Positions 1 through 32,000 of a stretch of DNA of 32,000 nt are shown one piece after another (position 1 is the stretch's first letter; the number at the start of each line of letters is the position of its first letter). Origin of the DNA: Candidatus Thorarchaeota archaeon (GTDB taxonomy: Archaea; Asgardarchaeota; Thorarchaeia; Thorarchaeales; Thorarchaeaceae); NCBI GenBank assembly GCA_008080745.1, contig SHMX01000001.1, positions 30,001 through 62,000 on the forward strand. Reading direction: 5' to 3'. Under the pieces are notes generated by a model that made no database searches, was not told the origin of the DNA, and was given only the letters and a program-made list of their open reading frames with translations. A program made the translations under genes and the position numbers.

Positions 1-427
1 TTTTCTCTCCAATGAATTTTCTCTCATTGATTACCGTGAGTATAAGTGCAACAAATATTGATGATGTCAAAAGCAAAACAGTATGCTGTAATCTTCCAAT
101 AATTAATGCAGAAACTTCAGTAAGGAACAAGTAGGATTTACCATAGTTCCACTTCAATGCGTTAACCCAATACAACCAGTACATTTCAATCCAGTTGAAA
201 AAATTGGGATTTTCAACAATTCCAAATTCATCAGCTAGAGTCTGAAGCCATTCGTAATAACATTCACTGCATCTTATTCCAGAATTTGCGAAAAGATCAA
301 ACAGGCTTACTTCGTCAACTATAGCAGGTAATCTGACAAGAATGAAAGTGATTGTAAAACCAAGAAATAGTATCATGAATACTAGAGTTAATTTTTCTTT
401 CAAAAACACCCTTAGAGTATCGTTCAT
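1..427 (-). CDS. Peptide/nickel ABC transporter permease, OppB/DppB-like (3' end truncated by window edge; not in ORF track)
   Basis: Hand translation from ATG at 427: MNDTLRVFLKEKLTLVFMILFLGFTITFILVRLPAIV...FNWIEMYWLYWVNALKWNYGKSYLFLTEVSALIIGRLQHTVLLLTSSIFVALILTV, open to position 1. N-terminal TM ending RLP and Y..W...L.W..G.S....V...I..RL..T..L match the OppB/DppB N-terminal pattern. Confidence 0.7.
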   Translation of the reverse strand, partial: MNDTLRVFLKEKLTLVFMILFLGFTITFILVRLPAIVDEVSLFDLFANSGIRCSECYYEWLQTLADEFGIVENPNFFNWIEMYWLYWVNALKWNYGKSYLFLTEVSALIIGRLQHTVLLLTSSIFVALILTVINERKFIGEK

Positions 428-459
428 CGGATAACCACCACGACTACATAATATCACAG

Positions 460-485
460 TATATAGTGTTACTATGTATTATAAA
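460..485. promoter_or_regulatory. AT-rich divergent promoter region: imperfect inverted repeat overlapping a TATA-like element
   Basis: TATATAGT-gtt-ACTATGTA (460-478, one mismatch) abuts TATTATAAA (477-485), which reads TTTATAATA on the minus strand about 50 nt upstream of the permease ATG. Confidence 0.35.
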
Positions 486-569
486 CTTTTTGTGGGAAGA
501 GAAATTGAAGAAAAATACTGACGGAAAGCATAGATTAAAAACGGGGATACGATGGGGTCAAGCTTGCAA

Positions 570-592
570 GATAGGTCATTTGCAGACCTATC
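570..592. promoter_or_regulatory. Perfect 8-bp inverted repeat upstream of malic enzyme
   Basis: GATAGGTC-atttgca-GACCTATC, ending 24 nt before ATG 617. Confidence 0.4.
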
Positions 593-616
593 CGACGATT
601 AGTTAGAGGCTTGATT

Positions 617-1978
617 ATGCCTGAAGAGAAACTTTCAGTTGAAGAACTCAAAAAGAAAGCCGAAAAGCCTGGCAAGGACGCAATGATTATGCACCCCTTT
701 TACAAGGGTAAAATTCAGTCCATAGGTAAGGCTCCGGTACGTAGCTTTGATGATTTCGCTATTTGGTACACACCTGGCGTTGCCAAAGCATGCACAGCTA
801 TCAAAGAAGATCCAGCAAAGGTCTATGAAATGACCAATAAGGGAAATATGGTAGCCGTTGTAAGTGATGGTACCCGTGTGCTCGGACTTGGTGATATTGG
901 TCCTGAAGCTGCAGGTCCAGTTATGGAGGGGAAAGCCATCCTCTTCAAATATCTGGGTGGTGTGGATGCATGGCCGGTATGTCTCGATACCAAAGACGCT
1001 GACGAAATTATCAAGACCGTTAAGTTACTCCAACCATCTTTTGGTGGTGTTAACCTTGAGGACATCTCAAAACCAAAGTGTTACAAAGTTCTTGAAGAAC
1101 TACGAAATGACCCTGATGTTACCATTCCAGTCTGGCACGATGACGCACAAGGCACCGCTACTGTAGTGCTGGCAGGAGTCATGGGAGGTCTCAATGTAGT
1201 CAAGAAGGAAATGGAGAATATACGTGTTGCAATGCTAGGAGTTGGAGCTGCAAACACTCGAACTGCATATCTACTCTTTGCTGCAGGTGTTGACCCCAAG
1301 AACGTCATAATGGTAGATAGCAAAGGAGCTATATACTCTGATCGAGAAGATATAGTTGAAGAGAAAGACTATGATACGTTCAAGTACGACTTGGCTCAGA
1401 AAACTAATCCGGATCGTATGACAGGTGATTTGGGTGAAGTAATCGAGGGTACAGATGTACTCATTACAGCATCTCGCCCACAACCAGGTACTGTCAAGAA
1501 GGAATGGGTCAGCAAGATGGCCAACGATGCGATTGTTTTTGCATGTGCAAACCCATTGCCTGAAATCTGGCCTTGGGATGCAAAGGATGCTGGTGCAAGA
1601 ATCGTAGGAACTGGTAGAAGCGACTTTGATAACCAGATCAACAACTCTCTAGGATTCCCCGGTATTTTCCGAGGTACACTCGATGTGCGAGCCACAACCA
1701 TTACCGACGAGATGTGTGTTGCAGCAGCAAAAGCACTTGCAGATCTTGGAGCAGATGAAGCCACTGAGAGGAAAGTCATACCTACCATGGATCAATGGGA
1801 ACTCTATCCCGCTGAGGCAACAGCTGTTGGTATGAAAGCCATTGAGCAAGGAATTGCAAAGAAAGAATGGGATGAGAAAGACCTCTACAGACATGCAGAG
1901 GAAATCATCAGAACTGCTCGTGGATCATCAGAAATCCTCTACGAGAAAGGATTCATTCCTAAAGCTCCTAAGACATAA
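617..1978 (+). CDS. mae: NAD(P)-dependent malic enzyme (short form, no PTA domain)
   Basis: Motifs YTPGVA, AVVSDGTRVLGLGDIGP, PVMEGKAILFK, NLEDISKPKC, HDDAQGTA, GVGAAN, FACANP, GTGRSDFDNQINN. ATG 617 preferred over TTG 611. Confidence 0.95.
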   Translation: MPEEKLSVEELKKKAEKPGKDAMIMHPFYKGKIQSIGKAPVRSFDDFAIWYTPGVAKACTAIKEDPAKVYEMTNKGNMVAVVSDGTRVLGLGDIGPEAAGPVMEGKAILFKYLGGVDAWPVCLDTKDADEIIKTVKLLQPSFGGVNLEDISKPKCYKVLEELRNDPDVTIPVWHDDAQGTATVVLAGVMGGLNVVKKEMENIRVAMLGVGAANTRTAYLLFAAGVDPKNVIMVDSKGAIYSDREDIVEEKDYDTFKYDLAQKTNPDRMTGDLGEVIEGTDVLITASRPQPGTVKKEWVSKMANDAIVFACANPLPEIWPWDAKDAGARIVGTGRSDFDNQINNSLGFPGIFRGTLDVRATTITDEMCVAAAKALADLGADEATERKVIPTMDQWELYPAEATAVGMKAIEQGIAKKEWDEKDLYRHAEEIIRTARGSSEILYEKGFIPKAPKT

Positions 1979-1994
1979 TTATAGAGAAAATCAT

Positions 1995-2040
1995 AAGGAC
2001 AACGGCGACAAGCTCGTCGCTTATGTCCTTTTTCTTATTT
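1995..2040. terminator. Hairpin plus T-rich tract between convergent genes
   Basis: AAGGACA-acg-GCGAC-aagctc-GTCGC-tta-TGTCCTT followed by TTTCTTATTT, between the mae stop (1978) and the M28 gene stop (2040). Confidence 0.45.
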
Positions 2041-4022
2041 TATTGAAGTCTACGCCAGAAAATAACCGTTCCAATTGCTACCGGTACTAATGTCAGTAAA
2101 GTGATAATCAAGATATTATTCAACCTAGGATTGTGATCCAGCCCATCAAGAGTAAGGTCAACATCATTATCTGGTACCAATGGATTTAATCCTTCTATTA
2201 CTTCAATCCTGTCCTTAATGCCATCTTGGTCGGAATCATCACTAAGTGGATCTGTGCCTAAATCAATCTCCTGTGGGTCATTAATTCCATCAAAGTCTCC
2301 ATCTTCACGGAAGGGATGAGAACCATACTGATATTCTTCATAATTTGTCAGAGTGTCATTATCTGGGTCTTCATCTCGATCATTAATGAGAAGATTTGTA
2401 CCATATTCATATTCCCATGAATCAGGTAGCGAATCTTGATCTGAGTCCGTATCGTTTGGAAGAGAACCTAACTCTAGTTCACGGTAATTTAGTATGGTGT
2501 CTCCATCCAGGTCGTCTTCTGCGTCATCGATAAGTGGATTCATGCCGTACTGTACTTCTGTACCATCTTTGATACCATCTTGATCTGTGTCCCAGACGAA
2601 AATATCTGTGCCAGCATCATCTTCTTCCGAGTCGGGGAGACCATCTCCATCCCAATCCAAGGGTGGTTGTGGTGGAGGCCAAGTGTATTCGTTTTTATCA
2701 AGAATACCATCACCATCTAAATCAGAGAGATATTCCAAATATATACCCACAAAAGTTGCATTTTCAGCTCGATTCCGCACAGCGATTGTCAAAGGACCAA
2801 TTGGTATCTCATCGGTGGTGAATTGAAATTCTGTTTTATTCTCAAGAGTTTCCTGATAGAAGTATGGTTGACTACCATTATGAACAGTCACTTGAATAAC
2901 ACTATTTTCTGAGCTCGTGCCATTAACCACGAGAGCTTGGGGTACATTTAGGACTGTACGAAGATATTTGGTTGCACCGGGAGCGATAGCTGATTCAAGT
3001 TTATTATGGGTGTTCTCTCCATTCCCTTGTAAGGCAATATATACTGCCGTAGCTGATAATGCTTTACCAACGAGTTGAGCTTGTGTATGATTATAATCTG
3101 GAGAGGTAACTACATCACTAGGGGGAAAATCGGGATCCGGGACGTGACCACCATAAATGCTTATTCCTGGAAATCCAGCTTGCCAAAAAGGAATATGATC
3201 ATGGTCGGTACTTATCCTCATAAGAGAGCTTACAATGTTTAGTCCAGACTTTCGGATATGTTGTTGAAATAGGTCAACGAGCTGGCTAGTGTTATGGTAA
3301 CCATGGAAATCCTCTGAGTGGTGTTCAACGATAATTCGTTGGTTCTGTGGTTGATCATAGTCATAGTATAAAAGATGATACAAGTTGAAGAAAGCGACTA
3401 CATCAACACCCTCATTCACTAACCTGGCAGAGATTTCTTTGGCACCCCATAGTGCCTTATTCTTATGTTGATCATCCAAATACTCCATATTCGCATTAGT
3501 CAAACAGTAATAGATATCCACAGGCAACCTGTATTGACTAAGTGTTCCAGCTATCTGATGAACCACCGCAACACCTCCAGCATTATCATTTACACCATTT
3601 GAAACAGGAAGAGTGTCTAAGTGAGCAATGAATACAATAGCACGATTATCCGAACCGTACCCTTCTTGATAAGCGACAACACTGTCATGCTCACCCCAGT
3701 AATTTACATCTAAGCCTAATTCCTCGAACTGTCCTATCATGTAATTGGCTGCACCATAGTAATTTGTGCTTCCCATCCCGCGATTGCGATAGCTCTGTCC
3801 CAAAACACCTAAAGGAGTTAGATACTCACCGGACGAATCAATCTCGTAAGCAATATCCCACCAATTAAGATAATTATACTCGTGAGGTTCGATTACATTT
3901 TCTCCACTTCCATTGGGATTAATTGGACCTCCATTAAAGAGGAATACTACTGCAACCACACTGATGGAAAAGAGTAATACTAGGACACCTGCCCCTGCTT
4001 TTTTACGATTCATGATGTTCAT
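2040..4022 (-). CDS. Membrane-anchored M28 (aminopeptidase) fold protein with degenerate Zn site and C-terminal TSP3-like DxDxDG repeats
   Basis: AHLDT, NGVNDNAGGVA and DHIPFWQAGFPG match M28 motifs. Hydrophobic segments at both ends (AGVLVLLFSISVVAVVFLF; IITLLTLVPVAIGTVIFWRR). Start placed at M47 (4022) or M50 (4013) of the track ORF, just before RKK and the TM segment. Confidence 0.8.
   Translation of the reverse strand: MNIMNRKKAGAGVLVLLFSISVVAVVFLFNGGPINPNGSGENVIEPHEYNYLNWWDIAYEIDSSGEYLTPLGVLGQSYRNRGMGSTNYYGAANYMIGQFEELGLDVNYWGEHDSVVAYQEGYGSDNRAIVFIAHLDTLPVSNGVNDNAGGVAVVHQIAGTLSQYRLPVDIYYCLTNANMEYLDDQHKNKALWGAKEISARLVNEGVDVVAFFNLYHLLYYDYDQPQNQRIIVEHHSEDFHGYHNTSQLVDLFQQHIRKSGLNIVSSLMRISTDHDHIPFWQAGFPGISIYGGHVPDPDFPPSDVVTSPDYNHTQAQLVGKALSATAVYIALQGNGENTHNKLESAIAPGATKYLRTVLNVPQALVVNGTSSENSVIQVTVHNGSQPYFYQETLENKTEFQFTTDEIPIGPLTIAVRNRAENATFVGIYLEYLSDLDGDGILDKNEYTWPPPQPPLDWDGDGLPDSEEDDAGTDIFVWDTDQDGIKDGTEVQYGMNPLIDDAEDDLDGDTILNYRELELGSLPNDTDSDQDSLPDSWEYEYGTNLLINDRDEDPDNDTLTNYEEYQYGSHPFREDGDFDGINDPQEIDLGTDPLSDDSDQDGIKDRIEVIEGLNPLVPDNDVDLTLDGLDHNPRLNNILIITLLTLVPVAIGTVIFWRRLQ
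2140..2723 (-). repeat. About 8-9 acidic DxDxDGxxDxxE repeats (thrombospondin type 3-like, putative Ca-binding)
   Basis: DLDGDGILDKNE, DWDGDGLPDSEE, DTDQDGIKDGTE, DLDGDTILNYRE, DSDQDSLPDSWE, DPDNDTLTNYEE, DGDFDGINDPQE, DSDQDGIKDRIE, mostly followed by GxxP. Confidence 0.85.
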
Positions 4023-4263
4023 ATCCTGATAGGGATGGTTTTCGCAGGACAAACATTGCAGTTCCTCATAAATATGCGTCGAAATAAGCAGGGAATAAAA
4101 CAACATCAGTAAATATCGCACTGTAATTAATGATACTCCAGTTAGTTCCGTGTTTTTCAAAGGTCTCTACACACCACAGATATATGATTGAAAAACCTAC
4201 CAGTTCACAATCCTCTTTAGCAGAAAAGAAAATCTATAATCACGATTATCCGGGGTACTTTTG

Positions 4264-5361
4264 ATGTCTTATGACAAATGCGTTCGATGCGGTTCATGCG
4301 TGAAATTCTGCCCTATCTTTGACGCTATTGGAGAAGAACAATTCTCTCCTCGTGGAAAGACCTATCTCCTTCAGGTCATGGATCAGATTGATGAAGATGA
4401 AGAGCTAGGAAGAGAATTCAGAAGACTGCTCTTCCAATGTACAATGTGTGGTCGTTGTGCTGAAATTTGCTCTTCCGATGTGGACCTACTAAGAATTTGG
4501 CATGAGCAACGAGCAAAAGCATATGAAACAGCACCAGAAGAATTTGAATATATTGAAGCTCTTAAGAAATCGCTAGCCAACGTGAGGAATATATATGGCC
4601 TTCCCATGGATGATAGAGCAATATATTGGGTTGATGAGTTGGAGGTGGACTTCCCAGATATTGAAGATAGATTATATGAAGAGGGGAAGAACGCAGATGT
4701 AATGATATTTTTGGGATGCCTCATGTCATTTCGAGGGTCTCAAATCCCCGTACTCCATTCACTTATTGATGTGCTGGAACGAATGGATATTGACTACTTG
4801 ATTATGGGTGCAGAGGAGTTTTGCTGTGGGCATCCACTCGATTTAATCGGAGATGAGGAGGGAGCAAAAGAGCTGCAGAAGCATAATCGAGGCGTTATAG
4901 AAGCAGCTGAAGTAAAACAAGTTGTAACATGTTGCCCGGGTTGTCTGATGCAATTACGGAATCATCATCAATTGGATGCGGAGGTGTTACATCATACCCA
5001 GTTCTTTGACAGATTGTTAGAGGATATACCAAAATACAGCCAGAAAGAAGATTTTACATATCATGATCCATGTGAATTACATCGGCTCTGCGAAGTGAAA
5101 AAGGAACCTAGATCACTACTAAAGAAAATGGAAATAGAATTTAGAGAGATGGAGTTGAGTTGTTGTGGTGGGGGTGGCTTGCTCCGATTAACAGACCCAA
5201 ATCTTAGTGATAAGGTAATCCAATTGCGTGCTCAGAGGGAGAAACTGAATAGAAGTACGGTAATAACCTGTTGTCCGGCATGCCGAGAACAACTTCTTGG
5301 TACAGACTTGAAAACCGTAGATATCGTTGAATTACTCGACCAAGTGATGAGAGGGAGCTGA
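4264..5361 (+). CDS. (Fe-S)-binding oxidoreductase subunit, GlcF/HdrD-like (2x[4Fe-4S] plus two CCG domains)
   Basis: CVRCGSCVKFCP, CTMCGRCAEIC, FCCGHP, TCCPGC, YHDPC, SCCGGGG, TCCPAC. Confidence 0.9.
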   Translation: MSYDKCVRCGSCVKFCPIFDAIGEEQFSPRGKTYLLQVMDQIDEDEELGREFRRLLFQCTMCGRCAEICSSDVDLLRIWHEQRAKAYETAPEEFEYIEALKKSLANVRNIYGLPMDDRAIYWVDELEVDFPDIEDRLYEEGKNADVMIFLGCLMSFRGSQIPVLHSLIDVLERMDIDYLIMGAEEFCCGHPLDLIGDEEGAKELQKHNRGVIEAAEVKQVVTCCPGCLMQLRNHHQLDAEVLHHTQFFDRLLEDIPKYSQKEDFTYHDPCELHRLCEVKKEPRSLLKKMEIEFREMELSCCGGGGLLRLTDPNLSDKVIQLRAQREKLNRSTVITCCPACREQLLGTDLKTVDIVELLDQVMRGS

Positions 5362-5362
5362 A

Positions 5363-6706
5363 ATGAAACTTAGAGATATCGCCATCGGTGCTAATGCATC
5401 TATGTATTTTCGACTAAATTTTAAGAAGATTAAAGGAGTTTTCTACCCAACCAATGAAGATGAAGTAGTGCAGGCAATAGCAGCTGCACAGAAAATGGGT
5501 GTTAGTGTTACCCCTAAGGGGGGCGGTTCTGGACTTAGTGGAGCTTGTACGGGTGGAAACACTGAACGAGTTATGATTAGTAGTCTAAGAATGACAGACC
5601 TATTGAAAATATCCAAAGACACAGATCAACCGTATATTGATGTTCAACCAGGCGCGTCTCCAGATGAAATAAATGCAATACTGGAACCCATTGGTTTCAA
5701 GCTATGGGTAGCACCTAGTAGTAGAGATATAGCAACTGTAGGAGGTATTCTTAGTACGGATGGGGGCGGGAATGATACATGGGTCAATGGAACCATGAGA
5801 GACAACACAATTCACGCAAAAATGATTCTGTATGATGGAACCAAGATAATCGTTGACCAGGATGGCGTACAAAGTGATAACGATGAACTCGCGGCAAAAC
5901 TAAATTCCGTAGAGATGACTCTGCATGACGTTGCAGCCTCCCATGGCACCTTGGGGTTCATAACTGAACTCAGACTAGTCATCAAACCATTCCCTGATGA
6001 GAAATTGATTGGGGGAATTGTGAAATTCGATAATGCCAGCGAGCTAGGTATTGCACTAGACAAGATGATAGAGAGAAGAAGCAAAATTCGATATGGCGAA
6101 TCTATAGTGGCAGCCCATGATGACATTCGAGGTGGTTTATCAACACCACTTCTGATATTGGAATTCCCTGATTCTGAAATGGATGAAGTATTAGATATTG
6201 TTGATTTGGACGAATTGAATCCCTCTGAACTTGAAAAAATGAAAGATATCCGAATTAAATTGCCAAAACGAAATCCCGCAAAAGGAAAACAGATTGCACT
6301 CTTTGAAGGTTATGGGTTCCATGGAGACAATCTAATGACCATGCAGAGGGGAATCGACAGCATCGATAGTCTGTTACGTGACCATGGCTTGGAACCCTTT
6401 GCGAAATATGGACATGCTCCTAGTAAATGGTACTTGGGAGATAATACACCTGCATTTGGTCTAATCATGCATTCTCGAGAGATTAGACCCGATGATGCCT
6501 CTGGAAGAGATCTCTTTGATGCCGTCTTGGACATAGTCGAACTGACAGAGAAACTCGGGATAACTCCAAAACCCGAACATAAGTGGCCCTTTAGTGACAA
6601 AGAGAAACTCACACGAATGAACCAGCTTAGAGAGATTCTGAACAGCCACTTTAATGAATTCTTATTTGATTCGAATTGTGATGACGTGCTCAGTTCAATG
6701 GTCTAA
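5363..6706 (+). CDS. FAD-binding oxidoreductase, GlcD/D-2-hydroxyacid dehydrogenase family
   Basis: VTPKGGGSGLSG, VQPG, APSSRDIATVGGILST and GTLGFITE in the FAD domain. C-terminal GH...H...EH residues (YGHAP, IMHSRE, PEHK). Starts 1 nt after the Fe-S gene stop. Confidence 0.85.
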   Translation: MKLRDIAIGANASMYFRLNFKKIKGVFYPTNEDEVVQAIAAAQKMGVSVTPKGGGSGLSGACTGGNTERVMISSLRMTDLLKISKDTDQPYIDVQPGASPDEINAILEPIGFKLWVAPSSRDIATVGGILSTDGGGNDTWVNGTMRDNTIHAKMILYDGTKIIVDQDGVQSDNDELAAKLNSVEMTLHDVAASHGTLGFITELRLVIKPFPDEKLIGGIVKFDNASELGIALDKMIERRSKIRYGESIVAAHDDIRGGLSTPLLILEFPDSEMDEVLDIVDLDELNPSELEKMKDIRIKLPKRNPAKGKQIALFEGYGFHGDNLMTMQRGIDSIDSLLRDHGLEPFAKYGHAPSKWYLGDNTPAFGLIMHSREIRPDDASGRDLFDAVLDIVELTEKLGITPKPEHKWPFSDKEKLTRMNQLREILNSHFNEFLFDSNCDDVLSSMV

Positions 6707-6774
6707 CAATAATACTTTCGGCTTAGGGTCTCTAGGTGTTTATATATGCACATCAATACTAATTTTTGATAAGG

Positions 6775-7911
6775 ATGAGAAAGAAAATAGGTAGCCCCAG
6801 AGGGTTATTCGATCCTTACTATGTGCCAGACCTGTTATTGCATCGAGACCGTGAGATGCACAGTCTGACCGGAGTCTACAAAGATTCATACGAATCTGAG
6901 TATGGTGTCAATTGCTTAGTTCATGGAATCACAGGGGTAGGTATGACTGTTTTCTCCAGGTATTTTCTCACCAAGTTAGTTCCCCAACAGTTCGATGCTT
7001 TTACTGTCTATGTCGATGCCAGAAGTAAAGATGTGTTGGAGATAGTTTCAGAACTTAATGATAAAATCCATCAGGAAACAAAGAAACCGATTACTGTTGC
7101 ATTTGATCTCGATGTTCTATGGATGCAATTCAAGAGAACTGCCACCTCAGCTAGTAAAAAGACAATATTTGTTATTGACAATATTGACGAACGAAATGAA
7201 GAGGTCTATGCTAAACTTGCAAGACTATCCAAAGAGATTAAGGCGAGTACTATAGGGGTTCTTAACAGCCACGACTACAGATTGCTTACTAAGGCACCAG
7301 CAACACAAATGGCATATGATTTTGAGGTACCCCTAGACACCTATACTCAGGCTCAGCTATATGAAATTGTCCGAATGCGTGTTGAAGATACATTCCCAAT
7401 GTCACTCACAGATGAGATTGTGAGATACATAACTGACATAGTCTGTGAGTTTGATGCTTCCAAGCCAAAGACATCAATTGAAGCACTTAAAGCTCTATGG
7501 CCACTATCCTCTCAGGGACAAGAGATTGACTCAGAGGCAGTACGTGCTGCCACATCCAAAATCACAGTAGTTGGTAATGACCAGGACTATATGGACATTA
7601 TAGATACTATTGCCTTGAATGACTTTATGACTCTTTTAGTCCTAGAGGCCATTGCGGGTCATCTCACAAGTTATCCAACAGAGACCTATATAGATCGACA
7701 GACTGTAAATGACATAATTGCAGCAAAATGCGAAGAACTTAGTGTCAGATACGATCCTCACGATATAGAGAAAAGTCTCCAGACCTTGATCTTTCAAAGT
7801 GTTATTTTTGAGTCCGGATATTCAAGAAATCTATTGTACGTGTTGACGCCTCCCGAGATTCTTTACGACGCCTCTATGAACCTTAGAAGACAATTAGCAA
7901 GAAGAAAATGA
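6775..7911 (+). CDS. Orc1/Cdc6-family AAA+ protein with degenerate ATPase motifs
   Basis: N-terminal FDPYYVPDLLLHRDRE, Walker A region HGITGVGMT, Walker B region FVIDNID, TYTQAQLYEIVRMRVE, and a winged-helix-like C-terminus (AKCEEL...IEKSLQTLIFQSVI). Confidence 0.85.
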   Translation: MRKKIGSPRGLFDPYYVPDLLLHRDREMHSLTGVYKDSYESEYGVNCLVHGITGVGMTVFSRYFLTKLVPQQFDAFTVYVDARSKDVLEIVSELNDKIHQETKKPITVAFDLDVLWMQFKRTATSASKKTIFVIDNIDERNEEVYAKLARLSKEIKASTIGVLNSHDYRLLTKAPATQMAYDFEVPLDTYTQAQLYEIVRMRVEDTFPMSLTDEIVRYITDIVCEFDASKPKTSIEALKALWPLSSQGQEIDSEAVRAATSKITVVGNDQDYMDIIDTIALNDFMTLLVLEAIAGHLTSYPTETYIDRQTVNDIIAAKCEELSVRYDPHDIEKSLQTLIFQSVIFESGYSRNLLYVLTPPEILYDASMNLRRQLARRK

Positions 7912-7918
7912 AATGGTG

Positions 7919-7935
7919 AGCCGGTCTTGCCGGCT
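7919..7935. terminator. Short GC-rich hairpin between convergent genes
   Basis: AGCCGG-tcttg-CCGGCT in the 35-bp gap between the cdc6-like and gcvH stops. Confidence 0.35.
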
Positions 7936-7946
7936 ACACTCTTTAA

Positions 7947-8399
7947 TTATTCACCCTTCATAGCCTTTTTAGCGGCAACCTCTTCATTTGCCCAAGCTTC
8001 GAGACCCTCAGTATGTTGATACTGTTCTATATCACCCATATCATCAGGCTCAATAAGCACTAGCCATCCATCACCGTATGGATCATCATTCAATTTGCTT
8101 GGGTCATCTCTGAGAGATTCGTTGACCTCAACGATAGTTCCACCAACTGGGCTCTTAACCGCACCTGTCCATTTACCGGATTCAAGAGTGCCAATACTTC
8201 GACCTTCTTTCACCTTTTTGCCAGATGGTCTCATTCGGATGAATTTGATTTTTCCTGCTGCATAAGCACCAAGATCGGTCAAACCAAGTCGGATTTTTCC
8301 GTCCTCTTTCTTCATCCAAAGTGAATCAGTTTCACCAGCATAGTAGTACAGGTCATCAGGGAATTCGAATTCGTCGACCTTTACCAATTTTGTCACCAA
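7947..8399 (-). CDS. gcvH: Glycine cleavage H-like lipoyl-carrier protein
   Basis: FPDDLYY, RLGLTD, LESGKWTGAVKSPVGGTIVEVNESL, LNDDPYGDGWLV; lipoyl-Lys in ESGK. Start is TTG 8399 or GTG 8396. Confidence 0.9.
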   Translation of the reverse strand: MVTKLVKVDEFEFPDDLYYYAGETDSLWMKKEDGKIRLGLTDLGAYAAGKIKFIRMRPSGKKVKEGRSIGTLESGKWTGAVKSPVGGTIVEVNESLRDDPSKLNDDPYGDGWLVLIEPDDMGDIEQYQHTEGLEAWANEEVAAKKAMKGE

Positions 8400-8456
8400 T
8401 AATTCCGTAGAAAGTGAGCCTTAAGTGGATTTCGGAGGCTCGATGGATTTGGATAC

Positions 8457-8660
8457 CTATTGGGTAGATGCTTGTTTTATTGCTAATTGAAAACGTTCTA
8501 AATCATCAGCATCAAGTTCTGCACACACTGTACCTAAATATCCACAGTCAGTCGCCTTACAGCGATAATTTATTGGATTAGAAGCTGTCATAGTAGTACT
8601 TCTAACAATCTCGACCTGAGTGCTGCCGCATCTTGGGCATACTCTAATTTTCTCACTCAA
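8457..8660 (-). CDS. Small CPxCG-type zinc-ribbon protein (67 aa)
   Basis: CPRCGS...YRCKATDCGYLG; GGGAGG SD-like motif 7 nt upstream of the TTG start. Confidence 0.7.
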   Translation of the reverse strand: MSEKIRVCPRCGSTQVEIVRSTTMTASNPINYRCKATDCGYLGTVCAELDADDLERFQLAIKQASTQ

Positions 8661-8679
8661 ACAAGTGCCTCCCGATACT

Positions 8680-8691
8680 ATACTATAGTAT
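8680..8691. promoter_or_regulatory. Perfect 12-bp palindrome in divergent promoter region
   Basis: ATACTATAGTAT between the Zn-ribbon gene (-) and the RadA paralog (+), next to a minus-strand TTAATA box (8700-8705). Confidence 0.35.
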
Positions 8692-8783
8692 TATCCATAC
8701 TATTAAGCATCTCGACAGGTCAATGATTTTCTGCGTTGGAATTGGTGGGGGTTATTTAGCCTAATAGAGAACAATGATATGAA

Positions 8784-9545
8784 ATGAAACCTTCCAATCC
8801 AAATCTAAGAGTAGGGTTCTCTACAGCAGATCAAATAACCCGTCAAATTGTAAGCTCGGGGACAAAAGAAATCGATATCCTCTTGGATGGGGGTCTGGAA
8901 CTCGGTTTCACTCACCTTTTCTTTGGACAACGTAATCTCCATGAAGACATCCTCAAGATGGCTGTGCATATCCAACTTCCCAAGAATCGTGGAGGTCTTG
9001 GCAGCCCAGTCATAATTATAGATAGCGCCAATATTCTAAGAGTAGACCAAATCTCTGATATTGCTATTGAATTGAAGTTAGAACCAGAAGATGTTATGGA
9101 CCGAATCTATGTCTCACGTGCCTTTAACGCTTCACAGACATATGATTTGGTAATGAATCAATTAGATAAATTCTTCAAACGAGTTCCTGCAAAGCTGCTC
9201 ATTGTTACAGGACTACCAGATTTGTATATCACAGAGGGACTAACAGGAGAGAAGCTTCAAGAAATCGGTCATATGGCAACAAGAATCATGACATTTACAC
9301 TAAGAAGGCAGCTTGCGACGGTCATAACAACACCTACTACAGAACAAGGTAAGAACACTCCAGCAGGCGGAAAAACATTGGCAAGTTCTGCACAAGTACA
9401 TGTAAGAGTCATTCATTCGAAAGCTTATGTAAAATATTGTCTTACTAAACATCCCCAACATCCCGAGAGAATAACCTCAAGAATGAAGGCAACAAAATAT
9501 AGTGCCACTCTTCCTCTCTCATATTTTCTGAGAGAGGAAGAGTAG
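8784..9545 (+). CDS. RadA/Rad51-family paralog lacking N-terminal HhH domain and Walker A/B
   Basis: GFSTA, SSGTKEIDILLDGGLE, QLPKNRGGL, IIDSAN, IYVSRAFN, KLLIV, PAGGKTLA align with the RadA core; GEFGSGKT and VDS are not present. Confidence 0.85.
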   Translation: MKPSNPNLRVGFSTADQITRQIVSSGTKEIDILLDGGLELGFTHLFFGQRNLHEDILKMAVHIQLPKNRGGLGSPVIIIDSANILRVDQISDIAIELKLEPEDVMDRIYVSRAFNASQTYDLVMNQLDKFFKRVPAKLLIVTGLPDLYITEGLTGEKLQEIGHMATRIMTFTLRRQLATVITTPTTEQGKNTPAGGKTLASSAQVHVRVIHSKAYVKYCLTKHPQHPERITSRMKATKYSATLPLSYFLREEE

Positions 9546-9551
9546 AGAGGA

Positions 9552-12500
9552 TTATTCCTCGTTACCACCAATACTCTCTAGTAGTTCATCTATTGCTTCT
9601 CGTGGAAGTTCTTTTGCCTGTTCAATGAGGTTATCAATCTCATGATCCTCGATACCTCTCTGCTTCAATTCCTTCCTAAGTTCTTCAATCTCGAAGTCAC
9701 TCAGTTTGTCACCGGGGATAGAATCCCAATCAGAGTCAATAGAGGACGGAGTCTTTTCAGGCGTCTTGTCTACTGGAGTAGTATCTTCAGTAGGAGTAGT
9801 GTCATCGGGTATACCGATAATTATTGGACTAGGTCCTTCATCAGGGCCCTTGTCGGGAACCGCACCTGTCTTCAACTTGGCCTCTGTTTCAACTTTCTTG
9901 AGAATATCCTCTACAGTAGTGTGTTCACGACGAGCTGCACGAATAGCTTCTTGTTGAATGACTTCTTTCACGAATGCAGCCTGTTCACTCATCCGCATCT
10001 TAGAAATATCAGACTTGAACTCATCAAGCTCGGTCTGGGAGAGATTAGTCAGTATCTGAAGCTGAATAAGCAGTTCACCCATCTCTGGTACCTCAACAGG
10101 AACTGAAGTTTCAGGTACTTGGCTTACTGTTCGAACAATTTCAAGACCCTTCAACGTGTCGGTCCACAAATCAGCAATAACACCTCTTCTATCACGGACT
10201 TCAGAAATGGGTTTAGGCATCTTACCTTTCTCCATTGCTTTAATTTGTCCGTTTATCTGACGAATACGTTTTGGTACACTCCAGACTTTCACATACATTC
10301 CCAGCAGAAGGATAATGACAAGACTGATGGGGAATCCAATTCTGAGACTGTTATCTACTAGAATATCAACATCGTTCATAAGAACAGATACTCGAAACTC
10401 AGCAGTAGCATTGGTATGATAAGGTCTACTGAGGATTATTTGAATGGCTGAAGGTACACCAACAGACTCTGCATAGAGCTCGATTTGATACCAACCATTA
10501 CTTTGTTCGGCCCATCCGATTACTACAATTGAAGGTGTATCGCTGCTTATGGTGAGAATAGCATCAGTGATTCCAATTCCATGCCATGTGTCATTAAATT
10601 GAACTCGTATTGTAGTCGATGCTCCATGGATAAGACTGAAAGATGTATCGGAAGGATCTGTTGATACTTGAGTTGGGACTTCAATAATGCGAAGTCTCAC
10701 AGTGACTTCTGAAGTTTCGTAATTAGAAAGCTTCAGAACAATGGTGAAACGATAGTAGCCATCCACAATCTCAGGTACTCCTTCAGAGTATTGATAGATT
10801 TCTGTATCAGTAGTATCAAAGACTAGTTTATACCAACCACCTTCCATCTCAATAAGTTCGAAGTTACGACCCCCATCAAAGGTGACACCTCTGAACACAC
10901 TAGCATCAAGCAAATTAGCTTGAGATATGCCACCCACATACCCCTCAGTGGAATCGGTATCATTGTAAAGGACTAGTATTTCGATTGTATCACCCATAGG
11001 TACTACAAGATTGAGTGGATTGTCTTCCGCTACTCGGTTTTGAAGTGGAGATTCAACAATCAACTCGGTTGGTACTTCCTGTACAGCTATAGTAAGAGAA
11101 GAAGTACCAACGACATAATTCGGTTTGTTAAATGAGATAGTAACCGTGTATCGAGCACCAGGCGTCAATATGGTTGTATTAACAAAGACCGTATAAGATC
11201 CATTACCCAAATCTGTCGCATTCAAGCCAGCATATGGCCCCCATGAGAAGAGAGCTTCAGCCCCACCCACACCTACTTCATTCCAGGTGTCATCAAAGTA
11301 GAATGTGACATTGCCTTCCCAACCCCATACCACCGTAGGTGCAGTCAGATAAGAGGCTTGAGTTGGAATAAGTTTGATAGTTAGAGTTAAGGTAGCTATC
11401 GAATCGCTAAGGACCGGGTCTCCGGGCTGACCGAGAATAGTGATACCCCAACTGCCATAATTAGCATCTGTGGTATTGAAGACAGCTTGCCAAATTCCAT
11501 CTCCGATATGAGTGAAGTTGCCTTGGATACCAACCTCCGAGAGATCCCAAATAACCGCAGTTCCGTTTTCATCTGTAATCTGGAAACCGAGGTCAGGAGC
11601 AGTAAAGTTGACCTCAAATGTAACTAGTTCGGAGTAGTAGGCATTGATGGTCTTGGTAGTCGAACCAGAAAGGTTCAATTCGGTTCTGCTCTGTTGTAGG
11701 TTGACCTTGAATTGATATGGAGCAGGATTGTAATTAATGAACTCTGCAAGAATGTTTACACTGTAAAAAGTGATTGGCAATTCAGTAGCGGAGCCAGGAA
11801 TAGTTGCAGTGTAATAACCCGGAGTTCCATTGTATGCCATCGGATAGTCCACACCTTGGAAGGTTATGTAGACATTCTGAATATAGGTATCATTGACTGG
11901 GACAGCGTTGAAAGTGTCATTGAGATATACGCTGATTGGAACAGAGGCCCCTCGAGGTAGATTCAAAGATGCCACATTAGGTGTGATGGGGACCATGTCA
12001 GATGGCAAAGTGAGAACAATCAGGGTGATAGTAGTGACTGCGTTTGCGAACTTGTCCTTCTGAGCATATATTTTGATAACTCTAGTTCCTGAGTTTGCCA
12101 GAGATGTATCGATATCAACGGTATAGACACCCGATGTGCCCGTTTCAATTAGAGTACCTGTTCCTCCGTCCCATTCATAAGTGACGGTAGCACCAGGAGT
12201 TAGATTCGCACTAAGAAGATTCTCATATTCCACATAGAGAGTGGCAGTTTCAGTCCAGCTCAATTGAATGGTATCCTCTGTCGGCGTTAGTATTGTTCGG
12301 ATGACTGTAACAGTGAAGGTCGGCTGAACACTGGCAACTCTGTAGGGATAAAGACTTGCCGTGACATTCAACGCATAACTACCCGTCGAATCAAGGTCAA
12401 TGGTGCTGAACGAGATGTTGTATGCACCACCTCCGATGTCTTCAATTACTAAATCAGCAGGAACAATACCCGTCGATAGATACGACACTGTTATTGCACC

Positions 12501-15500
12501 TGGAACCCCAGCAATTCCAATCTGCCCATGGTCTAAATCACGGAAGTATACCGTTACATTCACACTAGCAGAGATTTCAACTGAGGAGGGCTGTGGTAAA
12601 TCAGCCTGTAAAGCGGTCCATATCAGATCGACTGAACCAGTCACAGTAATAGTTGATAGATTAGCATAGAAGGGAATTAGTGATTGATTCCACTGAACGG
12701 TAATATCGAATGTGTAATCACCAACGTTACTGAATACTGCAGTATTGACTGTTATGTTGTAATATCCAGCCAATGAACCAGTACCCTCCGTAATGTTATA
12801 TGATGAACCCTCAACCAATGACTGCTCAACACAGTCAAAGAGAATGATTGCTCCCTCTACAGGTATATCTTTCGCACCATCTTCCACAAAGAAAGTAATG
12901 GTGAGAATATCACCCTTTGGAGTTGATGGAATCTGTCCCAAAGTGAATGACATAGATCTACCAATGGTTGTAACTCTGAGAGAGGTCTGATCATCAGTAT
13001 AGAATGGTGCATTTGAATCATTCCAATCTATGAAGATAGTAAGATTGAGGTCATTTACCAGTTCAGTTCCTAGAACGGTTGAATTTATGGAAACCAAGAA
13101 GTTAGAACCGGAGGGAGTGATGACATATTCATTTGCTAGAAGTGGAGTACCATTTGAATAGATGATAACATTCGAAGCTGATACGGAGATAGGTTCATCT
13201 GAAATAGTATCTGTGAATCTAAAGGTGAAAGTCATATTATCCCAATAGCTTGTCTGCGAAGGTGGAGAAATAATCTCAACATCCGCTGTTCTTTTGGTTA
13301 CTGTTACAGATACATTTCTTGATGCATCATTGTGATATGGTGCTCCGCCACTCCAAATTGCTGTAACCTTCACTTGATAGGAGCCCAGACTTGTAAGAGC
13401 AGTGGTGTTCAATTGAATGATATATTCTCCAGCCGCTCCTTGTGTCACGAAGAAATCAGAGCCCTCTGTAAGAGTACTTGTGGTTTGCAAACTTATTGTG
13501 GCTCCAGATATTCCCTGTGTTTCATCAACATCCCAATAATACATTGTAAACTCTGCAAACTCCAGATAAGCAGCGGGTACAGGTGCATCTTGAATGTCTA
13601 GACTTGAAACACGATTGCGAATTGAGAATGAAACATATAGGAAGTCACTTCGATAATATGGAGATTCATAGATGTAGGACATACTAATGTTTAGCACAAA
13701 TGTCTGTCCAACAGGTAGAGTCTGACCATCAGTTTCAACAAGAAGCTGATATGTTTCACTTGCAGGCCTCCATGTTACTGTGAACACCCAACTAGTACCA
13801 TTAACAATCTCAAGAGTGGTCTGGGGTGTGGAATTACCAATATTGTCCAAAGTCAACATGTCTTGATAATATAGGATGATTTCCATGGTTGTACCATAAC
13901 CCACACTCCCTACAGGTTCTGCCGATAATAAGGTGGTTCGAAGTCTAACGTTTAGTGTTCGTACAGCAGATGCATCATTGGCAAAATTACTTCCAGTGTA
14001 TACAAACGAGGCATTGATGGAATAATAACCCGGCTCACCAAAGTATCCTGAATCGAACTCGAAATCGAATTGTCCATTACCCTGAGGTGTAATTTGATAG
14101 TATATCAATGGAATCTCAGTTGTTCCATTATATAACGAGATAGTAGCATCATCAATACCAAATTCTGTTGATCCTGCAATATCCTCATAAGTGATAGAGA
14201 ACGTGACATTATCGCCATAAGGCGTAGGAGCCGGAGCCTGATAATCCAACTGAGTTTGTCTCAGAGTGACAGTTAGAGATATCTGTTGGAATGTCCTATT
14301 TGCATAATATGGAGAACCATTCCATGTGATATTGATATGGAAGGTCATTCGACCAATGTTCCCAAATTGTGAGGTGTCAAATGACACGGTGAATATACGT
14401 GTACTTGTACTATAGGTTATTTCTGGTACTTCGGTCAGATTTGTTACCAGAGTAAGATTTCCAGCATTGGCAATCAGTGTATCTATCGTCGTTGTATCAA
14501 GATAACCAACTTGTACTGTTGCATTTTCACCATATGCTGTGTTTGTTGGAGGCTCAATTGATAGAGCAGTTGTCCTTGCAATCACAGTAACTTGTATGTT
14601 TGTTGAATCATCACGATAGTAATTTGGCGAATCTGGCCAATCAACGGAAATAGTCAACTGAAGGTTAGAAACCAATACTGAAGTAATGATTGTAGAATTG
14701 ATGCTAATTTCATATTGATTCGATCCGATATCAGTATAAACAAAATCAGATGGGGACAATTCAATAGCACCTTTGTAGATATGAAGAAGACTCTTTGTCA
14801 CTGAAGGAATAGTTGTTCCATATCCCAGGTCGGTGAACTCAACAACAAAGGTCACATTCTCTAAGTAGCTCGTCCGGCCAGGTGTAGAAACAATAGTGAC
14901 ATCTGTTGGTCTTCTTATGACACTCAGATTGATACTTAGTGAGGCATTATCGTGGAATGGAGCTGTCATGCTCCAATTTGCCCAAATCGTAATGCCAAAA
15001 CTGCCGATTCCCCCAAGTGCTTCAGAGTCCACAGAGACCGTATAATAACCTCCAGAATCGTCAGAATAGGTATACTCGGTAGTTAATGTGAGTGGTGTAC
15101 CACTTACTTCTACGTTGATTGTCGCACCCGATACACCCACTGATGCATCAGCATCACTATAGTATACAGAGAAATCAATCCAATCGAGATATGGCGTCTG
15201 AACAGGAGAAGTTTCCCTTTCCAATGAAGACTCACGATGCCTCAACTCAAACGTAATAGTAGTATCATCCCAATTATAGAAGGGACTCTCATATGAATAA
15301 CTCATATTTAATTTGAGAGAATATTCTATACCAATCTCGAGGCTTGGTTGGTTGTAGGTTTCAATAGTTAGCTCATAGTATCCCATTGCTGAGACCCAAC
15401 TAATTGTATACAGCCAAGACCCTGCTGTTTCAATATTGAAGAAGACATCAAATGTGTCATTTCTAATATCCGCTAAAGTAAGTGTGTCTTGGTAATAGAG

Positions 15501-18500
15501 AATCACAGTAAAGGAAGAGTTGTACGGGACTCTATCAAAGGGATCTGAAGTAAGAGAAGTAACCCGCTTAGTTATAGTCAATGTCCTGTCGGAATCATCA
15601 GAAGCATAATAGAATTCCGATGATGTTATGTTCACAGTAATCACATATGAACCAGGTGTGGCAAAGTAAGTGGTATTGAATACAACTTCATATTCCCCGT
15701 CTGTTCCAGGTGTAACACTGTAATAGGATCCTAGAATTTGAGTGGTACCATTATACAATATAACTGTAGCACCATCAATACCACTTGAGCTACTTCCAGT
15801 CACATCAGTCCAAGTCACTGTGAAAGTCACATTGTCCAAATAAGGAGTGGGAGCAGGAGACTGGTAGTCCAATACCGTATCTCGTACTGTGACTGTTACA
15901 AACACAGTTCGTCCTGTTTTGTTCTGATAGAACGGCGAACCATACCACTCAATATCAAGAGTAAATGATTGCTGACCCAGTCCACCAAATTGACTTGTAT
16001 TAAACTGAACCGTGAAGGTCCGGGTAGCAGATTCGTAAGAGAGTGTGTAGTCACTTAGACTTAGTGAGATATTGAGAGAGGTCGAATTCGCAATGGATTC
16101 ATCTATCAGAGCATCTTCATAATTGAAAGTAAAGGATGCGATTTCCGAATAGGATGTAGCAGAAGCAGGTACTAACGAAACCAAAGTGTCTCTTGCTAAG
16201 ATTCTAACAGAGATTGTATCTGTTCGGTTTGTATAAAATGGAGCAACTCCATAAGACCAGTTGATATAGACTCGCATGTAGATTAGTCCGGTATGTGAAA
16301 ACAGTGATGTGTTGAATCTAATCGAGTAATTACCGGGACTAGTTGAAGAATCAACCTCCCAAATATCAACTTGTGAGAGTTCTACAGATTCTCCTGTGAA
16401 GACGACATTGATGTGAACATCACCAGTATCATTGGTTATTCCATCACCGTTGCTCTTAGAATAGAAGAATGTGTAGCTCATGTTATTCAGATAAGGAGTG
16501 GGTTCAGATGACAAAATCAGGGTAAGACGGGAGTCCTCTCCAACAATATTAGCTGAAGCTTGGACAGTCTTATTCTGGTATTTGTAAACAGAGCCAGTCC
16601 AATTGAAGAAGACAGTGAAGTCTTGAAGTCCTAATCCACCAAATTGTGCTGCAGAGATAGTTATTAAATAATACCCGCTACCAAGCGATGTATCGTTCAC
16701 CATCGTAGCAGAAACTTGCATGGTTTCATTCCACACCTCATAACTAATGAGATCGGACACGATTCCAGCTCCTGCACTATCTAAATCTCCATAGAATACC
16801 GAGATTTCAATCTCGCCATTGTATGCAGTAGGTTCGATAGCACTCACTAAACGAAAGTCTGTGTTGTGTGTTCGAACTACTACAGTCAGGTTAAACAGAC
16901 CAAACTGATAGTTCTCGCCTTTTGAGAAGTTAAACATAACGAGGTAAGTACCTAATGCTACCGAGTCAGATGTAGTAAATGTGAGTTTGTACTCTTCACC
17001 AACCATCGTGACAGATACAGTTTCTGTCCAGTTATGATTAACTGTTGCTCCTGTGATTGCTTCATCGTGGTCAATATCCCAATAATCAACATAGAATACA
17101 GGAGAATTACCAACTGGAATGTCTAATGCACCAGTAGAAGGAATTGCATAGGTATACGCAATCCGGATGACAACGGTGAAACGCAATGTTTGAGGTGCGT
17201 AACCATCTGCATCTGCTGTCAGGTTGTAATAATGAGTGCCTTTGTTGAATCCGGTTATGTTAACAGTAACCCGGTATTGACCATTTCCAAGGTCTTGTTG
17301 ATTGTAGATTGTTATACCCTCAGCTGAGATAGTAGCACCCACAATTCCAGCATCACGATCAATATCCGTGAAGTTCAGAGTGACTGTGAAATCAGTTTCA
17401 AATGGAGTAGTTACAGTACGGTCTCCTGAAGAGAGTTCGCTTCTTGCAGGACGATATTCAAATACCAAAGTTAGTTGATGTGATTGATATCGTGAGTCTG
17501 TAGATACAAATGTAACATAGATGGTATAAGTACCCTCGGGGAAATAGCTCCCATCTATTGTTAGATTGTAACGTCCATCTCCAAGGTGAACCATAGTAAA
17601 GACATAACTACCAGTACTATTTTCAACCGTAAAGTTAGTAGCAGTTAGGCCAGTTATTGGGTCCCCATAATATTGTCCGAGTTCTGTAATATTCAATCGT
17701 AAGACAATCTTGAAATCATCACCTTTTGGAAATATCATGTCATTGGGTTCGTTGGAAAGAGTTGTTTCGATACTATGGATAGTGATATCAAATACGTAAT
17801 TATCAGGATTATAGTAGTTGGAAGAGCCCATTGATACGCTAAGGGTCACTGAAGTGATTCCAACATCCCAAGTATCTGTCGCAAGTGTGATATCAAATGT
17901 GCTTACTGTTGTAATTTCTTGGAAACTAGTTGCCCAGGTGAAATTGAGCCAGTCAACATTTGTATATGTTACAAGTGTACCTGTATCTAAATCAGTTATT
18001 TTCACTGTAACATCTGTGGTATTTCCATAGGGAGAAGTTAGATCTCCAGTTACTGTAATGGAGGTATAGTGTCTTCTAATCGTTACATCGAATGAAAAGG
18101 TATCTGGATCAAAATAGTTGGATCCACTCATGGATACTTCTAACGTAACAGTCACAATACCTACTGACCAAGAATCCGTTGGTAGTGTATCAGTTAGTGA
18201 TGATGCAGGGTTTTGTTCGTAGAACCCACCAGTCCATGTGAAATTGAACCAGTCAGCATTACCAGCTGCCAGTTGTGCACCAGTATCAGAGTCGTAAATG
18301 ATGATTGTTACATCGGTAGTTTCACCGTAAGGAGTAATATAATCTCCAGATACGCTTACAGAAGTGAAATGTTTCCGTATTGTAATATCAAAGTCATAAC
18401 CATCTGGATCGAAGTAATCAGAACCAGTCATATCCACTGTAATAGTAACAGTTTCAGTTCCCAGAGACCAAGTGTTTGTTGCTAATGTAACACTATAACT

Positions 18501-21500
18501 AGTCCCATCAAAGTTCTGAGAATCTCCAGTCCAAGACATAGAGAATGAAGCAACATCAATAATGGACACGACTGTTCCAGTATCGAGATCTACTACCTCA
18601 ACAGTTAGAGGTGTATCCATTCCGACTGGTGTGGTCATGTTTCCTTTGACCGTTACAGCTGTGTAGTGGTTTCTAATCTCAATATCAAAGGCATAAGAGT
18701 CAGGATCAAAGTAATCAGAACCAGTCATATCGATTGTTAGGATGACTGTATCAAGTCCAACAGCCCATCCATCAGTATCAAGTTCAAATACATAATCAGA
18801 AGGATTGGATTCTCCACCAGAAGAATATGATGCGGGAGTGAATGTAAATGAAGCCACGTTTCCAATAGCAATCGAAGTGCCTAGATCTGTGTCTATCAAT
18901 AATATGGTCAGGGTAGTATTTTGACCCCATGGTGTTAGCAAATCACCAGAAACAGTGACAGAAGTGTAGTGCTTCCTTATCTCGACATCAAAATCAAATG
19001 AGTTTGGATTGAAATAGTCAGATCCAGTCATATCAACTGTCAGAGTTACTGTATCGATTCCAACTGTCCAACCATCTGTATCTAATTCATATATGTAGTC
19101 GGATGGGTTTGATTCACCCTCAGAGGAATGGGAGGCGGGGGTAAAAGTGAATGAATTCACATTTGTGGAAGCAATGGCAGTTCCCGTGTCAGTGTCATTC
19201 AGAATAATGGTAACAGAGGTATTGAAACCAAAGGGAGACAAGAAATCGCCAATAACTGATACTGATGTGTAGTGTTTCCGTATGTTTATTGTGAAGTCGT
19301 AGTTTGTTGGATCAAAGTAGATTGAGCCAGTTAGCGAAACTGATAACGTTACGGTCTCATCGCCCAATACCCAGGTATTTGTGGTGAGTGTCTGACTGTA
19401 AGAAAGGGGAGAATTGATAATTTGTGCAGAATAGCTCACTGGATCAAAAGTGAATGAAACTACATCACCAATAGGTACGGAGGTACCCGTGTCCATGTCC
19501 GTAAGGACTACGGTAACACCGGTATCAAAGTCAAATGGTGTTACAAGATTGCCCTGCACTGAAACGGAAGTATAATGTTTTCGGACAGTAAATGTGACGT
19601 TAGTATCCGCATCAGCCATATATGACCCAGTTTTTGATGCATCAAATACAAACCAGTGGTTACCAAGTCCCAAATAACTCAAGTCGAGGGAGATGTTATA
19701 CATACCATTCCCTTCAGCATCGGTCGCAATAGTGGTTCCATTGTCAAAGGAGATAGTTGCACCTGTGATAGGTATGTCATCATAGACATCCCAGTAGAGT
19801 AATGTGGCTGTGGAATCAAAACCAATGGGCGTAGATGAAACATTCAGATAGGTCAATCTAGTTTCATGGTATAAATCCAAGTCAAAGTATTCAGTTGCAT
19901 TGTTGTAATGAGGATGATATGAAGCAATGTTGATTCTCCAACGTTGAGCAGTTCCCAGGTCAGAAGTGTTCAGGACAATGCCATACGAACCAGCCCCATA
20001 TTCATCAAGAGTGATTTCAGTTGGAGTGCCACTCTGAGTCCAATTCATTGTAACAGTTGCTCCAACCACACCGCCAGCAGTGATATCATCCGTGAGGTCT
20101 AACTCAACTTCAAGAAATTCTCCAGCCAATCGGATGGAGGTTCTGTCGGATACTGCATCATACGGTTCTACAATAGTAAGAGTAGTATCATGTTGAACAA
20201 TGAAATCTCGTTCCATGAGTCCTGTTGCATTAGTTACTGAAACACCCGTGTCATTGTAATAGACAGAGGCGGTCCAGACACCAGCGGGAGCAGTGGAATC
20301 CAGAGTCTTTGTGATTGTCAAGTCAGGAGATGTCCTAATTTGTTCAGTTCCCACAGAATAGAAAGTACTGGGATTATTTTGGTTATCATACATAACGGAT
20401 ATCCATGTTGCTGATTGAATAGTGGTTGAGATTGAAACCTCATCAATCCCACCATCGAAATAGGCGTAAGTACCTGATACTTGATCGATTTGATCTCCAC
20501 CAATTCCCCAAGCGCTGGAGAAATCCAAGCTTGTTGATGCAGGATATTGATCACCAATATAAGCCGTTGCCATATTTTGACCGTCAATATAGATTCTATT
20601 GTTTTCAGCATCACTCGCATCAAAAGTGACGGTATAATGATACCAGCCTGGATCCCAATAGGTCTTTCCTGATGTGTATTTATAATGGAGTACACCATCA
20701 CCAACATTCTCAATCTTGAAAACAAATGACCCATCTGATGCAGAAGAAGAGTAATCACTTCCTACCAATGCAATATGCATATCGTAGTCACCAGAGTAAT
20801 ATTTCTCCATAATCAATTTGGTAGAAGAAGACGAACTGTGCGCACTGTCTAACCTAAACCAACCAGATATTGTCAAATCGCCTGTCGGGTCTAAGCCAAG
20901 GGTGTCGTTTATCTCAATCCAATCATCTGTTGCAAAGTTCTGTGCATTGGCAATCTTTCCAGATGTTGTCACAACATTTCCATTCTGGTTTCCATCGTAT
21001 CCATTCTCAGTGGAATCATAATGAATACCCGTGGTCTGCTCATCAATAGTGTTTTCTCCAAGGTGCCATACAGCTGCATAATCTGAATTCCAAACCTCAG
21101 TAGGTCTCTCTTGGGGACCAACGAATGGATTCCCATAATACATGCTGATTACAGTATTAGTACTTGAGGAGAGATTGGTCTTCACCCATGCTACTAATCG
21201 GGCATTAGAACTATCATAATTCTGATTCCACAACTCAATCTCATGAGGAAGTATATCACCATTTGCAGATACAAAGACAATATCATCACCATCAGATTGA
21301 ACTTTTGATGTATCATGGAGATCAGCATCAGTTAATTCAACAAGTAATGGATAATCTGTAAGATCAGATGCTACCTCAGAAGAAGAAATAGTTATTGATT
21401 TACGGTATTGAAATGAAGGAATGAGATGAGTAGGAGTTCCTGTTGTAGTGGCATAATCAGTATGCCATTGAGAACCTGTAGGGTCTGTTAGAACAAGTCC

Positions 21501-24500
21501 CACTCGCGAATCAGTAATCCATGGAGTGGTTGCTTGCATCTCAAATACATCATTGATATCGAAAATATCCGTATTTCCAAGGGTCTGTCCCTGATGCCCG
21601 ATTTTGGCATCCAAGATATAATTCAAACTCTGGAATTCAATGACCCATACTCCCCATATATCAACCGCATCAGCAAATATCGTAAGGGTACCACCTGTAT
21701 ATGTCCAATCAGTTCCATAGGTCTTTGATTGACCAACTGGATTCATGACCGATGTTGGTTTCCATTCGGTCTGAGGATAATCGATGTATGCGTTCATTGA
21801 TGCAGTATTTGGTGGGGGCGAAATTAGTACGTTAGCAGTCCAATTCACATATTCTGTACCATTGTCTATAACAAAAGTTGTACCTGTGTTCATCTTATCA
21901 TCAAGACTCTGTCCACTTCCGGAAATAGTAAGTGATGCAGTAGTTTCCAGTGAAACGGGGTCTGTAGAGGAGGTGGCAAATTCTAGAGAAGCAGCCTCAG
22001 TGCTTTCATAGGTATCCTTGTTTGTCTGTTCTGAACCAACCGAGAGAAATGAATTAGGACTGTCTTGATTTCGGAATTGGGTAAGAATCCAATTGGAAGA
22101 TCTTGCAACATTCGATATTCTAGCTTCATCAATAATTCCATCAAAACTTCTAGTTCCTTCACTATTGTCCCCAATCGTTACTTCGGTTGTAGAGTCATCA
22201 AAATTTGAACCACTATTTGCCAATCCTTGATAATAAGATCCATCAAGATAGACTCGAACCTCATTTGAGGAAAGGGACTGGTCAAAAGTTACTACTAAAT
22301 GATGCCAAGTACTCAAGCTAATAGCATAATCTGCAGAGTTCCAATCGGTGTTTGTTCCATCTGTATAAACCCTAACCTTAAGCGCTTGTGTATTATCCAC
22401 ACCAATCATGAAAATGTGAGGCCCTCCTCCGGTTCCTACCTCCTTTGATATAATTCTATAATCTCCATCAGTATTAAGATAGAACCAGCTCTCTAATGTA
22501 ATCTCACCCCAGGAATCAGTATCCATTTGTCCAATGATTGCCCGTTCACTACTACCAGTAAATTCGTAAGCCCCATCAATCTGACCATCTGTCACATTTC
22601 TTGCAGCCATATCAAAGGGCACACCATCATAATCGTTCTCTGTACTATCGATAAGTTGTCCAGCAGTCAAGTTGTCGTTCATATGCCATACGGATTCATA
22701 TCCTGAGTTCCAAACGCCCTCGGCATTCTGAAGATTTCCAACATCGGAATCGCCATAATGCATTTCTATAGTAGTATCTGAAGACCCAGAGAGAGTTGGA
22801 ATACGAACCCAAGCAATCAGATGAGCGTGAGTGGAATTATAGTAATGGTCGTAGTACTCAATCTCATGATTTAATTGAACTCCATTTTGCATGAAGGCAA
22901 TATCATCACCATCTTTCTGTGCATCTGTCTTCAAGTCCGAGTCATAAATATCAACCATGACTGGAAAGTCGCTCAGGGTTGTAGCTACTTGGCCCGAATT
23001 AATTGTGATGTCTTTCTTATATGCAAGACTAGCTACGGTATCTTCAGCATTGGGAAGGATATATTCAACATAGATTCTCGATAATTCATGAGCATCAAAA
23101 TATGAACCATATGACCCCTTAATGTCATTGTATGACTGATATGATGAAGCATGCATGAAGTCTAGCATGATTGCCACATAGTCGCCAGCATTCCACCCAT
23201 TCTCATTGATACCCTTCTGTAATAGAGCCCCAAAATCAGGAGAATAATATCGTTCACCAGAATTCCAAGCTGAAGGAGACCAATCAACGCTAGTGTCAAT
23301 GAATGTTAGTCTATCTTCAAGTTGGTCACCACCACTCGTAAATGCGGAAATATCATTCCCAGAATTATCACGGCTTGCGAGATACAATCGCATATCATTC
23401 ATTGTACCAACCCCAGCAGATTCAACCTCAATATATGCTTGGGTGATTGCTGCTCCTACCGGAATATCCAATGGGAACTGTAAGCCAATCTGGTAAGGAT
23501 TAGTATCGCTCCATGAGGACCCCCAAGTCCCAACAGATAAAACTGCATCATTGTTATATCCATCTAAATCGAATCCTGAACTATCGGGGTCGTATCCATC
23601 ACGATTCTCACCATCAGGTAAGAATGGCGATGCACTGTACAACTCAGAGCCTACTACATAAGTACCATTAACAGTAAGATCAACTTGTTCTGGGAAAGGA
23701 CGAACTTCTAAATCAACCGTAAAATCATCAACGTAAACATATGCATCACGAGAATTGCTCTGAGAGCCAGATAAGTCTGTTCCAATTCCCACCTCTATCA
23801 GAATAGAATCAGGTAAGTCTATTGAATTAATAATGGATGAAGGGATAGAAATCGTTGATAGTTGCCATGAATCCGTAGGTGAACCGGATGCAAATACACC
23901 AAGCTGGTATTCATATCCACCAAATCGGAGAAAGAGATAGACTTGGTCATTGAGATTAGAAGAAGAAGAAACATAATAGTAGAACTGAACCTCTACAGAG
24001 GATAGTTCACGATATGGAGCAGAAATCATCTGGCTAATATAGATACTATCAGAGGAGGAGAGACTTGTACCACCGGACCATTCTGCATCAAATCGCCATC
24101 CCATCGTTCCACTACGACCGGCACCCCCAATACTATTAAACTCAAAAACACCATGATGAGGATGCCCAGTTCCAGATGTGTCTGTTTTGGTAAGTACCCA
24201 ATTATCAGGGATAGCAACATCTTCGGAATTATAACTAGTTCCGAGAAATTTCTCATTGTGATAGGAGTTCAAATCCTTATTCAGCAACCGATCACTATCA
24301 GTAATCACCATGGAATCAATTGTAGTATCCAAATCAGAACCAGTCCAGCCGTCATCCAAGGAAATAGTGGTTGTGCTAGGATTTGACGAATCAATGGTCA
24401 TCGATCCATCATATGTGTTTGTAGCAGTTCCAATCATGGAATACGACAGTGGCATACCAGTTCCAGTGGTGTAGATAGTATCAGCAACAGACCAAGAGTC

Positions 24501-24617
24501 AGGATTTTGAAAATCATTTGACTCTAAATTACCCACATTTGTTGGTGTTGTGATACTAGGAACAGGAATTACAAATATCAGTATAATAAGAAGTCCAACA
24601 AGACTTGCTCTCCTCAT
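9552..24617 (-). CDS. Giant (5021 aa) single-pass cell-surface protein: signal peptide, 2x DUF2341-like + LamG/ConA-like modules, roughly 30 Ig-like beta repeats, TM helix, 245-aa cytoplasmic tail
   Basis: Uninterrupted 15,066-nt ORF. MRRASLVGLLIILIFVIP signal, GGAGG SD at 24628-24632, YESVWHMND / WHHLVVTFD / GIIDEARIS LamG-type motifs, abundant N-x-S/T sequons, TM IGFPISLVIILLLGMYV near 10340. Confidence 0.9.
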   Translation of the reverse strand: MRRASLVGLLIILIFVIPVPSITTPTNVGNLESNDFQNPDSWSVADTIYTTGTGMPLSYSMIGTATNTYDGSMTIDSSNPSTTTISLDDGWTGSDLDTTIDSMVITDSDRLLNKDLNSYHNEKFLGTSYNSEDVAIPDNWVLTKTDTSGTGHPHHGVFEFNSIGGAGRSGTMGWRFDAEWSGGTSLSSSDSIYISQMISAPYRELSSVEVQFYYYVSSSSNLNDQVYLFLRFGGYEYQLGVFASGSPTDSWQLSTISIPSSIINSIDLPDSILIEVGIGTDLSGSQSNSRDAYVYVDDFTVDLEVRPFPEQVDLTVNGTYVVGSELYSASPFLPDGENRDGYDPDSSGFDLDGYNNDAVLSVGTWGSSWSDTNPYQIGLQFPLDIPVGAAITQAYIEVESAGVGTMNDMRLYLASRDNSGNDISAFTSGGDQLEDRLTFIDTSVDWSPSAWNSGERYYSPDFGALLQKGINENGWNAGDYVAIMLDFMHASSYQSYNDIKGSYGSYFDAHELSRIYVEYILPNAEDTVASLAYKKDITINSGQVATTLSDFPVMVDIYDSDLKTDAQKDGDDIAFMQNGVQLNHEIEYYDHYYNSTHAHLIAWVRIPTLSGSSDTTIEMHYGDSDVGNLQNAEGVWNSGYESVWHMNDNLTAGQLIDSTENDYDGVPFDMAARNVTDGQIDGAYEFTGSSERAIIGQMDTDSWGEITLESWFYLNTDGDYRIISKEVGTGGGPHIFMIGVDNTQALKVRVYTDGTNTDWNSADYAISLSTWHHLVVTFDQSLSSNEVRVYLDGSYYQGLANSGSNFDDSTTEVTIGDNSEGTRSFDGIIDEARISNVARSSNWILTQFRNQDSPNSFLSVGSEQTNKDTYESTEAASLEFATSSTDPVSLETTASLTISGSGQSLDDKMNTGTTFVIDNGTEYVNWTANVLISPPPNTASMNAYIDYPQTEWKPTSVMNPVGQSKTYGTDWTYTGGTLTIFADAVDIWGVWVIEFQSLNYILDAKIGHQGQTLGNTDIFDINDVFEMQATTPWITDSRVGLVLTDPTGSQWHTDYATTTGTPTHLIPSFQYRKSITISSSEVASDLTDYPLLVELTDADLHDTSKVQSDGDDIVFVSANGDILPHEIELWNQNYDSSNARLVAWVKTNLSSSTNTVISMYYGNPFVGPQERPTEVWNSDYAAVWHLGENTIDEQTTGIHYDSTENGYDGNQNGNVVTTSGKIANAQNFATDDWIEINDTLGLDPTGDLTISGWFRLDSAHSSSSSTKLIMEKYYSGDYDMHIALVGSDYSSSASDGSFVFKIENVGDGVLHYKYTSGKTYWDPGWYHYTVTFDASDAENNRIYIDGQNMATAYIGDQYPASTSLDFSSAWGIGGDQIDQVSGTYAYFDGGIDEVSISTTIQSATWISVMYDNQNNPSTFYSVGTEQIRTSPDLTITKTLDSTAPAGVWTASVYYNDTGVSVTNATGLMERDFIVQHDTTLTIVEPYDAVSDRTSIRLAGEFLEVELDLTDDITAGGVVGATVTMNWTQSGTPTEITLDEYGAGSYGIVLNTSDLGTAQRWRINIASYHPHYNNATEYFDLDLYHETRLTYLNVSSTPIGFDSTATLLYWDVYDDIPITGATISFDNGTTIATDAEGNGMYNISLDLSYLGLGNHWFVFDASKTGSYMADADTNVTFTVRKHYTSVSVQGNLVTPFDFDTGVTVVLTDMDTGTSVPIGDVVSFTFDPVSYSAQIINSPLSYSQTLTTNTWVLGDETVTLSVSLTGSIYFDPTNYDFTINIRKHYTSVSVIGDFLSPFGFNTSVTIILNDTDTGTAIASTNVNSFTFTPASHSSEGESNPSDYIYELDTDGWTVGIDTVTLTVDMTGSDYFNPNSFDFDVEIRKHYTSVTVSGDLLTPWGQNTTLTILLIDTDLGTSIAIGNVASFTFTPASYSSGGESNPSDYVFELDTDGWAVGLDTVILTIDMTGSDYFDPDSYAFDIEIRNHYTAVTVKGNMTTPVGMDTPLTVEVVDLDTGTVVSIIDVASFSMSWTGDSQNFDGTSYSVTLATNTWSLGTETVTITVDMTGSDYFDPDGYDFDITIRKHFTSVSVSGDYITPYGETTDVTIIIYDSDTGAQLAAGNADWFNFTWTGGFYEQNPASSLTDTLPTDSWSVGIVTVTLEVSMSGSNYFDPDTFSFDVTIRRHYTSITVTGDLTSPYGNTTDVTVKITDLDTGTLVTYTNVDWLNFTWATSFQEITTVSTFDITLATDTWDVGITSVTLSVSMGSSNYYNPDNYVFDITIHSIETTLSNEPNDMIFPKGDDFKIVLRLNITELGQYYGDPITGLTATNFTVENSTGSYVFTMVHLGDGRYNLTIDGSYFPEGTYTIYVTFVSTDSRYQSHQLTLVFEYRPARSELSSGDRTVTTPFETDFTVTLNFTDIDRDAGIVGATISAEGITIYNQQDLGNGQYRVTVNITGFNKGTHYYNLTADADGYAPQTLRFTVVIRIAYTYAIPSTGALDIPVGNSPVFYVDYWDIDHDEAITGATVNHNWTETVSVTMVGEEYKLTFTTSDSVALGTYLVMFNFSKGENYQFGLFNLTVVVRTHNTDFRLVSAIEPTAYNGEIEISVFYGDLDSAGAGIVSDLISYEVWNETMQVSATMVNDTSLGSGYYLITISAAQFGGLGLQDFTVFFNWTGSVYKYQNKTVQASANIVGEDSRLTLILSSEPTPYLNNMSYTFFYSKSNGDGITNDTGDVHINVVFTGESVELSQVDIWEVDSSTSPGNYSIRFNTSLFSHTGLIYMRVYINWSYGVAPFYTNRTDTISVRILARDTLVSLVPASATSYSEIASFTFNYEDALIDESIANSTSLNISLSLSDYTLSYESATRTFTVQFNTSQFGGLGQQSFTLDIEWYGSPFYQNKTGRTVFVTVTVRDTVLDYQSPAPTPYLDNVTFTVTWTDVTGSSSSGIDGATVILYNGTTQILGSYYSVTPGTDGEYEVVFNTTYFATPGSYVITVNITSSEFYYASDDSDRTLTITKRVTSLTSDPFDRVPYNSSFTVILYYQDTLTLADIRNDTFDVFFNIETAGSWLYTISWVSAMGYYELTIETYNQPSLEIGIEYSLKLNMSYSYESPFYNWDDTTITFELRHRESSLERETSPVQTPYLDWIDFSVYYSDADASVGVSGATINVEVSGTPLTLTTEYTYSDDSGGYYTVSVDSEALGGIGSFGITIWANWSMTAPFHDNASLSINLSVIRRPTDVTIVSTPGRTSYLENVTFVVEFTDLGYGTTIPSVTKSLLHIYKGAIELSPSDFVYTDIGSNQYEISINSTIITSVLVSNLQLTISVDWPDSPNYYRDDSTNIQVTVIARTTALSIEPPTNTAYGENATVQVGYLDTTTIDTLIANAGNLTLVTNLTEVPEITYSTSTRIFTVSFDTSQFGNIGRMTFHINITWNGSPYYANRTFQQISLTVTLRQTQLDYQAPAPTPYGDNVTFSITYEDIAGSTEFGIDDATISLYNGTTEIPLIYYQITPQGNGQFDFEFDSGYFGEPGYYSINASFVYTGSNFANDASAVRTLNVRLRTTLLSAEPVGSVGYGTTMEIILYYQDMLTLDNIGNSTPQTTLEIVNGTSWVFTVTWRPASETYQLLVETDGQTLPVGQTFVLNISMSYIYESPYYRSDFLYVSFSIRNRVSSLDIQDAPVPAAYLEFAEFTMYYWDVDETQGISGATISLQTTSTLTEGSDFFVTQGAAGEYIIQLNTTALTSLGSYQVKVTAIWSGGAPYHNDASRNVSVTVTKRTADVEIISPPSQTSYWDNMTFTFRFTDTISDEPISVSASNVIIYSNGTPLLANEYVITPSGSNFLVSINSTVLGTELVNDLNLTIFIDWNDSNAPFYTDDQTSLRVTTIGRSMSFTLGQIPSTPKGDILTITFFVEDGAKDIPVEGAIILFDCVEQSLVEGSSYNITEGTGSLAGYYNITVNTAVFSNVGDYTFDITVQWNQSLIPFYANLSTITVTGSVDLIWTALQADLPQPSSVEISASVNVTVYFRDLDHGQIGIAGVPGAITVSYLSTGIVPADLVIEDIGGGAYNISFSTIDLDSTGSYALNVTASLYPYRVASVQPTFTVTVIRTILTPTEDTIQLSWTETATLYVEYENLLSANLTPGATVTYEWDGGTGTLIETGTSGVYTVDIDTSLANSGTRVIKIYAQKDKFANAVTTITLIVLTLPSDMVPITPNVASLNLPRGASVPISVYLNDTFNAVPVNDTYIQNVYITFQGVDYPMAYNGTPGYYTATIPGSATELPITFYSVNILAEFINYNPAPYQFKVNLQQSRTELNLSGSTTKTINAYYSELVTFEVNFTAPDLGFQITDENGTAVIWDLSEVGIQGNFTHIGDGIWQAVFNTTDANYGSWGITILGQPGDPVLSDSIATLTLTIKLIPTQASYLTAPTVVWGWEGNVTFYFDDTWNEVGVGGAEALFSWGPYAGLNATDLGNGSYTVFVNTTILTPGARYTVTISFNKPNYVVGTSSLTIAVQEVPTELIVESPLQNRVAEDNPLNLVVPMGDTIEILVLYNDTDSTEGYVGGISQANLLDASVFRGVTFDGGRNFELIEMEGGWYKLVFDTTDTEIYQYSEGVPEIVDGYYRFTIVLKLSNYETSEVTVRLRIIEVPTQVSTDPSDTSFSLIHGASTTIRVQFNDTWHGIGITDAILTISSDTPSIVVIGWAEQSNGWYQIELYAESVGVPSAIQIILSRPYHTNATAEFRVSVLMNDVDILVDNSLRIGFPISLVIILLLGMYVKVWSVPKRIRQINGQIKAMEKGKMPKPISEVRDRRGVIADLWTDTLKGLEIVRTVSQVPETSVPVEVPEMGELLIQLQILTNLSQTELDEFKSDISKMRMSEQAAFVKEVIQQEAIRAARREHTTVEDILKKVETEAKLKTGAVPDKGPDEGPSPIIIGIPDDTTPTEDTTPVDKTPEKTPSSIDSDWDSIPGDKLSDFEIEELRKELKQRGIEDHEIDNLIEQAKELPREAIDELLESIGGNEE
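12960..16193 (-). repeat. Two tandem copies of a five-domain block (1617 nt, 539 aa each) in the giant gene
   Basis: Block 1 16193-14577, block 2 14576-12960. Paired motifs: TRTFTVQFNTSQFG/TRIFTVSFDTSQFG, LDYQSPAPTPYLDNVTF/LDYQAPAPTPYGDNVTF, ILYYQDTLTL/ILYYQDMLTL, APFHDNAS/APYHNDAS, ISINST/VSINST. Confidence 0.8.
17778..19583 (-). repeat. Six tandem ~100-aa repeats in the giant gene
   Basis: R(K/N/R)H(Y/F)T(S/A) unit starts at 19583, 19280, 18977, 18674, 18377, 18077 (spacings 303, 303, 303, 297, 300, then 300 to the next domain). Each unit ends W.xG...VTL...M.GS.YFDP..Y.F.I.I. Confidence 0.9.
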
Positions 24618-24960
24618 GTTTCATTTTCCTCCGAAGGTAAGATTGACACTCGTCCAATATCTAGTGAACCTAGATTCATTTCGTCTATTCTGAGAGAACA
24701 ATTCTCCCGACCCATAACAATGATTGGATGATGAACTGATTCGATAGCTAGACAATCATTTCGATTTTTCGTAAATACCCGTATTCCCGAAAGGAAATAG
24801 GAAGACCATCCGCTCTCTGTTCACAATCCCCTCAAGCTGGATTGATAGATTAGTTGAATATCAATAGTTCTCAACTTTTTCTATAATTCTCTGCTTACAA
24901 ACTTATTCTTATAGTTACGTTGTGTGAATAGGCGAATAGTTATACTAGAGGGGAAAAAGG

Positions 24961-25650
24961 TTAAGCCTTCTGTAAATAGTCACGATAACCGAGGATTTTG
25001 TACCCTAATCGGTCCACAATATCCTCCATAATGGAAAAAACGTAGTCGGATTCATAATCACGAGGATGAATAGATATCTGAAGAGGGCCACCCAGCTCCA
25101 ATTCAAGCATAGAATCGGAAAAGGATGCTTTTCCATCACCTTGACTAATGATATGATCAGCAGTTACAAATATCTCATCACGTTCAAAGGAATGAATGTA
25201 GTTACCTAACACACAATATTTGAGCCCAACATCTCGTACTTGAGTCAGCACCTTTTGTGTTGCTTGCCAAGCAGGAGGAACGAATCCATATGGGCGAATC
25301 CTAAAAGCACGACGTATCATTGCTATTCCTGATTTTAACCGAGAGGCAGATCTCTCACTTGAGAGTTTTTTGAATTCATCCATACCACCGGATTTGGTGG
25401 TATGAGAGTAACCATGTAATGAGATTTCCAGACCAAGAGAACGAAGATATCCTACAAAGATGTCGCCCTCCTTGAATACATTCGATCCCTTCAGTTGATA
25501 AAAGGGGGGGATAAGAAGAGTATAACCCTTTATCCCAATCTCACTAAGTCTATCATATAGGGATATAATCTCATCTTCATACATTGGAGAAATATCATGG
25601 ATAGACAGCAAAATGACATTATCATCTAAACTGGTCACTGTCTTTACCAT
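24961..25650 (-). CDS. NodB/CE4-type polysaccharide deacetylase-like protein (DUF2334-like)
   Basis: SIHDISP, EISLHGYSH (HxxxH), GFVPPAW, ISIHP. Confidence 0.75.
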   Translation of the reverse strand: MVKTVTSLDDNVILLSIHDISPMYEDEIISLYDRLSEIGIKGYTLLIPPFYQLKGSNVFKEGDIFVGYLRSLGLEISLHGYSHTTKSGGMDEFKKLSSERSASRLKSGIAMIRRAFRIRPYGFVPPAWQATQKVLTQVRDVGLKYCVLGNYIHSFERDEIFVTADHIISQGDGKASFSDSMLELELGGPLQISIHPRDYESDYVFSIMEDIVDRLGYKILGYRDYLQKA

Positions 25651-25713
25651 ATTATTTAACCCCTAAAGAGGTATATGCAATCCCGAGGAGGTATATAGAA
25701 TCATCGGGAGAAT

Positions 25714-25950
25714 TTAGAGAGATTTACTCCATTGTTTGTAAGCAAGTTCAATGTCCTTATCGGTTATCGTTTTTCTATCCGCATGTGTGGTGAGTTCATA
25801 GGCTCGCTTAGCTAGGTATTCGCCTACTTCTTCTAAAATTTGTGCTAATCGCTCTGCACCCTTGTCACTCACACGTCCAGCACCAGCACTTCTAATAAGA
25901 CGGTCAACGGGAGCGACCGGAAGGATTCTGTCTTTTCTTGATCGAGGCAT
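25714..25950 (-). CDS. Archaeal histone (HMfA/HMfB family) with short basic N-terminal extension
   Basis: LPVAPVDRLIRSAGAGRVS...LEE...AYELTTHADRKTITDKDIELA aligns with HMfB (LPIAPIGRIIKDAGAERVS...HAGRKTIKAEDIELA); AGGAG SD at 25961-25965. Confidence 0.97.
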   Translation of the reverse strand: MPRSRKDRILPVAPVDRLIRSAGAGRVSDKGAERLAQILEEVGEYLAKRAYELTTHADRKTITDKDIELAYKQWSKSL

Positions 25951-25984
25951 ATCAGATTTACTCCTAATTGATATTTTGAAGTTC

Positions 25985-26000
25985 TTATAACCCTTATTTT
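25985..26000 (-). promoter_or_regulatory. Putative BRE-TATA promoter of the histone gene
   Basis: Minus strand reads AAAATAAGGG-TTATAA, with the TATA 35-40 nt upstream of the ATG. Confidence 0.5.
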
Positions 26001-26094
26001 GTATTTTATACTATTTAAACGCTTGTAAATCAGGAAATAACAAATATAATGAAGTTATATTGGATTCTGTTGACCGTGAATATCAGCGATGAAG

Positions 26095-27300
26095 CTAATG
26101 CCTAGGCTCTGATCGTCCGCGTCTTAGATACTCTATTTGAGCACTCTTGACTTCCTCATGCAGAATAGACAAGTCCATTTCTTTTTCAGATTTCTCAATA
26201 TCTATCAGTTTAGCATGAAGAAGAGGATATTGGGGTGCAAGAGAACAACACGAAACTGCTTCCTCTGCGAACTTATACGTGCCAATATTTCGTGCCATTT
26301 CTAGGATTTCGACCTTATCGTCACCAACGCAGGGACGTAATATTGGATAATCACATACTGCAGAACTGATGACACGCAGATTATGAGATGTCTGAGAGGC
26401 CTGCTCCCCAAGAATCTCACCTGTAACAATTGCATCAGCATCTTCCAGTATTGCTATCTCACGTGCTAATCGTAACATATTTCGTTTACAGTGAATACAG
26501 GTAGCTCGTTCCACAGCACAGTTTTTTATCACATCTAAATCCGGACCATGTGGAATGATATACAACTTTACTTCAAAACCATAGATATAGTCTGCAAGAA
26601 CCTGAGCTTGGCGAATTGCTAAATCTGTGCAAGCTTCCTGTGAATGGGGGGTATTGTCAAAATATACAAAGATAGGAATACATCCCCGTTTCATGACCTT
26701 GAAGGCTGCTATAGGAGAATCGAGGCCTGTGGATACTGTGCAAACCACCTTTCCTTGAGTACCAGTAGGCATCCCACCGACACCTTCAACTGTCTTTGCG
26801 AACAGATAAGCTCGTTCATTCCGCACTTCAACATACACAGTTTGTTGGGGGGAAGATAAATCAACGCTCAGATCAAGTTCAGGGAGTTCCATTAGAATTT
26901 TAGCTCCCAGCTGTTCTCGTATATCTTGGCTGGAGAAAGTATGATTACCTATACGTCTAGCTCCTACAGCGAAGGAAAGTCCTTCTTTGAATTCGGATTG
27001 TGCTAGTTCAAAGCCAACATCCAACATTGCATCAATAGTTGCAGGAGATATAGCAACCGGTGAGCAGGAAACCACACCAAATACTCTGGCAGTTATTTCT
27101 GCTACCATTTCAGGTTCAGATGTTTCGATGAATATTCTGCCCCATTCTCGTCTAATCTTTTCAATCGGCAACTTATTTTCTTTTATTGCTGACCGGATAT
27201 TTCGAGCTAGGAGTGCAGTCATTCTTTTTCTGGTTTGCTTTGATTTTATTCCAATCTCACCATATCGGACAAGAACCGCAGAGTATTCAGGTTTCATCAT
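26095..27300 (-). CDS. thiI: tRNA 4-thiouridine synthase ThiI (THUMP + PP-loop, no rhodanese domain)
   Basis: VRYGEIGIKS, THUMP region (SFAVGARR...YVEVR), GGMPTGTQGK, STGLDSP, CIHCKRNM, TGEILGEQASQT, ILRPCVGDDK, CCSLAP. Start ATG 27300 or 27297. Confidence 0.95.
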   Translation of the reverse strand: MMKPEYSAVLVRYGEIGIKSKQTRKRMTALLARNIRSAIKENKLPIEKIRREWGRIFIETSEPEMVAEITARVFGVVSCSPVAISPATIDAMLDVGFELAQSEFKEGLSFAVGARRIGNHTFSSQDIREQLGAKILMELPELDLSVDLSSPQQTVYVEVRNERAYLFAKTVEGVGGMPTGTQGKVVCTVSTGLDSPIAAFKVMKRGCIPIFVYFDNTPHSQEACTDLAIRQAQVLADYIYGFEVKLYIIPHGPDLDVIKNCAVERATCIHCKRNMLRLAREIAILEDADAIVTGEILGEQASQTSHNLRVISSAVCDYPILRPCVGDDKVEILEMARNIGTYKFAEEAVSCCSLAPQYPLLHAKLIDIEKSEKEMDLSILHEEVKSAQIEYLRRGRSEPRH

Positions 27301-27425
27301 GAAACATCTCAATTAGTTTCAGATATAGAGCTAATAAGGCAATTCATCGTACCATATATAGACATACATTTACTGAATACAATATATTTTTCACAGAGAA
27401 TATTTTTGTCAAACAACAGAGAAAG

Positions 27426-28412
27426 ATGATAATGAACCCGAATGAAATTCGTTTTCAGACAGGAAGTATCCTAGAAGAAGAGATACCAAAGCTGGCAGAA
27501 TTTATTGTCGAAATACGTGAGGGTTCTGTATTAGCTCCTCCATATATGACCAAGGAAAAAATACGAAAACAACTTAGAAAATCGGTGGAGAGCGAAGAAT
27601 ATACTCAGATTATCGCAAGGGATGATCATGGACATGTTATGGGATTCATGTCAATTTTCACCGGTTTTGAATCCATGGCTTTCATATCAAGTTGGAATCC
27701 AATTGTGGTTGTGAATGAAAACGAAACAAGCATTGCAATAAGATTAGTCGAAAAAGCGAAGGAACTTGCAGTCAAGAGAAATATAGATAGATTAGAAGTA
27801 GTATTTCCCGATATCACCAAGGATCATAGAAAAGTCCTTGCAAAATTCATAGATGTGTACACCCATGCAGGGTTCAGATTAGCTTCAGAAGAGATAAAGA
27901 TGGAGCTGAATTTGGAACTAAATCCTCCCGATGTGCCTGAAATACCACAAGAGGTAAAAATTTGCAAACTAAGTGATATTTCGAATGATGAAATAAAAGA
28001 ATGCTTTGATGGTTCCTTTAAGAATAGTAGAGATCGCCTTTTTCTGAGTATGAATGAAGAACAACAAGAAATTAGCTTTAATTACTGGTTTAATAGAGAA
28101 CGCGATTTCAACGAACAAGCCTCTCTATTAATCCTAAGAGATATGTCTGTAATTGGATATTCCATAGTGCGACCTGATGATGATGTCATGTCAATAGGAC
28201 CTTTTGGAATTATTCCAAGTGAACAGAGGAAAGGACTGGGGAAGCTATTACTCTCACTCTCACTTAGAGAATTGCACAAGCAAGGAATATCTCATTTGAA
28301 AGTGGAAGTAGATAAGGATAACATCACTGCAAGAAAGATCTATGAAAAAGTTGGATTTAAGGAAACCACCTCACAAATATACTATTACTGGAGATCTGTT
28401 AGTGATTTTTGA
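27426..28412 (+). CDS. Tandem-domain GNAT acetyltransferase
   Basis: C-terminal GNAT motif A (FGIIPSEQRKGLGKLLL) and VDKDNITARKIYEKVGF; N-terminal degenerate GNAT ending YTHAGF. Confidence 0.85.
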   Translation: MIMNPNEIRFQTGSILEEEIPKLAEFIVEIREGSVLAPPYMTKEKIRKQLRKSVESEEYTQIIARDDHGHVMGFMSIFTGFESMAFISSWNPIVVVNENETSIAIRLVEKAKELAVKRNIDRLEVVFPDITKDHRKVLAKFIDVYTHAGFRLASEEIKMELNLELNPPDVPEIPQEVKICKLSDISNDEIKECFDGSFKNSRDRLFLSMNEEQQEISFNYWFNRERDFNEQASLLILRDMSVIGYSIVRPDDDVMSIGPFGIIPSEQRKGLGKLLLSLSLRELHKQGISHLKVEVDKDNITARKIYEKVGFKETTSQIYYYWRSVSDF

Positions 28413-29302
28413 TGGTGGAAAGAATGCCAAAAGTAGAAAATTTGGAATTTGAAATTCTATCAGACAATGTCGTAGATAGGAATGGACTCATTGGGTTACC
28501 AGGTTTCTCTGTATTAGTTAGTGCCTATCTCACCAACGGTGAACTTGTCCAAATTGTATTCGATACCACTAGCAACCCGGAAGAACTAAAGAAAAATATA
28601 GACTACTTAGATGTTGATCTTAGTCAAGTTCAACATGTTATTCTAAGTCATGGACATTGGGATCATGTAGCTGGGCTTGGGTTGATTTCTGAATTGATAA
28701 CAAAAAAAGTACCACTCATTTGTCATCCCCATGCTTTACTCCCAAAGTTGCGTAGTAAAAATGGAAAAGAACAAGATATTGGAATTCGAGAATACTTCAC
28801 TATTGGCGAGATTGAGGAGATGTATTCAGTTATGACTACAAGAAAACCATTCAAAATCACAGATTCAATCTTAACAACTGGAGAGATTCCACTAGAAACT
28901 ACTTATGAAAAAAAAGTGGGACGACTCAAAGATATAATGACGGTGATTGATGAGAAAAGAGTTCGAGATGAGATACTTGATGACTTGTCATTGATATTTA
29001 TCATGAGTGATGAAACACTAGTCATACTTACTGGATGTTGTCATGCAGGTCTTGTGAATACCATAAATCAAGCAATGAGAATTACTGGTATTTCCGTTGT
29101 AAAGTTCGTAATAGGAGGATTTCATCTGAGTGGTGCTTCTGAGGAACGATTGCAGAAGACCTGTGAGAAATTGAGAGCGGTTAGAATATCAGGCGTTGCT
29201 CCGGCTCACTGTACAGGGATAAAAGGGAAATGTAAACTTCTTAGTGAATTCAAAAAAGAATACAAAGAAGTAAGAGTAGGTACAAAATTTTCGATATCAT
29301 AG
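28412..29302 (+). CDS. MBL-fold metallo-hydrolase
   Basis: LSHGHWDH, DDLSL, TGCCHAG, IGGFHL, HCTG. ATG at 28412 overlaps the GNAT stop (TGATG). Confidence 0.9.
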   Translation: MVERMPKVENLEFEILSDNVVDRNGLIGLPGFSVLVSAYLTNGELVQIVFDTTSNPEELKKNIDYLDVDLSQVQHVILSHGHWDHVAGLGLISELITKKVPLICHPHALLPKLRSKNGKEQDIGIREYFTIGEIEEMYSVMTTRKPFKITDSILTTGEIPLETTYEKKVGRLKDIMTVIDEKRVRDEILDDLSLIFIMSDETLVILTGCCHAGLVNTINQAMRITGISVVKFVIGGFHLSGASEERLQKTCEKLRAVRISGVAPAHCTGIKGKCKLLSEFKKEYKEVRVGTKFSIS

Positions 29303-29344
29303 AAAGTCTTCATATTGGGGTATGAATTTTCAATCTTGGTAGAA

Positions 29345-31375
29345 ATGAGAACAATAGGTGTAGATGTTGGTGGTACCTTTACAGATATCATTCTATTTGA
29401 TTCTATGAGTGGTAAAATAGCAGTTCATAAAATACCATCAACACCAAACTCTCAAGACATAGCAGTGGTAAGGGGTATAGAGGAAATTCTGCAAAGAGAG
29501 CAAATCGAACCAGAATCCATCGATAGTGTTGTACATGGAACGACCGTTGCAACTAATGCCATGTTGGAGAGAAAAGGTGCGAGAGTAGGTCTTGTAACAA
29601 CAAAAGGAATAGAAGATGTGTTAGAGATTGGCAGACAGAATAGATTTGATATTTATGATATCCATGCAAGCAGGCCCGAACCGCTCGTAAGAAGATCTGA
29701 TAGAATTGGTGTAGCTGAACGATTAGATTCTAAAGGTATTCCACTATTAGAGTTGACCGAAGAGGAGATTAAAGGAGCTATATCCAGAATTAAAGAATTG
29801 GATTTGCAATCTATCGCAATATCACTGTTATTTTCTTATCAAAACCCAAAACATGAGCTCCAGTTGCTAAGCAGAATTAAACAAGAAACCAATCTATACA
29901 CGGTAGCATCATCTGGTGTTTTACCCGAATTCCGAGAATATGAGAGAACATCTACAACAGTTCTAGAGGCCTATTTAGGCCCACTGGTAATATCCTACCT
30001 AGAAAAACTAGAAGACTCGCTGAGAACGCTCTGCCCCAAGGCTAAACTAACAGTCATGCAATCAAATGGCGGAACTATTCTATGTTCCGAAACTGAAGGT
30101 AGAACAATTGGTTTAGCGATATCAGGTCTTGCGGGAGGAGTAATTGGAGGATGGAATATTGGAAGAAATTCCGGATATACTAAATCCATAACTTTGGATA
30201 TGGGAGGAACTTCATGCGATATCAGTTCAGTAGTAGAAAAAATAATCGTAAGACCAGATAACGATGTGGAAGGACTTCCTATCCGTGTGCCAGCTGTTGA
30301 TGTAAAAACAATCGGAGCAGGTGGAGGAAGTATAGCTTGGATTGATGAAATCGGAGTATTGCATGTGGGTCCACAGAGCGCTGGAGCTGAACCGGGACCT
30401 GCAGCATATGGCAAAGGGGGAGAAAAAGCTACTGTTACTGACGCGAATCTATTACTTGGAAGGCTTAATCCACATAATTTTCTGGGTGGACGTGTTCCAT
30501 TAGATGTTGTATCTTCAAGAGATGCCATCAAAAGGATAGCAGAATCACTCTCCCTATCAATTGAAAGAGCAGCATTAGGAATCATCAAAATTTCTACAAC
30601 CAATATGGTACAAGCAATTCGAGAAGTGACAGTTGAACGAGGTCATGATCCTAGAACATTCACCCTCATACCGTTTGGAGGGGCAGGTCCAACACAGTCC
30701 TGCGAGATTGCGGAGGTACTAGGAATCAACCAGGTGCTAGTACCACCGTATCCAGGAATAACTTCAGCATATGGTCTGATCGTGGCCGATTTTCGTGTTG
30801 ATACCATGAAGTCAGTAATGCTAACTGGGAAAAAAGAGGACGAAAAAATAATACAGGCTGTATTTGTAGAATTGAAGCAGAAAACCATTACGAGGTTGGT
30901 AAAACAGGGAGTAGATGAAAACTCGGTCAGGTTTGAGTTGGGTATTGATATGCGATATGCAGGTCAGTCTCATGAACTTGCTGTAGCTGTTTCTGATAAC
31001 TCAACTGATTACCTCACATCATCGAGAGAATTATTTGAGAGAATACACGAACAGGAGTTTGGATATAGATTACCTGATAGAGAGATAGAATGGGTTACTG
31101 TGAGAGTGGTAGGTGTTGCGCCTCAACTGGGGATTTCAAAAACAGAAATATCTCAAAGAAAAATAAAACAAAATATCCATAAACGAACTGTCATCATGCC
31201 GGATGGAAAGGAATATTCTACCAGAATATTTCAACGAGAGGGTCTCCAAGAGGGAGAAGTAATAGAGGGGCCAGCAATTGTGGAACAGTTAGACACGACA
31301 ATTGTTATTCCACCAAGTTGGAGAGCCATCCAACAAAAAAATGGTACCATGATCATCAGGAGGTTATCCACTTGA
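29345..31375 (+). CDS. Hydantoinase/5-oxoprolinase subunit A (HyuA/OplA family)
   Basis: IGVDVGGTFTD, HGTTVATNA, EYERTSTT, DMGGTSCDIS, IGAGGGSIA, GPQSAGAEPGPAAYGKGG, DMRYAGQSHEL. ATG 29345 preferred. Confidence 0.93.
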   Translation: MRTIGVDVGGTFTDIILFDSMSGKIAVHKIPSTPNSQDIAVVRGIEEILQREQIEPESIDSVVHGTTVATNAMLERKGARVGLVTTKGIEDVLEIGRQNRFDIYDIHASRPEPLVRRSDRIGVAERLDSKGIPLLELTEEEIKGAISRIKELDLQSIAISLLFSYQNPKHELQLLSRIKQETNLYTVASSGVLPEFREYERTSTTVLEAYLGPLVISYLEKLEDSLRTLCPKAKLTVMQSNGGTILCSETEGRTIGLAISGLAGGVIGGWNIGRNSGYTKSITLDMGGTSCDISSVVEKIIVRPDNDVEGLPIRVPAVDVKTIGAGGGSIAWIDEIGVLHVGPQSAGAEPGPAAYGKGGEKATVTDANLLLGRLNPHNFLGGRVPLDVVSSRDAIKRIAESLSLSIERAALGIIKISTTNMVQAIREVTVERGHDPRTFTLIPFGGAGPTQSCEIAEVLGINQVLVPPYPGITSAYGLIVADFRVDTMKSVMLTGKKEDEKIIQAVFVELKQKTITRLVKQGVDENSVRFELGIDMRYAGQSHELAVAVSDNSTDYLTSSRELFERIHEQEFGYRLPDREIEWVTVRVVGVAPQLGISKTEISQRKIKQNIHKRTVIMPDGKEYSTRIFQREGLQEGEVIEGPAIVEQLDTTIVIPPSWRAIQQKNGTMIIRRLST

Positions 31376-32000
31376 TTGATGATCCAATACTCTTTGAAGT
31401 AATTAAGAATTCATTAATATCATCATCCAGAGAGATGAGTCAAGCACTGAGGAGAACAGCATTTAGTCCAAATATCAAAGAGAGACGTGATTGTAGTTGT
31501 GCAATATTCGATACAACAGGTAGACTTGTTGCTCAATCTAAGGACATTCCAGTTCATCTTGGTGCAATGCCAATGTCCGTAAAGGCATGCATTGAACAAT
31601 TGGGAGAGGAAATGGTGGAAGACACCATGGCACTGCTAAATGATCCCTTTAGTGGAGGGTCACATCTACCGGATCTGACATTAGTTTCCCCGGTGTTTCA
31701 TAGGAACGAAAGAGTTGCATTTACAGCGAATCGAGCTCATCATGCAGATGTTGGTGGAATCAGTCCAGGTTCTATGCCAGGTATGGCAACATCCATTGAC
31801 GAGGAGGGCGTTCTCATAAAACCTAGGATTATCGTAAGAGATGGAAAATTAGTGAAGGAAACAATAGAAGATCTTCTTGATAGTACTAGAACCCCGAACG
31901 AACGACTTGGAGACCTATCAGCTCAGATTGCTGCAAATATTGTTGGAGGCAGAAGATTACAAGAAGTTGCAAAAAATCATGGCTGGGATATAGTTACTAG
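31372..32000 (+). CDS. Hydantoinase B/oxoprolinase subunit (truncated by window edge; not in ORF track)
   Basis: TTG 31372 overlaps the upstream stop, GGAGGT SD at 31359-31364. Hand translation MIDDPILFEVIKNSL...EMSQALRRTAFSPNIKERRDCSCAIFD...IPVHLGAM...LLNDPFSGGSHLPD...RAHHADVGGISPGSMP. Confidence 0.93.
   Translation, partial: MIDDPILFEVIKNSLISSSREMSQALRRTAFSPNIKERRDCSCAIFDTTGRLVAQSKDIPVHLGAMPMSVKACIEQLGEEMVEDTMALLNDPFSGGSHLPDLTLVSPVFHRNERVAFTANRAHHADVGGISPGSMPGMATSIDEEGVLIKPRIIVRDGKLVKETIEDLLDSTRTPNERLGDLSAQIAANIVGGRRLQEVAKNHGWDIVT

Follow-up and report, generated by a model that had tools for sequence, protein, structure and literature searches.

A Thorarchaeal RadA paralog encoded apart from PolB2 is identified by sequence comparison as an ortholog of operon-encoded iRadA

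The gene at positions 8784..9545 (+) of the window, by which we mean the whole stretch of 32,000 nucleotides of Thorarchaeal DNA that was analyzed, encodes a protein of 253 amino acids (P0001) with an ATPase-dead Rad51/RadA core. Sequence comparisons identify this protein as the Thorarchaeal ortholog of the iRadA that is encoded in iRadA-PPB2-PolB2 operons. We consider it likely that the protein acts as iRadA, i.e., as the inactive RadA-fold accessory subunit of a predicted translesion or ‘extender’ polymerase complex of PolB2 (Dpo2-type). To our knowledge, no iRadA has been characterized biochemically. The Thorarchaeal protein is unusual in being unlinked from the operon, in its complete FxxA motif, and as the sole carrier of a PIP-like motif; otherwise, it is a known protein.

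PolB2, iRadA, and PPB2 (arCOG07300) have been described as a module (Makarova et al. 2014, PMC4104785), the iRadA of which is listed under arCOG04294/07763/08101 (PMC4104785, PMC11791011). Modelling of the module yielded a heteropentameric “mutasome” consisting of PolB2, iRadA, and a PPB2 trimer (Timinskas et al. 2025, PMC11791011). In this in silico model, a beta-alpha motif of PolB2 that precedes a conserved D(K/R) and mimics the RadA oligomerization motif inserts into iRadA, while PPB2 contributes an N-terminal MGRT arm (PMC11791011). A C-terminal clamp-binding motif is frequent in iRadA, though not obligatory (PMC11791011).

Gene Product, Fold, and Motifs

The open frame at 8784–9545 (+) spans 255 amino acids, which leaves no space for an N-terminal domain upstream of the protein. 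Residues 23–219 matched the Pfam family Rad51 (9e-17), and the best relative of solved structure was the RadA core of P. furiosus (1pzn; 1.8e-18). An AF2 model of the protein had a pLDDT of 87, with a confident core comprising residues 21–235 (pLDDT above 90). Both the N-terminal arm, which carries the FxxA motif, and the C-terminal tail are flexible in this model, and residues 1–14 have a pLDDT below 50. When the model was used as a query in Foldseek, RAD51/RadA structures were retrieved at a TM of about 0.8, and the best structural matches were RAD51 chains in filament entries (e.g., PDB 9svx, 9q29). Taken together, the Pfam match, the length of the frame, the AF2 model, and the Foldseek search show that the Rad51/RadA ATPase-core fold is present and the HhH domain is absent.

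All RadA/Rad51/Dmc1 models of NCBIfam were matched by the protein with scores far under their cut-offs. An identity as canonical RadA was rejected, as the scores for the RadA models (PRK04301/TIGR02236) were 74 and 66 at cut-offs of 259 and 361, and the motifs are gone. Likewise, an identity as RadB (TIGR02237) was rejected at a score of 36 and a cut-off of 172; a separate RadB is encoded in the genome.

The N-terminal arm contains GFSTAD (residues 11–16; 8814..8831, +), a polymerization motif of the RadA/Rad51 FxxA type that aligns with GFETAD of the RadA from the same genome. The alignment with human RAD51 begins at residue 10 of the query and residue 84 of RAD51, so that F12 falls on F86. 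At the position of Walker A, alignments with the RadAs of P. furiosus and of the host place the degenerate segment FFGQRNLHED (residues 46–55; 8919..8948, +). The P-loop FGEFGSGKTQ of P. furiosus corresponds to FFGQRN--LHED, in which the loop is two residues shorter and GKT is replaced by LHE. Walker B is degenerate as well: LLIVTG (residues 138–143; 9195..9212, +) aligns with LLIVDS and has VTG instead of VDS, the catalytic Asp being replaced. QLPKNRGGL (residues 64–72; 8973..8999, +), the RadA/Rad51 signature that follows helix 1, was identified in alignments with P. furiosus RadA and with the RadA and RadA2 of the same genome, where it is paired with QLPPEEGGL (P. furiosus RadA) or QRPSDQGGL. 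Compared with RadA, the L1 loop is about 4 residues shorter and the L2 loop 6 residues shorter. By these alignments, the protein is a RadA core with truncated DNA-binding loops that is unable to bind ATP or another nucleotide in the canonical manner. A sequence-only reading of the window had described the FxxA motif as kept, the P-loop as lost, Walker B as changed from VDS to VTG, the QLPxxxGGL signature as present, L1 and L2 as shortened, and the N-terminal HhH domain as missing, and it was accurate in each of these points.

Orthology to the Operon-Encoded iRadAs

We searched 201 Asgard genomes with the protein and with the PolB2 of the host. True orthologs (over 43% identity) were found only in the window's own family, in about 38 of its 43 genomes and sometimes in two copies. 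The next-best matches were ORFs of 250–290 amino acids with 28–35% identity, which scored above canonical RadA and are located directly beside PolB2 in other families. Such PolB2-adjoining matches were obtained in G053 (contig C8, 3245–3958, with PolB2 at 4281–6536), in G012, G023, G147, G040, G019, and G183, and at dozens more loci. Twelve of these loci were fetched, and the gene order was iRadA-PPB2-PolB2.

When these operon-encoded iRadAs were compared with the genome of the window (G000) by tblastn, the locus under study was the best match for 10 of the 12 (about 1e-14 to 1e-33), while RadA or RadA2 reached only 1e-4 to 1e-13 and the degenerate paralog L005 had essentially no match. For two of the operon iRadAs (L061 and L062), tblastn returned no match to the locus; blastp against the protein gave about 1e-20 to 1e-21. 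The protein and the operon iRadAs are thus reciprocal best hits.

A maximum likelihood (ML) tree of 45 sequences, none of them eukaryotic, was calculated under LG+C20. In this tree, the Thorarchaeal family and the operon iRadAs form one clade with a support of 99/97 and a long stem, and all RadAs lie outside; the protein also falls outside RadB. In addition, the protein and the operon iRadAs have derived characters in common that are not found in RadA: L2 carries an identical 6-residue deletion, L1 is short, V(S/T)G(L/I) stands in the place of Walker B, L.KHP..P is present, and the C-terminus forms a PIP-like tail. The reciprocal best hits, the ML clade, and the shared derived indels identify the protein as an iRadA. 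The phylogenetic comparison that the sequence-only reading had proposed hence places the protein inside a family that has already been described and for which another function has been predicted.

PolB2 and PPB2 in the Same Genome

The sequence-only reading had set a link to PolB2 aside since the window contains no polB2. This has to be revised, because the same contig encodes PPB2 and PolB2 at a distance of 230 kb from the gene (G000:C1:267.7–270.2 kb, compared with C1:38.8 kb). The polymerase is a family-B enzyme of 757 amino acids that, like PolB2, has lost the first Asp of DxD, its motif C reading HGIVDS. An ORF for a helical protein of 91 amino acids precedes and overlaps PolB2. It begins with MGRTVRTFR, which corresponds to the published ‘MGRT’ arm of PPB2 and includes R3 and R9, and its matches to the operon PPB2s (1e-12 to 1e-19) identify it as the PPB2 ortholog. 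No RadA-like gene was found beside PPB2-PolB2 at this locus. Across the family, PPB2 lies directly upstream of PolB2 in 29 of 30 loci.

The docking segment that precedes D(K/R) in the PolB2 of the host is PEYLKSASEIANIDRGG. Despite the unlinking from iRadA, the segment PE[F/Y]LK[S/T]..[E/D]L..IDRGG is present in all 30 of the 30 Thorarchaeal PolB2s, which argues that its receptor persists. In a part of the supplement text of PMC11791011, the string ‘Thorarchae’ was not found.

Unlinking of iRadA from the Operon

In every family genome that was checked, iRadA is separated from PPB2-PolB2 by hundreds of kb or lies on another contig, and the gene of the window, at its distance of 230 kb, has no operon or neighborhood in common with PolB2 and PPB2. 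Among Asgard genomes, the linkage decays stepwise. The genes are contiguous in f13, f21, and part of f9. In most of f9, they are separated by 1–10 kb and by further genes that have been inserted, and in the Thorarchaeal family they are fully unlinked. Since the gene is unlinked from PPB2-PolB2, we file the protein as a variant of iRadA and not as an ordinary member; because of this distance, the classic genomic argument for a complex is not applicable here.

The co-occurrence of the ortholog and PolB2 among MAGs is imperfect, which counts against a partnership with PolB2. In G016 (95% complete) and G197 (99% complete), PolB2 is present and the ortholog was not found, and in G116 (93% complete), the ortholog is present and PolB2 was not found.

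The genes that neighbor iRadA in the window, coding for a dead Orc1/Cdc6, GcvH, and a Zn-ribbon protein, were rejected as functional evidence: their synteny is kept within the family, but the whole region is syntenic. None of the three was found beside the iRadA-PPB2-PolB2 operons of other Asgards. A Ras-family GTPase flanks PPB2-PolB2 here and an iRadA in one f9 genome; the idea that it marks the ancestral locus was discarded, as an identity of 40% is too little for orthology.

The N-Terminal Docking Arm

The arm of the Thorarchaeal iRadAs, GFxTAD, has the same pattern as GFETAD in the RadA of the lineage. An FxxA motif was detected in 107 of 116 orthologs; in the remaining 9, the gene call is short at the N-terminus. 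For the one exception that was checked (P0096), the start had been mis-called, and the in-frame sequence upstream reads ..GFHTADEF... The conservation of this motif in orthologs, on which the sequence-only reading depended, was thereby borne out. The iRadAs of f9 retain just SGFK.. as compared with GFKSAD in their RadA, and those of f13 and f21 are without the motif. In an exhaustive profile search covering 1.84 billion representatives, 41 Walker-less relatives had a complete N-terminus, and only 11 of these contain any FxxA. The clean F.TAD among these 41 is the Thorarchaeal type, and many of the others start with remnants such as M[IQ]TA[EQ]DYY. Operon-linked iRadAs likewise contain FxxA remnants (M.TA.DYY, SGFK.Y).

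The presence of a complete, RadA-grade FxxA in the Thorarchaeal lineage is not explained by the published mutasome model; this full conservation coincides with the lineage whose iRadA gene is autonomous.

It is conceivable that the protein regulates RadA filaments. In that case, the protein would act independently after leaving the PolB2 operon; the GFxTAD arm would dock in the acceptor pocket of the terminal RadA protomer and the protein would cap, nucleate, or block filaments, similar to BRC repeats or Rad51-paralog caps. Such a role would suit a motif that is essentially universal in the family and fully matches the RadA of the lineage, while the operon-linked iRadAs have GF(K) or have lost it, and it would also suit the flexibility of the arm in the AF2 model and the unlinking of the gene from PolB2. 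Nevertheless, we regard this role as unlikely. The docking motif of PolB2, the PPB2-PolB2 pair, and the PIP-like tail have all been kept, which would be unexpected if the role with PolB2 had been abandoned, and orthology places the protein in a family for which another role has been predicted. Furthermore, the FxxA remnants of the operon-linked iRadAs imply that the arm may serve inside the mutasome. What stands of the sequence-only reading is a nucleotide-independent, HhH-less RadA paralog with a conserved FxxA; its proposal of a novel cap, loader, or inhibitor of RadA filaments is not supported, since phylogeny and reciprocal best hits place the protein with the operon iRadAs.

The C-Terminal Clamp Tail

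The C-terminal tail of iRadA contains TLPLSYFL (residues 242–249; 9507..9530, +), a PIP-like sequence that is followed by an acidic end and is a candidate PCNA-binding motif. It is present in at least 110 of 116 orthologs, fits x-x-x-L-x-x-F-L, and occupies a position homologous to TLDxWF / TLDAYF in the C-termini of the operon iRadAs. In the AF2 model, it forms a short helix within a region of low pLDDT. The C-termini of the Thorarchaeal PolB2s have no conserved PIP, while the PolB2s of f9 end in QxxLxx[F/Y]. As the tail is near-universal and a conserved PIP is missing from PolB2, iRadA would be the only subunit here able to link the complex with PCNA. The protein is the sole carrier of a conserved PIP-like motif among PolB2, PPB2, and iRadA in the Thorarchaeal lineage. 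The genome contains one PCNA gene.

The Rad51-Family Genes of the Genome

Five genes of the Rad51 family are present in the genome, which has a size of 3.16 Mb and is 98% complete. Its true RadA comprises 344 amino acids and has an HhH domain, the P-loop GSFRSGKT, and GFETAD. RadA2, a second full-length RadA-like gene, has an intact P-loop and FKSG in the place of FxxA, and RadB has the P-loop GKAAAGKT. L005 is another paralog with a degenerate Walker A, is 239 amino acids long, and has no FxxA. Genes of the L005 type are family-specific (37 of 43 genomes) and never lie beside PolB2. L005 was rejected as the iRadA of the genome, since only one of the 12 operon iRadAs (L064) matches it, with 2e-6, which is far weaker than the match of L064 to the protein of the window.

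With this repertoire, the FxxA arm might also dock in another Thorarchaeal partner, namely the L005-type paralog, RadA2, or a second iRadA copy, and the protein would be the scaffold of a paralog heteromer. Like the iRadA with canonical FxxA, the L005 type is restricted to this one family; it has no FxxA of its own and is coupled to an XPG/FEN1-like nuclease. In addition, several genomes have two iRadA copies. In the ML tree, the L005 type is placed beside the iRadA clade with a support of 96/83, which may be due to long-branch attraction. This evidence is purely circumstantial, however, as the L005 and iRadA genes are not linked and co-restriction to one family represents a single evolutionary event. 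We therefore consider a heteromer of this kind very improbable.

Conservation of the Thorarchaeal Family

In total, more than 160 homologs with 48–75% identity were found, almost all of them from Thorarchaeota MAGs. The replacement of Walker A, HLFYG-D/Q-R-x-LH-D/E-D, and VTG are conserved across the orthologs. V(S/T)G(L/I) is common to the family and the operon-linked iRadAs, and G143 is invariant. At the C-terminus, TLPLS[YH]FL and the acidic residues that follow it are conserved in the family. The conservation of these motif features indicates that they are not due to chance and that the gene is under purifying selection. The loss of the ATPase motifs and DNA-binding loops might suggest a decaying, functionless relic of RadA, a possibility that is next to nil given the large number of intact homologs, their invariant core residues, conserved replacement motifs and terminal peptides, and the confident fold (AF2).

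Complex Prediction and Proposed Mechanism

The complex of full-length PolB2 and residues 8–245 of the iRadA ortholog, both with alignments, was predicted with an ipSAE of 0.42 (0.38–0.46 in the runs), which lies in the weak band; the best of three controls reached 0.00. At least 66% of the contacts agree between the runs, and the pLDDT of the partner is at least 79. For calibration, 80 solved complexes and 110 mismatched pairs had been used, of which 58 and 2, respectively, attained the mark; at 0.60 or under, it was attained by only 7 of the 80 solved complexes and by both of the passing mismatches. A pass of this kind, such as that of PolB2 with the iRadA ortholog, carries weight only through the prior likelihood of the pairing.

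In the mechanism that we propose, the protein serves the PolB2 complex as a passive scaffold. PolB2 would insert its aromatic beta-alpha docking motif, PE[F/Y]LK[S/T]...IDRGG (Y352 in this genome), into the RadA-type acceptor pocket of the protein, and the flexible C-terminal tail of the protein with TLPLSYFL would connect the complex with PCNA. The complex would probably be induced by damage. In the Thorarchaeal family, the iRadA gene would have left the operon, with the protein still working with PolB2, and the retained N-terminal GFxTAD arm may be a free docking peptide. In an extended and more tentative form of this proposal, which we would rate as possible but rather doubtful, the protein is a bridge: the pocket would hold PolB2, the tail would hold PCNA, and the GFxTAD arm would dock on the free acceptor pocket at one end of a RadA filament.

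Promoter Elements

A BRE/TATA-like element, GGGGGTTATTTAG (8747..8759, +), is located about 25–37 nt upstream of the ATG and is consistent with a short-leader or leaderless transcript. Inspection by eye, without counting, detected a GGGGGT.GTTAT(T/A)A-type element at an equal distance in most of 12 ortholog upstream regions. Further upstream, the hexamer ATTTTC (8725..8730, +) matches ANTTTC of the Sulfolobus damage response, a match that is suggestive only. ANTTTC was present upstream of 5 of the 12 orthologs, a modest enrichment over the 1.0 expected (P about 0.003 by shuffling), with the position of the motif not fixed and the genomes being related. In Sulfolobus, dpo2 is induced through the binding of Orc1-2 to ANTTTC (PMC6061795).

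Upstream of PPB2, a ACTTTCGG...GTCCCC element with ANTTTC was found in 27 of 29 loci. It resembles AGTTTCRG, the core of the Sulfolobus damage-response element. An extended form, AGTTTCGG, is confined to one genus. The ACTTTCGG element of PPB2 might equally belong to the divergent gene. A co-regulation of the iRadA ortholog and PPB2-PolB2 via ANTTTC, as read from these upstream sequences, is suggestive only.

Discussion

The protein resembles the operon-encoded iRadAs (PMC4104785, PMC11791011) in being a RadA core without N-terminal domain, with the ATPase residues lost and a C-terminal clamp-type motif. It falls into the same clade and shares the same indels as the iRadAs encoded in Asgard operons, and its genome contains a PolB2 with the docking motif and a PPB2 with the MGRT arm. 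In contrast to the operon iRadAs, it is encoded neither in nor near a PolB2 operon, is more RadA-like in sequence, and has a complete GFxTAD. With canonical archaeal RadA and Rad51/Dmc1, it shares the fold, the FxxA, and QLPxxxGGL (with the core of P. furiosus RadA, the identity is about 30%), but it has no HhH domain and neither Walker A nor Walker B, its L1 and L2 are truncated, and the genome has a separate true RadA. Like RadB, it is a short single-domain RadA paralog without N-terminal domain; unlike RadB, it does not retain Walker A.

In Rad51-paralog assemblies and BRC repeats (e.g., the XRCC3-RAD51C-RAD51D-XRCC2 caps), proteins of the RadA fold or peptides engage Rad51 via the FxxA-pocket interface, and the protein studied here can be likened to them by fold only. 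In the Pol V mutasome of E. coli (UmuD’2C-RecA-ATP), a translesion polymerase binds a protomer of the RecA family via a mimic of the oligomerization motif, a parallel that has been drawn in PMC11791011. However, the RecA that Pol V binds is active and comes from the filament, whereas the PolB2 system has a dedicated dead paralog and a B-family polymerase.

Our results suggest that the “orphan” ATPase-dead RadA paralog of this Asgard genome is a relocated accessory subunit of PolB2 and not a new analogue of Rad51 mediators. Surveys of PolB2 mutasomes that are based on operons can miss whole lineages in which iRadA is unlinked, as in the present family, which comprises at least 43 genomes. If the protein were indeed a bridge, it would bring the translesion or extender polymerase to recombination intermediates such as D-loops and stalled forks, and this would be an archaeal counterpart, in the closest archaeal relatives of eukaryotes, both of the activation of Pol V at the tip of the RecA filament and of the eukaryotic Rad51-paralog caps. 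The fully conserved RadA-type polymerization motif on a protein that is predicted to hold PolB2 and PCNA suggests that, in the archaeal relatives of eukaryotes, recombination filaments may be physically connected with damage-tolerant DNA synthesis.

Gene neighborhood of the target

The iRadA gene is preceded by a divergently oriented gene on the minus strand (window 8457-8660) encoding a Zn-ribbon protein of 67 amino acids with four Cys residues, from which it is separated by an intergenic region of 123 nucleotides. The two genes are likewise adjacent in the three ortholog loci that were read in public contigs (L006-L008). A signature of the Zn-ribbon start and SD sequence was found upstream of most of 12 target loci in the Thorarchaeal family. 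The Zn-ribbon protein itself gave only weak matches, to the Lar and IS1595 Zn-ribbons. Two genes upstream of the target lies a divergent Orc1/Cdc6-like gene (window 6766-7911, plus strand), which matches TIGR02928 with a score of 68 at a cut-off of 181. Genes of the orc1/cdc6 type are reportedly enriched in PolB2 neighborhoods. In the loci examined from other Asgards, no counterpart of this gene was found beside the iRadA-PPB2-PolB2 operons.

Region upstream of PPB2-PolB2

A conserved non-coding element, ACTTTCGG(N8-11)GTCCCC, is located upstream of the predicted partner genes PPB2-PolB2 (G000:C1:267.5-267.7 kb; about 5570-5600 of locus L013) and in the orthologous loci L027-L056. It lies 130-157 nucleotides 5' of PPB2 in most family genomes, with ANTTTC present within it in 27 of 29 family loci, and its sequence is similar to the core of the damage-response element bound by Orc1-2 in Sulfolobus. 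The intergenic region that holds it, however, is shared between PPB2 and a divergently transcribed Ras-family small GTPase gene, which in the genome of the window lies directly upstream of PPB2-PolB2 (L013 4875-5441, minus strand). A Ras-family small GTPase gene is also found directly upstream of iRadA in a genome of another Asgard family, f9 (L065 2893-3438, minus strand). The two GTPases share 40% identity, which is insufficient to call them orthologs. In one family genome, the PolB2 ortholog (G143:C104:13666-15924) carries one in-frame TAG, which may reflect a sequencing error, pseudogenization or read-through.

Further RadA-like genes

The genome of the window encodes a second full-length RadA-like protein, RadA2, of 354 amino acids (G000:C4:141.1-142.1 kb; L002 1273-2337), with an HhH domain, an intact P-loop (GPSRGGKT) and an acidic C-terminal extension. 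At the polymerization motif it has FKSG in place of FxxA, similar to FKTG, the PolB2 docking motif in other Asgards.

A second dead RadA paralog of 239 amino acids, with a degenerate Walker A and lacking both FxxA and the N-terminal domain, is encoded in a tightly packed three-gene string (G000:C4:152.8-155.5 kb; L005 450-3148; L014 4791-7489), between a 331-residue hydrophobic protein and an XPG/FEN1-like nuclease (Pfam XPG_I, 3e-17). All six family genomes checked have this arrangement. The paralog is restricted to this family, in which 37 of 43 genomes carry it, and it never adjoins PolB2.

Several family genomes, mostly of genus g9, contain two diverged unlinked iRadA copies (G137, G200, G108, G093, G103, G087, G120, G188, G134, G179 and G046), which are 43-55% identical to the target. 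The sampled proteins of the diverged type (P0106, P0113 and P0109) retain both F.TAD and the PIP-like tail, in the form PFQTAD / TLPLDYFF.

Follow-up and report, generated by a model that had tools for sequence, protein, structure and literature searches.

Results

A 5,021-codon gene fills almost half of the window

The window analysed here, a 32,000-base stretch of DNA from a Candidatus Thorarchaeota archaeon, carries one giant gene on its reverse strand. As counted in the first-pass annotation, the gene occupies 47% of the window (15,066 of 32,000 bases) as a single frame of 5,021 codons that runs over 15 kb with no frameshift and zero internal stops, and its ATG is separated from the upstream stop by a single codon. 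The gene and the features assigned within the encoded protein are as follows (aa, residue numbers of the protein).

9,552–24,617, reverse strand: whole gene, one open frame, 5,021 codons plus the stop codon (9,552–9,554)
24,534–24,617, reverse strand: signal-peptide-like hydrophobic N-terminus, aa 1–28 (hydropathy peak after MRRAS)
23,697–24,305, reverse strand: head domain 1, CBM-like β-jelly roll, aa ∼105–307 (AF2 pLDDT ∼90 here)
23,058–23,645, reverse strand: head domain 2, CBM-like β-jelly roll, aa ∼325–520 (VIA matches)
22,068–22,991, reverse strand: DUF2341 plus LamG module 1, aa ∼543–850 (Pfam DUF2341 at aa 569–635, Laminin_G_3 at aa 704–844)
20,418–21,377, reverse strand: DUF2341 plus LamG module 2, aa ∼1081–1400 (second Pfam stretch of both families)
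10,368–20,126, reverse strand: stalk of 30–31 Ig-like units, aa ∼1498–4750 (iterated HMM)
17,778–19,883, reverse strand: seven tandem ∼100-aa units inside the stalk, aa ∼1579–2280 (45–72% mutual identity)
12,948–16,340, reverse strand: ∼540-aa super-repeat, two copies of five Ig-like units each, aa ∼2760–3890 (offset-540 matches)
10,272–10,346, reverse strand: single transmembrane (TM) helix, aa ∼4758–4782 (hydropathy; long helix in the AF2 model)
9,555–10,271, reverse strand: cytoplasmic tail, aa 4783–5021, 239 aa (AF2 pLDDT 85.7)
9,861–10,091, reverse strand: central helical domain of the tail, aa ∼4843–4919 (model residues 102–173, pLDDT 95–98)
9,567–9,698, reverse strand: terminal three-helix module of the tail, aa ∼4974–5017 (model residues 230–273, pLDDT ∼95)

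The GC content is uniform along the gene, and near-identical DNA repeats are absent from it, the best internal match being 73% over 115 nt. The whole stretch lies within a single 52,388-bp contig in two runs, with differences of 0 and 1, both runs possibly being the source data of the assembly. Independent MAGs contain collinear orthologues and, as described below, keep the synteny, which argues against the assembly chimera that the first-pass annotation had considered as a threat to its reading. As judged from its sequence, the 5,021-aa frame is a real gene and not an assembly artefact.

The head and the DUF2341-LamG modules

The protein begins with 28 hydrophobic residues that behave as a signal peptide by hydropathy, as had been proposed; the threshold applied picks up a start of this kind in roughly half of the homologues. 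The region that follows, previously described as putatively carbohydrate-binding, is predicted to contain two jelly rolls (AF2 head model, pTM 0.76) whose top structural matches are all polysaccharide-binding modules. In VIA searches, head domain 1 matched a hyaluronan-binding module (4d0q, Z 12.6) and an alginate-binding CBM (8zqf, Z 12.3), while head domain 2 matched a chondroitin-sulfate-binding CBM (8wab_B, Z 15.3, 169 of 176 residues aligned, rmsd 3.8) and a second alginate-binding CBM (7vbo, Z 12.8). Foldseek with the head model returned tandem CBM22 and CBM51 at a probability of 1.00. Sequence identity between the head and these CBM structural matches is only 10–17%, and Pfam found no CBM family in the head, only a weak MAM hint (E 0.022). 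As modelled, the tip is of the lectin/CBM type at the level of the fold, and CBM-like and LamG folds also occur in many non-lectin proteins. Among homologues the head is kept at 40–50% identity, with many invariant residues.

The two DUF2341-like plus LamG modules of the first-pass annotation were recovered by Pfam, which matches each family twice: Laminin_G_3 (PF13385) scores 111.7 bits against a cut-off of 27.6 (E 4.6e-32) and DUF2341 (PF10102) 52.6 bits against a cut-off of 23.4 (E 6.6e-14), each in two stretches. With these scores above Pfam gathering, the giant protein falls in the DUF2341/LamG 'large surface protein' class. Module 2 is a duplicate of module 1 at a 540-aa offset (aa 543–649 versus 1081–1189, 44.5% identity, E 2.5e-29).

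A stalk of Ig-like domains in an acidic, sequon-rich ectodomain

An iterated profile identified 30 units of one ∼100–110-aa repeat family between aa 1498 and 4736, and the gap at 4298–4428 has room for a thirty-first, in agreement with the roughly 30 Ig-like units of ∼100 aa originally read from the sequence. The repeat profile matched the Ig-like domains of the adhesin FdeC (4e9l) with an E value of 5.4e-6, Pfam matched Big_3_5 weakly, and Atlas look-alikes of the stalk bear Big_3_5/MG4. The first-pass annotation, assuming about 4 nm per domain, had put the possible reach of an extended stalk on the order of 100 nm. With ∼31 domains a reach of ∼100–150 nm is plausible, but only if the stalk is extended; its Ig-like fold is assigned from profile matches, and its extension and rigidity are assumptions.

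The units of the seven-membered array within the stalk are only 61–73% identical at the DNA level, with a spacing of ∼300 nt, and the two copies of the super-repeat can be exemplified by aa 2881–2997 versus 3422–3538 (49.6% identity, E 1e-40). A DxD...G acidic loop was considered as a Ca-binding motif and set aside; the pattern occurs in only 9 of 31 units, its positions are conserved, and Ca-dependent rigidity is not claimed.

The ectodomain contains 102 N-x-S/T sequons compared with 59.5±6.5 in shuffled sequences, an enrichment (z 6.5) that bears out their reported density, and 52 occurrences of the reversed motif. Conservation distinguishes the two motifs further, with 42 of 103 sequons kept in at least six of eight distant orthologues compared with 3 of 52 for the control motif. 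The ectodomain is also strongly acidic (577 D+E versus 167 K+R), and an STT3/AglB gene is present in the host genome. We infer that the ectodomain is heavily N-glycosylated by AglB.

A single membrane helix and a conserved, folded tail

The only later hydrophobic peak (aa ∼4758–4782) agrees with the one TM helix first proposed. It is followed by basic residues and by an SVPK-type juxtamembrane motif that is conserved in 19 of 21 homologues. The long cytoplasmic tail of the first-pass annotation is corrected in size to 239 aa, and it folds confidently in AF2 (pLDDT 85.7). Within it, aa 4801–4900 form the best conserved 100-residue window of the entire protein (64% mean identity to distant orthologues), and tail alignments contain invariant P, R, L, F and Q positions (L, F, Q and R across 59 tails). 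The terminal three-helix module, which is preceded by a disordered linker, comprises ∼45 aa, and the tails of other members carry from one to four of these modules in tandem. All elements of the TM plus tail module are found in the present protein, namely a C-terminal TM helix, the SVPK motif, the central helical domain, the linker and the terminal three-helix module.

With the tail model, Foldseek against the PDB gave nothing at E≤0.001, a wide VIA search reached at most Z 5.7, with generic three-helix bundles, and shape searches of the ESM Atlas gave TM scores of ≤0.26. Pfam searches of 59 tails returned scattered sub-threshold matches only, with no enzymatic or known signalling domain. The tail fold is without a recognised relative in the PDB, the Atlas or Pfam, which does not in itself prove the fold to be new. 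A complex prediction with two tail copies scored 0.00 and weighs neither for nor against a homodimer. An acidic Trp motif was rejected as a functional motif of the tail; it lies in the disordered linker and is present in the closest orthologue (P0003) and absent from P0004 and the three paralogues.

Orthologues, genomic neighbourhood and distribution of the tail

Ten orthologues of 5,021–5,058 aa are collinear from end to end, the distant ones being 45–52% identical. Nine of them were aligned over 4,836–5,010 residues at 44.7–80.1% identity, with gaps of 1–2% in most, and they contain 29–31 Ig-like units. Among orthologues, between 4,780 and 4,814 aa separate the start from the SVPK motif. That orthologues of different genera differ so little in length suggests selection on the fibril's reach, in the manner of a spacer or ruler. 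The head was found in 62 of 81 genomes of the class Thorarchaeia, including 21 of 24 of high quality, and in all 17 genera.

The flanking gene order HydB-HydA-ThiI-DUF2334-giant-RadA-like-GcvH-Orc1-like-FAD-CCG-M28-malic enzyme was identical in five of the five related genomes fetched (G009, G024, G037, G063 and G077), with 12 same-order neighbours on both sides; these represent five genus codes, the host's own included. The flanking genes are housekeeping genes and offer no functional hint. Because the flanks are the same in five genomes, the giant gene is taken to be a stable, vertically inherited chromosomal gene and not mobile cargo.

The tail is more widely distributed than this orthologous group. 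A tail profile retrieved 294 cluster representatives, 93 of them at E≤1e-30, and the tail is always C-terminal. The TM plus tail module was located at 121 loci in Thorarchaeota MAG contigs, in a scan run with tail alignment A1 (A2 being too diverse), and in 42 of 43 other genomes sampled from the host family. In the host genome it is common to four giants, this gene and three paralogues, and was not found in any further ORF; paralogues with shared stalk and tail span ∼2,600–6,570 aa. Distant full-length relatives of the tail occur on giant proteins of another Asgard family. Paralogue number and distribution, raised in the first-pass annotation as a check, amount to four family members here, 121 loci and class-wide orthologues of nearly fixed length. 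On these profile matches, the TM plus tail module marks a Thorarchaeia-wide family. The host genome also encodes dozens of proteins of >1,200 aa, many with a signal peptide and a C-terminal TM helix.

Discussion

Comparison with known giant surface proteins

Earlier literature lists the tailed giant family without characterising it. Tandem giant genes of Thorarchaeota were noted by Wu et al. 2022 (PMC8813620, Extended Data Fig. 7), and the Laminin_G_3 class appears among archaeal 'huge proteins' whose function is stated as not understood (PMC11573180); tailed Thorarchaeota giants are deposited as 'DUF2341 domain-containing protein'. The present protein shares head, stalk, TM helix and tail with its 5,021–5,058-aa orthologues (45–81% identity). 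It differs from other tailed giants of Thorarchaeota in forming a single-copy class of ∼5,050 aa with ∼31 Ig-like units, and from the tandem giants in being unpaired and in a conserved housekeeping neighbourhood. In the aloposons of Heimdallarchaeum (Otus/Ephialtes; PMC8813620), two giant genes in tandem sit next to a tRNA that serves as integration site, and the four genes upstream of them include one for a MinD/ParA ATPase. By gene layout, the present locus is different, with a single giant gene, no tRNA in the window, and DUF2334, ThiI and RadA-like neighbours.

The tandem Ig-like stalk and distal modules of ligand-binding type are reminiscent of bacterial Ig-repeat adhesins (SiiE, invasin/intimin/FdeC, MpIBP). 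Giant adhesins of this kind use type I or type V secretion, stay in the outer membrane or are retained by non-covalent contacts, and are not known to have a cytoplasmic domain; archaea have a single membrane. With its Sec-type signal, single C-terminal TM helix and conserved tail of 239 aa, the archaeal giant stands apart from the bacterial proteins in its anchoring. In layout only, it resembles FAT/Dachsous cadherins and protocadherins, which have a signal peptide, tens of β-sandwich repeats, LamG-type modules, a single TM helix and a conserved cytoplasmic tail that would be expected to bind partners inside the cell. The match of the repeat profile to protocadherins is not significant (E 0.6–0.8) and the tail resembles no known domain, so the likeness is one of analogy. 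With archaeal S-layer and PGF-CTERM glycoproteins it shares an exported, acidic, sequon-rich ectodomain and a C-terminal hydrophobic anchor. However, no S-layer family is among the Pfam matches at E≤0.01 over the entire protein, the TM helix lies 239 conserved residues before the C-terminus and not at its extreme end as in PGF-CTERM-sorted proteins, and exosortase/archaeosortase (PF09721) was not found in the 3.16-Mb host genome, which is 98% complete. The distinction from S-layer proteins and C-terminally sorted adhesins drawn in the first-pass annotation is upheld by the absence of an S-layer match in Pfam and by the 239-aa intracellular tail.

A proposed lectin-tipped fibril and its alternatives

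We propose that the protein is probably a type-I membrane glycoprotein forming a glycosylated, lectin-tipped surface fibril of fixed length, whose tail docks a cytoplasmic partner. It follows directly from sequence and models that the signal peptide exports ∼4,730 residues and that the paired CBM-like jelly rolls and DUF2341-LamG modules lie outermost on a stalk of ∼31 Ig-like domains, which would extend over ∼100–150 nm. The tip may bind glycans, possibly acidic polysaccharides, on partner cells, in the coat of the cell itself or on polymers of its surroundings. One helix anchors the protein in the membrane and leaves the 239-residue tail in the cytoplasm, where the helical domain and the terminal three-helix module may dock a partner for anchoring, sorting or signalling, a role that we infer solely from the conservation of the tail. 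The protein is, in short, a good candidate for a long-reach adhesion or receptor fibril that could mediate cell–cell or partner adhesion.

Cultured Asgard archaea have no ordered S-layer, and complex surface proteins protrude from their single membrane (PMC9834061). The giant glycoproteins could accordingly form a passive coat that jointly replaces the S-layer as a protective or spacing glycocalyx, in which the tail would be an anchor or an assembly/sorting handle and the tip would have no specific ligand. The amorphous proteinaceous coat of cultured cells that lack an S-layer lattice is in keeping with this, as are the dozens of >1,200-aa host proteins, many with a signal peptide and C-terminal TM helix, and the very acidic, sequon-rich ectodomain. 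Yet a passive coat has no obvious need for a head with many invariant residues at 40–50% identity, for one fixed-length orthologue per genome or for a tail conserved beyond the ectodomain, and no described S-layer family was matched, so that we consider this explanation unlikely. A transmembrane receptor of eukaryote style, in which ligand or mechanical load is relayed through the single helix to a tail that recruits or regulates an effector, would account for a tail that is confidently folded, strongly conserved and modular (one to four copies of the terminal module) and that has distant full-length relatives on giants of another Asgard family. The tail nevertheless contains neither an enzymatic nor a known signalling domain, genes for GTPases or LRR proteins adjoin neither the giant nor its three paralogues in the host genome (the upstream side of one such locus, C1, is cut by a contig end), and signal relay along a ∼100-nm single-pass stalk lacks a demonstrated mechanism here; we regard such a receptor as quite improbable.

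Repeat-rich genes are easily misassembled, and giant genes may be cargo of mobile elements in the style of the Heimdallarchaeum aloposon, or decaying. For the present gene these readings have largely been refuted already and we give them almost no credence: each of the five related genomes fetched has the same housekeeping genes to either side of it, tRNA genes are absent from the window, Pfam finds no integrase and no ParA/MinD family among the neighbours, GC is even across the gene with DNA repeats of at most 73% over 115 nt, one contig spans the gene in each of two runs (perhaps the source data), and frame breaks are absent from ten collinear orthologues.

The fibril interpretation can be taken further, to an Asgard counterpart of the giant adhesion receptors of eukaryotes, a lectin-tipped ruler that would reach ∼100–150 nm to partner cells or matrix and whose tail would couple the surface to the cytoskeleton, to membrane-remodelling machinery or to a small GTPase. 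We hold this extension to be improbable, as we do the receptor. Such a coupling of the surface to the cytoplasm could extend beyond Thorarchaeia, given the distant relatives that the tail has in other Asgard lineages.

If the tail is a mere anchor, what is left is a giant surface glycoprotein that is well described but ordinary. The fibril proposed here would combine a predicted glycan-binding head, an evidently constrained length and a conserved, folded tail without a known relative, and both head and tail are of a size that permits expression and testing. The identity of the Asgard surface proteins, their reach and any link between them and the cell interior are questions that bear on syntrophic-contact models of eukaryogenesis, and this giant gene, single-copy, vertically inherited and found in every genus sampled, offers a well-defined entry point to them.

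Frame and domain architecture

The giant surface protein is encoded by a single open frame that takes up 15,066 of the 32,000 bases of the window and is unbroken over 15 kb, as the first-pass annotation had read it. Its start is unambiguous because a single codon stands between the upstream stop and the ATG. Hydropathy analysis gave two hydrophobic segments, consistent with the signal peptide, one transmembrane (TM) helix and long tail described from the bare sequence. Pfam recognised Laminin_G_3 and DUF2341 twice each, in agreement with the two DUF2341-like and LamG modules annotated earlier, and a weak Big_3_5 match, and nothing else in the protein. The ectodomain is strongly acidic (D+E 577 versus K+R 167), and the whole protein contains one cysteine.

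Features of the giant gene and its product
9552-24617 (-): giant gene, one open frame, 5,021 codons
aa 1-28: signal-peptide-like N-terminal stretch (hydropathy)
aa 543 onwards and aa 1081 onwards: duplicated DUF2341-LamG module, 540 aa (fragment self-comparison)
aa ~1579-2280: tandem array of ~100-aa units, mutual identity 45-72% (fragment self-comparison)
aa ~2760-3300 and ~3300-3890: super-repeat of ~540 aa, five units (fragment self-comparison)
aa ~4758-4782: single TM helix (hydropathy), then a basic juxtamembrane stretch and 239 residues
aa ~4843-4919: compact helical domain of the tail (model pLDDT 95-98)
aa ~4974-5017: terminal three-helix module of the tail (AlphaFold2 model)

A hairpin of 17 pairs, with a T-rich run behind it (9505-9545, -), begins 7 nt past the stop codon. 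It reaches into the 3' end of the RadA-like gene, which runs convergently (8784-9545, +), and the two genes may share it as a bidirectional terminator.

Ig-like stalk

Fragment self-comparison revealed three internal duplications in the protein. Starting from the tandem units, an HMM iterated over the protein until convergence assigned 30 stalk units to one family, spread from aa 1498 to 4736; a gap at aa 4298-4428 has room for a 31st. A profile of the 31 units hit Ig-like domains in FdeC, an adhesin of the invasin family (4e9l, E 5.4e-6); weaker hits were to another invasin, to BslA and to a pilus anchor. Three units had look-alikes in the ESM Atlas, which are Big_3_5/MG4 proteins of archaea. 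The earlier count of roughly 30 Ig-like units was therefore correct. Within the tandem array at aa ~1579-2280, which has seven units, some units are equally similar to other units and to their positional counterparts in orthologues, and the maximum similarity inside one protein reaches 66-80%, a pattern that suggests local homogenisation without a change in unit count. If each Ig-like domain spans ~3.3-4.5 nm, as in bacterial giant adhesins, the extended protein would reach ~100-150 nm.

Carbohydrate-binding-type folds in the head

The N-terminal head was modelled with AlphaFold2 (aa 29-545, 21 homologues; pLDDT 77, pTM 0.76) as ~70 disordered residues followed by two beta-jelly rolls. The best Foldseek matches were tandem CBM22, CBM51 and the CBM-like domains of Cry, Vip3 and GH101 proteins. 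In an exhaustive structural search, domain 2 matched a chondroitin-sulfate-binding CBM (8wab_B, Z 15.3, 169 of 176 residues) and an alginate-binding CBM (Z 12.8), and domain 1 matched the hyaluronan-binding module of a hyaluronate lyase (Z 12.6) and another alginate-binding CBM (Z 12.3). These CBM-type matches lend fold-level support to the carbohydrate-binding N-terminal region suggested previously, and the predicted tip would bind glycans.

Sequon density and predicted N-glycosylation

The density of N-x-S/T sequons noticed at first reading withstood quantification. The ectodomain contains 102, versus 59.5 +/- 6.5 in composition-preserving shuffles (z 6.5), and 52 occurrences of the reversed control motif. 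Of 103 sequons, 42 keep their alignment column in six or more of eight distant orthologues, compared with 3 of 52 for the control motif. The density of 2.16 per 100 aa compares with a median of 0.33 for the other ORFs of the genome, which also has an STT3/AglB oligosaccharyltransferase gene. Together, these observations make heavy N-glycosylation of the ectodomain a well-supported prediction.

Orthologues of constant length

Residues 1-540 retrieved 21 giant homologues. Ten proteins, including this one, form a class of 5,021-5,058 aa; one of the others is a close relative (80% identity), and the rest are 45-52% identical. The ten are collinear end to end (4,836-5,010 residues aligned, gaps of 1-2% in most), with 29-31 stalk units each and 4,780-4,814 aa between the start and SVPK, the juxtamembrane motif behind the TM helix. 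Other length classes with the same head family (~4,070-4,100 aa and ~5,180-6,570 aa) have ~20-22 detectable units; proteins of the 4,100-aa class align collinearly with the giant protein at both ends and lack ~920 residues in mid-stalk. The giant protein is vertically inherited and its length almost invariant. In the deposited closest orthologue (P0003, WJMJ01000071.1; head 81% identical), the annotated start precedes the conserved MRRASL by 33 residues and was probably called too early. The head is present in 62 of 81 genomes of the taxonomic class, in 21 of the 24 of high quality and in all 17 genera.

A conserved cytoplasmic tail

The host genome encodes four tailed giants that share the stalk family, TM helix and tail; in the three paralogues, the query used did not detect the head. 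A STAND-NTPase/HEAT protein is encoded close to the tandem pair.

Paralogues and distant tail relatives
G000:C1:44-10234 (+), host genome: paralogue ~29 kb from the giant gene, a frame of 3,397 codons truncated by the start of contig C1
G000:C6:136590-153145 (-), host genome: tandem pair of 2,892 and 2,633 codons sharing stalk, TM helix and tail
G164:C54:34363-35175 and G140:C6:109244-110059 (L110, L115): weak full-length tail relatives in a different Asgard family

A profile built from the four host tails and searched against 1.84 billion cluster representatives matched 294 proteins at E<=1e-3, 93 of them at E<=1e-30; the match always lies at the C terminus, and the longest of these proteins has 5,543 aa. 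Species-representative genomes contain 121 tail loci, almost all in MAGs labelled Thorarchaeota with a few in Hermodarchaeota or Promethearchaeota, and in a phylum-wide sample 42 of 43 other host-family genomes have the tail. In another Asgard family, frames of ~2,690 codons end in weaker but full-length matches (E 1e-20 to 1e-22); several further families have partial matches, which cover the TM helix and juxtamembrane part. Because of these weak and partial relatives, the tail design may be older than Thorarchaeia.

In the AlphaFold2 model (59 tails, pLDDT 85.7), the TM helix runs on into juxtamembrane helices, and a disordered linker, acidic and Thr/Pro-rich, lies between the compact helical domain and the terminal module. 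Residues 4801-4900 are the best conserved window of the whole protein (64%). Other family members carry the ~45-aa terminal module in as many as four tandem copies (four in P0119, P0123 and P0118), a pattern that points to a docking unit of variable copy number. No tail modules were found in the other ORFs of the host genome, and Foldseek, exhaustive structural search, Atlas shape search and Pfam placed no fold relative. The giant Ig-repeat surface protein combines this class-wide conserved tail of unrecognised fold with a length held constant at ~50% identity.

The host genome has at least 38 stop-to-stop frames of >1,200 codons, many with a signal-peptide-like start, a C-terminal TM helix and a short basic end, a style of anchoring different from that of the tailed family.

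Gene neighbourhood and assembly

Five of the 81 genomes of the taxonomic class have a full-length frame, of 5,055-5,084 codons. Both flanks were compared in these five, which represent five genus codes, the host's own among them. The order HydB-HydA-ThiI-DUF2334-giant-RadA-like-GcvH-Orc1-like-FAD-binding-CCG-M28/TSP3-malic enzyme is identical in 5/5. The DUF2334/polysaccharide-deacetylase-like gene (24961-25650, -) is ~340 bp upstream on the same strand, and directly upstream in all five (L097-L106); since the whole ~30-kb block is syntenic, adjacency alone is no proof of a functional link. Downstream, an M28-peptidase-like gene (2040-4160, -) has TSP3 Ca-binding repeats and is tandemly duplicated in one related genome (G063, L102). 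Neither an LRR nor a pseudo-GTPase gene neighbours the giant gene at this locus.

An assembly chimera was one of the threats named for the original reading. The orthologues and synteny argue against it, as does the lack of near-identical DNA repeats within the gene (best 73% over 115 nt). In each of two marine-sediment runs, a single Logan contig of 52,388 bp spans the gene completely, with 0 and 1 differences, although both runs may be the source data of the assembly and are weak as independent support. An origin in a mobile element faces the same conserved flanks, an even GC content and a window without tRNA genes or, by Pfam, an integrase family among the neighbours; an aloposon context likewise finds no match in this tRNA-free, syntenic setting. 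Taken together, these data make a chimera and a mobile-element origin both very unlikely, and mobile cargo or artefact is essentially excluded as an explanation.

Discussion

The protein has an exported, sequon-rich ectodomain with CBM-like and LamG modules distal to ~31 Ig-like domains, a single TM helix and a folded, conserved cytoplasmic tail. We propose that the tip would bind glycans and that the tail would dock a partner in the cytoplasm. The earlier picture of a lectin-tipped surface stalk is partly supported: it stands for the exported architecture, TM helix and folded tail, which are shown or directly predicted; reach, tip binding and docking are what we infer beyond them. The evidence is compatible with plain adhesion and with its two main rivals, in which the protein is a passive glycocalyx component or a true signalling receptor. 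Its resemblance to FAT/protocadherin-type receptors is one of layout only. The function of the family is one that we infer entirely.

The protein would work like bacterial Ig-repeat adhesins, but differs from them in anchoring, cytoplasmic tail and fixed length. As supposed at the outset, it is unlike a typical S-layer protein: Pfam over the whole protein returned no S-layer family. Nor was archaeosortase sorting indicated in the host genome (3.16 Mb, 98% complete). The gene belongs to a family noticed before, the giant Thorarchaeota proteins with DUF2341 and LamG, which are uncharacterised. A survey of 'huge proteins' found Laminin_G_3 architectures to be the commonest archaeal class, of a function not understood, with three Thorarchaeota entries (PMC11573180). 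The conserved, tailed giant described here bears on Asgard surface biology.
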